DNA from: Eledone cirrhosa
Taxonomy: Eukaryota
Length of the DNA stretch: 64,000 nt
Assembly (NCBI GenBank): GCA_964016885.1
Contig: OZ024745.1
Span: forward strand, 95,604,001-95,668,000
Reading direction: 5' to 3'
Every line of letters begins with the position of its first letter. Positions within the stretch are counted from its first letter, which is position 1. A program made the position numbers and the translations under genes. Positions 1 to 64,000 of this stretch are shown in pieces. The notes below the pieces were generated by a model. It was not told where the DNA came from. It saw only the letters and a program-made list of their open reading frames with translations, and made no database searches.

Positions 1-419
1 GTGTCGACCATATTTGCCAATATAGTCTGCACATTTGTTGGCAAACGGGAGAAGAATAATTGTTTCATGAAAGAGTTATCCTCTGCTGTTGAGTCGCCTA
101 TTTCCCGGATGTGCCGTAAAAACTGAGACGGGGTTCTGTCTCCCAGGTTTTCCTCCTCTAACAAAGAACGAAATCTGCTCTCAGATGAGCGGCTGTTCCG
201 TCTGAGCACTTCTGCCTTTAGGGTTTCATAAGATGTGTCTTGTGGAGGATCTGTAATTATGTCTTTAACTGAGGTTGCCAGCGAAGCAGGAATTCCATTT
301 ATAAACACATGTAATTTTTCTTGTGCTGCTTGAACGCCGTGAGCAGCAAAATACGAGTCCAGTTGGGCAAACCAGAACTTTGCATCACCAGAATATGCCG
401 GTAACGAAGAATTGCTCAT
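1..419 (-). CDS. gag: Gypsy (CsRn1/Boudicca-like) LTR retrotransposon gag, N-terminal part, runs off the left edge
   Basis: Manual minus-strand translation from ATG at 419 is open to position 1: MSNSSLPAYSGDAKFWFAQLDSYF...YETLKAEVLRR...LGDRTPSQFLRH...LFFSRLPTNVQTIL. The WFxQ, LGDRxPSQ and RLPxxV motifs are typical of this gag family. It is absent from the ORF track because there is no stop inside the window. Confidence 0.85.
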   Translation of the reverse strand, partial: MSNSSLPAYSGDAKFWFAQLDSYFAAHGVQAAQEKLHVFINGIPASLATSVKDIITDPPQDTSYETLKAEVLRRNSRSSESRFRSLLEEENLGDRTPSQFLRHIREIGDSTAEDNSFMKQLFFSRLPTNVQTILANMVD

Positions 420-710
420 GATGAACACAGTAGACGCTGAGCAAAAATTATTTTTCCTCAACTACCGCACACGTGGTAGTACCATGAATAGCTGAAGTAT
501 AATTATAGCACCGAGCAAGTAAGATGGCGACTTAAAAAGCTTGGTTGAACCGAAAACACAAGGGACAAAATTTTTTTATTTTGGTGAAGTATCTCGCTGT
601 CAACATGGTGATTTGCTTCTTCAATTTTTCTATTTTTCTTGCTCCACACGAACTGACTGAGATAAAACGAACTTTCTAGAGCCGAGAAAAATTCTTTTCT
701 GTGTCATTGT

Positions 711-843
711 TGGGGTCACCATTTTAGTGAGTTGTTTAGCAATAGTTTGTGTAGCAATAAATTGTAATAGTGTATGAAAATATGACCACTTTTAGGCGAT
801 AGTGAATAAATGGATTTGTTTTGCTGCGTGTTTGGGGTCACCA
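711..843 (-). promoter_or_regulatory. Two tRNA-Trp-type primer binding sites (TGGTGACCCCA)
   Basis: The plus strand reads tggggtcacca at 711-721 and 833-843, each followed by ttttag. A Trp PBS is characteristic of the CsRn1 clade. Confidence 0.7.
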
Positions 844-844
844 T

Positions 845-1293
845 TTTAGGGAGTTGGTCCCAGGGCTACTTACTCCAGTAAGTACCACCGGATCCCAACT
901 ACTAATTTTTAATAGAAAGAAGATATAGAACTTTCATACAATTTCTTTTTGTGAGAATTATCTCTCTCTACATTCGAAGTAATAACTGAGGCATGAAGAG
1001 TTTCTCAAAACGAGTATCAAAATAACTTGCATTTATTGTAGTCGGTGTATTACAAATGTGGTAACAAAATGTACCCCATGGCATGACAAGGTGTAATCCT
1101 GAATTATAAGATATGGTTGGAAAAAGCTTAACATATTTGTGCTCGATGCGGTCAGTTTGAGAGCTTGCCGCCAAAGAGAGGAAGATCGCTTTTGCTCTAT
1201 CTTTTATAATCCCTGGAACGGAAGTTTAAGGAATATTCTAGAAATTCAACAGGAAGTAACTCTAGCTACTTCCCTTGTCTAGAAAGCGCTACA
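845..1293 (-). mobile_element. Probable 5' LTR of the Gypsy element
   Basis: The minus strand begins TGTAG at 1293 and ends CTAAA (degenerate CTACA) directly before the PBS. It contains TATAAAA (~1205) and AATAAA (~1035) in the expected order. The partner LTR is outside the window. Confidence 0.55.
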
Positions 1294-1769
1294 CTTCTTT
1301 ATAAAAGACAACTTTCTCAAAAGTTCTAATATCCATTCCTGACAGATGGATTAAACAATGGATAGAAGTTAGATTTTCCAGCTCAAAGAAAGGTATTTTT
1401 TCAACTTATAGTATTTAAGCTAGTAGATGAATACTTTATCCATTCAGTTGTTGTATCTTTCCAAAAAAAATACAGAAGTTATTATATGTAATTTGAGAGC
1501 TTTATAACTAATATCATATGAGAAACGATACTGGATTTGATTCTTCATACACTGATAATGAAGATAGTTGTTGTCAATAGACAGTCCTAGAGTAGAAATT
1601 TTACTCATTGTTAGCTTTCTAGTAATTTTATCTTATTAACATAGGTATTTAGTGAAAAGAACACATGTATTAAGGATTAAGTCACAATGACTATTCAGGA
1701 TGTTGCAAGTACATTCTCTATATCTACATCCTGTAATAGACATCATTATATATACATATATACATGTAA

Positions 1770-1800
<31 letters not shown>

Positions 1801-1821
1801 TACAGATATATACATATATAT

Positions 1822-2170
1822 ATGGAGGCACATGGCTTAGTGGTTAGAGCATTGGCCTTGCAATCGAAAGGTTGTGAGTTCAATTCTCAGACCGGGTGAT
1901 GTGTTGTTTCCTTGAGCAAGACACTTTATTTCACATTGCTCCAGTTTACTCAGCTATAGAAATGAGATGATAGGGACTGGGGTCCCTATCATTCCACTGC
2001 AAAGTGGACGTGGAGGTGCCACGGCAAAAAAGCACCCAGCACTCACTGTAAATGAGGTTGGTGTTAGGAAGGGCATCCAGCTGTAGAAATCAAGCCAGAA
2101 TCAGTTCCCGTCCCACCCTTGCAAGCAGGGAAAAAGCGGACGTAAAATGAAATGATGATGATGATGATGA
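1822..2170 (+). mobile_element. tRNA-derived CORE-type SINE with RTE-derived tail and (GAT)n end
   Basis: A box TGGCTTAGTGG, B box GTTCAATTC, CORE-like CCTTGAGCAAGACACTTTA...CAGTTTACTCAGCT. Tail GGAAGGGCATCCAGCTGTAGAAA...GGACGTAAAA(TGA)n is shared with RTE 3' UTRs. Multiple near-identical copies occur in the window. Confidence 0.9.
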
Positions 2171-2180
2171 GATATATATC

Positions 2181-2510
2181 AATGCGCATGAACGACCAAG
2201 CATGAGAATGAAACTGTGTATAAGAGGGATAAACTGTAGTGTGTGGGAGAGAAGGCTGTGTTGGTATGGACATGTGATTTGCATGGAGGATGACTGCTGA
2301 GTAAAGAAGTGCCAAGAAATACCAGTGGAAGGAAGATGCAGTAGAGGAAGACCACAAAAACATGGGTGGAAGTGGTGAGAGCTGACCTCAGATCTTTGAA
2401 GCTCACAGAGGAGGTGACTAAGGACCGTGACAAATGGAGAGATGCTGTGCTGAAAAGGACCCATCCCACCCTTGCAAGCAAGGAAAAGTGGACGTAAAAA
2501 TGATGATGAT
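2181..2510 (+). mobile_element. Degenerate 5'-truncated RTE LINE 3' end
   Basis: Encodes ERRLxWYGHV and GRPxKTW-like C-terminal motifs with stops; ends CTTGCAAGCAAGGAAAAGTGGACGTAAAAA(TGA)n. Confidence 0.8.
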
Positions 2511-2531
2511 TATAATATATACATATATATA

Positions 2532-2687
2532 TACCATATTTCATGGCATCGAAGACGCTACCTTTTTCCTAAATTAAGTCTCAAAAATCTACCATGTCTC
2601 CTGGAGGCCGAAGGTTGTTTATCATTTTTTTTTTTTTTTTGGTTGTCAAAATTGGGGTGCATCCTCGAGGACGAAGAATCTTTGGTA
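2532..2687. mobile_element. Degenerate Tc1/mariner(pogo)-type MITE
   Basis: TACCATATTTCATGGCATCGAAGACGC at the left, and an imperfect inverted GCATCCTCGAGGACGAAG...TGGTA at the right, in TA context. Confidence 0.4.
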
Positions 2688-2719
2688 CCAGGATATATAT
2701 ATATATATATATATTTTTT

Positions 2720-2937
2720 TCTTTTCGATCGATCGACTTTCGTCAAATCAGACCGAGGAAACAATGTTTCCGTTGGTCTTTCCAGTTGCTAGTACTATTT
2801 ATCGGTCGCAACTCCAGGTAGAAGGAGCAACGTGAAATAAAGTGTCTTGCACAAGGACATAATGCATCACCCGGTCGAACTCACAACCTCAAGATTGTGA
2901 ATCCAATTCTCTAACCACTCAGCCACACACCTTCACT
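2720..2937 (-). mobile_element. tRNA/CORE SINE variant with a different 3' tail
   Basis: Same head and CORE start as 1822-2170, but continues CCTTCTACCTGGAGTTGCGACC...GAAAGACCAAC. A related copy is at 35819-35989. Confidence 0.7.
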
Positions 2938-2954
2938 ATATATATATATATATA

Positions 2955-3219
2955 TCATCATCATCATTTTACGTCCGCTTTTCCCTGCTTGCAAGGGTGG
3001 GACGGGAACTGATTCTGGCTTGATTTCTACAGCTGGATGCCCTTCCTAACACCAACCTCATTTACAGTGAGTGCTGGGTGCTTTTTTGCCGTGGCACTTC
3101 CACGACCACTTTGCAGTGGAATGATAGGGACCCCAGTCCTATCATCTCATTTCTACAGCTGAGTAAACTGGAGCAATGTGAAATAAAGTGTCTTGCTCAA
3201 GGAATCAACACATCACCCG
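2955..3219 (-). mobile_element. 5'-truncated CORE SINE with RTE tail
   Basis: Reverse complement of 1892-2170. Confidence 0.85.
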
Positions 3220-6135
3220 TTTATATATATATATATATAACCCATGTTAGCGTGGAAGATAGACATTAAATGATGATGATATATTTAAAACAAAAACAGA
3301 ATGCCGGACTTTCATGGAATTAAAATTTACAGCATATTTCAATGGCCCAGCTCCATCATCCATTTATGATGCAAATAGGATGATCTCATCAGGTAACTTC
3401 AACGGGATTACAAAATATATATATATTTACACATCCATATATATATATATATTTATACATACATGTATATACACACACACATATATATATATATCATCAT
3501 CATTATCATCACCGTTTAACGTCCATTTTTCTATGCTTGCATGGGTCAGATGAGTCGTCCACAACGAGGAACAAGTCTGACCAGAATTGGCTATGCTGTA
3601 CCTTGCTCTGACGGGATTGTAAATTTGGCTGGGGTTTTTACAGCTGGATGCTCTTCCTACAATTTACTTAAGCTCACCATAGTCAGGCTTGCCGATGTTT
3701 ATCAGTTAGGACTGCAACTTATTGAGGATGCCTTTTTGTTACTCAATTCTCATGGAACCAATTCCAAGCCATGATGATGCTAACACATGGTTGAAAGTGT
3801 CTAGGGAGCTTCAGAACACTGTCTGTAGAAGTCAGAAACCTGTTCAGAATATGTCATATAACAATTGGCAGTGGTGATTTGATGTCTTCCTGGCTATGGG
3901 CAATCAGCTGTGGTCCCACTAACCTAGGCATAATGCTGCATTGTATAGATAGTAGAAAAATACATTAAATGTATTTCTAGCCTGACTGGCATCAACACCA
4001 GCCTTTCAGAGACAAAGGACTCAATTAGATTCTTCATCAATTTAATCTTAGCATTACCATCTTGTAAAGATAGCAAGACTATAATGGATAAAGAATTATT
4101 GAAGTGCACATATATTCATTGTTGACACCTCACATCTGCTACAATATGTGTTCATAGTAAGTGAAGTCTATACAGGAAAACATGCCACAATGACCTACCT
4201 AACACTAGTGTAATTTTTGTATTGTATCAGATTGTAGATCCTCTAATAATAAACTTTTAAAACTAGGCTTGTATATTCAAACATTTAAACACTGTGTATT
4301 TAAACATTTAAAGCAAAGCTTGTGTATTTAAACATTTAAAGCCAGGCTTGTGTATCTAAAATGCTTGAGATGTTCATATTTTTAATGTAAGTATACAATG
4401 ATATATAAAATGTATAGAGAATATGTAAAATATACAAGAAATCTCTGATATTTGGGAAAATAAAATAAAGATGAAAGAATTAAGTTTTGTTTGCAAGAGA
4501 GCTTACAGCAATTGGTGAAGAACAAATTGAATACAATTTGTTGACATAAAGTGTGCAGTGTTAACTTACAAGAAAGCTGAACACAAATAATTTTAGAAAA
4601 TCACAGGCTATAAAAAGCTTTGGTTGATGTATTCAAAAGTGATAGCTATGTTGTAATGGACATAAAAATCAAAATCAGTGATGCTTGTTGAAAGCAAAAG
4701 TGATAGGATTAGATGATAAAAGACAGTTGCAGTAGAAGCAGAACAAAGACTACAGAATAATGGGCCTAACCTATTAAATAAGACATATAATCAAGGAACG
4801 TTGATGATGGTGCATGGTAGATGCATTATATTCATACCAGAATAGAAAAAAGTCTTTGAAAAAATAACAATGATAGGAATAGAGATGCTAAAAATTATTA
4901 ATGACTAGAACCTCCATACAATAATAAATGTTTATAAACCTTACAAAATTGACTGTTCTATGGTGCAGTGTGCTAATGAGATTTAATGAATAGCCAAGTT
5001 TTGACAAAACAATCTGTGAGAAAGACTCTACCAGATAGTCCTTCATCTCCATTCCCATCTATAACTGAAGACTTGGGTCTAAATTTGAGCAAACTAACCA
5101 GATCCTACTAATATTTACGACATACATCTAGTCTTCTCTGAGACATAAATCTTCCATCCTCTATGCTTCAATTTTGTCTACACTTTAAGCAAACTCTGGA
5201 AATATGTCTGACAAACTACTTTCTAAATGAGCATATCTGTATATATATTTTGTGTCAACATGTAATAATACTTTCAGTTACAGACATAATAATACTGTAA
5301 CCAGCTTCATTTACATTTTCTTACACAAAAGAGCTGTGGGGAATTCAGTTTCCTAAAAGAGCACATATGATCTATATTGGATTTTTCTTGTTAAATGGGT
5401 TGATACCAAAATTTAGAAACAATCAATGCTGGTAGCAGCATTTAAAAAGCTGGTAATCTCAGATTGCCAATATGTTCCTTAAACAAAAAAATTCAAGCAA
5501 CTATTAACGTTATTAAGTCAAACTAAATACAACTTTTAAAATCAAACAAAGAAGAGCCATACATTAAAAACGTTGATATAAAACTATAGACTGTATTTTC
5601 AGCTTCTGGCAAATTTATAGATTAGATGAAAAGTCAAAAAATAAAAGTATCTATTCTAACAAAAGACATAGTACACCAAGGAATACTACCAGCTGAAAAC
5701 AAAATAAAATGTGGGTATGTATGTATGATATAATATTGTAGCTTATAGATTACATTTGGAAATGAAAGGTAATTTATTTCTAATTATTTGTCATGTAACA
5801 CTACATACCTTGATGTTACATTGCATAAAAAATGTAAATAAAAAAAATATAATAATAATAATAATAATAATTATAATAATGATTTCATTTATTGGCCACA
5901 AGGGCCGACATATAGGGGACAATACAAAAGACTGGGACAGTGGGGTTTTACAGAAAAATCGAGTAAACAATATGAATAACAATAACATAGTAACAAGAAA
6001 ATTACAACAAGAAAAAATTCCCCAATGGGGGGATGACCACCCAGGGTTTGCTCAGGTACCCCACCAATCCTGAACGACCCGACGCTTCGAGAGCACCCTG
6101 GAAGGGCACCCCCTCTCCTCCTCAAATTTACCTAC

Positions 6136-9100
6136 CTACAGCTGCATGACCAGAGTAGGCCCACTCACACGGGCCATTCTCGCCACATTCACCCACCTTT
6201 CAGCAAATGTACTGGGGAGCAGCACTTCCCTCTCCACCCTCACCTTCCTTTCCAAGTGAAACTTGAGAAAGTTGATGAGGGATTGGCCGAAGAGAAAAGT
6301 GTCTGTCTTCAGTCCTTTTAATCTGGTCCACCATATAACCTCTTTCGCTAGTGCCACCAGACAGAGGAAAATTGCCTGCCCTTCCTGGCCAAAAGAAGGC
6401 AGCGGGTCGATCTTCACTATGGACTCGGCCGATAGCCGGATCCGTTCTACACGTGACAAGAGCTGTTCAACATAACTCCACAAGTCAGTAATGCACGGAC
6501 ACTGGACGAGTGCGTGCAGAACGGTTTCGTTGCTCTGCGCACATCTTGGGCAGGTACATCTGACAGCACTTCCATGCCTGTAGAGTTTATCTCGAACCGG
6601 CAGTGCCCCCCGGTAGCACTGCCAAGCGAGGGATTTTTGGAAATTATCCATCGTCCTCGGCTCGAAAGTCCTCCGGTACAGACTGGTTAGTTCGACTTCG
6701 TTGACTCCCAGAGCCTCTCCGAGTGCGTCATCGCACTTGCTCACCACTAATCCTCTATAGAACTCAAGAGTGGAAGTTCCACTGACTGCATTGCCCGCTT
6801 GCTAGAAGGCAGTGAGTGCCTGGCAACATTCCAGATGCCAGTCACCCAGTCTCGGTCTCTTCTTGACCCAGGACTGCAATTCAGTCAAAGAAACGAGCTG
6901 TGGAAAGGCCCGTCTGATAAACGGCGACCACACCTGTTCACCGTTTAAGCAGAATATCTGGAGATTCCGCAGCCTTAGCGCATGCCTGCGCATCATTAGC
7001 CACGGCATGCCCAACCCTCCACGAAGAGGGTGCTGGCAGCAGATGGACAGCCTCACCAGCGGAACCTGATGCCTCCTCAAGAATTTGAAGAGGAGCCGCT
7101 CCAAGATGACGAGGCGCGAACGGGGGCAAGGGACGACGATGCACACGTTCGCCACCTCTGCCCGACCTTTCAGTGATAGCTTCATCCCAGCCCATTTCTG
7201 GGTGAGACTGGCTACCCTGCCCGTCACCTCGTCCCAATTCTTATCCACCTGGAGGTCTGGCCCGAACCAAACCCCTAGCAACTTTACCGGTCCATCCGTC
7301 TAGCGCCTAACGACGCTGTTGGACGGCATGGACTTGCCTCTCCAGGAGCCGAGTTGAAGCCCACCGACTTTTCCGGGTTAAGTTTTGCTCCCGTCAACCT
7401 TTCATATAAGTTGCTCATTTTGTTCCCGTCAACCTCCAATAAGTTGCCGACCACCTCGATTTCTGAGGTGTCCGACACCATCACGGTGATGTTGTCCGCA
7501 TAAGCCAACACAGCCTTTCCGCGTCCCGGTTCGAGCGGGATGCCCTGCAACAGCTACAGCTTCCGCAGTAAAGGCTCGAGAGTCAGTAAGTGCAGAAGGG
7601 AGGAGAGAGGGCATCCTTGACGGATCGATCGGTAGACCTGAAACGGTTCCGAGAGGTGGCCATTAATTTTGACCATCGAGCAGGTGCCGCTGTTCATTGC
7701 AGCGATCCAGCTTCTGAAGACGGGGCCGAAGCCAGCCGCCTTGAGGACAGCCTCCAGGTACCGATGGTCGACCCTATCGAATGCTTTCGATTGATCTAAA
7801 TTGATCAGAGCCCCACCGAAGCCAGGTTTACACCCCACCCTCTCTATGATGTATCGCATTAGGTGGAGGTTGTCGTGTATGGACTTGGTTGGGATTGCGC
7901 AAGTTTGCGCCTCCCCAACCAAATCCCCGACGACAAGCGCCAACCTCTTCGCTAACACCTTGGCCAAAATCTTAAACGCTGTGTTGAGCAGAGTTATGGG
8001 CCTGAAATTGTCTAATGTGTCCCTCTTGTTCTCGTCTTTCCTTATCAGCGTCACTACGCCCCGGCTCACAGAACTGGGAATACACCCATTTTGCTGCCAG
8101 TTGCAGTAGAGGGCTTCGAGGAGATTGGAGAACAAGTCTGGCATATTTACGTAAAGCTCGTAGGGCAGACCATCCAAACCGGGTGACTTGCGCCTCATGC
8201 AGCTGACAAGGGCATCCTGAATCTCGGCTGAAGTAATTGGCCTTTCGCAGCGCCCAGCGTCAGCCATCGAGAGTTATGGCAAGCCATCGAGGTAGGGACT
8301 GAAGTCCGCCACCATCTCTGACCCGCCACTTCCCCCGAACAACCAAGCAAAATGTTGGCGAAAGGCCTCACACATCCACTTGGAATCGCTCAGCTCGTGT
8401 CCGTCTCGGTCCGTTAAAGACCGAATCGTGGTTTTATCACCACGCTGCACCTCTGCCACGCGGGCCCATCGAACAGCTTTGGTTCCCTCGTTTCTCAGAG
8501 CACGCACCTTAGCTCTGACAATGCAACCTTCGTGTTTCGCATTGAAGAAATGGTCTATTGCCATTCTCGCCACTAGCACGTCAGTTGCAATGCCACTACC
8601 AATAGCCTTGTTTAACTTATCTACCAACTCCCCCTCCTTTCTATTTTTCTCTAACACTACTTCTTTGCTAAACTCTATCGACATTACTCTAATCTCTCTT
8701 TTGAGAGCCACCCACCATCTATTGTTGACGACTCCCCCTGTCAACCTTTTCTTAACTAAATTGTTGACCTGGTCCCTGTAAGCCTTACGTGCCAGAAATG
8801 ACATGTTTAGCTTCCAGTAACCAGGTCCTAACCTACGCGTCTTATCTAGGTCGACCATACAGATCACAAACTTTTGATCTGAATAGGCGACCATTTCAAA
8901 ATGTGGACAGCTTACACTATTTCTGTCTATTTTCCTAATGAATATCCTGACTATATATGATCTAGATGACCCTATGCGGTTAGCCCAGGCCCACACTGGC
9001 GCATTAGAGAAATCTAGTCGGTACCTGTCAGACAGTTGGAACTGGCTGATCAGGTTCTTGAGGCTTTTGCACCCCCCACTCCTATCGGATACTCCCACAC

Positions 9101-9554
9101 AGTCCCAGCGTGCGTCTAAGATGCCGTTCCAGTCCCCCGCTAACAGTAAAGGGCGAGACGTACCCAGAAAGGCTTCCAGATGTCTAAAGAAATCCGGCCG
9201 TCCTGCCCCAGTAGGAGTATAGACGGCCACCAGTCTAAAGGTACCACCTTCGTTATTGTTCACATCCAGGAGCACCAACTTCCCATCCGGGTCCCGGAAG
9301 ATTGACCTTACCTCGAGATCCAGGCCTTTCCTAAACAGCTCTGCCACCCCGCCTCTCATTCCCGGCTGGCTAACAGATGCAAAGATATGATAGTCGTCGA
9401 AAATGGGGGCTAGTGCGTGCGTGTCGGAAATCCTGGTCTCGCTGACTGCAATTACATCCATTTCTAGAGACCTGAGGCCGTTGAGCAGGTGACCCTGCTT
9501 CCAGGACGATCCCAGGCCTCGAACATTTAAACATCCTACTCTTAATACGGCTAT
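6136..9554 (-). pseudogene. Tx1 ORF2 (APE endonuclease + reverse transcriptase + zinc finger), disrupted
   Basis: Motifs LNVRG, SET, GDWN, WKLN, KSPGLDG, FRPITLLN, DQSKAFDRVDH, QGCPLS, YAD(N), GGLG, CPRC..ETVLHALVQC. Start is ATG>ATA; stops at 8274 and 7554 plus frameshifts. Confidence 0.9.
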
Positions 9555-9590
9555 GTTGGCAAGTTAAAAAGAGAGAGAGGAAAGGTTTAC

Positions 9591-11435
9591 TTACCTTCCG
9601 GGCTCTTGTGAAGGTCGGGTTGTTTGACCTCCATAGTTGGTGGGGTTTCTTTTGCGAACCCCTTTAAAAGTCTTGAAGTTGGTTTTACGTTCGGTGTTCC
9701 CACGTCCTAAGGAAAGCTGTCTCGTATTTCTTTGTATAATTTGATCGACATTCGCACCAGAACCAAATCTTCCAGCACGCGAAATGTGCTCCATTTAAAA
9801 ATTTCCCCCTCTTTTTGTATATTTTCACGAGGGCCATCAGTTCCTTGTTGGCCCTCCTGACGAGCATGAAGTTTTGTATGTTTTGTTGGTGTGATTTTAT
9901 TTGTTTGCGTGGCTGTGGTGGTGATGGTTTTGGTGGTGTTGTTTTGGTTGTGTCTGTGTTTGTTGTGAGTGCGGTGTCTGTGGTTTCAGATGTTTGTGTG
10001 TATATTTGTTCTTGCGTCTGTTTAGGTTGTTTGCGTTTGGATGGTGATGGTGGTGTTGATGTTGGTGTTATTGGAGAGATGTTTGTGTGGGTGGTATCTG
10101 GGTTTTTTTATTGTGGGTGATTTTGTGCTTTGTTGAGTTTTTTTTTCTTTTTGTGTTTACTTTTTTGTATTTTGGGGGATTTTGGTTTTCCCTCATCTTC
10201 ACTACTGGTAGATGAGGGGTCTCTGTCTGTAAGTGTGTCTGTATGTATGTTTATGGTTTTATTGGTGTGTGTATTTTTTGGGGGAGGGGAATTTGATAGC
10301 TTTCCTCTTTTCCCCCCTGGGTGGTCAATGTTAGTGGTGGTCTTCCTATTGGTGTTGTTGGTGGTTTTGCCGGTGCTGGTGTTGGTTGTGGTCCTCGCCC
10401 CAGCGTCAGCAGTAGTGGAGCCTTTCAACCCCTTGCCTCTTTCAGCAGTAGAGGGCAGAAGGCTCGCAAATGGGTTTTTTCCACACAAACAAAACACTAC
10501 GGCCTTTTGCCTTCGGTTATAATGTGAATGACCGTCCCATTCTGAAGGCGGATGTGGTTCGGGATTGTCTTCACATTCTCGGGCCTGATCTGGAGAAGGA
10601 TCTCCAGGTCAACCCCGGACCAGTCCTCTCTGGCCGTTCTGGTCACTTCTATAGGGACGGTATCCATCCCCTCCACAATCGCACATCCCAGAAACCACCA
10701 CATGTCAAGTCCTGGTGGGATTCTGGGAATGCGGAGACGGGCCGTTCTTTTTCCCATGTGAGAGGGGTACATTATGACCTTGCTGGTTTTGCAAGGATTC
10801 ATAGCTTGTTTCTTAGCGAGGGCTTCTGACTTGAACAACACCGAAATGGTGCCATACTGTCTTCCCCTCTTTATGTATTCGGTGTCTTCTCTGATGCACC
10901 TCAGCGCGACTTCGACATCTTGTGGGATTAAAGCTGCCCTTTTGGTTTGTGCTGAGATGCATCTATAATGCACCGTTCTGCGCTCCACTGCCTCAATAGC
11001 TTCTATCGGGACAGTTAAGTTGGCCCAGGTTTGCTCTTGCTTGATGAGCTTCCATGCCTGGGCCAACTTTTCATCTTTGTTTGAGAGGTCCATGTTGAAG
11101 CTTGGCCTCTTTTTTGCTGCTGCCGCAGCGAAAGTGTTCTTGTTTTCGTAGGGGGTGTTGTTGTTGGTGTTGTTGTTATCACTGTCGCTGTTATCATTGT
11201 TGTCTTTGTTGCCATCGTTGTTCTTGGTGCAGTTGGTATTGTTGCTGTTGGTGTTGTCGCTATTTGTTTTCATGTTAGTGGTGTTGATATTGTTGTTGCA
11301 TTTGTTTTGTTTTTTTTTATCTGTATTTTCGTTGTTGTTGTTACTGTCCTTTTTTTCAAAATTAGAGTTCTCATTGATATCTTTGTTTACATTGTTTGTG
11401 GTGGCGTTTGTGTTATCAATTTGTGTTAATTTCAC
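9591..11435 (-). pseudogene. Tx1 ORF1 (Asn-rich N-terminus, RRM-like middle, CCHC knuckle, Thr/Lys-rich tail), disrupted
   Basis: 312-aa ORF ending EGKRP*. Reading through the TAG at 10497 gives CFVCVEKTHLRAFC (CX2CX4HX4C). Confidence 0.75.
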
Positions 11436-11716
11436 TGTAGCGTTCCTCTCAACTTCTACGTCGTTGTCACATGACAGCAGACATATCGCTGGCGTGGCTC
11501 AGCCATGTTTTTTTTTTCTCCTTAAATGTTTTAACATGTAAAAAAATGTTCAAATATTTGGGCTAAAAGGCCCAAATATTATACTTTCCCCTTCACGGGG
11601 CAAAGTCTAAGGGATTTATATCCCTTACACAACAAGAAATATTTAACAACAAATAATTTTAACAGGCAAATAAAGCGACTTACTGGGAGCGAGCCAAAAA
11701 GACGTCCGAACAGACC

Positions 11717-11746
<30 letters not shown>

Positions 11747-11747
<1 letters not shown>

Positions 11748-13487
11748 TGGGGTACTGTCCTCTAGTAATATAAACATCAACTGTGGTATATTCCAGGGTG
11801 ACTCACTTTCACCCTTGCTTTTCTGCATAGCTTTAATACCCCTTACATCCAAACTTAATAGAACAGGGTACGGTTATAGAATTGAGAACAAAAAAATAAA
11901 CCACCTATTTTATATGGATGATTTGAAGCTATATTGCAAAGATAATGACGAACTGGAAGGCCTTTTGCAGACAGTAAAAACGTTTAGCCATGACATCAGG
12001 ATGGAGTTTGGACTTGACAAGTGTGCAAAAGCCACTTTCAAGAAGGGGAAGCTTGTCAACTCAGACTCAGTTGAATTGGATGCTGAAACAATGATAAAGG
12101 AACTTGAGCAGGAACAAACCTATAAATACTTAGGGATTAATGAGGGCTCTGGCATACAGCATGCAAGTATGAAAGAGGGGATAAGGAAAGAATGCTACAG
12201 GAGAGTATGTGCAGTTCTGAGATCAGAACTAAACGCTCGTAACAAGGTGCTAGCCATAAATTCTTTGGCAGTCCCAGTTGTCACTTATAGCTTCGGTGTG
12301 TTGAACTGGAATATGAGTGAAATCAAAAGAATCGACACTAAAGTCTGTAAGCTACTGACCTGTAATAGGCTGACCACCCAAAAGCAGATGTGGATCATCT
12401 TTACCTTCTTAGAACTCAAAGAGGCCGTGGCCTGATCCAATTTGAACTTGCTTACAAGACCAAAATCATTGGACTGGCCAAATACCTTGAAACAACTAAC
12501 GACTGTATGCTGAAACTTGTTGAAAAGCATGAGAGAAATAAGAAGCTTCATTCTATCTTGAAGGAGAGCAAAAAATATGCTACTGATCTCGTGCTTGATA
12601 CCCAGGCTGGACAGACTAAAGAAACTGTTACAACTGATGCTGCTAGGCACATAAAATTACTGGCAAAAGCAAAAGGGCAAGGACAATTAGCATCAAATTG
12701 GGAGCAGAAACCTCTGCATGGCAAATATGTGGCCCGTAGCAAACAAGCTGATGTTGACCAAAAGCACACCCATCAGTGGTTACGTAGTTCAGGGCTAAAG
12801 GCGGAGAGTGAAGGCTACATCTTAGCTGCCCAAGATCAAAGCTTATTGACTCGTAATTACCAGGCCAATGTGATGAGAAACGGAATAAACCCAAAGTGCT
12901 GATTCTGCAATGCTGAGGTTGAAACAATGGATCATTTAGTCTCTGGATGTAAAGTTTTAGCACCAGTAGAATACAAATATAGACATGACAGAGTTGGCCA
13001 ATATCTACACTGGGTAATATGTTGGCATTACAAAATCAAAGCTTCAGACAAGTAGTACAACCATCACCCTGAGGCTGTAACTGAAGGAGAAAAAGTAACA
13101 ATTCTCTGGGACTTTCCTGTACATACTGACAGGACCATAAAAGCAAATAGACCTGACATCATTGTAAAAGATCAACATAACAAGGTCTGTTTATTGATAG
13201 ATATGAGCATCCCATGTGATCACAATATCGCGGCAAAAGAATTTGACAAGCTATGAAAATATAAAGATCTGCTTATTGAAATTGAGAAAATGTGGCACCT
13301 CAAGGCCGTTACAATACCAGTGATTGTGGGAGGACTGGGAATGATCAAGAAAGGAACAGAACAATATTTGCGAATGATTCCTGGTTTACCCTCTCTGCAC
13401 GAGGTGCAAAAAATTGTTTTGACTGGTACTGCACACGTATTGAGAAGAGCACTATCTCTGTAAGATTGATATCCCTCCTTGTATTTA
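11747..13487 (+). mobile_element. 5'-truncated R4/Dong-like RLE retrotransposon (RT C-terminal half + CCHC + restriction-like endonuclease), pseudogenised
   Basis: GIFQGDSLSP, YMDDLKLY, YKYLG, CxxC..ETMDHLVSGC, RHD, NRPDI, IDMSIP. Starts at (AAT)n. A probable 3' UTR resumes after the RTE insertion (17918-18096) and ends in (AAT)n. Confidence 0.85.
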
Positions 13488-16400
13488 CATTACATTTTCT
13501 GTTTCTATTAATTGCTAAATACGTAGGTTTTTGGACGTATTTCACAGAACAAATTTTGTATTTTTGTTAATCGCTTGTTAAATGCATGGACCCCATTCAA
13601 TCATTACCTTCTTGCTAGCTATTTTCAAACCTTAATTCCTAACGTATTTTCAAACCTCAATCCCTAATTCTAGCGTATCTTCAAAACAAAAAAAAACAAA
13701 ATCCTTTCCTTCTTCCTTCTTCGAAGGCACGGGGCGGTCAAACGCCTAACACTCACAGCCATCATGTGGCCCCCTCCCCTCGCTCTCTCTCACTCTCTCT
13801 CTCTCTCTATAAATATATGATAGGAATTCACTTCGCCAAATTTCATTTCATTGCTTGCTGTCCACGATATTCATGTAAACGTAATGTACAGACTTCATCT
13901 CTCTCTCTCCACAAATCTTAATTCTAGCGTATTTTCAAAACAATCCATATTTCGTATCAAGTCCAAATAGCCAATCTATCGCTAAAACAAACTACATTTT
14001 CTGTTTCTATTAATTGCTAAATACGTAGGTTTTTGGACGTATTTAACAGAACAAATTTTGTATTTTTGTTAATCGCTTGTTAAATGCATGGACCCCATTC
14101 AATCATTACCTTCTTGCTAGCTACCCAACACCCCTACCCCCACGCACCACCATTGCTATTACGTGGACCAATCATAAAACAGAGCCCCCACGCATCACCA
14201 GTATTATTACGCGGACCAATCAGAAACCAGAGGCCTATACTATCGCTTGCCTGGTTGCCTTTCGATATACGATATATGATGGATGGATGGACTGCGGAAT
14301 CCTGGAGAGTGGAGGTGAGAGAGAAAAATCTGGACGCTCAGCGACAATGCCAAAGATAAAGACAAATTCACCTCTTGGACGAGAATGCGAGCACTCCTCA
14401 TTGTTTCGACCGCGGACGGCTAACATAACCCCATCGCCCCCCGCCCCTCACCGCCCCCAACCCCCAAACGCAATCCAAAACTTCAGAGTTGGTACCATAA
14501 ATGTAGGCACCCTAAAGGGTCGCGCTAACGAGGTTGTAGAAATGCTTGAACGTAAGGAGGTCGATGTTTGTTGTATTCAAGAGACCAGGAGGAGGGGTGG
14601 GTCTGCTAGGTTCATTGAGGGTAAAAAAACGATGTTATAAGCTTTTCTGGGTGGGAAACGACGATGGGCTGGGTGGAGTAGGAATCATGGTAGCAGAAAA
14701 GTGGGCAGATAAGATAATAGACGTAAATAGAGTGAACGACAGAATAATTAAAATACGACTTGTCCTCAATAGAACTACGGTGACAGTAATATCTGCGTAC
14801 GCACCCCAATCCGGACTGCCCGGCACTATAAAAGACAGATTCTATGAGACACTGATGCTAACTACCTCCCAAATATCCGACAGTGACTATATAATTATCG
14901 CAGGCGACCTAAATGGTCACGTTGGACAACATTGTGACGGCTATGACGAAATCCATGGAGGCTATGGGTTTGGTACTAGAAATGAGGAAGGCGCCAGAAT
15001 CCTGGAATTCTGTGATGCAAATAACCTAACTATCTGTAACACTAACTTCAAAAAACGTGACAATCACCTGATCACCTATAGATCCGGGGAACACACAAGC
15101 CAGGTAGATTATATCCTTACCAGAAGACGTGACAGAGTGTCTGTTGTTAACACTAAATCCCTCCCCCATGAAGAATGCACCTCCCAACATAGACTGATAA
15201 TTAGCGACCTCATAGTCAGGACGAGACGTACTCGACAACAGAAGAGGACTATCCTCAGGAGGAAAATATGGAAGCTAAAGGACCCCACAGCCAGGAATAA
15301 ATTTCAAAGCATATTACTTGATGCTTTCGACAGTAAGGAAGAACATTTAGAGTCGGACAATATAGAGGGAGAGTGGGAATTTCTGAAAGCAAACCTGCTG
15401 TTGGCGACAGACGAGGTCTGTGGCTGGAGCAGGCCTGTAGGCAGGAGGAGAGTAACATGGTGGTGGAACAGTAAGGTGGAGGGGTCAATTAAGGCCAAAA
15501 AGCAGGCTTGGAAAGTATGGCGGGATGGGGGAAGTAGAGAGGACTATCAAGTGGCCAGGAGGGAAGCTAGGAGACAAGTGTACTTAGCAAGAAGGGAAGC
15601 TGAGGAAAGAAAGTTCAAGCATGTTCTACAACGCGATGACCAAAAACGTGAGGTGTTCAGGATTGCTAGGCAATGCGTCAAGGAAAACCGTGATATTGTC
15701 GGGGAGAAGTGTGTACTAAACGACGATGGCACACTTGCCATCACCGACGCTGATAAGAAGGTAGCTTGGAAGTGTCACTATGAAAGGCTACTAAATGAGG
15801 AGAATAATTGGGAGAAAGGCAGTCTCCCCCATATCGACCCAATAGAGGGACCAGCAGTGTTAGTCGAGGGGAGTATAATAAGTAAGGCAATCAAGGATAT
15901 GAAGACTGGTAAGGCGGCTGGGCCTTCGGAAATAGTTGCTGAGATGCTGAAGGCATCTGGAACGGTGGGACACACCATGGTCACCCGCATAGTTAACCAA
16001 GTCGTACAGAATGGGGTTGTTCCGAAGGACTGGCATAGCAGCATCATCGTTAACTGTTATAAGGGTAAAGGAGACACCCTAGATAGGAGTAACTATAGAG
16101 GCATTAAATTAATCGACCAGGTCATGAAGGTCACGGAAAAAGTAATAGCGCAACTAATCAGAGAGAGAATTGACCTAGATGAAATGCAGTTCGGGTTTGT
16201 GTCAGGCAAAAGTACCACAGACGCTCTTTTCATAGTACGACAACTACAGGAGAAGTACCTAGCTAAAGGTAAACCCCTCTACTTAGCTTTTGTCGACTTG
16301 GAGAAAGCCTTCGACAGAGTCCCCCGCTCCATTATCTGGTGGGCTCTTAGAAAACTAGGCGTTGACGAATGGCTTGTGAGGGCTATACAAGCCATGTATA

Positions 16401-17917
16401 AAGAAACAGTCAGCAAGGTTAGAATTAACAACGAATATAGTGAAGAGTTTAGCGTAAAAGTTGGCGTCCATCAGGGCTCTGTTCTCAGTCCACTACTATT
16501 TATTATTGCCCTTCAGGCTATAACAGAGGAGTTCAAGACAGGCTGCCCATGGGAACTCCTATACGCAGACGACCTGACACTCATAGCGGAATCAATGGCC
16601 GAGCTAGAGAAGAAATTCCAAACATGGAAGCACGGCCTAGAGTCAAAAGGACTTAAAATTAACCTGGCTAAGACCAAAGTACTAGTTTGTAGGAAAGAAA
16701 ACAAGGCGGCGGTCCCTTCTGGGAAATGGTCGTGCTCGGTGTGTAGGAAAGGCGTAGGTAGAAACTCCATTTTATGTCCTAAATGCAAAGTATGGGTGCA
16801 TAAAAGATGTAGTGGGATCACAGGTAAGCTAACTAAGAACATAGATTTTACATGTGGCCGGTGCTCTGGTGCAATAAGTAGCAGCAAGTGCCCACAAACT
16901 ACTAGCTCTTTCAATTGCGCAGAGGGTTCTATAGAAATAGTGGACAGCTTCCGTTACCTGGGCGATAAAATCAGCAGTGGGGGAGGGTGCTCTGAAAGTA
17001 CTGTAGCTAGAGTCAGAACTGGTTGGAAAAAGTTCAGAGAGCTTATACCACTATTAGCTGCTAAAGGGTTCTCACTAAAAATGAAAGGCAGGTTGTACGA
17101 TGCCTGCATACGAACAGCAATGCTGCATGGCAGTGAGACCTGGGCATTGTGTGCAGAGGATATACGCAGACTAGAGAGGAACGAAGCTTGCATGCTCCGC
17201 TGGATGTGTAACAGTAATATACGTGAACGGCAAAGCATAAACGAACTAAGGAAAAAATTAGAGATAAGAGGGATCAGATGTTGTTTACTCGAGAGAAGGC
17301 TACGTTGGTATGGACACGTGATGCGCATGAAAGTCGATAGCTGTATAACAAAGTGCAGGGCAATAAAGATAGACGGTAGTCACGGAATAGGCAGACCTAG
17401 AAAAACCTGGGACGAGCTGATAAACTCCGACATCACACACTTACACCTCTCCAAGACAATGTCACTGGACCGAGACCTTTGGCGGTACTCAGTAACAGAG
17501 AAGACCCGCCTTACCTAAATATATAGTAAAACCTACTCCAGCCAGTAGGCATCTCTAACAAAATACACCCCGTCCCACCACCACCACCCCCACCCGATCC
17601 ACACCACCCCGTTCTATGTAAAGTTATGTTGGTGCCGCGCCATCGAGGCCGAAACAAATGAGATCATGTAGGTGTCACGACAAAAAAACACACAGTCCAC
17701 GCTGTAATGTGGCCGTGTAGGCAACACGGTAAAAACCTCCCAGACCCACACTGTAAATGTGGTTGGTGTTAGGAAGGGCATCCAACTGTAGAAAACCTGC
17801 CAGACAGTCCTATGCGAGCAAGACAATCACTCTTGCCTCAAGTGGGACTACCCCCGTCCAAACCCATGCAAGCGTGGAACACGGACGTTAAACGTTGATG
17901 ATGATGATGATGATGAT
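13488..17917 (+). mobile_element. Near-intact RTE-clade LINE with a partly duplicated 5' UTR and (GAT)n tail
   Basis: Single long ORF, ~400 bp 3' UTR and (GAT)n tail. 13491-13622 is repeated at 13993-14123. Confidence 0.92.
14347..17518 (+). CDS. RTE ORF: APE endonuclease + reverse transcriptase + PHD-like zinc finger; one +1 frameshift at A7 run 14623-14629
   Basis: GTINV, QET, GDLN, DYIL, SQH, YRGIKL, FVDLEKAFD, QGSVLSP, YADD, CSVC...CPKCKVWVHKRC...CGRC, RWYGHV. Comparison with the copy at 62666 (GGTAAAGAACGATG) shows the extra A. Confidence 0.9.
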
Positions 17918-18096
17918 ATGCACATGTGTATATATGTATACCGTTTTTTTAAAATTATAATCAATGTGCTATATTAACTGGCTTACCAATGCACACTGTA
18001 AATTTATTTGCCCTAGGTGTCAGGAAGATACTCAGCATATATCTCAGAAACAATAATGAAAGAAAATAAAAATAGTAACAATAATAATAATAATAA
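17918..18096 (+). mobile_element. Probable distal 3' UTR of the Dong-like element, ending in (AAT)n
   Basis: Lies immediately after the RTE tail and ends AATAAA...(AAT)n. Inferred continuation of 11747-13487. Confidence 0.45.
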
Positions 18097-18202
18097 TTGT
18101 TTCTACTTTAGGCACAAGGCCAGCAATAACCCAGTGCATTACTGGTACTTTATTTTATCGATCCCGTAAGGATGAAAGGCAAAGTTAACCTCGGCGGGAT
18201 TT
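18095..18202 (-). mobile_element. 5'-truncated second-family SINE (Meta-domain-like) fused to the Tx1 3' end
   Basis: Matches the 3' 110 bp of the SINE at 32274-32459; joined to Tx1 copy 2 through AAAT microhomology. Confidence 0.8.
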
Positions 18203-21200
18203 ATTGGCCACAAGGTCTGACACAAAGAAAAACATTAGAGACAGCACAGAACAGTACAGGACGATACAAAGTGGGTTTTGTTCGTGTAAATAGGTTATAA
18301 CAACATAGAAATTGGGATAGCAGCTATTCGACATAGCTCCACAAGTCAGTAATCCTCGGGCACTGAATGAGTGCGTGCAGGACGGTTTCGTTGCCCTGCG
18401 CGCATCTCGGACAGGCTCGGCTGACAGCACCTCCATCCCTGTAGAGCTTATGATGAACCGGCAAAGCTTCACGGTAGCACTGCCAAGCCAGGGATTTCTG
18501 GAAGTTGTCCAGATCCAGGACTACAGCTCTGTCAAGATGAGCTGGGGAAAAGCGCGTCTGGCAAACGGCGACCACACCTGTTCACCGTCAATGAAGCACC
18601 AGAGATGTCGCAGCCTCAGCGCATGTTTGCGCATCATCAGCCATGGCATGCCTAGTCCTCCACGCAACGGGTGTTGACAGCAAATGGATCGTTTGATCAT
18701 GGAAGCGCATCCCTTCCACAAAAAGCGGAAGAGAAGGCGCCCCATTTTGATCAGAGTTGGGCGGGGGCAAGGTACGACGGTCAGGAAGTAACAGATGATG
18801 GACGCTATGTATGCATTCGTCATCTCCGCCCGGCCTTTCAGAGACAGCCTTCTCTCGGTGAGAGAGGCCACCCTGCTCGTGACCTCGCTTCAGTTTTCTC
18901 CATCTGGAGGTCCGGACCGAACCAGACCCTAAGCAATTTAACCGGTCCTTCCGGCCAGCGCCCCACGACGCTGTCGGACGGCATGGACTTGCCTCTCCAG
19001 GTGCCGAGCTGCAAGCCCACCAACTTTTTCTAGTTTATCTTTGTTCCTGTCACCGCTTCGTATTTCTTGAGAGCAGTGTCGAGCATTTGGACGTGTTTGG
19101 TGCTCGACAACACCACGGTGACGTCCTCGGCATAAGCTGACACGGATTTCCCGCATCCCAGTTTGTGTGGGACCCCCCTCATCGTCTCCAATTTGTGCAG
19201 TAACGGCTCGAGGGCCAGTACGTACAAGAGGGGGCAACCCTGTCGGACCAAGCGCATGATGATGAAAGGCTGCGACAGGTGACCATTCACCCTCACAATC
19301 CAGTAGATGTCGCTATGCACCGCAGCGATCCAGCCCCTAAAAATGGGCCCGAAGCCGGCTGCCTCGAGGACCGCAGCCAGGTACCGATAGTCGACCCTAT
19401 CAAATGCTTTAGATTGATCCAAGTTGATCAGGGCCCCACCCATGCCAGGTTCTTTAACCACCCTCTCTATGATGTATCGCATGAGATGGAGGTTGTCGTG
19501 GATGGATCTGTCCGGAATGGCACATGTCAGCACCTCCCACCAGATGTCCGACGACAAGCGCCAATCTCTTTGCTAACACCTTGGCCAAAATCTGCGTTTA
19601 GCAGAGTCATGGGCCTGATGTTGTCTATAACGTCCACTTTGTTCAGGTCTTTTCTCAGCAGCGCCACCGCTCTTCGGCTCACAAAACTGGGAATGCTCCC
19701 ATTCTGCTGCCAGTTGCAATAGACATCTGCCAAGAGATCGCCGAACAAGTCTGGCATATACGCATAAAGCTCGTAGGGCAGACCATCCAAACCTGGCGAT
19801 TTACCTCTCGTGCAGTCAACTTCACAGATCACAAATTTGTGGTCCATGTAGTCAACTACTTTAAATTGTGGACAACCTACACTAGCCTTATCTGTTTCCC
19901 TACAGAATACCCTATCTAAATACGATCTGGTTGACCCGATGCGGTTTGCCCATGTCCACATTGGCACATTCAGATAATCCAGTCTATACCGTTCAAAACG
20001 TCTGAGCAGGTTGTTGAGGCTTTTACACCCTCCTGCCCTGTCTACTAGCCCCACATAATCCCAGCGTGCATCTAAGATACCGTTCCAGTTGCCCACTAAC
20101 ACTAAAGTGCGGGACGTTCCAAGAAAGGTCTCTAGATGTCTGAAGAAATCTGGCCGTCCTGCCCCTGTTGGGGCGTAGACGGCTACTAACCTGAAAGCAT
20201 TGCCTTCTCTGCCGGTCACGTCTAGCACCACCGACTTACCTTCTAGGTCCAGGAAGATGGCCCGTATGGCGAGATCCAAGCCTCTCTGGAAAAGCACAGC
20301 AACCCTCCCTCCGATCCTGGACAGCTGGGAGATGCGCATACATCAGCCGCCAAAGATCAGTGTGAAGGCTCGTGCTTCGGAGATTCTGGTCTCGCTGATG
20401 GCCACCACATCTATGTTTAGTGACCTGAGGTCGTTGAGCAGGTGATCCTGCTTCCAAGATGACCCCAGGCCACGTACATTTATACTGCCTATTCTAAGTA
20501 TGGCCATGTTGGATGAGAAACGGGATGAGTGAGAAAGGATCACTTACCTTGATCATGTGGTGAAGGGACAGTAGAATCGTCCCTTTGGCTGGTCATGGGT
20601 GTTTCCAAGAGGATGTCGGTGTATATCCTCTTGGTAACCGACCCTCTGAAGTCTCCAACTGCGTTGGGGAATTTTTGCTTTAAAAGTTTGTAATGTTCTA
20701 TTGAGATTTCAATAATGCTTATGTTTGTCAGGAGAGTTCTTGGTGTTGGTGGGGTGTAGTAGTTTTTTTCTGTGATGTGTGTGTGCTGCTTTATATGTTG
20801 TAGGAGTTCTTTATTTGCCATGTGTACCTTTTGGAGGGAGGGGCGATTTTGTTGTTGTTTTCTTGTTGCTGTTGGGTGTGTGTGTTTTGTTGTGTTTGCG
20901 ATGTTGGTGTTTTTGGTGATGCTGGTGGTGGTGTGGTTGTTGTTGTTGGTGATGCTTGTGGTGGTGATGGTGATGGTGTTGCTGCAAGTCTCCTTGCAGC
21001 CTTTACCCCTCTTTGTCTGCCTTCGCTTTTGGAGGGTGAAGCTAAGGGTTTTTTCTTTTTTGTGGCAGACCGTTTGCCACTTCCCTCGCGCCTCACACCC
21101 CATGTCAGACCCCGCAGCGTCTTGGAGGGACATGAGCTCCACTGCTGTTGGTGGTGGTAGTGGAGCCCACTCCGGCGTTTTTACCGCCGGTGTAGCTAAT

Positions 21201-22659
21201 GCGACTGTTAGTGTTGCTGCCACTGCTGCCGCTGCTTTAGTTGTCCATGGCCTTGGTATGGGTGCCATGGACGTTGCCCTTCTACTCACCATGGAAGGGT
21301 CTTCTGCCTCTCTTGCCTGCCCTGCTCTTGGTAACAGCAGATCAGGCATCGGAAGAAGGGGGCCCTCTTCTTGGCTGTCTTCTGCGGGCAGAAGGCTCTG
21401 GGGTAACCCTTCTGCCCACAGAGATAGCACTTTGGGCGCCTTCCTTCCACGCTTATAGGGAGTTGGAGCCCTTCTTCGAGGTCTATGATGTTTGGGATGG
21501 CCTCGATGCACTCTTGGTCAGTCTGTATTAGCATTTGCATGCCTATTCCTGACGAGTTCTCTTTTCCCATTCTCTGTATTTGCAGTATGGTGGTCTTCTC
21601 GATTCCAGCCAGTACAGACGCGGCCAGCCAAGGTATGGGTACATTGGACGGGACTTGGGTCACTTTGACCCTCACAATTTTCTGCCCGCAGTAGGAGGGC
21701 ACCAAGACTATCTCCTCACTCTTTAGGGTTTCCAAAGAGTGAGACTTCACCTCTAGGGGATTGGCAAAAAGCACGTCTACTGTGGATTACTTTTTGCATC
21801 GGGTCATGTGGGTTTTGCGTGACCAGACGCACCTCAAGGCCTTTTGGATTTGAGCCTCCTTGGCTCTCTCCACCTGATGTGACATTTTGCTTACGGTGCG
21901 GTAAGTCACCATGCGCAGTTGCTGGTCTTTGAAGAAATCAGGTGGAGGTTTCAGGGAAACTCTGTTGTCGTTTCTCGACACCATGGCTCTTGCGACTGCC
22001 ATTTCCTCCCCAGTGACTAGCACTGTTTCTATATTTCGGGCCACACCTGCGAAAGAAGTGGCATCATTATTGCAGCCGCTACTGGTCTTGTTGTTGGTGT
22101 TGTTGCTGTTGTTACTGCTACAAACGGTGTTGTTGCTGTTATCACTGTTGTAGTTGGTTGTGTTTTTGGTGCCACCGTTGTTGTTTTCTGTGCAATTTGT
22201 ATTGTTGTTGTTGCTTATTTTCTTGTTAGTGGTGTTAATATCATTGTTGCATTTGTTGTCATTTTTTCTGTTGTCTGTATTATGGTTGACGCTGTTATTG
22301 TTGTAGATGGTGTGGTAATTTTTTCGAAATTAGTGTTCTCAATGTTACCTTTGTTCCCGTTGTTTGTGGTGGTGTCTGTTTAACAATGTTTGTAACCCTC
22401 CTCTCAACTTTTACGCCGTTGTCAGACGACAGCAGACATATTGCTGGGGGGCGTGGCTCAGCCATGTTTTTTTTTTTTTTTTTAAAGTAAAATGTTCAAA
22501 TATTTGGGCCAAAAGGCCCAAATATTTTACTTTCCCCTTCACAGGGCAAAGTCTAAGGGCTTATATCCCTTACACAACAAGAAATATTTAACAACAAATA
22601 ATTTTAACAGGCAAATAAAGCGACTTACTGGGAGCATGCAAAAAGCGTCCGAACAGACC
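18199..22659 (-). mobile_element. Second Tx1-like LINE (different subfamily), internally deleted, 5' end at (AAT)n
   Basis: ORF2 from ATG 20507 (MAILRIGSINVRG) with deletions at ~19813, ~18521 and ~18333. ORF1 has EGRRPKCYLCGQKGYPRAFCP. The 5' UTR is nearly identical to copy 1. Confidence 0.88.
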
Positions 22660-22679
22660 GATAATAATAATAATAATAA

Positions 22680-23070
22680 TTGGTTTTGGACAAGGAAAAG
22701 AGATCGTGCCTGATTGTAGATGTAGCCTGCCCATTTGACACGAGAGTGCAAGAAAAGGAGAGGGAGAAAACTAACCGATACCAGGACTTAAAGTGGGAGT
22801 TAAAAAGGATTTGGAACTGCCATGAAATCAAGGTTGTCCCGATTGTCATAGGTGCACTAGGTACTATCAAAAAGAGTTTCCAAGGATGGTTAAAGAAGAT
22901 TAGTCCAGCCCTGCTTTTTGGAACACTTCATAAGGCATGCTTGCTGTGAACAGCAAGAACCCTCCGATACGTCCTGAACATCTGAGGCTGCAGGTAGCGG
23001 CTTGATATTCATTTCAACAAACTTTCCAGTTATATCTTAACTATAATAAAGAAAGGAGTGCGGGACTGCG
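22680..23070 (+). mobile_element. R4/Dong-like RLE element 3' fragment
   Basis: LIVDVACPFD...EKTNRYQDL...VVPIVIGALG endonuclease C-terminus, directly after (AAT)n. Confidence 0.8.
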
Positions 23071-23220
23071 TCCAGAATATATATTTTTACCCCGTTTGTA
23101 AAATAACTTGGATTACTTTGAATTAATAATGAATTAATATTACATAATTTATGTGCTAAATTTTGTGGCTGTTGATTAAATATATTTTATAGCTTATTTA
23201 AAGACCTTTAAAATTCCCTC

Positions 23221-24182
23221 TTGCACCCTCAGAGTATCTCAACAGGCATGATAGAGCTGCACAGTATATCCACTGGGTAATTTGCAAGGACCTGGACCTG
23301 CACGATCATAAAAACTGGTGTGAACACAGCCCACTCCCAGTACTAGAAAGAGATCATATCTCACTAAGAAACTTTTCTGTTCAAACTGACAGAAAGACAG
23401 CTGCAAATAAGCCAGATATATTGAAGAATTTTAGACAAAAGACATGACTGTCCCAATCAATATAAATGTATCTGTCAAAGCCTACCAAAAATTGAAGTAA
23501 TACAAAGATCTTCAAATATAAATTGTCAAAATGTAGAAACTCAAGACTAGAGCAATATCTGTGGTTGTAAGAGCGTTAGGGATAACAGCAAAGAGAGTTG
23601 ATTATTACCTATCTCAAATCCTAGGAAATCACAGAATGGAAGAAATTCAGAAAATAGTACTCAAGGGGACTACTCATATCCTGCAAAAAATAGTGTCTAT
23701 GCAGCTCCAAAACAATTCTTTTTTGTTTACTTATTATCAAAAGCACCTTTAGAAGTATATAATAGCACATATCTTTTACCGTTTTTTTAATCATCATACA
23801 ATCATTTTAGCACCAAACAACTACTTTTAAACAAACTTATAATTTTCTTATGTTTTGACAGATATTTTCTAGAACAATACTACCTATGAACCCAAGGTAC
23901 ACAATTAAAATATAATTCCCTATCACTTCATTCTTCTCCAAAAACATGGCAGTTATCAACCATCCTAGTCATAATGTCTGCCTGAACTTATAACTTGCTG
24001 TCTTTTGGTGTCTCTGAGTAAGACTTGGAGTCAGCTTGTACAAACACAAAGAATGGTAGCAGCCCAGCATATCAAGTATATAAACAACAGCCTGAAACCA
24101 TCAATCACATTGATTGTCTCCATGTGTAGCCTTCTTGCACCCTCAGAATATCTCAACAGGGACGGTAGAGCTGCACAGTAAA
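23221..24182 (+). mobile_element. Older degenerate R4/Dong fragments (RHD and RLE region, 3' UTR, second RHD fragment)
   Basis: LAPSEYLNRHDRAAQYIHWVICK at 23221, ANKPDI, VVVRALG, EIQKIVLKGTTHIL. The LAPSEYLNR segment recurs at ~24132. Confidence 0.7.
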
Positions 24183-24204
24183 ATCCAATCATCAAAATAA
24201 TAAT

Positions 24205-24400
24205 GATTTCTGATTTAAGCACAAGGCCAATAATTTGAGGGGAGGGGAAAGTCGTTTAAATCGATCCCAGTGTGTTACTGGCGCTTTATTTTATCGACCC
24301 TGCAAGGATGGATGGCAAAGTTAAACTCGGCCTGATTTGAACTCAGATCATAAAAGGCCATAACTATATGCTGCAAAGTATGTTGTCCAACACTCTACCA
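24205..24400 (-). mobile_element. Second-family SINE, degenerate
   Basis: GCACAAGGCC...TTTTATCGACCC...GGCAAAGTT...GAACTCAG on the plus strand, next to AATAATAAT. Confidence 0.7.
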
Positions 24401-24457
24401 GTATTCAAATAATGAGCCAAGTTTGATAGGGAAGACAGAGTGATGACATAAGGCATT

Positions 24458-24612
24458 CAATCCGTGAGCATCCTATTTTTTTAAGGATCTATAATGATTA
24501 CATTAACTAATGAGATTTGGTAAAATAAAGTATGCTCAATCCATGAGCATCCTATTTTTTTAAGGATCTATAATGATTACATTAACTAATGAGATTTGGT
24601 AAAATAAAGTAC
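24458..24612. repeat. 78-bp tandem duplication
   Basis: CAATCCRTGAGCATCC...TAAAATAAAGTA occurs twice. Confidence 0.85.
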
Positions 24613-25093
24613 GAGTAATGCACTGGGTAATTGCTGGCCTTGTGCCTAAAGTAGAAACAATTATTAGTTTAAATGTTGATTCATCTCTCTGTAGTCAATA
24701 AATGAATTAACAGTAGTATAGCAAGGTAATTCAATAAAAAAAAAAAATAAACTCATTCTTAATTAAAAGAAATCCATACGTAATCACGCTTTATATTGTG
24801 AAAATTGTAATATTGATATAAAATTAATGTGTGCTACACAAGAAGAGATACTTTTTACAAGAAAAACAGTTTATTCCCTCAAGTTATGAAATTGTATGAA
24901 CAATTATCTTTGAAAGCCTTCAGGGAATAAACAAATTTGTTTTAATTTATATTAAAATTGTACTGAAAAATTCCCAAACTCTATAATATAAGGAAAATGG
25001 TGTATATAACAAATTCTATAATTACTTCAATAGGATTAATTTGCAGAAAACTGATTGTTAAATATAATTTCAAAATTACCTTAGTCAAAAATA

Positions 25094-25278
25094 TGAGGGT
25101 TGGCTGAAAAGATCATAAGCTGACTATGAAGAAGTGATGCTAGAGCTGTGAAATCCTGCATGCCTTAATTTCAACTCTTCTTATTAACATCTGCATTGTG
25201 TCTTTCCAGAGACTAATTGGAAAATTAAACCCCCTAGAGGTATCTTGGTCGGCCTATGATCTTTTCAGTCGACCCTCA
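25094..25278. mobile_element. Mariner-type MITE with ~31-bp TIRs and TA TSD
   Basis: TA|TGAGGGTTGGCTGAAAAGATCATAAGCTGAC ... GTCGGCCTATGATCTTTTCAGTCGACCCTCA|TA. Confidence 0.85.
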
Positions 25279-26581
25279 TATTTTAATAGTGGTAATTTGG
25301 TCTCTTCAGAAATAGTTACATTATCTAACGTTACTTGCCTTTGTTTGGGGAGAGATAGAAGAGTATGAATTGAGAAAGATGTGACTGCTATTTCTAGCAG
25401 GCCACACAGCTGTGTCTCATTTCAACACTATTAGTTTTCATCCATGTTAATATTGTTGACCACACATATATAAAATGTTTAAATTTTTCACATAAAATGG
25501 TTATTGTTGCAAAGTCTTCTTAGCTGTTTCGATTTTAAATTCTCTACTACAGGGAATCTTATCTTATAATGACACATTGAATGATGTAGCCATGGGTATA
25601 TATATAAAGACAAAATATCCAAAACTAGAATCTCTTTGGTCATGAACATAGATCATCTGCTCAATCAAGACTGACCTAGAGCTAAAAAAATTAAGTGCAA
25701 CTGGAGAGATACTAGACATAATCGATATATTGAAGAAATAAATATTCAAGTGAAGTTGATGATGATGATGATCAAAAAAGAGGAGCAAATAAAGGGAAAG
25801 GGAAGGGAGATTGCCATGGCTTTAATTTTGATTACAGTTGACCACTGAAATATTAACCTATTTGAAACTTTGTAACTCCAGTTTTATTAATGTAATAAAA
25901 TACTAAATACCAACCCCAAGTGGCATCACAGAAAATATTTTGAAGTCTAAATAAAATATTGAGATAGACATGTCAAAAGAAGCAATAATATGAATTGATT
26001 TTCCCAATTCTTAGCAGAGACAGCACTTTGTGTAAATTTCATTTATTGTTCTTATCCCAAAGCCATCATAATATTCCAAGCATGAACATTTAAGAAGGAT
26101 GCCAAGTTTAGAATGATAGTTGAAGACTTATATCAAACTTTACCATTTACTATTAATATGCCCAATCAAGCAAGTCATACAGAAATTTATATATAAAAGA
26201 CGAGTAGACAAACTCCTCTCCTATGAAGAATAGTCAAAAGCAAAGCAAAAGTGAAACATTATAACGTTCTATATGTTTTCTAAAGGAAATCACAGGCTTC
26301 AAGCCTATATAAGATCTGTTCATAAGAAGAGTTAACTGTACTGAAGTAGTTGTATTTGAAAGAAATTTATACTTACTTTTAAGCTATACAATAATAGTAA
26401 TGTTGTTACTGCTAATGTGTGACTGACAAGGATGTAAAAGAAGCTGACGACATTTTAAAGGCTTCTTGCATTTAACTGTAACAAAGCTAATGAAATACAA
26501 AAACTTCACCTCTTACAGAAAACCAACAAACAAGCATCAGAACTGTTACAGTATCCATAATATTTTCTAATATTTCTTCTT

Positions 26582-26779
26582 CACATACATATGTGTGTAT
26601 ATATATAAATATATATATATATATACACATGCACACACACACACATATATATATACATGCACACACATATATGTATATATATACACACACACACATGTAT
26701 ACACACACACACACGCACATATATATATATACACATATATGTATATATATACACACACATATATATATACACATATATG

Positions 26780-26838
<59 letters not shown>
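26582..26838. repeat. Compound (TA)n/(CA)n microsatellite
   Basis: Seen directly. Confidence 0.95.
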
Positions 26839-26839
<1 letters not shown>

Positions 26840-27043
26840 ACGAAGGAAATGTGGTAAGGAACCAGGTGGACCATAACGCACCAAAGTACTCAATACTTAG
26901 GGTAGTAGAGTGGGTAATAGGAATGAGTAGGACCCCGACGGCTGAGCTCAAGCCGTTTCGACGGCTAATTCTGGACTAAATGCATTTAGTCCAGAATTAG
27001 CCGTCGAAACAGCTTGAGCTCAGCCGTCGGGGTCCTACTCGTT

Positions 27044-27048
<5 letters not shown>
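26839..27048. mobile_element. Palindromic Penelope-pLTR-like fragment in (TA)n with hammerhead 3' half
   Basis: 132-bp spacerless palindrome 26917-27048 (centre 26982/26983) containing GAAAC-RGC-TTGAGCTCA-GCC-GTC in each arm, plus a one-sided tail 26839-26916. Related to 49205-49392. Confidence 0.65.
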
Positions 27049-27088
<40 letters not shown>

Positions 27089-27519
27089 CATGGAAAATAG
27101 ACATTAAAGAAAGATGATATATATATATATATGAAAGGACACTTCAGTTGTGTCAAGGACATGGCAGTCTCCTTAGTGTTGGTGATCTACATGATAACCA
27201 CACCCAGTACATGCCGTAAAGTGGTTGGTTATAGGAAGGGCAACCAGCTGCAGAAAGCTTGCTAAACAAGGGGCTGGCAGAACCCTTTAGTTGTGTCAAT
27301 GACATGTCAACATCCCTTGTGCACATGGCAGAACATGGGACCACATGTAAGCAAGATGCAGACTCCATGGCCTATCTGGGAGGTCAGTAACCTTACTTCA
27401 GTACTTACATTGTGTACATTTTATATAGTTCATGCATACTCCTTTTCTACATATCAAGCTAGGCCTCTTCCCAGATGAGATCAGAGTTCTATCTTCTTTT
27501 CTACTAATTAACACTTTGG

Positions 27520-28085
27520 TTTTAACTAAGTTTACTCTCAGCCTTTTTGATTTTGTTGTTTTTACAGCTGTAATTTGCGCCCTACTTCTTCCACAGATTC
27601 TCCTATGAAGACCAGATCATCAGTGTACAGAAGTTGACAACCAGTCCTAAATCTTATGCTCTAGCCTGAGAAGTATGATAAATAGAAGTGGGCTAAGAAC
27701 AAAACTCTAATGAACTGCTACCTGTACCTTGATTTCTTCAGTAAACTCACTTCCAACTCTCGTTTCACTAACAGCTCCTCTGTACATGGTTTGCACTACT
27801 CTCACAAGCTACTCTTCTTCCCCTACTTTCCTTAGGGGACACCAAATGACATATCGTGGTATCAAAAGCCTTTTCTAGATCAACAAAATGCTTACTCTTA
27901 GCTAAGAACTTTTCTTGCAGTTGTCTTACTAACAAGAGGGCATCTGTGGTGCTCCTCCGTAGCATAAACCGTTACTGCATCTCATCTAATTTGACTCTTT
28001 CCCTAATTAGTTACACTAAAACTCTTTCTGTCACTTTTATAACTTGGTCTGTTAATTTTATTCCTCTGTAGCTGCTCCTTTCTAG
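27520..28085 (-). pseudogene. Degenerate RTE reverse transcriptase fragment
   Basis: YRGIKLTDQVIKV, STTDALLLVRQLQEKFLAK, FVDLEKAFD, LYTDD. Confidence 0.8.
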
Positions 28086-28251
28086 AGCTTCAATACATAG
28101 AATGGTTTTCCAAAATAAATTAGATATGTTAAATAAGGTACTTAATATATTAGTAGAAAAGATACATAGTTATTTCATATAGAAACTATTTCTACACAAC
28201 TAGAACTGTTTCATTTGTTTGAAATTATCAGGATGATTTTAAATGAATGAA

Positions 28252-28600
28252 ATGGAGGCACATGGCTTAGTGGTTAGAGCATTGGCCTTGCAATCGAAAG
28301 GTTGTGAGTTCAATTCTCAGACTGGGTGATGTGTTGTTTCCTTGAGCAAGACACTTTATTTCACATTGCTCCAGTTTACTCAGCTGTAGAAATGAGGTGA
28401 TAGGGACTGGGGTCCATATCATACCACTGCAAAGTGGTCGTGGAGGTGCCACAGCAAAAATGCACCCAGCACTCGCTGTAAATGAGGTTGGCGTTAGGAA
28501 GGGCATCCAGCTGTAGAAATCAAGCCAGAATCAGTTCCCGTCCCACCCTTGCAAGCAGGGAAAAAGCGGACGTAAAATGAAATGATGATGATGATGATGA
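28252..28600 (+). mobile_element. tRNA/CORE SINE with RTE tail
   Basis: Near-identical to 1822-2170. Confidence 0.9.
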
Positions 28601-29110
28601 AACACTTCTAGTCCTGTAGAAATAATTTCTATATATATATATATATCATCATCATCATCATTGTTTTACGCCCGCTTTTCCCTGCTTGCACACATATATG
28701 TGTGTGTGTGTGAGGAGTGCATATGAATGTATGTATCTATGTATACTCTCCGAAATTCACATACATATGCTAGCAGTTTCAAAATATATTAAACAACTTA
28801 ACACTAATGCAGTTAACCGAGTGGTTGAAAATACCTATCTTAATATTTCTCATTCTAATTCTGATCAATAATACATTTCAAAATAGTATCCTGGTAGATG
28901 ATGTGTATACAAAGCAACCACTTGTAGTCTGAATATTGGTTTCAATAAAATCTTTTTTATCCATAGCAATATCCAATCAATAATCAAATATCGTAATAGA
29001 TTATGTCCAGTAATATTGGCAGATAACGTTCACAGAAACAGAGGCAATACAACATATTCAGTCATACATATATAAAGATATGCAAAATCATACACACACA
29101 CATATATATA

Positions 29111-29416
29111 CAGTTGTCCCTTAATATTCACAGGGGTTATGTTCCTAGAGCACCTACAAAGAGTGAAAAACCGCGAATATTGGACATGGTCGATAAAAAT
29201 GCCTATAAACGTCAAAATATAATGTAAAATATAGGCCGGCAAATACAGTATATTGTTATTAATAGTATAATGTTAAAAAGTGTGAAAAAATATATATTGC
29301 CTTAAAAAATCACAGAAGATATTTACAATATGTGATAGTTTCCATGAACAATTATTAGTTAGGTTCCAAGGAAAACTCTATGAATAACCGGGACCGCGAA
29401 TGCCAGTGGTATACTG
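29111..29416. mobile_element. Tigger/pogo-like MITE
   Basis: TA|CAGTTGTCCCTTAATATTCACAGGGGTTATGTTCC ... CCGCGAATGCCAGTGGTATACTG|TA. Confidence 0.6.
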
Positions 29417-30228
29417 TATATACTTTGAGTAGTAATCCTAGTTGAGTGCTTATTTTAAAGACAAGTGTGAATTTTTCCATTAACTCTCCACCACTTTTAA
29501 GCAACACAGCAAGGAATTCAATAACCTTTTTTCAACAAGCTGCTGGCAGACACACAAAAACAGAGCTGGCTACTGCCAGCATGTCAGGTGCCTGAAAAAG
29601 TATCCTATTTTTTCCTGTTATTTACTGGACAAACTTACTAAAGATCCAGGTTGTTATGCAACTAACTGTTGGAATACACACTTATTTACATAACTGATAC
29701 TAACAGTTTAGCATTGGTGAAACCAGCATTGGTTTAGGTATATATCAATATTTGTGATATTTGTTTTATTAATTGATCGATATTAGTTGTATTAATTTCA
29801 TTGATAATCCTAATTAATTTGTTCAATCATTGCTACCAAAGATCTAAGCGGAATTGATGAGAGCTGATCTCAAATCACTGAAGCTCATGGCAGAGATAAC
29901 AGAGGATCATAATGGATAGAGTGATGCTACAATGAAAACGACCTGTCCAACCCATGCATGCATGGAGGTTGATGATATTCATAAATATATTCATAAATAT
30001 ATATATATATATATTTATACAGTATAAATATATATATATATGTATTGCCTTGTCTGACGAACGAATGTGGACATTTCTTGTATCCGTCTTATTCAGGAAA
30101 CCTCTGGTAATGAGGTAATTATATTGTATTGTTTATTATACATTAAATATTTAGCTCTGTAACTTATCTGACTTTTCATTTCTCTGACTCTTCATTCCTC
30201 TGACTTTTTCAACGGAAACTTCAACACT

Positions 30229-30268
<40 letters not shown>

Positions 30269-30270
<2 letters not shown>

Positions 30271-30660
30271 TCATCATCATCATCACCATTTTACGTCCGT
30301 TCTTCCACGCTAGCATGGGTTAGACGGGTTGTCCTGTTGTGTGCAGTGTCTGGTCGGCTGACCATGCCTTGCTCATACAGGAACTGATCTGGCTTGATTT
30401 CTACAGCTGGATGCCCTTCCTAACACCAACCTCATTTACAGTGAGTGCTGGGTGCTTTTTCGTGGCGCCTACACGTCCACTTTACAGTGTGGGCTGGGTG
30501 CTTTTTTGCCGTGGCACCTCCACGACCACCTTGCGGTGGGGGGTGTGGGGGCATATTATTTATATGCTTCAGCATGTACCCATGGGAGGTCGGGTACTCT
30601 GTATTACTGCGTGACGCCAGAAGTCACGGTCGTGTGTCATTGTCTTTGAGAGGTGTAATT
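30269..30660 (-). mobile_element. 5'-truncated RTE subfamily B 3' end
   Basis: The minus strand encodes LHLSKTMTHDRDFWRHAV...*, followed by a 3' UTR matching the CORE SINE tail and (GAT)n. Confidence 0.8.
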
Positions 30661-30786
30661 ATATATAGTGTATTAGTTTATATATATATTATATACTGAA
30701 CACACAAAAGATATTTCTCAAAAACGTTTTTTTGCCGTTTCCTCATTTTTTTTTGCCTGTTTTCCTCTATCTTTTTATTTCTTGCT

Positions 30787-30821
<35 letters not shown>

Positions 30822-30957
30822 GAACTAGCATCCGAAACGTTAAGATTCTTTTCCTACTATATCAAGCGTTAAACTAATATATATATTCAAACCATACAAG
30901 CGTGGAAAAACGGATATAAAAAAAAACGATCATGACAATGATGATATATATATACAG

Positions 30958-30990
<33 letters not shown>

Positions 30991-31889
30991 AACATTTTCA
31001 TTTAGTTGGAACTTTAATATTGATACTATTATGTAGCATATGCTATGATGGTAACAACTGTTACTACTAACATTACCATTTCTACCGCTAACTATAGTCT
31101 ATCCTAATTGCCACATAGTATGATTTATAGTCTATGAGAATTCCAAAAACTGAAGCTAATGGTATTTGTGATTACTGCATCTTTTCTGTATTGATTTTTC
31201 TCCTCTTCAAACCCTATATGAAGAAATCAATACGTTATTCATAAATTACATCAGTGAAATAGTACACTAACATATCACACATCACTAATAGTAAGAATTT
31301 CTATTTAAACAAGATGATTTGTTTCAACTTTATACTGTATCATTTCTTTCTATAAATCTAATTCAACCACAACATTCTATCATAACAGAACAACATAACT
31401 CGATTCTATGAGAAGTGAAATGAGGTATGATGAATACTATGACATAATTTTTTTTTTTTAAATTCAATGCTGAACTAGACCAAGAAAGATCTGAGCAGAG
31501 GTTCTGAGAGCTGACCTCAAATCACTGAAACTCACAGAAGCAATGACAAAAGAACATGATGAGTGAAGAGATACTGTGCTGAGAAGAGCAAAGCAGACGT
31601 AAAAATGATGATGATGGTGGTGGTAGTGGTGGAGGTGATGATGATTATAATGATGATCATGATGATCATGATAATCATGATGCTGTATCTTTAAATATTT
31701 CACATTTCATAGTAAAAATGTATAAAAATCTTAGCACTTAAAAAATTCTCTATCTAGTTTCATTCATTGGAGTGGAAACATGCCACCTTCAAGAATATAA
31801 TCAATTGTAGCAATTTCAAAACTTGACTGATACTTTTTTTCAACTCTGGAAGAATTAGAGGCAAAGTCAACCAAGTAACTGGATTACAT

Positions 31890-32222
31890 AAGGGTAAAGA
31901 CCCCCTTCAGTCAGAAGATGACCATGGGATTTGCACTTAGAAAGTTTCCCTCCAAGGCAAAAATCCAGGCAAAGTTGTTTGTAGAAAACCAGCAGTCACC
32001 CATGCATACCAGTCTCCCCTTTCCATGCCACCGATGTTGTCCAATGGAAAGGCAATGGCCATTACAGTGTGGCACTAATGACATCACAACTCATTTCTAC
32101 AGCTGAGTAAGTTAGAGCAATGTGAAATAAAATGTCTTGCACAAAGACACAACACATCACCAGGTCCGAAAATCAACGTCACAACCTCCCAATTCTCTAA
32201 CCACTAGGCCACGCACTTTCAT
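31890..32222 (-). mobile_element. Older tRNA/CORE SINE with a third type of tail
   Basis: Head GTGGCCTAGTGGTTAGAG and CORE segment on the minus strand; tail is unrelated to the other copies. Confidence 0.65.
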
Positions 32223-32273
32223 ACTACTCTATTAATTCTTCAATTATCCACCATTATTATTTCATCTAAAATA

Positions 32274-32459
32274 GGGGTAGTGGATTGGCAGTATCGGTAG
32301 AGGGTCGGACGCCATGCTTTCCAGCATAGTTACGTCCCTTTACGATCTGAGTTCAAATCCCGCCGAGGTTGACTTTGCCTTTCATCCTTACGGGGTAGAT
32401 AAAATAATGTACCAGTAATGCACTGAGTAATTGCTGGCCTTGTGCCTAAAGTAGAAACA
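32274..32459 (+). mobile_element. Second SINE family (tRNA-like head, Meta-domain-like centre, Tx1-like tail) with 18-bp TSD
   Basis: GTTCAAATCCC B box, GACTTTGCCTTTCATCCTTACGGGGT...GATAAAATAA.TACCAG centre, tail GGCCTTGTGCCTAAAGTAGAAACA. TSD ATTATTTCATCTAAAATA at 32256-32273 and 32460-32477. Confidence 0.88.
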
Positions 32460-32759
32460 ATTATTTCATCTAAAATAAGAACTACAGTATGCTTTCTTTA
32501 TTATTAGATATGAAAACAATCTGTCTATGATAAAATTATGAGGTAAATTAATGTAACCTCTAAAAGTATAGTGTACTTCTCCCCAGTATATTACTGGTAT
32601 AGCTTCCTACTAGCCTTATGTTGCTTTGGGTCTAAAATACAATACAAGTAAGAACAATGTTGTGTGATTCTAGTTGTTTCAAGAAGAATATAAAAATTGA
32701 GACAAGCAATGTGGGTTGAAGAATGTAAAAAAATCATTATATTCCTTCAATAGATAACT

Positions 32760-32971
32760 TACTGCATATACTCGAATATAAATCAAGGAAAATGTAACCA
32801 AAAAATCGATGATAAAAGGGTGTCAGCTTTTATTTGAGATCAATATTTTGACGACTTTTCATCAACTTCAAATTCTATGTAAATAAGGTTTGAATTTTTG
32901 CCCATATTTCAGACATAAAACAGTGGGATCAACTTATATTTGTATTGGCATATATTTGAGTATATATGGTA
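32760..32971. mobile_element. Degenerate Tc1/mariner-type MITE
   Basis: TACTGCATATACTCGAATATA ... TATATTTGAGTATATATGGTA imperfect TIRs. Related remnant at ~43600-44135. Confidence 0.55.
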
Positions 32972-33232
32972 TATCCTCATTATATGCTTGCTAGTGTAAG
33001 TATATCTATATATGTAACCAAAACTACCAGCCTTTTTTCCATCTATCACACTCCTTCTAAGTATCTCATACCTTACACTGTTTATATATCAACCACTCCT
33101 CTGAAGGTGAAAGGAGAGAAATGAAGGAGATAGGCAGTTATAGTTGTTTTCCATTATATCACTGCCTAACAAGGGACATCAAAGTATTTCAGCTGTCCTT
33201 GGTATTCAACAAAGAAGCTTTCATATGGTAAC

Positions 33233-33656
33233 TTAACCCTTTTACATTTACATTACTCTATATATACTTTTGTATTTTCACAATAAAGGCTTTATCTCAT
33301 AATATCAAATCTATGAGATTTTGATATTATTTATTTTGAGAACATTACCTTAACATTAGTATGAGTGGCCGTTTATAGCCGGTTTGAACAAAAAGAGGTG
33401 AGAGAATTCTGGCCAGATATGGCCGGTTTAACCCATTAGTATTTTCATTACTCTATATAAAGTATTGTATTTTCACAGTAAAGGCTTTATCTTGCATAAT
33501 TATCTCACATAGTATCGAATCTACGAAATTTTGATATTATTTATTTTGAGAACATTACCTTAACATCAGTATGAGAGGCCGGTTGGGGCCAGTTTAAACA
33601 GAAAGAGGTAAGAATATTCTGGCCAGATATGGCTGGTTTAGATGCTAAAATGTTAA
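33233..33656 (+). mobile_element. Two tandem copies of a ~220-bp TTAA-flanked (piggyBac-like) MITE
   Basis: Degenerate match to the family consensus TTAA|CCCTTTAGCATTTA ... TAAATGCTAAAGGG|TTAA; the second copy starts at 33428. Confidence 0.8.
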
Positions 33657-33877
33657 ACTGTTGGAAAACAACCAAAACATTGAATCAATTCAAAACATAT
33701 TTTTCTACAAAGATTTCAAGTCTTAAAATAAAGAAATTTAAAGGGACAGTTCAACTTTAATCCCTTGTTTTTCCTGAAGAGATATTTTAAGATGAATCAA
33801 TGTATATTTATAATTATTACATCATTAATATAATTAATTAACCATTTAATTATTAAGTAATTATAAATTTATCTTAA

Positions 33878-34005
33878 TAATTGTTTCTACTTTTGGCACA
33901 AGGCCAGCTTTATTTTATTGACCCGTAAGGATGAAAGGCAAAGTTAACCTCAGCGGGATTTGAACTCAGACCATAAAGGGCCATAACACTTTGCTGCAAA
34001 GCATT
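33878..34005 (-). mobile_element. Second-family SINE, truncated
   Basis: Family tail and centre; flanked by TTTATCTTAAT direct repeats. Confidence 0.75.
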
Positions 34006-34069
34006 TATCTTAATTTATCTTAATAACAATAAATGTTTTGAATTGAGTGAAATCTTTGGTTATTTAACT

Positions 34070-34285
34070 TCAACCCTTTAGCATTTAAACCAGCCATATC
34101 TGGCCAGAATTCTGTCACTTCTTTCTGTTCAAACCAGCCATGACTGGTCACTCATAGTGACATTAGGGTTTTGTTCTGAAAATAAATAATATCAAAATCT
34201 CATAGATTTAATATTATGTGAGATAAAGCCTTTACCATGAAAATACAATGGTATATATAGAGTAATATAAATGCTAAAGGGTTAA
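34070..34285 (-). mobile_element. TTAA MITE
   Basis: CCCTTTAGCATTTA / AATGCTAAAGGGTTAA ends. Confidence 0.8.
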
Positions 34286-34682
34286 ACAATATTTTATGTG
34301 CTGTGATATTGCTTATCTTGAATTGTTCATATATTACCTCATAGATTTTAAATTAGGATTCGTTTGATTACTGCTGATGATGAAACATTGAGCTTCAATT
34401 TATCTTCATAAATATAAAGTGGATATCTCCATTTATAAAAAATATTTTTGCATGTGTGCATATATATATATATATGTATTAAGGATACTATTTATGGTTA
34501 TGTATGTAATAAAACCTTTTATGGTTATATATTTTTTATACAAACCCTAAATAGTGAAAGATAGTCATTAAATTACTATCTTATTACCAGTAAGATAAAT
34601 AGCTCAATGTAATAACATCGGTTGTTTTACAGAGCAGTTATATAGAGATTACAATAATCAAAGTTCAGTTTAAATCATTTAT

Positions 34683-34731
34683 TTGCTTACAATTGTTTCC
34701 TCCAAACCGAGTTTTGGATTCTTCGGAGCAA
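34683..34731 (-). ncRNA. Minimal type I hammerhead ribozyme motif, CCGAAGA core variant (left arm)
   Basis: Reverse complement of 35687-35735 with one stem II difference. Confidence 0.55.
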
Positions 34732-35686
34732 CTATTTAGTGATCTATAACATACTTGACCTCCTTTTCAACACAAGAGACATATAAAAACATATGCACAT
34801 ATTGATCCACAGTGGGATGACATCCATCAAAATGATATAGCATGGCAATTTACATATAAAGGTTAAAGGATAAAGATAAAAATAAAAATAAAAATAAAAA
34901 TGAAGCATTGGCAGTCTATGAAGATAAAGCAAGAGGAAAGTTTAGAGTAGTCAGTGTATGAAACAATCTCACGTGTAGCATGCACGCGTGTCTTATTTAT
35001 AGAGGATTAGAGTGCGTCAAAATGGTACTTGCAGGGTCAGGCAGTTGAAGCAGAATATAATATCATCACACAAAACTAAACAACATGATCTATTAATTAA
35101 GAATCGACAAGATACGGTTTATAACTTGGTTATATGCCGAACCATCGTGAATTATATGATAGACCCGTGGTCTATATATTGCGTCTCATGGATTATGTGA
35201 GTGGTGGTGTGCGCGAAGACAGTGGTACTGTTTTGCCTACGATATAATATGTTTTATAATATGTTTGAGATTTTTGATATTTTGGTGTTTCTCTACATTC
35301 GGGACTGTATACCATACAGGTGTATGCGAAAAAATGATTTAATAATTCAGCCCACATAATAATATCGATTGCCTGCTTCAACTGCCTGACCCTGCAAGTA
35401 CATTCTGACGCACTCTAATCCTCTATAAATAAGACACGCGTGCATGCTACACGTGAGATTGTTTCATACACTGACTACTCTAAACTTTCCTCTTGCTTTA
35501 TCTTCATAGACTGCCAATGCTTCATTTTTATTTTCATTTTTATTTTTATTTTTATCCTTTAAATGTAAATTGCCATGCTATATCATTTTGATGGATGTCA
35601 TCCCACCGTGGATCAATATGTGCATATGTTTTTATATGTCTCTTGTGTTGAAAAGGAGGTCAAGTATGTTATAGATCACTAAATAG

Positions 35687-35735
35687 TTGCTCCGAAGAAT
35701 CCAAACCTCGGTTTGGAGGAAACAATTGTAAGCAA
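35687..35735 (+). ncRNA. Minimal type I hammerhead ribozyme motif, CCGAAGA core variant
   Basis: TTGCT-CCGAAGA-A-TCCAAAC(CTCG)GTTTGGA-G-GAAA-CAATTG-TA-AGCAA: 5-bp stem I, 7-bp stem II, palindromic stem III ACAATTGT, GUA site. Confidence 0.6.
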
Positions 35736-35818
35736 ATAAATGATTTAAACTGAACTTTGATTATTGTAATCTCTCTATATATATATATGTATGTATACAT
35801 ATGTGTGTGTGTGTATAT

Positions 35819-35989
35819 TGGTCTTTGCTTTGCTGATACTATCTTCTGGTCGCAACTCCTGGCAGAAGGAGCAATGTGAAATAAAATGTCTTACTCAAGG
35901 ACACACCGTGTCACCTGGTCCGAGAATTGAACTCACAATTGTGAGGTTGCGAATCCAACTCTCTAACCACTAAGCCACGTGCCTTCACT
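35819..35989 (-). mobile_element. tRNA/CORE SINE variant
   Basis: Same subfamily as 2720-2937. Confidence 0.7.
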
Positions 35990-36767
35990 TATATATATTT
36001 ATACAAATATATATGTATATATATATATATATATATAGAGAAAGTGGTTGGTGATAGGAAGGGCATCCAGCCATAGAACGCCTGACAATCAAAGGGTTGG
36101 GGAAACCCTTTAGTTGTATCAAAGACATGACAACCGCTCTAGCATTGGTGCCACTATCAAATGCACATATATAATGTATACGTAGAGATACATAATGAAA
36201 TGTATAATGAAATTATATCTATTTTTTGTCATTTATATTCATTTGTTATTCTGTAGTAGCCATGTAATAAGTTTTGTAGTGATGTCCAGGTGAAATAAAT
36301 GTTAAGAACAATATTTTTAAAGAACACTTTAAGCATCTGAAAACAGATAATTATGGTTGCAGGAAAATACATAAGTATATGTAGTAATGTTTATTTTACT
36401 CTTATATCCATTATATTAAATCATTAAATGTATTGAGAAGCCTATATAATAATAATCAGATGTTTTGAATTTTCAGAATTTCCATTTTGTCTATTAAATT
36501 CTCATCATAAGGAAGATCTCACCATTAAATAAGTAACAGATGAATATTTGACACATTTCGAATAAAATGACACATGCATCATACACATAAGTATGTCTGA
36601 CAACACGAGTGGTGTAGACCTGTAGGCAATAAACGTAGACATATTCAACACACACACAATCTTATAACAGGTGTGAGTAAATTCTGTAACAGTCTATAGA
36701 GAACAATCAGTTTTAAAGAATTCTGTTTCTATAGAAAAGAAAACCCTAGTCATACGTGTTAGATATT

Positions 36768-37351
36768 TAGTATTTAAACCAGCTGTTTCCGGCCAGAATT
36801 CTCTGACCTCTTTCTGTTCAAACTGGCCACTCATACTTATGTTAAGGTATTGTTCTTAAAATAAATAATATCAAAATCTCACAGATTCAATATAATTGTT
36901 TCTACTTTTGGCACAAGGCCAGCAATTATCCCAGTGCATAACTGGTACTTTATTTTATCGATCCCTTAAGGATGAAAGGCAAAGTTAACCTCGGCGGGAT
37001 TTGAACTCAAAACATAAAGGGCCATAACTCTATGCTACAAAGCATAGATTCAATATAATGGGAGATTCACAAATTCAATATAATTGTTTCTATTTTTGGC
37101 ACAAGGCCAGCAATTATCGCAGTGTATAAATGGTACTTTATTTTATCGACCTTGTAAGGATGAAAGGCAAAGTTAACCTCGGCAGGATTTGAACTCAGAC
37201 CATAAAGGACCATAACACTTTGCTTCAAAGCATGACGTCCGACCCTCTACCGATACTACCAATCCACAATGGGAGATAATTATGTGTGGTAAGGCTTTTA
37301 CCATGAAAATACAATAGTTTATATAGAGTAACGTAAATGCTAAAGGTTTAA
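36768..37351 (-). mobile_element. TTAA MITE interrupted by two second-family SINEs (36893-37045, 37082-37267)
   Basis: MITE halves flank the SINEs; target-like ATTCAATATAAT is repeated at ~36885, ~37048 and ~37073. Confidence 0.7.
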
Positions 37352-39444
37352 CCCAAGGTTAACTCCGATTGAGCAAACCTATGAATAAAATCATTCCACA
37401 GATGACCATTTTTTCAGTTGTCATGTATCTAAAATTACATTATCCAATGCAGTCATAGATATGATTTTTATAATGTTAGGGTATGATTTTAGGGAATTTT
37501 GGCTGCTGTTTCTAGCAATTCAATAAACCACATAAAAGCTTCATTGTTGGCTCATACCAACATGTGTTATTATATGCCATAAAACATGGGATGCCAATGC
37601 AGATTTCTCCCAGCATGAGAAAATTAAATTCTGTTTTATCAGATGATTAGAAAAATAAGTCAAACTGAGAAACTGGTTAGGTATTAACAACATTGCTTAG
37701 TATATATAGGAATGCTAAATGTAGAGATAAGAATATCAAAGAAATAAATTGGATGAATAATGTAATGTAAAAAGAAAGACATTGAAACAATGTAGTCAGA
37801 TATGATATGATGAAAATATGATACAGACATTAAAACATAAACTAACAACAGAACAGAAAAGAATAGTGCCTTGCAGATCTGGATGGTATTTAACAAAACT
37901 GATGGAGTGCTTAAGATAACTGATAAATTTCATTTTTGATAGAATTATCTCAGAATTTATAACTAAATAGAATTGTTTTATCTAATATGAGGATCTAATA
38001 AAAATACAAATGTCAAGATAGGCAGTTTAATGTAGCAAACCATTGTGATGGTGATAAAGTTTGTGTAACACAGAATGACAGTAAACTTGATATCAGGAGA
38101 CAACAGGAAACGCCATCATCATCATCAGGTATCATTTACACTTAACAGTTTAAATACTATATATATATATAGACCCGCCACATACTGGCTATAGTTATCT
38201 ATAAATGTGATCCCTTTTATAGTAGCTGATAGGCCATGAAAGGAATAGAACTCAATATACAAAAAGCCAGAATAAATACAGCAAGGCATCTCATCTGGCA
38301 CTCTATCAATTCCATTAGTCCCCCACCCTGAGATAATACTTTATCTATCCACTCTAAAAAGATTAAATTTATGTGAAATTTGGTAGAGATTGAACTCGGA
38401 ATATAAAACACCAAAATAAATACCTCAAGGCATAACATTTGTTGCTCTAATGCTTCTGCCTTAGAAATGAAATGAAATAAATAGAGTTATTTAGCCTGGA
38501 GACAGAAAGAGAAGGTTTGACAATATTGTGTACCATTAGAATGAGAGGTATGGAGTTAAATTACTGGTTCATATGAACCAGTAAGCTATTTGGAAGAAAT
38601 GTATCTAAAATGACATTGCTGTACTTGCCCTCAATATTAAATGAATGCTGGAAACCTACTCAGAGTGAATTTAACATATACAATATCTATAGAGCTCTGT
38701 GCAATCATGTTAAATGAGATGAAGTGAAATTGGAGACAATGAAATCATCAAATTATGATAGTACTTGTACTTAGTTAATTAAGTGTTGTTGTTAGCTCCT
38801 GGTCTGATCTATGTTCAAAACTATTTCAGCTGTGTTCATCCATTTTTATTTCAGACATAGTATATCTTGGCCACATTTTCTAATCTCTTTGGCCTTATTT
38901 AAGACATTGGATTGTAGTTTGAGTGAGATTTAGTTGCTGAGTCATGTGACTCTGTTATCAATTCATAGTCAGGCTGTACAGGATGATGTTATCCCTATAA
39001 CTGCTGTAGGAACATCATAATCAAAGGTAAATGAGATGTCTCATGCAGAGTTAGTTAAATAAAGAGGTCTTAAATAATGGCCAAAACCAATTAAGTAGTA
39101 GAGAGAATTATAATTAAGTCAGTATAATACAAAATTGACTTCAATAAAATGCAGCTTAGATTAGTATCAGAGCATGGAACATACGGTTCCATTATTGCTA
39201 GAGAGACATTTGTAAGCAAAGTTCTTAGCTAAGTACAAACACATTTTCTGACCTGCAAATGGCATTTTACAGATACCACTCCTCTACTTGCAAGAAATTT
39301 TAATGTAGACGAGTAGCGTGCTTCAAGCTATATATAAAGGCTAAAAGAGGTAACTATATCACTATGGACATTAGTTTACAGAGAGATTAAGACTAAATCT
39401 ATAGCCATAACACATTACTCTTCATTATATTTCTTGGTGGATTA

Positions 39445-39831
39445 AGGCCGGTGGATTGGCAGTATCGGTAGAGGGTCGGACGCCATGCTTTGACGCATTG
39501 AGTTACGGCCCTTGCCATTCTGAGTTCACATCCCGGTGAGGTCAACTTTGCCTTTCATCCTTACGGGGTCGATAAAATAAAGTACCAGTAATGCACTGGG
39601 ATGATTGCTGGCCTTGTGCCAAAAGTAGAAACAATTATATTTCTTGGTGGATTGGCAGTATCGTTAGAGGGTCGGATGCCATGGTTTACAGCATGGAGTT
39701 ACGGGCCTTTACGATCTGAGTTCAAATCCCGTCGAGGTTAACTTTGCCTTTCATCTTTACGGAGTGGATAAAATAAAGTACCAGTAATGCAATGGGATGA
39801 TTGCTGGCCTTGTGTCAAAAGTAGAAACAAT
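39445..39831 (+). mobile_element. Two tandem second-family SINEs
   Basis: ATTATATTTCTTG is repeated at 39424, 39634 and 39830, bracketing both copies. Confidence 0.85.
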
Positions 39832-41227
39832 TATATTTCTTGAAGCAATAACTCTGGTGAGCAGAATTGGATACCTTTAAAAAAACTTGCACATGCTGGT
39901 GACACAATTCTTTAATTGCAAAATCTGTTTAAGAGCTGTATAAAACATTCACTACAAGAAATAAATTATAGAGCCGAAAGCTATGAAGATGAACATGATA
40001 AATTCTTTAAAATATTCATAACAGAGATCTCAGAAACCCAGTATAATCTGGGAGGTAAATTTACAAAATATATCCAGTTCAGAGAATGTACACATAAAAT
40101 ACAGAGGGAACTCCAACAGACAGTTAGAAAACCAATACCTTGTATATAATAAATGCATTATAGTAATTAGGAATAGGGTCACTCATGAAATGAAGTCCAC
40201 TGACTGTTGAGATGGATCATCAAGTGTAGTAGGGGTCTTCTATATAGGTGAGATGATGATTATTTGGCTGGTTGTAGTGAAAGTTTAATATTTAAAATAA
40301 GAAAGCAGTAGATGTTTCTAATTTGCCATTTTTGTTGGTAAAAATTGGTTCCTCTCTGCATGCAAATATCAGACTGTATGGAGTAGTCTCCAGTTTTATA
40401 GCAGTTAAATATGGGCATTGAATACAGATCTGTGAAATCTAAGAAAACATGAATGAAATATGATATTTTAGGGACCAACACAATGCGTATGGAGAATGGT
40501 CTTCAAAATTTAAGTTTGTGTTTCCTATTAAACAATGCTTCAAACAAGCTACAAAACTACAATATGTGTAACGGTTACTTATATGAAAAAAAAAGAAAAT
40601 AAAAAGAGTACAGTGAGATAGCACAATGGCTGGCTTGATAGTTATTAGTTGATGTGTGCAGCAGAGCTGTCAGCAGAAATATGGACATCTAATACAGAGA
40701 GAGACCACATTCTTTGGATGACAAATTGCCATAAACTAATATATAGTCTCTGTTTGGTGATCAAATATATAATGTAGTGAGGAGTCTTCAGTCTGGCCAA
40801 ACATATGACAACCTCTCTAGTGCTGGTGTCATGCCTGCCCCCAGTACACTTGGTGAAGTCGTAATGCTAGTCCCATGATAAATACACCCACTACACCTTT
40901 TAAAATGCTTGTTGGTAGGAAGGGTATCCAGCCATAGACACCATGCCAAATATGGAACATGTAAGATGCAGTCTGTTTGACCTATCTAGTCTAAGACCAT
41001 CACAGCTCATCCAACACTAATACCATCATGGAAGGTGGATGTAAAATAATGATGATGTTGATGTTGATAGAAGCCAAAAAGAAACAAGCTTTTTTCCAGA
41101 ATATGAGCAAATGAAAAATGGGAAGAAGTTATAAAATCTAATGTTGGACAACAAAAAAAGATGATCGAGAAAAATGCCAAAAGACCATCTAACCTATTTT
41201 GTCAATGAAAAATATTCAGAAATTCAT

Positions 41228-41612
41228 AATTGTTTCTACTTTAGGCACAAGGCCAGCAATAACCCAGTACATTACTGGTACTTTATTTTATCGACTTTGT
41301 TCTTATATAGGCAGAAGGCCAGCAATTTTGGGGGAGGCGAAAGTCGATTAAATCGACCCCAGTACATTATTGGTACTTTATTTTATCGACCCCATAAGGA
41401 TGAAAGGCAAAGTTAACCTCAGCAGGATTTGAACTCAGAATGGCAAGGTCCGTAAGTCTATGCATCAAAGCATGGTGTTCGACTCTCTACCAATACTGCC
41501 AATCCACCAATGATAAGGTTAATAATTGTTTCTACTTTAGGCACAAGGCCAGCAATTACCCAGTGCAATACTGGTACTTTATTTTATCGACCCCGTAAGG
41601 ATGAAAGGCAAA
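41228..41612 (-). mobile_element. Cluster of second-family SINE copies and fragments
   Basis: Three tail segments; AATGATAAGGTTAATAAT direct repeat at 41509 and 41611. Confidence 0.8.
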
Positions 41613-42104
41613 TGATAAGGTTAATAATGATGCCTTCATACCTCTAGCAGATTATATATAAAGTTTAAAGCCATATAAGTGATTATGAAATTATCTTGAG
41701 TCAATTCTATAATTGACAGAATTTTCACACTTTAAACAGTAAACTTAAAATAAAGAGAAGAAAAACTTTTTGAAAAAATGTATAACTACATGGCATTTCA
41801 GTATTCAGGACATTTGTAACTCAAAATAAAGTTTAAGTGAGGTAGGGATCAATAAGTAAAAAACAAATAATCCCTTTAATTCTTTCATGACCATATATTT
41901 CAATGAAAGAGATAGGCTCCACCAGGTTTTTAAAAAAATGCCCTAAGAAATGCTGAATGTCAATATGGTGCCGCCATGATTCCCTCAGGAGTTATAGGTT
42001 CATACCATATCATACACTGTCCATGTTTTTTAATAAATTCTGAAAACAACCAAGTAGCAAAATATCAAACTTATCAATTATTACTCTGATGTTTGGAACA
42101 TAAT

Positions 42105-43061
42105 TTAACCATTTAGCAGTTACATTTCTCTATATATACTATTGTATTTTTGTGGTAAAGGCTTTATCTTATACTAGCAGCAGTACCCAGCGTTGCCTGG
42201 GTAGGTAAAATAATATCTGCTTTGATGAAAAGGTGTTGATCTTAGCGACTGCGAGTTTCTTGAAAATCGGTCGTAAGGTGTAACAAATGGCGAAATGTTG
42301 AGTGAAATCGTATGGAATATGTGGGAGGTGGAAAAAAATTTTGAAGAGTTAAACGGCTGCCACGCCGTCCCTGAACAAAAGATGCAAAGTGTAAAGCTAC
42401 TATAAGATGTGCAATGATAGGTTCTATCGTAGTGCAAAAGTTGAACCAAATAAATTGATTTATGTGTGAGGTGGAGCCAAAGTTGCAAATTTGAACGAAA
42501 TCGGTTGAAAAATGTGGGAGCTAGAGCCGAAAAGGCGGAAATTTGAGCAAAAAGGTGGTATTTTCGAATATTTAAGCGGCTGCCACGCCGTTCCTGAACA
42601 AAAAATCCAAAATGTAAAGGCACCTTAAGACGTATAATAATCAGATCTAGCGTAGTGTAAAATTTGAACAAAGTAGGTTGATTAATGTAGGAGCTAGAGC
42701 CGAAAAAGTGGAAATTTGAGTCTAAAAGTGGTATTTTTGAATATTTAAGCGGCTGCCACGCCGTCTCTGAACAACAAATGCAAAATATAAAGCCATTACA
42801 GGATGTGCAATGATAAATTCTATTTTGCTTTAAAATTTGAACGAAATCGGTGGCAAAATGTGGGAGCTAGAGCCAAAAATCCTATTTTTCGATACCTAAA
42901 AAAAGGTGACCCCCCCCCCCCTATCGATTTTTATCTGTAGAATGACCCCGGAATAAAAAAAACGATACACTGATATATAGAAAACACTCCTCGATGACTA
43001 ATCTATGAGCCTATAAAGTTTCATGAAAATCGGTCGTAAGATGTAGGCCCCTATAGGTAAT

Positions 43062-43097
<36 letters not shown>

Positions 43098-43278
43098 TTA
43101 ATTTTATATATATACAGATAATTATCTCATATAATATTGAATCTATGAGATTTTGATGTTATCTATTTTGACAACAATATCTTAACATCAATATGAGTGG
43201 CCAGTTACAGCCGGTTTGAACAGAAAGAGATGAGATAATTCTAGCCGGGTATGGTCAGTTTAAAAGCTAAAGGGTTAA
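42105..43278 (+). mobile_element. TTAA MITE split by a Helitron insertion
   Basis: Removing 42174-43118 restores GCTTTATCTTATA|TAATTATCTCA, matching other MITE copies. Confidence 0.8.
42174..43118 (-). mobile_element. Non-autonomous Helitron
   Basis: The minus strand starts TC and ends with hairpin ACCCAGGCAACGCTGGGT followed by CTAG. Inserted between A and T without a TSD. Has internal GGCTGCCACGCCG repeats. Confidence 0.85.
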
Positions 43279-43699
43279 AAGAGTTTAGATAAAATTATAA
43301 AAAAAACTTAAATTTGTACATAAACAATTTAAAATTCATAAAAACAGAGGTGATATCAAAAATGTTTGAGATATAAATAACTCATGTTGTCAGCTACAAC
43401 CTAATCAGTATCGTATTAGATATATTTTAGTTAGAAAAACTACATATATCAAGATTAGAAAATGACGTTGCCAGTATACTGCTAAGGAGATACACTCCTA
43501 TATTCAAGAAGCTATTAACTTAATGTAGCTATAAGCATTTATTGGATCTATTTCTGAACTTAAAAAAACACACTATTTACTAAGACAAGAAATATGTGGA
43601 AAAAAAAAAAAATCGATGGTAAAATTGGGGTGGGGTCGGCTTATATTTGAGGTTGATATTTTACCAACTTCAAAATTCTATATAAATGAGGTGCGAAAA

Positions 43700-43822
43700 T
43701 ATTCTGGAGGTAAATATTTCACCGGTTTCACTTTGGAAGCGAATATTGCACCAGTTTCATTTTAGAGGTGAATATTACACAAGTTTCATTTTAGAGGTGA
43801 ATATTGTCCAGGTTTCAGTTTC
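43700..43822. repeat. ~30-bp tandem repeat x4
   Basis: Consensus TTTAGAGGTGAATATTnCACnAGTTTCA. Confidence 0.7.
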
Positions 43823-44581
43823 ATCACAAAATTCATATTTTCTATCTTTATAATATGTTTTGAATGAATATGGCCTTCAAAATGGTTGGAAATTAGTAAA
43901 AAAAAACATTACATAATAGAATTGTGAAACAAAAACTATACTCTAAATAGCACTTAAAATATTTCAAATATAAAAATATTAAAACTTCATAAATATATCC
44001 TCCATGCATGAGAATTTCAAACCCACACTATAAACAATGTGTCGATTACCTGCCTCAGCTTATAAACGGGGTTTGGATTTTTGCCACTTTCACAGACATA
44101 AAACTGGAGTCAGCATATATTCTAGTATATATGGTAACTTTTGAAACTTAAATTCATACTTGGTTTCTTCTTTTCTATTATTTGCTTTACAACAGTGCTA
44201 AATAAAATAGTGATTTTGTTCTCTGAAACCGTATTCTATTCATTCATTTCTTTACATCAAGTCCATTTGGAAAGTTGGATGATTAAAACAGGGTTTTGGT
44301 ATAAATGTTTCTGCCCTAATTTAAGTCTAAGGGAAGACTTGAATCCTTCAATACAAACTAATGAAATATTCTCATCATCATCATAGTCATCACTACCTTA
44401 ACATCTGCTTTTATATGCTGATATGAGGTAGAGAAATCTAATATATGGTATGTGGATACATGTTATAATCTTCTGTCATCTCAACTGTGAAGTCTAGATC
44501 AACCAATGCTCCATTTTTGTTATAAAAGCCACTCTTACATCAAATACTCATCATTGCCCATACCAAAAATTCATCTCTCCT

Positions 44582-44809
44582 TTAACCCTTTAGCATTTAC
44601 ATTACTTTATATTTACTATTATATTTTCATGGCAAAGGCTTTAACTTACATAATTATCTCACATAATATCGAATCTATGAGATTTTGATATTATTTATTT
44701 TGAGAACAATACCTCAATATCAATATAAGCGGCTGGTTACAGCCAGTTTGAGCAGAAAGAGGTGAGAGAATTCTGGCCAGATACAGCCAGTTTAAAGCTA
44801 AAGGGTTAA
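44582..44809 (+). mobile_element. TTAA MITE
   Basis: TTAACCCTTTAGC ... GCTAAAGGGTTAA. Confidence 0.85.
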
Positions 44810-45162
44810 ACATCAATTTCTGCCTTCTATGTTCAGCCCTTTCCTCACCCCATTTATGCTCTGACTTTCATATAAATAAGTAATACACATTCAATGAATT
44901 ATGTTTTACTCATTTCTCATCAGTCTCCATACATCTTCCAGATTCAGCACCATATTTTTGCCGATACAGCTTCATAGTTTTTACATGCTTCATACAATGT
45001 TTTTTTCTCAATGAGAGAAAAAAAAAATCTGATGTCAACAAAGATAACAGCTTCCTGAACTTCTCCCAATATTTTTTAATCTAGCAACTATACATTTGCT
45101 ACAGCTTCATCCAATACAAATTTACTTTGGTGTCAGAAAGTATCACAAAGCAGTTTTGTCAA

Positions 45163-45378
45163 TTAACTCTTTAGCATTTATATTACTCTATATTTACTAT
45201 TATATTTTCACAGTGAAGGCTTTATCTCACATAATATTGAATCTATGAGATTTTGATATTATTTATTTTGAGAACAATATCTTAATATCAGTATGAGCAG
45301 CCAGTTGCAGACAGTTTGAACAGAAAGAGGTGAGAGTATTCTGGCCAGATACGGCCAGTTTAAATGCTTAAGGGTTAA
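45163..45378 (+). mobile_element. TTAA MITE
   Basis: Family match. Confidence 0.8.
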
Positions 45379-46072
45379 TGGACTTTATTTAAGTAATGCT
45401 CTTACTGTTAACTACTTCTATGCATCTAATATAGCTCAAGTTCTGGTTCTCTCTCAATCTGCCAAATATTCCAGTTTTTATATAACATGTTCATACCTAC
45501 ATATTGTCTACATACAGAGAAAGATATCTACCTTGATATCAGGGGGAATATTGTGTCCTGCAACTGACTATTATTCTGCTCTTTGCTATGTTTACATTAG
45601 GATTTGGAATCAAATTCTTGTTGATTATATAGTACCTATTTACAAATATGTAGACTTGACAAAAGAGAATTAAGTGTCTTAGATACAGTATGATGTCATT
45701 AATATGATACAAACTAACCATTATTTGGTAGATCATCTAAAACTTTGTCATCTCTGAATCCAAATGCTCATTAACCCTTTCATTAACATATTTATAATGA
45801 AATATACCCTCTTTCAATTAATTAATGCAGAGTTTTGAAGAATTTACTCAAATGATTAATTATTTTGTTCCTAGTATAATAATTTAAAATATGGTTCTTG
45901 TATATCATGTTGGAAGATATAAATTTATATCAGAATTGTTTGAAATAGATGGTTTTCTTTTATAGAACCAGGGCGGGTTTTGGCCAGGCAGGTATCAAAA
46001 GGGTCAATTTTATAGTTAAATGCTTTAAACTTATCGCTTTTTTGCAATATCTTTAACTCATTCATTTCCATA

Positions 46073-46300
46073 TTAACCCTCTAGTGTTCAAACTGGCCAA
46101 AACCGGCCAGAATTCTCTACCTCTTTCTGTTGAAACTGGTTGTAACTGGTCGCTCAAACTGATGTTAAGGTATTGTTCTCAAAATAAATACTTTCAAAAT
46201 CTCATAGATTCAATATTATGTGAGATAATTATGCGAGATAAAGCCTTTACCATGAAAATAAAATAGTATATATAGAGTAATGTGAATGCTAAAGGGTTAA
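46073..46300 (-). mobile_element. TTAA MITE
   Basis: Family match, reverse orientation. Confidence 0.8.
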
Positions 46301-46588
46301 TCAAGGTTGAAATTTACCTAATTACAGTACTCATAGGATCAAAATACTAATAATATATCACTAATTATTTAGGCAGTAAGAAATGTATCATAAGTATTGA
46401 TAAAAGATACTTATACAACTGATCTAATGAAATACTACAGATATAAGTTCTCCATTTTATTAGTTTTTACATCAAATAACATTTTTTTTTTTTAAATATA
46501 CACAAAAAAAATATATTTAATGTTTTAGAATTCTAAAAAGAAAGTTGGGCCAAAAACAAAAAAAAAAAAATCAAGCTTGTCAACTTAC

Positions 46589-46613
46589 CATTGTTGTATT
46601 TCCTCTTCTGAAA
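46589..46613 (-). other. Candidate 25-nt micro-exon of an unidentified host gene
   Basis: Minus strand: long pyrimidine tract TTTTCTTATTTTCTTCTCTTTATATAG|TTTCAGAAGAGGAAATACAACAATG|GTAAGT. Open in all three frames. Confidence 0.35.
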
Positions 46614-46669
46614 CTATATAAAGAGAAGAAAATAAGAAAATATTTAGATATACAATTAAATGTGGTTAC

Positions 46670-46738
<69 letters not shown>

Positions 46739-46776
46739 GTGTGTGTGTATATACAGATATATATGTGTGTGTGTAA

Positions 46777-46813
<37 letters not shown>

Positions 46814-46889
46814 ACATCTTATACAAAATCACTGAGATGTTATGTATATTCATGACAAATTTACCTATGTATCATATAATATATATAAT

Positions 46890-47270
46890 ATCATCATCAT
46901 CACCGTTTTACGTCCGTTCTTCCACGCTAGCATGGGTTAGACGGGCTGTCCTGTTGTGAGCAGTAGCCGGTCGGCTGACAATACCTTGCTCATACGAGAA
47001 CTGATTCTGGCTTGATTTCTACAGCTGGATGCCCTTCCTAACACCACCCTCATTTACAGTGAGTGTTGGGTGCTTTTTTCCGTGGCGCCTTCACGTCCAC
47101 TTTACAGTGTGGGTTGGGCGCTTTTTTGCCGTGGCACCTCCACGACCACTTTGAAGAGGGAGGGTTTGGGGGCATATTGTCTCTTTCATAGTGGCTCTTC
47201 CACGCATCTTTCTTCTCAGCACTTGTGAGGGCAAGCTCTCCTTTATCATTCCGGATAAACTTCTCTCCAA
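46890..47270 (-). mobile_element. Internally deleted RTE subfamily B derivative
   Basis: AEKKDAWKSHYER (EN-RT linker; compare ADKKVAWKCHYER in the full RTE) is joined directly to the 3' UTR and (GAT)n. Confidence 0.7.
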
Positions 47271-47583
47271 TATATTGTTATTCTCAATATTGATTTCTCA
47301 CATTGGGATAAGGTAAACTATTTGTGAGTGTAAAGTGCATAGTTTATTGAATTGACACAGCATATAACAGGAATGTTTTTCTATTGACGTTGGGAGAATA
47401 AAAATTGAAATCAACCCCACTGGAATTTGAACACATGATACTGATAGAAAAAAACTATAATTTAGACAAGCTGAATTTCACTTCTATTTCTCTACTATAC
47501 GTTCACTATTTTAAATAGTCTTTTTTACTTTTTTCAAGCTTTGGCAGCAAGCCACATTGGACACTGGACTAGTTCCTTTATTT

Positions 47584-47620
47584 TCCTCGGAAGAAGAGAT
47601 TTAATCTCGAAATATCAGGA
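47584..47620 (+). ncRNA. Ultra-minimal type I hammerhead motif, CGGAAGA core variant
   Basis: TCCT-CGGAAGA-A-GAGAT(TTA)ATCTC-GAAA-TA-TC-AGGA, followed by AATAAA. Confidence 0.55.
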
Positions 47621-47968
47621 CATATGAATAAATTAAAGTAAAAAAACAAGCCCTGTTTCTACAATTTAATTATTCTCTGTCCAAACCTGCATTGTTGTGG
47701 TTTTCAAACTTCAAATTCTTTTTTTTTTCAAATTAATTTTACTTTTATAAAATTCCTTTCATATTGATAGTAGATGAGCTTAATGCCACGGAAGTAACAG
47801 TTAGTTTCCAGTAAGCATTAGACAAGTTACATTTTGGATTTTAATAATATGGTTGATGGAAATTATCTCAGAGTAGTGTTCTGTACACTAAATACACACA
47901 GAGAAAGATTGCACATATATATAATATAATATAATCAGTTGGGGGGGGGGGGGGATTGGGATTTGGAT

Positions 47969-48175
47969 CTAGGGCAACAGGGTAGAAGTGCTGCGCCATG
48001 CTGACAAGACAGCAAAAGCATTCCCCCAGACGATGGCCAGTGACACCCGCTGCAACAGCCACCCAACCTCGCAGGGCTCCCTCTTCAGATGAGCCACTGA
48101 CGCACCTATCTTGCGGAGGAGCTCGGCAGTACGTGGTTCAAATGTGCCTGAGGTTTCAACGGTGACTGTTCCCAA
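47969..48175 (-). pseudogene. CRE/NeSL-like RLE retrotransposon C-terminal fragment
   Basis: VETSG...AELLRKIG...WLLQRVSLAIVWGNA matches the RLE C-terminal motif of CRE-type elements. Confidence 0.7.
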
Positions 48176-48229
48176 TCAAAAGAAGCTAATAATGAGAGCG
48201 AGAGAGAATATTGTGCTATGTGTTTTATT

Positions 48230-48295
48230 AAAATAGCTTAAAGACAATATTTTAAAATAGCTTAAAGACAATATTTTAAAATAGCTTGAGGACAA
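48230..48295. repeat. ~24-bp tandem repeat x3
   Basis: AAAATAGCTTAAAGACAATATTTT. Confidence 0.8.
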
Positions 48296-48780
48296 CTGTG
48301 GCAGAATCAATAGAATACAGAAGAAACTCCTATCCATTTTCCTGTAATACAGTTATGTGATTTGTATTACATATGGCCAAAATATCATCTATTTGAAAAC
48401 ATTGAAGTGTTAACTGTTGGAGACAGTGTCCAGTTCAGTGTTTGATCTCAGTTCAAATCACTAGACCACATTATAGATTATAAATCCTGAAAAATGTCTG
48501 AAGTAAACTTTGGATCAACCAGTTCATGACAAGAGTAATCAGTGTAGCTTAGATAAACTAGCTCTGAAATTGTTCTGAAAAACCACAAAAAAAAGAAAGA
48601 AAGAAAGAAAAGATCATGAATGATTTCCTCAGAAGTTGAATTAGAAGCAATGTTTGGTAATAATAGAAACTTTACAAAAAAGAAAGAATATTATCATGGT
48701 GATAGTGATGATAAAAACAAATGAAGTAATCATACTCTGCATCATAATGTTCACTCTCGGACAACTATTGGTAATTTTAT

Positions 48781-48817
<37 letters not shown>

Positions 48818-48915
48818 TATGCATGAACAACATTGTATACAAAGTAGCAAACTTTCAAAGCATCGAGGGGGGTTATGAAGTTCATGGAAAACAAAGCAAA
48901 ATCAGACACAAAAAT

Positions 48916-49012
48916 AGCTCAGCCGTTAGGTCCCAACTCTTTATACTCTTCAATATATATATATATCTATATACATATATATATACATATATATATATAC
49001 ATATATATATAC

Positions 49013-49109
<97 letters not shown>

Positions 49110-49116
49110 TATATAC

Positions 49117-49196
<80 letters not shown>

Positions 49197-49392
49197 CTAT
49201 ATATATTGAAGAGTATAAAAAGTTGGGACCTAATGGCTGAGCTCTTGTCGTTTTAACAGCTAGTCTGGAACTTGCTGTTGAAACAGCATGAGCTCAGCCG
49301 TCGGGTCCTGACTCTTTATAATATAGCCATACTCTACCACCCCAAATATCGAGTACTCTGTTCAGTCATGGTCTAACTAGTTTTAAACTGGT
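48916..49392. mobile_element. Penelope-like inverted fragments around a ~250-bp (TA)n, with hammerhead 3' half
   Basis: 48916-48953 is inverted against 49206-49243. A second fold-back is centred ~49267 with GAAACAGCATGAGCTCAGCCGTC. The tail is homologous to 26860-26916. Confidence 0.6.
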
Positions 49393-49434
49393 TATATATA
49401 TATATGTATTTATATATATATATATATATATATA

Positions 49435-50428
49435 TCTGTATATATATAAAATTAAGTATGTGTGTGTGTCTGTGTATTACCTATAGGGACTACATCTTAC
49501 GACCGATTTTAATGAAACTTTACAGGCTCATAGATTAGTCATCAGGGAGTGTTTTCTATATATCAGCGTATCGTTATTTTTTTATTCCGGGGTCATTCTG
49601 CAGATAAAAATCGATAGGGGATCACCTTTTTTTAGGTATCGAAAAATAGGATTTTTGGCTCTAGCTCCCACATTTTGCCGCCGATTTCATTCAAATTTTA
49701 AAGCAAAATAGAATTTATCATTGCACATCCTGTAATGGCTTTATATTTTGCATTTGTTGTTCAGGGACGGCGTGGCAGCCACTTAAATATTCAAAATTAC
49801 CACTTTTAGACTCAAATTTCCAGCTCCCACATTAATCAACCTACTTTGTTCAAATTTTACACTACGCTAGATCTGATTATTACACGTCTTAAAGTGGCTT
49901 TACATTTTGGATATTTTGTTCAGGAACGGCGTGGCAGCCGCTTAAATATTCGAAAATACTACCTTTTCGCTCAAATTTCCGCCTTTTCGGCTCTAGCTCC
50001 CACATTTTTCAACCGATTTCGTTCAAATTTGCAACTTCGGCTCCACCTCACACATAAAGCAATTTATTCGGTTCAACTTTTATACTACGATAGAACCTAT
50101 CATTGCACATCTTATAGATGGTCAAAGGCAAAACGATGGCTACTGACGTGGTCTGAGCTTTTAGTTGTGTATTTGAGAATTCATCGGTTTCCAATCAAGT
50201 AGCGTGAGGAAATTTGGCTTAGTGTTAGAGGTCATTACCTCCCTCCTCCAGTATGCCCCTTCGTCAGTCACCTGTGTTTCTCAGTGATAGAGATCATCAC
50301 CCCCCTCCCCCGCATGGCCTGTGTGTGGCCATAGATGAGTCATTGAGAAGCAGTCGCTAAGATCAACACCTTTTCATCAAAGCAGATATTATTTTACCTA
50401 CCCAGGCAACGCTGGGTACGACTGCTAG
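49435..50428 (+). mobile_element. Non-autonomous Helitron (same family as 42174-43118) with a distinct internal segment
   Basis: A|TC start, ACCCAGGCAACGCTGGGT hairpin, CTAG|T end. Confidence 0.85.
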
Positions 50429-50597
50429 TATATATATATATCCAGGGAGTGTAACTTGGAGTTACTGTAGGTTCACCTGGGTGAGCACTCGATGTTTAGG
50501 TTCACTTCAGTGTCGAGGTGTAGAGCTATACAGAGTTTATTATAGTGAAATAAGATAGCAAGGACGATTGGTTACTCCTTCATTACATTTATTGGTT

Positions 50598-50682
50598 GGT
50601 GACGCGCGTTTCGCCACTGACCAGCTCAAGGTTCAATCTGTATCGATCTGACCTGACTCTGTAATCCGCGGCTCGTCAGACC
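50598..50682 (-). ncRNA. Type I hammerhead ribozyme with intact core and extended stem II
   Basis: Minus strand: GGT-CTGACGA-GCCGC...GTGGC-GAAA-CGCGC-GTC-ACC, with palindromic stem III ACGCGCGT and AATAAA 4 nt downstream. Confidence 0.75.
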
Positions 50683-50743
50683 CCTTGTAATGTTAATGGA
50701 ATAATGAATACATGCTGTTCATTCTTCCATTAACATTACAAAG

Positions 50744-50828
50744 GGTCTGATGAGCCGCGGATTACAGAGTCAGGTCAGATCGATACAGATCGAACCTTGA
50801 GCTGGTCAGTGGCAAAATGCGCGTCACC
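50744..50828 (+). ncRNA. Hammerhead copy with damaged GAAA (AAAAT)
   Basis: GGT-CTGATGA-GCCGC...GTGGC-AAAA-TGCGC-GTC-ACC; the changes are CpG-type transitions. Confidence 0.55.
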
Positions 50829-50961
50829 AACCAATAAACGTAATGAAGGGGCAACCAATCGTCCTTGCTATCTTATTTAACTATATATATTTGCCACACA
50901 AATCGGAAATTAAGTTTTGCTTATTTCTACCCGCTGAAATTCACTTCTCGCTGAATTTATA

Positions 50962-51758
<797 letters not shown>

Positions 51759-51768
51759 ATATATATAT

Positions 51769-52159
51769 AAAGGCTCATGGCTTAGTGGTTAGAGAATTGG
51801 GCTTGCAAACGAGAGGTTGTGAGTTCAAATCTCAGACCGAGTGATGTGTTGTTTCCTTGAGCAAGACACTTTATTTCAAATTGCTCCAGTTTACTCAGCT
51901 GTAGAAATGAGATGATAGGACTGGGGTCCCTATCATTCCACTGCAAAGTTGACGTGGAGGCGCCACAGAAAAAAAGCACCCACCACTCACTGTAAATGAG
52001 GTTGGTGTTAGGAAGGGCATCCAGCTGTAGAAATCAACCTAGAATCAGTTCCCATATGAGCAAGACAAGGTAAGCCGACCAGACTCTGCCCACAACAGGA
52101 CAACCCGTCTAACCCATGCTAGCGTGGAAGAACGGACGTAAAACGGTGATGATGATGAT
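51769..52159 (+). mobile_element. tRNA/CORE SINE with the longer RTE subfamily B tail
   Basis: Head and CORE as in 1822; tail ends CCCGTCTAACCCATGCTAGCGTGGAAGAACGGACGTAAAACGG(TGA)n as in 46890. Confidence 0.85.
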
Positions 52160-52272
52160 ATTAATCAATGTGTTTTATGTTTAATCATGGTTAGAATCAG
52201 TTGCACAGTAACTGGATAAGCACTCAATACATGGACAGAATATGGAATAGATTTTTCAATGACAATATATAT

Positions 52273-52987
52273 ATCATCATCATCATCAACGTTTAACGTC
52301 CGTGTTCCACGCTTGCATGGGTTTGGACGGGGGTAGTCCCACTTGAGGCATAGGACTGTCTGGCAGGTTTTCTACAGTTGGATGCCCTTCCTAACACCAA
52401 CCACATTTACAGTGTGGGTCTGGGAGGTTTTTACCGTGTTGCCTACACGGCCACATTACAGCGTGGACTGTGTGTTTTTTTGTCGTGACACCTACACGAT
52501 CTCATTTGTTTCGGCCTGGATGGCGCGGCACCAACATAACTTTACATAGAACGGGGTGGTGTGGATGGGGTGGGGGTGGTGGTGGTGGGACGGGGTGTAT
52601 TTTGTTAGAGATGCCTACTGGCTGGAGTAGGTTTTACTATATATTTAGGTAAGGCGGGTCTTCTCTGTTACTGAGTACCGCCAAAGGTCTCGGTCCAGTG
52701 ACATTGTCTTGGAGAGGTGTAAGTGTGTGATGTCGAAGTTTATCAGCTCGTCCCAGGTTTTTCTAGGTCTGCCTATTCCGTGACTACCGTCTATCTTTAT
52801 TGCCCTGCACTTTGTTATACAGCTATCGTCCTTCATGCGCATCACGTGACCATACCAACGTAGCCTTCTCTCGAGTAAACAACATCTGATCCCTCTTATC
52901 TCTAATTTTTTCCTTAGTTCGTTTATGCTTTGCCGTTCACGTATATTACTGTTACACATCCAGCGGAGCATGCAAGCTTTGTTCCTC
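52273..52987 (-). mobile_element. 5'-truncated RTE copy, inverted relative to 51084-51758
   Basis: Reverse complement of ~17175-17910, with a ~20-bp deletion in the 3' UTR. Confidence 0.92.
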
Positions 52988-53248
52988 TCATATATATATT
53001 AAATTCACTATTACAACGAAGGCACAACATAGAGAAATGGTGGGACACATGTTTCGCCGAGTGAACTCAACTTATTCAACCAACAGTGTTTCACCAAGGG
53101 AGAAGACTTCCAAGGCCTGAGTGTTCTGCATATTGGATATCTTTACCAAATTTATTATTACATTATGTGTGTCTTTGGGAGATAAGGGTCTAATGATTGT
53201 TGCAAAAACTGAATTTCTTGGTTGTGTTAATAGAAAATATATATATAT

Positions 53249-53590
53249 ATGGAGGCACATGGCTCAGTGGTTAGAGCATTGGCCTTGCAATTGAAAGGTT
53301 GTGAGTTCAATTCTCAGACCGAGTGATGTGTTGTTTCCTTGAGCAAGACACTTTATTTCACATTGCTCCAGTTTACTCAGCTGTAGAAATGAGATGATAG
53401 GACTGGGGTCCCTATCATTCCACTGTAAAGTGGTCGTGGAGGTGCCACGGCAAAAAAGCACCCAGCACTCACTGTAAATGAGGTTGGTGTTAGGAAGGGC
53501 ATCCAGCTGTAGAAATCAAGCCAGAATCAATTCCCGTCCCACCCTTGCAAGCAGGGAAAAGCGGACGTAAAATGATGATGATGATGATGA
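53249..53590 (+). mobile_element. tRNA/CORE SINE with RTE tail
   Basis: Family match. Confidence 0.9.
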
Positions 53591-54772
53591 TATATATCAT
53601 CTTCACCAAAACCGTTTAATGTCCATTTTCCACGCTAGCATGGGTTAGATGGTTGTCCTATTTGAGGCAAGTCGAGGTCAGATGACCATGTTCTTCTCGT
53701 GTGTGTGTGTTTTAAGCATATGTATGATTTGCTAACGATTTGAAGTTTCTCTTATCTGCAAAAATTGAAAGGTTAAACAAGGTTGTAGTTTAGAGCAATC
53801 TTTAGCTAAGCCAATATGGAATGTTTTATCTACTGTTTAGTTTGACATAATTTAATTAACCTTTGTTATGTCTACACCTAACTAGGTATTACATGTGCTG
53901 TTTAACAAGCATTTTTCTTTCTTACTGTATTATTAAATACATCCTATGTATGACTTCTGTATACATAACCATGCTGTTATTAATTCCTAGTCATTAAAAT
54001 TGTACAATTGTGTAGTTTTAATTACATTTCTAACAGTTTGTTTACCTTATCTAAATGAAGCAAAGAGCTGCTTAAATTCAACAGAAAGAAGGTGAAGTAA
54101 ATGGTCTTACACAAACTTCTTATGAGAGATGAATCTTATTTATTGGTCCTTGGGTCTAGCTTTCAAAGTTCCTATAATTTATCCAGGGAATCTATTTCTA
54201 TGGCAAGACTAACTATAAGAATATTAACTCTTAATATCCTGTAATAATTGAACAGAAAATGTCTAAAAATAGACTTGTTTATTCAAATGTTTATAGTGTT
54301 TTTACGTGGAGACAAACTGTTATGAAAATTGCAGTATTGCATGAAGGACTTTGATTTTTAATGCAATGTAGTCATTTGTACTAAAACTAACGTTATAAAT
54401 GCATGGTTTCTGGCTAAATACATAATAGTTAATAGAAAAGGTACACTAAAGAAGATAAAGAAAATAAATGTTAATAATAAATTAAATGCAATTACAAATA
54501 ATCTGCCTTACATATATCACAAAATATTTCTAAAAGCAATAAAGTCTTATAAACTATTAAATCATCCATCAAATTTTCAATATTTGTCAAGATCATAAAA
54601 TGCTCCATAGCCATGTTTAACAGAAAAGTATGCACGGAAAACTTCAGAAAAAAATTGGTAAAATTCAGTAACATGTAGATGGATGTTGAATGTGAAAATT
54701 ATAATGGGCAATAGAGGAAATAATTAGAGTTTTCTCCCTTACATTAGAGACTTCCTGATTTCCTTTAAAACT

Positions 54773-54917
54773 AATGGTTTCTTATATAGGCATAAGGAGG
54801 GAGGGGGTCGATCGATTAAATTGCCCCCCAGTACGCTACTGGTGCTTTATTTTATCTACCCCGTAAGGATTAAAGGCAAAGTTAACCTCAGCGGGATTCG
54901 AACTCAGATCATAAAGG
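54773..54917 (-). mobile_element. Second-family SINE, truncated, with 21-bp TSD
   Basis: GATTTCCTTTAAAACTAATGG on both sides. Confidence 0.75.
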
Positions 54918-56097
54918 ATTTCCTTTAAAACTAATGGAAATATTAGAGAAATTCTATATGATTCTGAGTTGTCTTACTGTTTGTTGTCTTGGAGTAGTGT
55001 CATATAAGACATTAAGAGTTAAACATATAGTATATGATGTTCATATTTAACTTTTCTTTTAACTGATCTATTTTTTCAGCAGTAGTAACAATAAACTTTA
55101 GTCTAAGTAAATAAAAACAAATATTTCATAGTTAGATTGTTCTTCTTAACACTAATAATTCTCAAAAATATAGAGAGAGAGAGGAGATTGTTAAGAGAAA
55201 ATTTGCTTCTGTATCAAGAGATAAAGTGTTAATATAAAAGGATATCTGGCTGACTTTTATATCTTGTCTGCACAATGAAATCCAAATCCTAAATAAGTAT
55301 TTGCCCATATAACTCTGAGCATAGGTCCATTTGATATAATAACCACTTAGCTGGAACAAATTTTAGGATGGTACAATATTTCAGCAAAATATTGTAAGGA
55401 TACAATAGATTACCAGTTATCACTCCTCCATATATCTAATCCTAAGAAAAAAACATTAAAAAAGAAAGGGATTACTAAACAGTAGTGATTTGAAGATAAT
55501 GATGACAAAGAACTGTTGATTTTGTGTGAGAAATATATATCAAATGTGGATTGCAGTTATTGATTGATTAGCTATCAAATTCTGGACTGAAACAGAAAAA
55601 TCAATACTGACTTCACATTTGTGTTGGAAATAATATTTCTATTAATATTTCACTCTCACATATCTCGCTTCTACCATAAAGTTACTTTGTTCTAAACAAA
55701 AGTTACTTCTAGCCAAAATTCAAACTCTTGCTCTTTCTATATCCACTATTATGAAAATATTTGTTTTGTTCTAAACTAGATGCACAATATATTACTTGTA
55801 ATTATTTCAAGACAACAAAGATTAAAAATATACTTATACTTTACTTGAATAATGAATACTAATTTTGTTTCATTCTTGGTGAAATGCTTAAAAATTGCAC
55901 TTCACAATCATAATATTCTGGATTTAATCCCATTGCATGGCATCTCAGGCAAGAGACATTTATCTTAGCTTCAAGTGGACCCAATTCATGTCAGTGAACC
56001 AGAATCTATGGAAACTGTTTGGATGCCCATCAGATAGATTGTACCTGTAATTTAAATGGCCAGTCTTGTCAAACACTGTATTACACTGAAACTTATA

Positions 56098-56326
56098 TTA
56101 ATCCTTTAGCATTTACATTACTCTATATTTACTATTATATCTTCATGGTAAAGGCTTTACCTCATACAATTATTTCACATAATATTGAATCTATGAGATT
56201 TTGATATTATTCATTTTGAGAACAATACCTTAACATCAGTATGAGTGGCTGGTTACAGCCGGTTTGAACGGAAAGAGGTGAAAGAATTCTGGCCAGATAT
56301 GGCCAGTTTAAATGCTAAAGGGTTAA
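56098..56326 (+). mobile_element. TTAA MITE
   Basis: Family match. Confidence 0.82.
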
Positions 56327-56792
56327 GGTGCTATTTGACTGCTCCATTGATTAAACAGCTGGAATACTCAGCATCAAAACCAGTAGAGGCCCATCCCATG
56401 TGTAATCACAAAGACCATGTATTTTGAAAAAAGGAGGTAGATAATAGGAAGTTGTGTCATTTTCTCTTTTCTGAAGTTATTATCAACATAAGTGAATTGA
56501 AACCAGGAATTAAAACTAGAATCCACAAGTGAAATAAAAAGCAGAAACAGTTTACCAATTTACAGTTTGATATATTATCTTAGTTATCAATAAATATATT
56601 AATGATAAACAAAAACATCAATTATGTGATTGTGGTCTTGAAATAGATGGAATAATAATAGGTTAATACAATTTTGTATTTTATAAATATATATACTTTT
56701 ATTCTTTTACTGGTTTTAGTGATTAGACTGCTGCAATATTTTGTACAGTCTTGATGAATTTAAACAGTTCCATCAGTTATGTATTGTGAAAT

Positions 56793-56977
56793 AACTGTTT
56801 CTATTTTTGGCACAAGACCAGCAATTATTCTAGTATATTACTGGTACTTTATTTTATCGACCCCGTAAGGATGAAAGGCAAAGTTAACCTCGGCGGGATT
56901 TGAACTCAGATCGTAAAGGGACATAACTATGCTGGAAAGCATGTCCGACACTCTACCGATACTGCCAATTCACCGCA
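56793..56977 (-). mobile_element. Second-family SINE with TSD
   Basis: TATGTATTGTGAAATAA direct repeats. Confidence 0.85.
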
Positions 56978-58692
56978 CTTGTATGTATTGTGAAATAACA
57001 CCAACTTTTACATAAACAGAGACAGGGACACGGTCATAAATGCACACACACATGTATACTCACACGCAAGCATATATATACATATTATATCTTGTCAACA
57101 TGATTTCATGTTCATTGATGGTGTATATATCCAGACCCGTCAACTCTCCCCGTAGGACGAGGGGATCTCCCACCCAGGGGTGGGTGAGGATTGACTTCTC
57201 TTATGAAAATGGGTATAGCTTTCATTATATAAAATCTCCCCATTTTGCCTTTTTTTCATGGGTGTCTTTATTTTTGTTCACATCTTTTATACCTGGCACC
57301 AATTATCCATTTACATCATATGTCCAGACAAAATTGTTTACAGCACTTTCAAAATATTTAGTAAATATATGCAAAGAAATTAAGCCTTTAGCCATCTCAA
57401 CATAAAAAAATAATCACAACAGCAATTACTATTCCTTGCCTAAGGCAAATGACAATTTAAAGTAATTTCAATGGTAAAAAAACATTGAGAAATAGTTTAT
57501 TTCTTATTGATATTATTCTTTATTTATATTATTCCCTTAAAACAAGTGAACAGTTATTGAAGATGATGAACAAATTGAATTGCATAAGAAAGAACTTTAC
57601 AATTACATCTCATCTAATATAGCATTAATGTGCCCTAAAAGGAAAACCTTCTATAGTTTCCTTTGACTATATCTTCTCTAGTGTTTCCTAATCAATAGCA
57701 ATTAACCAGTGGCAGCTAATGACCTGTTAGGTACTCCAATAAATTTGAATATGATCGAAACAGATAAATAAGAATATATCAATTAGCATTGAAAGAAGGG
57801 AAATACTCCACAAAAATCAGTTTGAAAAAATGTCAAATAAATTTTGTTCAGAGAAGACATCAGGCAAAATTACATTAGCAAGAGAAAGTTTGACTAACTA
57901 TTTGAATAGTCATATAATTGAAAAATTAAGCTATTAAAGTGAAGTAACTGAGATATTACGAAATTCCAATAAAAAGAAATTTTGTATATGAAGGCAAGCA
58001 TGTAGCCATAAAATATTCTTGGTGAAAAGGCAAAGATTTCATTAAAGAGCATGCAAGATTCATCATAGGGAGAACATAATATTTATTGGTATGCCTATGA
58101 GGTTCAATGACTGTGGGGTTAAAATACAGGATTACCGACTATTGTAAATTTAGTAAAATTTGAACTCCCGAATTTATATCCCTGAACAGGAATCTTCTAA
58201 TGCCTTTGTTAACAATGTAAGAAAGGATTAACTAGATGTCAGTAATGGTCAATTTGAAGAGAAAGGAAATCAAAAGAATAAAATTCATTGGCTATTTCAG
58301 AACATTAAATTATACCAGGAACAGGTAGTGTATAAAATTTTCTTTCAATTTTCTTTCTTCTTCCTTCTTGTGGGAGTAATTGATTTCATGTAAAAACAAA
58401 TTTGTTAAGAAAATGGCAGAGACCCAGCATGACCACAACCCATTGGCCAGAACCAATAAAACAATAAAAGAGATAGATTACATAACGGCATAATTGCTGA
58501 GGAGTTAATTGACTATTCAACCATTTTTTTAGATATTGCCTTGTAGGTTTTGGCAATTTACCTAGTGGTAAAAAGAAAGTATTATGGTGATGAGGAGGAT
58601 AACAGCTTACCATAACTGATCAGAGAAACTTATTGTGATGATATCTAAGGTTCTGAGACTTTGCTATATTGTATTGGCAATAATATTTCAGC

Positions 58693-58908
58693 TTAACCCT
58701 TTAGCATTTAAACTGGCCATATCCGGCCAGAATTCTCTCACCTTTTTCAGTTCAAACAAGCCATAACTGGCCACTCATGCTGATGTTAAGGTATTATTCT
58801 CAAAATAAATAATATCAAAATCTCATAGATTCAATATTATGTGAGATAAAGCCTTTACTGCGAAAATACAATAGTATATATAGAGTAATTTAAATGCTAA
58901 AGGGTTAA
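58693..58908 (-). mobile_element. TTAA MITE
   Basis: TTAACCCTTTAGCATTTAAA ... TTTAAATGCTAAAGGGTTAA. Confidence 0.85.
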
Positions 58909-60056
58909 TATGTTTATTTAAATGCAATTGCAAGTGAAGTTGCAAATAGTTTTCACAAAAAAGTAACGTGACTTATCTGCAGGTGAAAGGCTGAAGCTAA
59001 ATATTATAACTCAAATAGGTTATAAACTATCTACTGGTGCTACTTATATACAAGTAAATGTTTGTTATATTGCATATGTATACCTACAGCAGAGATTGTA
59101 GGAAGTAAAGTCAAACTAAATACATCAGTATTTTCTCATAATTGTTGATATGAAGTAATCAGCAAATAAAATTTACATTGGTAGCAATGAAACATGTTTT
59201 GTTTATTTTGGTGTTTTTATGTAAGGTGACTTCATACAATAAATTCATGCTATCAACATACAGTATTAGCATAATTTATTACCCATAGAATTACATGCAA
59301 AACACTGGATGGAGTGGTTTAAAATATTTTAGTTTTTTGGTTTTTTTTCACTTTCTGAAAATTTAAAATAATGTTTCAATTTATTAAGATTCTGATTCTC
59401 AGAAAAATATTTCTTTTAATTAAAATTTGCTTTTTAATGATTAACACTTATTTGCTAGATCTTGAATGTCTCACATGTCCATAACAAAATTCTAAAGACC
59501 ATTTTTAAAAACAAAATGCATAATAAAAAATATCTGATAACTTTTAAAAATTCTACACTTAAACAATAAATACTGTTTTCTGTGGCATGACCATATGTGC
59601 CCTTACTGTACAAACTGAATAGTAAAATTGAGTTTAATTACTCCACCATTTTGGATAATTTCCTACACAAAAAGGCAGGGCCAGTTATAGGACAATTGAG
59701 ACTCTTTGCTAGTTAAGTTATGAGGTCCCTTTAAATGTTTGACATTTCAAAAATTCATCATAAAAAATATTTCGGGCAGGAAGATGCCCCCAACCCCCAA
59801 GAGGCCTACTGATCCAACAAGTTACAAAATGTGATAAGAATTATTTATTAAATAAGAATAAAGTGATGCACATCAAAGAAATTTCCATTGATAAATATTT
59901 TGTAAAATTCTTCAAATGAAAATATATCAGATTTACAATAAATATATATGTAAATGTGTAAAGACTGTTATGTTCTGAGGAATGCAATACAACACCTTAG
60001 AACAAGAGGTTTTGATATCACATCCACTTCACTATAGAATGTTCTGTTTAGAAAAT

Positions 60057-60243
60057 AATTATTTCTACTTTTGGCACAAGGCCAGCAATTATCCTAGTGC
60101 ATTACTGGTACTTTCTTTTCTCGACTCTGTAAGGATGAGGTAAAGTTGACCTCGGTGGGATTTGAACTCAGACCGTAAAGGGGCGTAACTCTATGCTGCA
60201 AAGCATGGCGTCCGACTCTCTACCGGTACTGCCAATTCACCGC
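60057..60243 (-). mobile_element. Second-family SINE
   Basis: Family match; degenerate TSD CTGYTTAGRAAATA. Confidence 0.8.
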
Positions 60244-61060
60244 CTGCTTAGGAAATATGACATAGTTTGTGATTACTTAGGAATGTGAATTTTTATTCAG
60301 AAATATTATTATCTTTTGTATCTTTTTGCTTGAAATTTCAAATTAATAAAACAAATATTTACTTAAAATTACCATAAATCTGACTTACATAGCTAATAAC
60401 TTTGGTAATATCCATATATATGAACACGTACTTCATTAAAAGTTATATGAATATTTGTTCCTCCTTCTAAATCATATGTTACATTTTGAGCAACCCTTTT
60501 GATTTTGGTACGATAGATAAAAATATTGCAAAACTATTTTTTTTTTTATTATGCAAAGATAAATCAATATATATGATCATATTTTTCTTATTCAGAACAT
60601 TTAATGATGAGTTAGTAGCAAGAAAATGTCTTATATTCTCATTTACTAATTTCTTTCAACAATCTTACAAATTCTTCCAATAGTTCATCATATAAAGTGA
60701 TATTCTTTTATCTTCACCTTTTTTTAAACCAGAGTATTTTACCCCAGACATTCTAAACAATATAGCCTGCATATGGAGTTGACAAATAGATTACACTTTA
60801 CCATCAATATGGCACAGGAGATAACAGACAATGAGCTTAAGACAAAGAAGAACAAAATGTAGGAAGTTAATTTGAAGAAATGTACCAATAGAAGAACTAC
60901 GAATTATAAAACAATGGAACAATCAATATACAAGTTCAAAATGGAAATTACACCAAATTACAGGGGGGAACAAGATGAAAATCATTGCTAAATGTAACTT
61001 TGAATCATTTGAATGAAACCCCCCTCTCTCTCTCTCTCTCTCTGTATACACACACATATA

Positions 61061-61126
<66 letters not shown>

Positions 61127-61161
61127 CATATATATATGTATGCATATATATATATATATAT

Positions 61162-61192
<31 letters not shown>

Positions 61193-61194
61193 CT

Positions 61195-61523
61195 ATCATC
61201 ATCATCATCATCATTTTACGTCCGCTTTTTCCCTGCTTGCAAGGGTGGGACGGGAACTGATTCTGGCTTGATTTCTACAGCTGGATGCTCTTCCTAACAC
61301 CAACCTCATTTACAGTGAGTGCTGGGTGCTTTTTTGCCATGGCACCTCCACGACCACTTTGCAGTGGAATGATAGGGACCCCAGTCCTTATCATCTCATT
61401 TCTACAGCTGAGTAAACTGGAGCAATGTGAAATAAAGTGTCTTGCTCAAGGAAACAACACATCACCCGGTCTGAGAATTGAACTCACAACCTTTCGATTG
61501 CAAGGCCAATGCTCTAACCACTA
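61195..61523 (-). mobile_element. tRNA/CORE SINE with RTE tail
   Basis: Family match. Confidence 0.9.
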
Positions 61524-61652
61524 ATTGGCATTGCAATCAAAAGGTTGTATTATGTATATATATATATATACATATATATATATAATACCATCTTTATCAT
61601 CATCATCATCATCGTTTAACGTCCATCTTCCATGCTAGCATGGGTTAGACGG

Positions 61653-61679
<27 letters not shown>

Positions 61680-61683
<4 letters not shown>

Positions 61684-64000
61684 TTAAACTTGCTAAGTTT
61701 TACGCAAAACTTCGAGTACCTATTTAAACTCTTAACCTCTGCTCCATCCCATCTTCTACCCCCTACCCATACATCATGCTGGTTCCTGCCCCCCCCCCTC
61801 CCTCTCTATACATATAAGATAAACCCTACCAAAATTAATCAAAATCGCCAACTCGCTATTTCTGGGATGGCTGTTCATTCGGTATAAAGTAACGTTCAAA
61901 TATTTTTCTCGATTCTTCTCTCCATTCGAATCCATTCATTCAATCACTATTCTATGTCCTAATTTCACACTATATCATATTTTCACCATTCTATATCATA
62001 TTTTTTTTTCTCTAAAAATCATATTTTCCCTATCACCGCATTTTCTCTATCATATTTTCTTAAACAAAACAAATCTTGTATTTTCGTTTATTGTTAAATT
62101 ATGTCCAAAATACGGCGATCTTATCCTAAATCTTACATTCTCGCTTAATTCTGTCATATTTTCATATTCTGTCGTATTTTCATAACAATACATCATGCTG
62201 GTTCCTGCCCCCCCCCCCTCTCTATACATATAAGATAAACCCTACCAAAATTAATCAAAATCGCCAACTCGCTATTTCTGGGATGGCTGTTCATTCAATC
62301 ACTATTCTATGTCCTAATTTCACACTATATCATATTTTCACCATTCTATATCATATTTTTTTCTCTAAAAATCATATTTTCCCTATCACCGCATTTTCTC
62401 TATCGTATTTTCTTAAACAAAACAAATCTTGTATTTTCGTTTATTGTTAAATTATGTCCAAAATACGGCGATCTTATCTTAAACCTTACATTCTCGCTAA
62501 CAACCCACCATCCCTCCCACCCGCCCCCACGCACCACCATTATTACGTGGACCAATCATAAGTCAGAGGCCCATACTATCGCTTAACTGGTTGCTTTTCG
62601 ATATGATGGATGGACTACGGAATTCTGGAGAGTTGAAGAGAGAAAAATGTGGACGCTCAGCGACAATGCCAAAGATAAAGCCAAATTCACCTCGTGGACG
62701 AGAATGCAAGCACTCCTCCTTGTTTCGGCCCAGGATGGCTAACATAACCCCCCCCCCCCGCTCCCACCCTCCAAACGCAATCCAAAACTTCAGAGTTGGT
62801 ACCATGAATGTAGGCACCTTAAAGGGTCGCTCTAACGAGGTTGTAGAGATGCTTGAACGTAAGGAGGTCGATGTTTGTTGTATTCAAGAGACCAGGTGGA
62901 GGGGAGGGTCGGCTAGATTCGTCGTGGGTAAAGAACGATGCTATAAGCTTTTCTGGGTGGGAAATGACAATGGGTTGGGTGGGGTAGGAATCATGGTAGC
63001 AGAAAAGTGGGCAGATAAGATAATAGACGTAAATAGAGTGAACGACAGAATAATTAAAATAAGACTTGTCCTCAATAAAACTACGGTGACAGTAATATCT
63101 GCGTACGCACCCCAATCCGGACTGCCCGGCGCTATAAAAGACAGATTCTACGAGACACTGATGCTCGCTACCTCCCAAATAACCGACAGTGACTATATAG
63201 TTATTGCAGGCGACCTAAATGGTCACGTTGGACAACATTGTGACGGCTATGACGGAATACATGGAGGCTATGGGTTCGGTACTAGAAATGAGGAAGGCTC
63301 CAGAATCCTGGAATTCTGCGACGTAAATAACTTAACTATCTGTAACACTAACTTCAAAAAACGAGACAATCACTTGATCACCTATAGATCGGGGGAACAC
63401 ACAAGCCAGGTAGATTATATCCTTACCAGAAGACGTGACAGAGTGTCTGTTGTTAACACTAAATCCCTCCCCCATGAAGAATTCACCTCCCAACATAGAC
63501 TGATAATTAGCGACCTCATAGTCAGGACGAGACGTACTAGACAGCGGAAGAGGACTATCCTCAGGAGAAAAATATGGAAGCTAAAGGACCCCATAGACAG
63601 AAATAAATTTCAAAGCATATTACTTGACGCTTTCGACAGTAAGTAAGAGCAATTAGAGTCGTATAATATAGAGGAACAGTGGGAATTCCTGAGAGCAAAC
63701 CTGCTGACGGCGGCAGACAAAGTCTGTGGCTGGAGCAGGCCTGTAGGTAGGAGGAGAGTAACATGGTGGTGGAACAGTAAGGTGGAGGAGTCAATTAAGG
63801 CCAAAAAGCAGGCTTGGAAAGTATGGCGGGATGGGGGAAGTAGAGAAGACTATCAAGTGGCCAGGAGGGAAGCTAGGAGACAAGTGTACTTCGCAAGAAG
63901 GGAAGCAGAGGAAAGAAAGTTCAAGCATGTTCTACAACGTGAGGACCAAAAACGTGAGGTGTTCAGGATTGCCAGGCAATGTGTCAAGGAAAACCGTGAT
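61680..64000 (+). mobile_element. Second RTE LINE, 5' part with tandem-repeated 5' UTR; runs off the right edge
   Basis: ORF from ATG 62666 (MPKIKPNSPRGRE...) is highly similar to the 14347 ORF, with a premature TAA at 63644. 61769-62147 is repeated, with a deletion, at 62188-62498. Confidence 0.9.

What the first reader, a model, noticed from the sequence alone, without database searches (positions are those of the whole stretch)
5850..24670. 19-kb retroelement array on (AAT)n, with Tx1 and R4/Dong elements in opposite polarity
Seen order: (AAT)n <Tx1-A (AAT)n Dong>[RTE inside] (AAT)n <SINE <Tx1-B (AAT)n Dong> ... Dong> AATAAT <SINE. Both Tx1 5' ends (GGTCTGTTCGGACG) abut (AAT)n head-to-head with a 5'-truncated Dong-like element. 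Known: Dong targets (TAA)n, and some Tx1 families (Kibi, Koshi) target TC/TTC microsatellites. Inference: an (ATT)n-targeting Tx1 family with an APE nuclease and RLE-nuclease Dong elements converge on the same repeat from opposite strands. Each insertion would regenerate the target through its tail, giving a self-extending array.
Basis: partly seen in the sequence, partly recalled or inferred. Interest (0 to 1): 0.72.

Follow-up and report, generated by a model that had tools for sequence, protein, structure and literature searches.

The report
Opposite-strand retrotransposons sharing ATT repeats
Two unrelated kinds of jumping gene in this animal genome sit in the same three-letter ATT repeat and face opposite ways, likely because their enzymes cut opposite strands and each insertion leaves more repeat for the next; this extends a known lifestyle to a target I did not find in print.

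Summary
The array is mostly as described, and the pattern holds genome-wide.
- Tx1-like LINE heads (L1 group, APE endonuclease) abut ATT. In the youngest, intact subfamily 319 of 325 heads follow a perfect (ATT)3.
- Dong-like RLE elements sit on the AAT strand: 43 of 65 5' junctions have AATAAT, 0 have ATTATT (background 2%).
- All 26 Tx1-Dong contacts across an ATT tract, among 200 sampled Tx1 ends, are opposite-sense.

- There is no special Tx1-Dong partnership. Dong is 12 of 108 upstream neighbours; Tx1 tails are 32 and SINE tails 24.
- The nick motif is likely short (Y|ATTAT). The SINE and short Tx1 fragments carry duplications running into unique DNA.
- The ATT next to full-length heads is likely partly copied with the element: 53 copies of one subfamily share an ATC|GG junction.

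The SINE shares polarity, target and a CUUGU tail hairpin with the LINE, so it is likely its passenger. Tx1-clade membership was not tested by phylogeny. The scan noted this system many times before on other DNA of this genome. It is a new variant of known microsatellite targeting.

The parts
5850..5880 (.). (AAT)n tract; the (ATT)n tail and target of Tx1-A
5881..11716 (-). Tx1-A: full-length (5.84 kb) L1-group LINE. ORF1 remnant about 9590-11498; ORF2 (APE-RT-zf) 6139-9590, broken by stops and a frameshift
   Evidence: Pfam Exo_endo_phos, RVT_1, zf-RVT; 91% to a full-length copy elsewhere; 84% aa to the intact ORF2
11717..11746 (.). (AAT)10 between the Tx1-A head and the truncated Dong-A 5' end
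11747..13490 (+). Dong-like family A, 5'-truncated (RT end, CCHC, RLE), first part
   Evidence: 95% to Dong_A reference positions 2126-3842; 88-92% aa to the L212 ORF
13491..17915 (+). RTE-type LINE nested in the Dong-A 3' UTR; 992-aa open frame 14540-17518; (GAT)n tail; 131-bp duplicated 5' piece (13491-13621 = 13993-14123). Not at an AAT tract
17916..18079 (+). Remainder of the Dong-A 3' UTR
   Evidence: 96% to Dong_A reference 3847-4003; contiguous in other copies
18080..18097 (.). (AAT)6 shared by the Dong-A tail and the SINE tail (tail-to-tail)
18098..18203 (-). 3' half of the ATT-tailed SINE, joined directly to the clipped Tx1-B tail
18200..22659 (-). Tx1-B: head-bearing copy with internal deletions; its tail lacks ATT
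22660..22679 (.). AAT tract whose first unit is GAT, i.e. the heritable ATC|GG junction of one Tx1 subfamily
22680..23035 (+). Dong-like family B 3' fragment; last about 25 nt and the AAT tail are missing
23220..24196 (+). Old Dong-like fragment (tail about 24055, no AAT) followed by a second coding fragment (about 24048-24196)
24197..24402 (-). SINE variant inserted in a short AATAAT site, with duplication-like ATTATTT(T)GA flanks
24600..24670 (+). SINE 3' fragment with its own ATT tail, opposite to the other SINEs, after a 79-bp tandem duplication

Best explanation
The array is a stack of independent retrotransposon insertions in one ATT/AAT repeat, in which an L1-group (likely Tx1-clade) LINE and its likely passenger SINE lie on the ATT strand and Dong-like RLE elements on the AAT strand, likely because the two endonucleases nick opposite strands. 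Inferred steps: (1) The LINE's APE nuclease nicks the AAT strand at a short site (sense Y|ATTAT), and the exposed ...ATAAT-3' end primes on the RNA's (AUU)n tail. (2) The second cut falls about 10-20 nt downstream, giving the duplications seen at SINEs and short LINE fragments. (3) Full-length LINE RNA likely carries one or more ATT units at its 5' end, which anneal to the tract and lock the junction at ATT|G; this fits full-length copies ending up inside tracts. (4) Dong nicks the ATT strand and brings an (AAT)n tail. (5) Duplication plus tail leaves a tract on both sides of every insertion, so sites are reused. The two clades share a substrate, not a machinery or a partnership.
For: SHOWN, Tx1 ends:
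- 319 of 325 young heads have a perfect (ATT)3 directly upstream.
- 158 ATTATT plus 53 TTATC among 235 exact older heads.
- 105 of 108 sampled heads have 3 or more units.
- Truncated Tx1 junctions: ATTATT 17 of 53, AATAAT 2 of 53.

SHOWN, Dong and control:
- Dong junctions: AATAAT 43 of 65, ATTATT 0 of 65; background 2%.
- Dong tails with 2 or more AAT: 60 of 66.
- RTE-type (GAT)n tails followed by ATTATT or AATAAT: 0 of 33.

SHOWN, polarity: Dong neighbours of Tx1 ends are opposite-sense in 12 of 12 (heads) and 14 of 14 (tails; 13 by script plus L121 read by eye). One more Dong contact (L189, internal) is also opposite-sense.

SHOWN, SINE and duplications:
- 56 of 93 SINEs have a duplication running into unique DNA. 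53 of these start RTTA (39 ATTATT), median about 16 nt, with a pyrimidine before in 40 of 53. The false rate on mismatched pairs was 31 of 300.
- The same kind of duplication occurs at short Tx1 fragments L122, L146, L171, L295 and L300.
- ATC|GG in 14 of 20 sampled heads of the GGACGC subfamily vs 0 of 48 other exact heads.
- L262 duplicates an ATC variant on both sides.

SHOWN, self-extension: left neighbours of 108 heads are Tx1 tail 32 and SINE tail 24. A Dong tail precedes 20 of 61 Dong 5' junctions. Ten heads lie 5.8 kb apart at G000:C1:423.37-423.42 Mb.

SHOWN, enzyme: intact 1150-aa APE-RT-zf ORF2.

PRECEDENT: R2 RNAs that carry upstream target give uniform, heritable 5' junctions (PMC3774820, passages). 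TRAS1 and SART1 enter one repeat in opposite directions (PMC7265360, passages).
Against: - Only 4 of 29 longer truncated Tx1 copies have ATTATT at the apparent 5' junction. I attribute this to later deletions and nested insertions, which was not shown.
- Two truncated copies have AATAAT there, and L143 looks like an insertion on the other strand.
- 28 of 93 SINEs show no duplication.
- No nicking, RNA 5' end or empty site was observed.
- Leader annealing cannot be separated cleanly from a plain preference for long tracts. The SINEs that host full-length LINEs mostly lie in long tracts or behind LINE tails themselves (read by eye).
- Dong's cut phase was not resolved.
- Samples are the first places on the largest contigs or the best BLAST hits, not a census.
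Confidence: 0.72

Rival explanations
1. The LINE is a strict long-(ATT)n specialist whose nuclease cuts both strands in phase inside a tract, with no 5' leader on the RNA; the SINE is moved by a different, less specific enzyme.
For: 0 of 33 full-length copies with both ends have a duplication running beyond the tract. The run behind SINE tails is a median 7 units when a LINE follows vs 2 in controls. Host SINEs often lie in long tracts.
Against: A tract-only cut gives ATT|C, not the ATC|GG shared by 53 copies. Short LINE fragments carry SINE-type duplications into unique DNA. SINE and LINE share tail layout and polarity.
Confidence: 0.13
2. There is little DNA targeting. The ATT flanks are mainly element-encoded (5' leader plus tail), priming needs only RNA-DNA pairing at nicks in AT-rich DNA, and the microsatellites are products rather than targets.
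For: Heritable ATC junction. Only 4 of 29 long truncated copies have ATTATT upstream. 36 of 108 heads have no recognised neighbour.
Against: 30% of heads sit on a Tx1 tail and 22% on a SINE tail, although these families cover about 3.6% and 2.3% of control DNA. Duplications start at ATTAT with a pyrimidine before. Dong, which abuts only 3 of 56 control tracts, neighbours 26 of 200 Tx1 ends.
Confidence: 0.08
3. Tx1 and Dong form a real partnership in which one seeks the other's ends.
For: Dong adjacency exceeds control tracts: 14 of 92 vs 2 of 56 and 12 of 108 vs 1 of 56 (p 0.03, 0.04). Both window heads face Dong.
Against: Same-family and SINE neighbours outnumber Dong. Dong's own neighbours are mostly Dong and SINE: Tx1 tails beyond 5 of 66 tails, Tx1 heads before 2-3 of 61 5' junctions. 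Long control tracts are already Dong-rich (2 of 6).
Confidence: 0.04
4. The arrays grew mainly by unequal crossover or tandem duplication rather than by repeated insertion.
For: The 10-copy same-subfamily array with near-constant spacing.
Against: The window array and most sampled chains mix different families and truncation points. Recombination may explain only the homogeneous runs.
Confidence: 0.03

Closest known systems
Kibi (TC)n, Koshi (TTC)n and crocodilian (TTCC)n/(TTTC)n Tx1 families (PMC4494074: passages and sections 15-16 read; supplement unavailable)
   Same: APE-encoding L1-group LINE placed in a microsatellite; passes that paper's criterion of more than 20% of flanks.
   Different: The target is ATT, not a pyrimidine tract. 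The host is an invertebrate (likely octopod; recalled resemblance of the SINE, not shown by a call). The tract is shared with an RLE clade. Kinship to Kibi and Koshi was not tested.
Dong (R4 clade, Bombyx mori); TAA repeats upstream of its 5' end (PMC3774820, passages; original paper PMC309301 not held)
   Same: Single ORF with RT, CCHC and PD..D..K nuclease motif; AAT/TAA on both sides; same-sense tandem chains.
   Different: At least three or four coexisting families here, interleaved with an APE LINE and a SINE on the other strand.
TRAS1 and SART1 in (TTAGG)n (PMC7265360, passages)
   Same: Two families enter one simple repeat in opposite directions. The nuclease recognises only 2-3 units, and TRAS1 nicks between T and A.
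   Different: Both are APE (R1-clade) elements confined to telomeres. Here the pair is APE plus RLE, dispersed over thousands of sites.
R2 elements whose RNA carries upstream 28S target (PMC3774820, abstract and passages)
   Same: Uniform 5' junctions, and junction variants that propagate with the element, like the ATC|GG variant.
   Different: R2 is RLE-type and uses a ribozyme. No ribozyme was found here (Rfam at gathering score over window 5000-45000 gave only a tRNA at 28261), and no RNA end was seen.
SINEU with Tx1-Mar in crocodilians (PMC4494074 section 16); stringent L1/SINE pairs in monocots and Chlamydomonas (PMC3472496, passages)
   Same: SINE assigned to an L1-group LINE by shared target, or by a shared 3' stem-loop with compensatory changes.
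   Different: Here target, polarity, duplication type and tail hairpin (loop CUUGU) are all shared in one animal pair.

Membership tests
L1 group of non-LTR retrotransposons | ORF2 with N-terminal APE endonuclease, RT and C-terminal zinc region | tested here: met
   Pfam on P0001; GDWN, SDH and YADD motifs present
L1 group of non-LTR retrotransposons | ORF2 closer to L1 than to other solved LINE proteins | tested here: met
   E 1.7e-58 to human L1 ORF2p over residues 14-864 vs 2e-22 to R2; few clades have solved structures
Tx1 clade | RT phylogeny groups with Tx1L, Keno, Kibi, Koshi | not testable with these tools
   No named reference was obtainable: 68 homologues and 10 clusters carried no informative names
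Tx1 clade | ORF1 with a gag-like CCHC knuckle (feature recalled, not from a call) | tested here: inconclusive
   C-x2-C-x4-H-x4-C is visible in P0002, but Pfam gave no hit and PDB only weak CCHC hits, E 0.15-5
Tx1 clade | Target specificity (one sequence type in more than 20% of flanks, PMC4494074) | tested here: met
   319 of 325 heads; 17 of 53 truncated junctions
R4/Dong clade | Single ORF: RT, then CCHC, then restriction-like nuclease | tested here: met
   1136-aa frame in L218 and 711-aa frame in L212; PD..D..K..KY.DL motif matched by script in family A only, read by eye in family B
R4/Dong clade | Insertion in (TAA)n | tested here: met
   43 of 65 5' junctions; 60 of 66 tails
R4/Dong clade | RT phylogeny with R4 and Dong | not testable with these tools
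   No named reference sequence was available
Stringent SINE-LINE pair | Shared 3' end with a stem-loop | tested here: met
   Loop CTTGT in 4-bp stems. LINE stems GGCC/GGCC 71, AGCC/GGCC 55, AACC/GGTT 34 of 180; SINE TGGC/GCCA or GCCT. The hairpin is predicted, not probed
Stringent SINE-LINE pair | Mobilisation in trans by the LINE's ORF2 | not testable with these tools
   Needs a cell assay; other ATT-tailed LINEs as possible partners were not surveyed

The most novel reading that the evidence does not exclude
A still-active APE LINE lineage keeps swapping its 5' head and ORF1 yet always carries an ATT leader copied from its own target. With its SINE and several RLE-type Dong families it forms a strand-partitioned guild that manufactures most of the long (ATT)n microsatellites of this 3-Gb genome: the repeat is the guild's product as much as its target, and 5' joining, not nicking, supplies the specificity.
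Probability: 0.3. Interest if true: 0.72.

Novelty: new variant of a known kind. Interest (0 to 1): 0.5.

Why it matters
It adds an ATT target to the microsatellite-specific L1-group LINEs. It also shows the TRAS/SART kind of strand partition between two different nuclease classes at dispersed sites. The youngest subfamily has intact ORFs (about 99% identical copies, 325 heads), and a SINE records its cut sites in unique DNA. That makes a long-standing question testable in one system: how much of LINE site choice comes from the nuclease, from RNA-DNA pairing at the 3' end, and from 5' joining. It also bears on where long ATT microsatellites come from in large animal genomes.

Tried and rejected
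- RNA evidence: no RNA holder was listed.
- Empty allele: contigs laid on L269 were swamped by other copies and showed no joint across the element among the rows listed.
- Named references for a tree: none; the Atlas gave no answer; no tree was built.
- Ribozyme or known RNA family: none in the array at gathering score.
- Unique-sequence duplication at full-length copies: none in 33.
- SINE duplications as a record of pre-insertion tract length: 9 cases printed, mostly uninformative. L177 suggests about 4 units becoming 5 + 6, read by eye.
- Host gene: 60 of 121 non-TE frames were scanned; only DUF7041 at 3-461 hit.
- 'Tx1 minus/internal' neighbour calls were dropped as low-complexity matches to AAC-rich ORF1.
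- Four tail-anchored copies (L178, L179, L181, L182) were left out of the truncated set as full-length members of other ORF1 subfamilies. Own-window and duplicate loci (L001, L031, L061, L091, L071, L072) were left out.
- Literature: seven searches ran and one was rejected for syntax. None listed an ATT-specific Tx1 family. One search returned only irrelevant papers.
- Not visible to me: Kojima and Fujiwara 2004 (not read), Repbase, the target labels in Fig. 3 of PMC4494074 and its supplement. Such a family may be recorded there.


Full report
Setting. The window is G000:C5:95604001-95668000 of a 3.0-Gb assembly. The SINE and LINE content looks octopod; this is a recalled resemblance. A repeat annotation of Octopus vulgaris lists Dong-R4 and L1-Tx1 among recently active LINEs, and the part I read does not discuss targets (PMC13282606, part 1 of 3).

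1. Observation. It runs: AAT tract, full-length Tx1-A (-), (AAT)10, 5'-truncated Dong-A (+), (AAT)6, half SINE (-), Tx1-B (-), AAT tract, Dong-B fragment (+). Dong-A is split in its 3' UTR by an RTE-type element; the halves are contiguous in other copies. Departures: Tx1-B's tail joins the SINE with no ATT, and Dong-B and the third Dong have no AAT tail. The SINE at 24207 sits in a short AATAAT site with a duplication-like flank rather than on a Dong tail, and the last SINE piece is on the + strand. All LINE copies in the array are broken or truncated except the 992-aa RTE frame.

2. The Tx1-like family. The window head motif occurs 235 times exactly. 158 copies have ATTATT directly upstream, and 53 more have TTATC with the GGACGC variant. 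One tail motif occurs 5199 times. A protein search exposed a young subfamily with a different head, about 99% identical copies, a 642-aa ORF1 frame and a 1150-aa APE-RT-zf ORF2. Of its 325 heads, 319 follow a perfect (ATT)3. At least five different heads occur, and each follows ATT where seen. ORF2 is closest to human L1 among solved proteins. Tx1-clade membership could not be tested because no named references were available.

3. Is the ATT a target or part of the element? Both. Evidence for a target: truncated copies lack the head, yet 17 of 53 have ATTATT at the junction (13 of 24 short, 4 of 29 long) against 2% background, and 2 of 53 have AATAAT. Short fragments such as L122, L146, L171, L295 and L300 carry 13-17-nt duplications that start at (A/G)TT and run into unique DNA. 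Evidence for an element-encoded part: among sampled exact heads the junction reads ATC|GG in 14 of 20 of one subfamily and 0 of 48 others, and none of 33 full-length copies has a duplication beyond the tract. This matches R2 elements whose RNA includes upstream target and whose junction variants propagate (PMC3774820, abstract and passages). Full-length copies still favour long tracts: the run behind a SINE tail has a median of 7 units when a LINE follows and 2 in controls, and such SINEs mostly lie in tracts or behind LINE tails (by eye).

4. Dong. Three families with (AAT)n tails form same-sense chains. They encode RT, CCHC and a restriction-like nuclease. AATAAT lies at 43 of 65 5' junctions and ATTATT at none. 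60 of 66 tails have 2 or more AAT. RTE-type tails, a control, are followed by neither motif (0 of 33).

5. Polarity and adjacency. Left of 108 full-length heads lie Tx1 tails (32), SINE tails (24), head-to-head Dong (12), no recognised element (36) and 4 internal or low-complexity Tx1 matches; same-sense Dong was never seen. Right of 92 tails lie 14 tail-to-tail Dong (13 by script plus L121 by eye) and no same-sense Dong. In 400 kb of control DNA, 56 (ATT)>=3 tracts have Dong on the right twice and on the left once (two Dong-plus calls there were a SINE inside the library entry, masked). The excess is modest (p 0.03 and 0.04). Two of the six long control tracts already touch Dong. Seen from Dong, neighbours are mostly Dong and SINE. 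The pairing is real but is explained by a shared tract.

6. The SINE. Of 93 full-length copies from all loci (20 from controls), 56 have a duplication into unique DNA. 53 of these start RTTA, mostly ATTATT, with a median near 16 nt and a pyrimidine before in 40. The finder's false rate was 31 of 300. Only 11 of 93 have (ATT)3 at the 5' junction. The SINE lies on the same strand as the LINE: beyond Dong tails, 21 SINE tails are opposite to Dong, and one exception occurs at a Dong 5' junction. Its tail has the LINE's layout: a 4-bp stem, loop CUUGU, an A-rich spacer, GAAA and (ATT)n. The LINE stem varies GGCC/GGCC, AGCC/GGCC and AACC/GGTT, the last a double compensatory change. Mobilisation by this LINE is inferred.

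7. Mechanism. Shown: strand, phase, neighbours, duplications and intact enzymes. Inferred: the APE nick on the AAT strand at T^purine with priming on the (AUU)n tail; a second cut 10-20 nt on; 5' joining through an ATT leader; the Dong nick on the ATT strand; and regeneration of tracts by duplication plus tail. Self-extension is supported by tail neighbours, by a 10-copy array and by L262, where an ATC variant appears on both sides. Homogeneous arrays could also grow by unequal crossover.

8. Known systems and novelty. Microsatellite-specific Tx1 families on pyrimidine repeats and a Tx1-mobilised SINE are described (PMC4494074, passages and sections 15-16). Target specificity is common in the Tx1, R1 and RLE clades (PMC4640811, passages). 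Opposite entry into one repeat is known for TRAS1 and SART1 (PMC7265360, passages). Stringent L1/SINE stem-loops are known in plants and an alga (PMC3472496, passages). Searches listed no ATT-specific Tx1 and no APE/RLE pair on one repeat, but Repbase, the 2004 survey and the supplement of PMC4494074 were out of reach. The scan's own notes report this system from many other windows of the same genome. My reading was written before the first look-up and the counts above are my own. I looked for the hairpin after noticing the tail similarity; the notes agree. Two paper leads (PMC7265360, PMC3472496) were also named there.

Verdict: real, genome-wide and well supported as a pattern; a new variant of a known kind; interest 0.5.

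Noticed in passing
G000:C1:423367689-423420172; L280: Ten heads of the young subfamily in tandem at about 5.8-kb spacing; shorter runs at C1:181.41 Mb and C2:264.52 Mb.
   Followed up: partly
L151, L154, L156, L161, L163, L262: At least five unrelated-looking 5' heads and divergent ORF1s on related ORF2 and tails, each following ATT: repeated head or promoter swapping within the family.
   Followed up: partly
window 14540-17518: The RTE-type ORF has a PHD-like zinc finger (aa 732-775, Pfam PF00628) just after the RT match.
   Followed up: no
window 13491-13992: A 131-bp duplicate of the RTE 5' start plus about 370 bp of other sequence precedes the RTE body inside the Dong 3' UTR.
   Followed up: no
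window 51085-53000 and 62413-64000: Further copies of the same RTE family: 3' fragments at 96% and 99%, one inverted, and a 5' part at 92%.
   Followed up: no
window 3-461 (-): DUF7041 hit (E 1e-17), probably a fragment of another mobile element (inference).
   Followed up: no
window 36879-37267, 39446-39842, 41226-41612: Head-to-tail SINE dimers and trimers; the second SINE lands in the ATT tail of the first, with matching duplications.
   Followed up: partly
L020, L074, L235, L239, L264: An unidentified repeat (seen in five loci) with an internal TAATAATTATTAAT site that is used by Tx1, SINE and Dong insertions.
   Followed up: no
window 28261-28324 (+): Weak tRNA match at gathering score, probably the head of another SINE (inference).
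   Followed up: no
P0004-P0035: A group of unnamed 1150-aa relatives at 38-44% identity, some in clusters of hundreds of members; whether they share the ATT target is unknown.
   Followed up: no

What the first reader, a model, noticed from the sequence alone, without database searches (positions are those of the whole stretch)
34643..35775. 1.1-kb inverted-repeat element: divergent TATA-hammerhead-polyA arms with a non-canonical CCGAAGA core
Seen: two ~410-bp arms face outward. Each has TATAAATA (35424), a well-paired minimal type I hammerhead ~260 bp later and AATAAA immediately after it. The core reads CCGAAGA instead of CUGAnGA in both arms, with an extra A.G pair at the base of stem II. 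The spacer has no recognisable ORF. Known: Penelope pLTR and retrozyme hammerheads are minimal type I motifs with palindromic stem III that can act as dimers. Inference: a non-coding ribozyme-bearing retroelement with a variant core, which could make self-processed RNAs from both strands or a long hairpin dsRNA.
Basis: partly seen in the sequence, partly recalled or inferred. Interest (0 to 1): 0.75.

Follow-up and report, generated by a model that had tools for sequence, protein, structure and literature searches.

The report
Hydra retroelement with C4-core dimer hammerhead
The inverted repeat is a shortened, back-to-back copy of the tail of a known kind of jumping gene; the unusual part is that about 7,000 copies, including intact ones, carry a hammerhead RNA motif with C where U is normally fixed, while the stem that would pair two RNA copies keeps its symmetry, so it is likely a slow, pair-dependent self-cutter, though cutting is untested.

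Summary
The arms and both motifs are real (412/420 identical), but this is not a stand-alone non-coding element. It is a 5'-truncated, inverted two-arm insertion in (TA)n of a 4.2-4.7-kb Hydra-clade Penelope-like retroelement (RT plus GIY-YIG; intact 829-834-aa frames exist). Inverted copies, tails and a mismatch at the base of stem II are all published features of this clade. The CCGA (U4C) core is real and lineage-wide: 1,208 CCGA against 11 CTGA and 16 CCAA (CpG decay), about 7,000 copies over several families, and 23 of 23 motifs at 15 protein-ascertained loci. Stem III stays palindromic through CAATTG, CAGCTG and CGATCG, including a pair that only a dimer can form. No excess of copies starts at the predicted cut site, and no RNA data were available. 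I found no paper reporting a fixed U4C in Penelope elements (six searches), but this scan noted it before, in this genome and others. New variant of a known kind; moderate interest.

The parts
34476..35775 (.). Whole insertion: two 5'-truncated 3' ends of a Hydra-clade Penelope-like element joined back to back, (TA)n on both sides
   Evidence: BLAST of window against natural full-length copies L062 and L044; flanks read
35053..35773 (+). Long arm: last ~720 nt of the element's 3' UTR/pseudo-LTR, ending at the standard terminus (E0); followed by TC and (TA)n
   Evidence: 96.8% identical to L044 over 730 nt
34645..35053 (-). Short inverted arm: last ~410 nt of the same 3' end
   Evidence: 412/420 identical to the long arm
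34476..34644 (-). 168-nt tail: first bases of the next unit (5' UTR side), ending at the second fixed terminus, then (TA)n.
   Evidence: 94.7% match to unit positions 1-168 of L062; same end point in tail-bearing arms
35054..35365 (+). So-called spacer: the part of the long arm with no partner; ordinary 3' UTR sequence
35687..35735 (+). Minimal type I hammerhead motif: stem I 5 bp, core CCGAAGA (35692-35698, U4C), A.G mismatch at 10.1/11.1, stem II 7 bp, GAAA, palindromic stem III ACAATTGT; predicted cut after 35730
34683..34731 (-). Second copy of the hammerhead motif (core starts 34726, predicted cut after 34688); one private change shortens stem II
35424..35431 (+). TATAAATA, 268 nt before the core; candidate pseudo-LTR promoter (inferred)
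   Evidence: TATA-like box at this place in families A, B, C and F
34994..35001 (-). TATAAATA of the inverted arm
35735..35740 (+). AATAAA directly behind stem I; ATTAAA in families D/E, absent in intact family F, so not an essential part
34678..34683 (-). AATAAA of the inverted arm

Best explanation
The locus is a non-coding, 5'-truncated, back-to-back insertion of a Hydra-clade Penelope-like retroelement in a (TA)n tract, and the C4-core hammerhead it carries is likely a slow, dimer-dependent ribozyme that is still under selection in the source elements but is likely not needed to cut the RNA that gets copied. Shown: family, layout, copy numbers, core state, stem covariation. Inferred from Frangieh 2024: the RT-endonuclease nicks both strands of the TA tract and starts reverse transcription at two fixed internal sites 170 nt apart, one per strand; the two incomplete cDNAs join at their 5'-truncated ends, giving one arm with the tail and one without. 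Inferred: two RNA copies pair through the stem III palindrome to form a double hammerhead; C4 may keep the U-turn as a protonated C, as shown for another RNA. Untested: cleavage, transcription, circular RNA.
For: Family: arms are the 3' end of a 4,697-nt tandem unit with RT and C-terminal GIY-YIG; intact frames of 829-834 aa in a sister family carry RWR, DKT, CxCx5C, CxxC and CxH, the Hydra diagnostics of Craig 2021. Layout: of 51 insertions covering the first 60 hits, 21 are inverted with one E0 end and one tail end, 1 has two tails, 0 have two E0 ends, 29 have one arm (21 of 22, p=1e-5). Core: 1,208 CCGA, 11 CTGA, 16 CCAA; 2,915 more CCGA motifs in sister families; 2,943 motifs in families F/F2, first 100 listed 97 CCG, 1 CTG, 2 CCA; 23 of 23 motifs of this lineage at 15 of 50 loci found by protein, not by motif, are CCGA. 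Selection on the fold: upstream 100 nt only 50-58% alike between families A-C and D/E while the core is kept (partly by construction of the pattern); stem III is CAATTG, CAGCTG or CGATCG, with G.U intermediates; 45 of 45 stem III cells paired, changes on both sides in stems I, II and III; the central A-U to G-C change in family F can pair only between two molecules, and two F copies co-fold as a double hammerhead (-35.1 against -23.4 kcal/mol for two monomers). N7, H17 and 10.1/11.1, the free positions, vary. U4C lowers activity in vitro yet supports viroid infectivity (Perreault 2011). Cutting dispensable: a G5A core sits in both arms of 2 of 14 CCAA loci.
Against: No cleavage or expression data. 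No genomic cut marks: 15 matches starting at the predicted cut against 12 at a control position 8 nt upstream, 10 against 9 after removing point variants by eye. In the window's own family the best monomer fold is not a hammerhead (-15.0 against -10.6 kcal/mol) and two copies co-fold as an extended duplex, not a double hammerhead. Mutations in the CUGA turn gave low activity in a deep scan of another hammerhead (PMC9901934). Covariation counts are small and families are related (pairs changed on both sides 3, matched by 312 of 500 shuffles). In old families CTG exceeds CCA (25 against 13 of 100 listed, p=0.07), so some old U4 sources are not excluded. Shared G5A in both arms could be gene conversion.
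Confidence: 0.62

Rival explanations
1. Same element, but the motif no longer cuts: it has become a structural module that pairs two template RNAs (or binds the protein dimer) so that both target strands can be primed in one event.
For: Palindrome kept through three sequences, including a dimer-only pair; strict one-E0/one-tail pairing of arms; no cut marks; G5A cores in both arms of two insertions; HHR mutants did not affect insertion in vitro and the protein was predicted to be a dimer (Frangieh 2024).
Against: G5, A6, G8, A9, G12-A14 and NUH are all kept across families whose endonucleases are only 67-70% identical; pairing alone would not need them. Naiads make the same inverted structures without canonical hammerheads (Craig 2021).
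Confidence: 0.2
2. Same element, with a fully active ribozyme: a protonated C4 replaces U4 seamlessly, and cleavage plus ligation gives circular RNA templates that explain the longer-than-unit tandems.
For: Protonated C can replace U in a U-turn (PMC4105743). In six young tandems the 5' partial copy is 99.4-100% identical to the 3' copy of the same insertion, against 96.8-99.5% between insertions, and reaches upstream of the TATA box, as re-copying of one RNA would give.
Against: U4C considerably lowered activity in the one natural case; metazoan minimal PLE hammerheads cut poorly even with U4; no cut marks. Template jumping or read-through of tandem arrays explains the tandems equally.
Confidence: 0.1
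3. The hammerhead is a dead relic: U4C arose once in a successful source element and was carried along passively.
For: One origin on the RT tree (families A-C, F form a clade, 96/98); no cut marks; misfolding in family A.
Against: Compensatory changes arose after C4 was fixed (CAATTG to CAGTTG to CAGCTG; CGATCG), while flanks diverged to 50-58%. CCGA recurs in 2 of 43 hammerhead-bearing metagenome loci with 6- and 7-bp stem I.
Confidence: 0.06
4. One reading: a dedicated non-coding two-armed element that makes self-processed RNAs from both strands or a regulatory hairpin dsRNA.
For: Both arms keep the TATA box and the motif; any transcript across the locus could fold a 410-bp hairpin.
Against: Arm lengths and junctions differ at every insertion; no family of fixed 1.1-kb elements was seen; the layout is the published PLE integration product.
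Confidence: 0.02

Closest known systems
Hydra clade of Penelope-like elements (Craig et al. 2021, PMC8557442; seen: passages, section 11, supplement part 2 with Files S1 Hydra sheet and S2)
   Same: C-terminal GIY-YIG, RW[KR], DKT, CxCx5C linker, CxxC/CxH, (TA)n target, 3' type I hammerhead with a mismatch at the base of stem II (U.U in many listed motifs); Penelope-13_HM has an inverted 5'-truncated copy with the motif on both strands; an Octopus family (Hydra-1_Obim) is listed.
   Different: All 26 Hydra rows of File S2 read ctga; here the core is CCGA. Unit 4.2-4.7 kb with a 1.5-2-kb 3' UTR against generally under 3 kb; tail about 170 nt against 30-40 bp described for PLEs; Hydra-1_Obim has a different hammerhead.
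Minimal hammerheads of metazoan PLEs (Cervera and de la Pena 2014, PMC4209133; seen: parts 1-2 of 4, supplement file 2 searched, file 1 not searchable)
   Same: Short stem I, 7-8-bp stem II, palindromic stem III, predicted dimer; pairs on opposite strands 100-700 bp apart; high variability within a genome.
   Different: Only the U3-A8 core variant is described; G10.1-C11.1 is called highly conserved, and is absent here.
Poseidon element PAc of Anolis (Frangieh et al. 2024, PMC11167929; seen: parts 1-2 of 4)
   Same: Two internal RT start sites that define the tail; both target strands cut and extended; AT-rich targets; hammerhead cleavage not needed for insertion; no reads ending at the cut site.
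   Different: Different clade; canonical core; start sites adjacent rather than 170 nt apart.
U4C hammerhead of a viroid (Ambros and Flores 1998, not held; known here only through Perreault et al. 2011, PMC3088659, section 8 and passages)
   Same: Same core substitution; low activity in vitro but tolerated in vivo.
   Different: A single viroid variant, not a state fixed in thousands of genomic copies; that ribozyme is not a minimal type I dimer.
Non-LTR retrozymes (PMC7229834, passages; bioRxiv 10.64898/2026.07.22.740005, part 1 of 5 and passages)
   Same: Non-coding repeats with type I hammerheads, linked to PLEs.
   Different: Retrozymes are short head-to-tail tandems with canonical motifs; this is an inverted truncation product of a coding element.

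Membership tests
Penelope-like element (EN+) | Single ORF with RT and GIY-YIG endonuclease in full-length members | tested here: met
   Frames of 829-834 aa at L367-L372; YRDD and VIY..YVG motifs; Pfam GIY-YIG E=0.003, below the curated cut-off, on L064; the intact frame had no significant Pfam hit; 59 homologues at E<=1e-20
Penelope-like element (EN+) | 5' truncation, partial tandems forming pseudo-LTRs, inverted 5' copies, tail on one end | tested here: met
Hydra clade | RWK-like motif, DKT, CxCx5C linker, CxxC and CxH around the conserved E and N | tested here: met
   RWR 51, DKT 138, CNCRANRTC 693, CNLC 791, CQH 819 in L368 against the list
Hydra clade | Insertion in (TA)n | tested here: met
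   3' ends followed by (TA)n, often through a (CT)n run, in 29 of 31 arms printed; both ends of the window copy
Hydra clade | Placement inside the published Hydra clade on an RT tree with named references | not tested
   Tree held only own-genome, metagenome and search-hit proteins, no named Hydra, Nematis or Neptune references
Hydra clade | Canonical hammerhead core (CUGAnGA) in the 3' end | tested here: not met
   CCGA in this lineage; this is the variant feature, not a ground to leave the clade
Hydra clade | Length generally under 3 kb | tested here: not met
   Periods 4,158-4,709 nt
Minimal type I hammerhead | Stems I, II and palindromic III around the core, with covariation | tested here: met
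   84% of cells paired against 26-46% for slid controls; three palindromes
Minimal type I hammerhead | Conserved core C3, G5, A6, G8, A9, G12, A13, A14, A15.1-U16.1, H17 | tested here: met
Minimal type I hammerhead | U4 | tested here: not met
   C4 in 1,208 of 1,219 family A matches
Minimal type I hammerhead | Self-cleavage at the NUH site | not testable with these tools
   No RNA run listed; indirect genomic test negative
Non-LTR retrozyme | Short non-coding head-to-tail tandem units with a hammerhead in each | tested here: not met
   Tandem period is the 4.2-4.7-kb coding unit; window copy is inverted
DNA transposon / MITE with long terminal inverted repeats | Fixed inverted termini and a fixed internal layout across copies | tested here: not met
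   Arm lengths vary freely, the two ends differ by the 170-nt tail, and 29 of 51 insertions have one arm

The most novel reading that the evidence does not exclude
A natural hammerhead lineage has fixed a C-turn (probably protonated C4) in place of the invariant U-turn and works only as an RNA dimer, and that dimer is what loads two templates onto the Penelope protein dimer, so that one integration event primes both target strands at two fixed sites and yields the one-tail inverted insertions. This would give the PLE hammerhead a role beyond cutting and explain the inverted structure.
Probability: 0.15. Interest if true: 0.8.

Novelty: new variant of a known kind. Interest (0 to 1): 0.42.

Why it matters
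The function of hammerheads in Penelope-like elements is an open question (Craig 2021; Frangieh 2024). This lineage offers a natural test set in one genome: thousands of copies, intact source elements, a core change expected to weaken cutting, a sister family with the U3-A8 core, and compensatory changes in the dimer-only pair. Searches that require CUGA, as the PLE surveys read here did, miss all of them, so hammerhead counts in such genomes are too low. The insertion itself is ordinary.

Tried and rejected
Rfam at gathering score: no hammerhead hit. RNA runs: no RNA holder listed; contigs of three runs from one sample show no T at core position 4 at 5% or more, but may be the source of the assembly and are not counted as support. 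Viral contigs: 79 pattern matches, none a relative. Cut-mark test, suggested by earlier notes: negative; in the 100 matches listed, read by eye, truncations cluster weakly inside the 3' strand of stem II and at a TA microhomology, not at the cut. DNA transposon/MITE reading rejected (variable arms, unequal ends, RT in long copies). Retrozyme reading rejected. Poly(A) reading weakened: no poly(A) in inserted ends, AATAAA missing in family F. An inhibitory fold that pairs C3-C4 with the GGA before GAAA is specific to family A and not conserved. Literature: six searches and finds in PMC6155905, PMC7229834, PMC3907566 and supplements of PMC8557442 and PMC4209133 gave no report of a fixed U4C in PLEs; one 2026 survey used a CYGANGA descriptor and reports C/T at that position (PMC13481778, passages). 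Figures, one supplement file of PMC4209133, bioRxiv supplements and subscription papers (for example the 2017 Terminon paper) were not seen and could hold such a report. Rows left out: L227 and L222 from the tree (no RT match); 36 of 79 metagenome loci had no motif.

Full report
1. Observation. The two arms are real: 412 of 420 aligned bases are identical, and a relaxed scan of both strands of the 64-kb window finds exactly two hammerhead-like motifs, with cores at 35692 (+) and 34726 (-), both CCGAAGA. TATAAATA lies 268 nt before the core and AATAAA overlaps the end of stem I. Rfam does not detect the motifs. The genome is 3.0 Gb and AT-rich; it is probably a cephalopod, an inference from the repeats and from homologue names.

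2. What the arms are. A 176-base piece has 1,194 candidate matches in the genome, the best 40 about 99% identical. [quoted passage not shown] Against that unit the window holds positions about 3974-4697 on the + strand, 4267-4697 on the - strand, and then positions 1-168 of the next unit at 34644-34476. Both ends lie in (TA)n. A protein search found frames of 829-834 aa without stops in a sister family, F, 98% identical to each other. Its protein has RWR, DKT, CxCx5C, CxxC and CxH, the features that Craig et al. 2021 give for the Hydra clade. I did not place it on a tree with named references.

3. The inverted layout is the known integration product. Craig et al. describe an inverted 5'-truncated copy and a tail on one end, and list a Hydra family with the hammerhead on both strands; Cervera and de la Pena saw motif pairs on opposite strands 100-700 bp apart. 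I classified the 51 insertions that cover the first 60 hits: 21 are inverted with one arm ending at the standard terminus and the other at the end of a 170-nt tail, 1 has two tails, none has two standard ends, and 29 have a single arm (19 standard, 9 tail, 1 other). One-of-each in 21 of 22 is far from chance. Frangieh et al. 2024 showed for another PLE that RT starts at two internal sites that bound the tail and that both target strands are cut and extended. The simplest reading, inferred, is that one event uses both start sites, one per strand.

4. The core variant. An exact 21-mer with CCGA has 1,208 matches, with CTGA 11, and with CCAA 16. CCAA is the other product of CpG decay and destroys G5, so CTGA is at background. 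Sister families add 2,915 CCGA motifs against 255 CTGA matches of a similar pattern, some unrelated. In the oldest families the first 100 of 192 matches read 62 CCG, 25 CTG and 13 CCA (counted by eye), which again points to a CCG ancestor. Families F and F2 add 2,943 matches, the first 100 being 97 CCG, 1 CTG and 2 CCA. The total is about 7,000, with slight overlap between patterns. At loci found by protein rather than by motif, all 23 motifs of this lineage, at 15 of 50 loci, are CCGA. The nearest other Hydra-type family in the genome (69% RT identity, sister on the tree with 99/96) has U4 with the known U3-A8 pair. Among 79 metagenome loci with related RTs, 43 have a sense-strand motif: 37 CTGA, 4 U3-A8, 2 CCGA and 1 CGGA, one locus holding both CTGA and CCGA; five shuffles of the same loci gave one hit. 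The one CCGA motif there that follows its own ORF (L305) lies far from this lineage on the tree, so U4C has arisen more than once. All 26 Hydra rows in the supplement of Craig et al. read ctga. The mismatch at 10.1/11.1 is usual in the clade.

5. Is the fold under selection? Upstream sequence is only 50-58% alike between families A-C and D/E while the core is kept (the patterns require the core, so this is partly by construction). On 15 natural copies, 84% of cells pair against 26-46% for slid controls, with changes on both sides in each stem, though only three such pairs. Stem III is the strongest case: CAATTG in A-C, CAGTTG then CAGCTG in F2 and F, CGATCG in D/E. The central pair cannot close in a monomer, so its change from A-U through G.U to G-C suggests pairing between two molecules. 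Two family F copies co-fold as a double hammerhead. Against this, the window's own family prefers another fold as monomer and as dimer, and the left arm has a private change in stem II.

6. Does it cut? Unknown. U4C considerably lowers activity in vitro but allowed viroid infectivity (Perreault 2011, citing a paper I could not open). A protonated C can replace U in a U-turn of a riboswitch. Minimal PLE hammerheads cut weakly even with U4, and the Anolis one needs protein and is dispensable for insertion. Here, copies starting exactly at the predicted cut are no commoner than at a control position (15 against 12 matches; 10 against 9 after removing point variants), and two insertions carry G5A in both arms. 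No RNA run was listed. In young tandems the 5' partial copy matches the 3' copy of the same insertion better than other insertions do, which fits a circular template but also template jumping.

7. Verdict. The locus is an ordinary, non-coding truncated copy of a known class of element. The notable feature belongs to the family: a hammerhead lineage that has fixed U4C, is carried by intact and recently active copies, and keeps a dimer-type palindrome by compensatory change. I found no such report in the papers searched, with the gaps listed above. Earlier notes of this scan describe the same variant in this genome and in others; they are not independent support. New variant of a known kind, interest 0.42.

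Noticed in passing
Families B/C; L225, L089, L219, L125, L209, L098 (first three bases after A9): Mutation hot spot at the 5' base of stem II: the two arms of one insertion differ at 10 of 39 sites there against 39 of 1,144 flanking sites (3.4%), often by several adjacent changes, while the 3' strand is nearly constant. May reflect RT stalling or fold-back copying at the folded motif (inferred).
   Followed up: partly
L378, L379, L380, L365: A second Hydra-type family in the same genome with a U3-A8 core, U4 and a G-C pair at 10.1/11.1; sister to the C4 lineage on the RT tree.
   Followed up: partly
L377:224-1610: Another abundant minimal hammerhead family (canonical CUGA core, CTAG stem III) in tandem repeats of 462 nt, retrozyme-like; single copies at many other loci.
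   Followed up: no
L370:9579, L382:5935, L383:380, L385:4605: A further family of canonical-core hammerheads with long stem II and a TATATA/TATGTA stem III.
   Followed up: no
Standard 3' termini, e.g. window 35774-35775, L190, L200, L204: Arms ending at the standard terminus often have a (CT)n run of variable length before the (TA)n; tail ends printed do not. Looks like reiterative slippage at priming (inferred).
   Followed up: no
L305:1726 and L266:2928: CCGA-core hammerheads with 7- and 6-bp stem I beside unrelated Hydra-type elements in marine metagenomes; L290:2308 has a CGGA core.
   Followed up: partly
window 14540-17518: 992-aa LINE-type frame with AP endonuclease, RT and a PHD-finger match.
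   Followed up: no
window 51085-52989: Two copies of the 3' end of that LINE (569-nt arms, 99%) facing each other tail to tail, 694 nt apart.
   Followed up: no
window 28261-28324 and 1822-2121: tRNA-like match at the head of a dispersed repeat, probably a tRNA-derived SINE.
   Followed up: no
L033, L003, L016, L049 (unit positions about 4416-4474): An internal (ATTTTT)n run in the 3' UTR, short in the window copy, has expanded to hundreds of bases in some copies.
   Followed up: no
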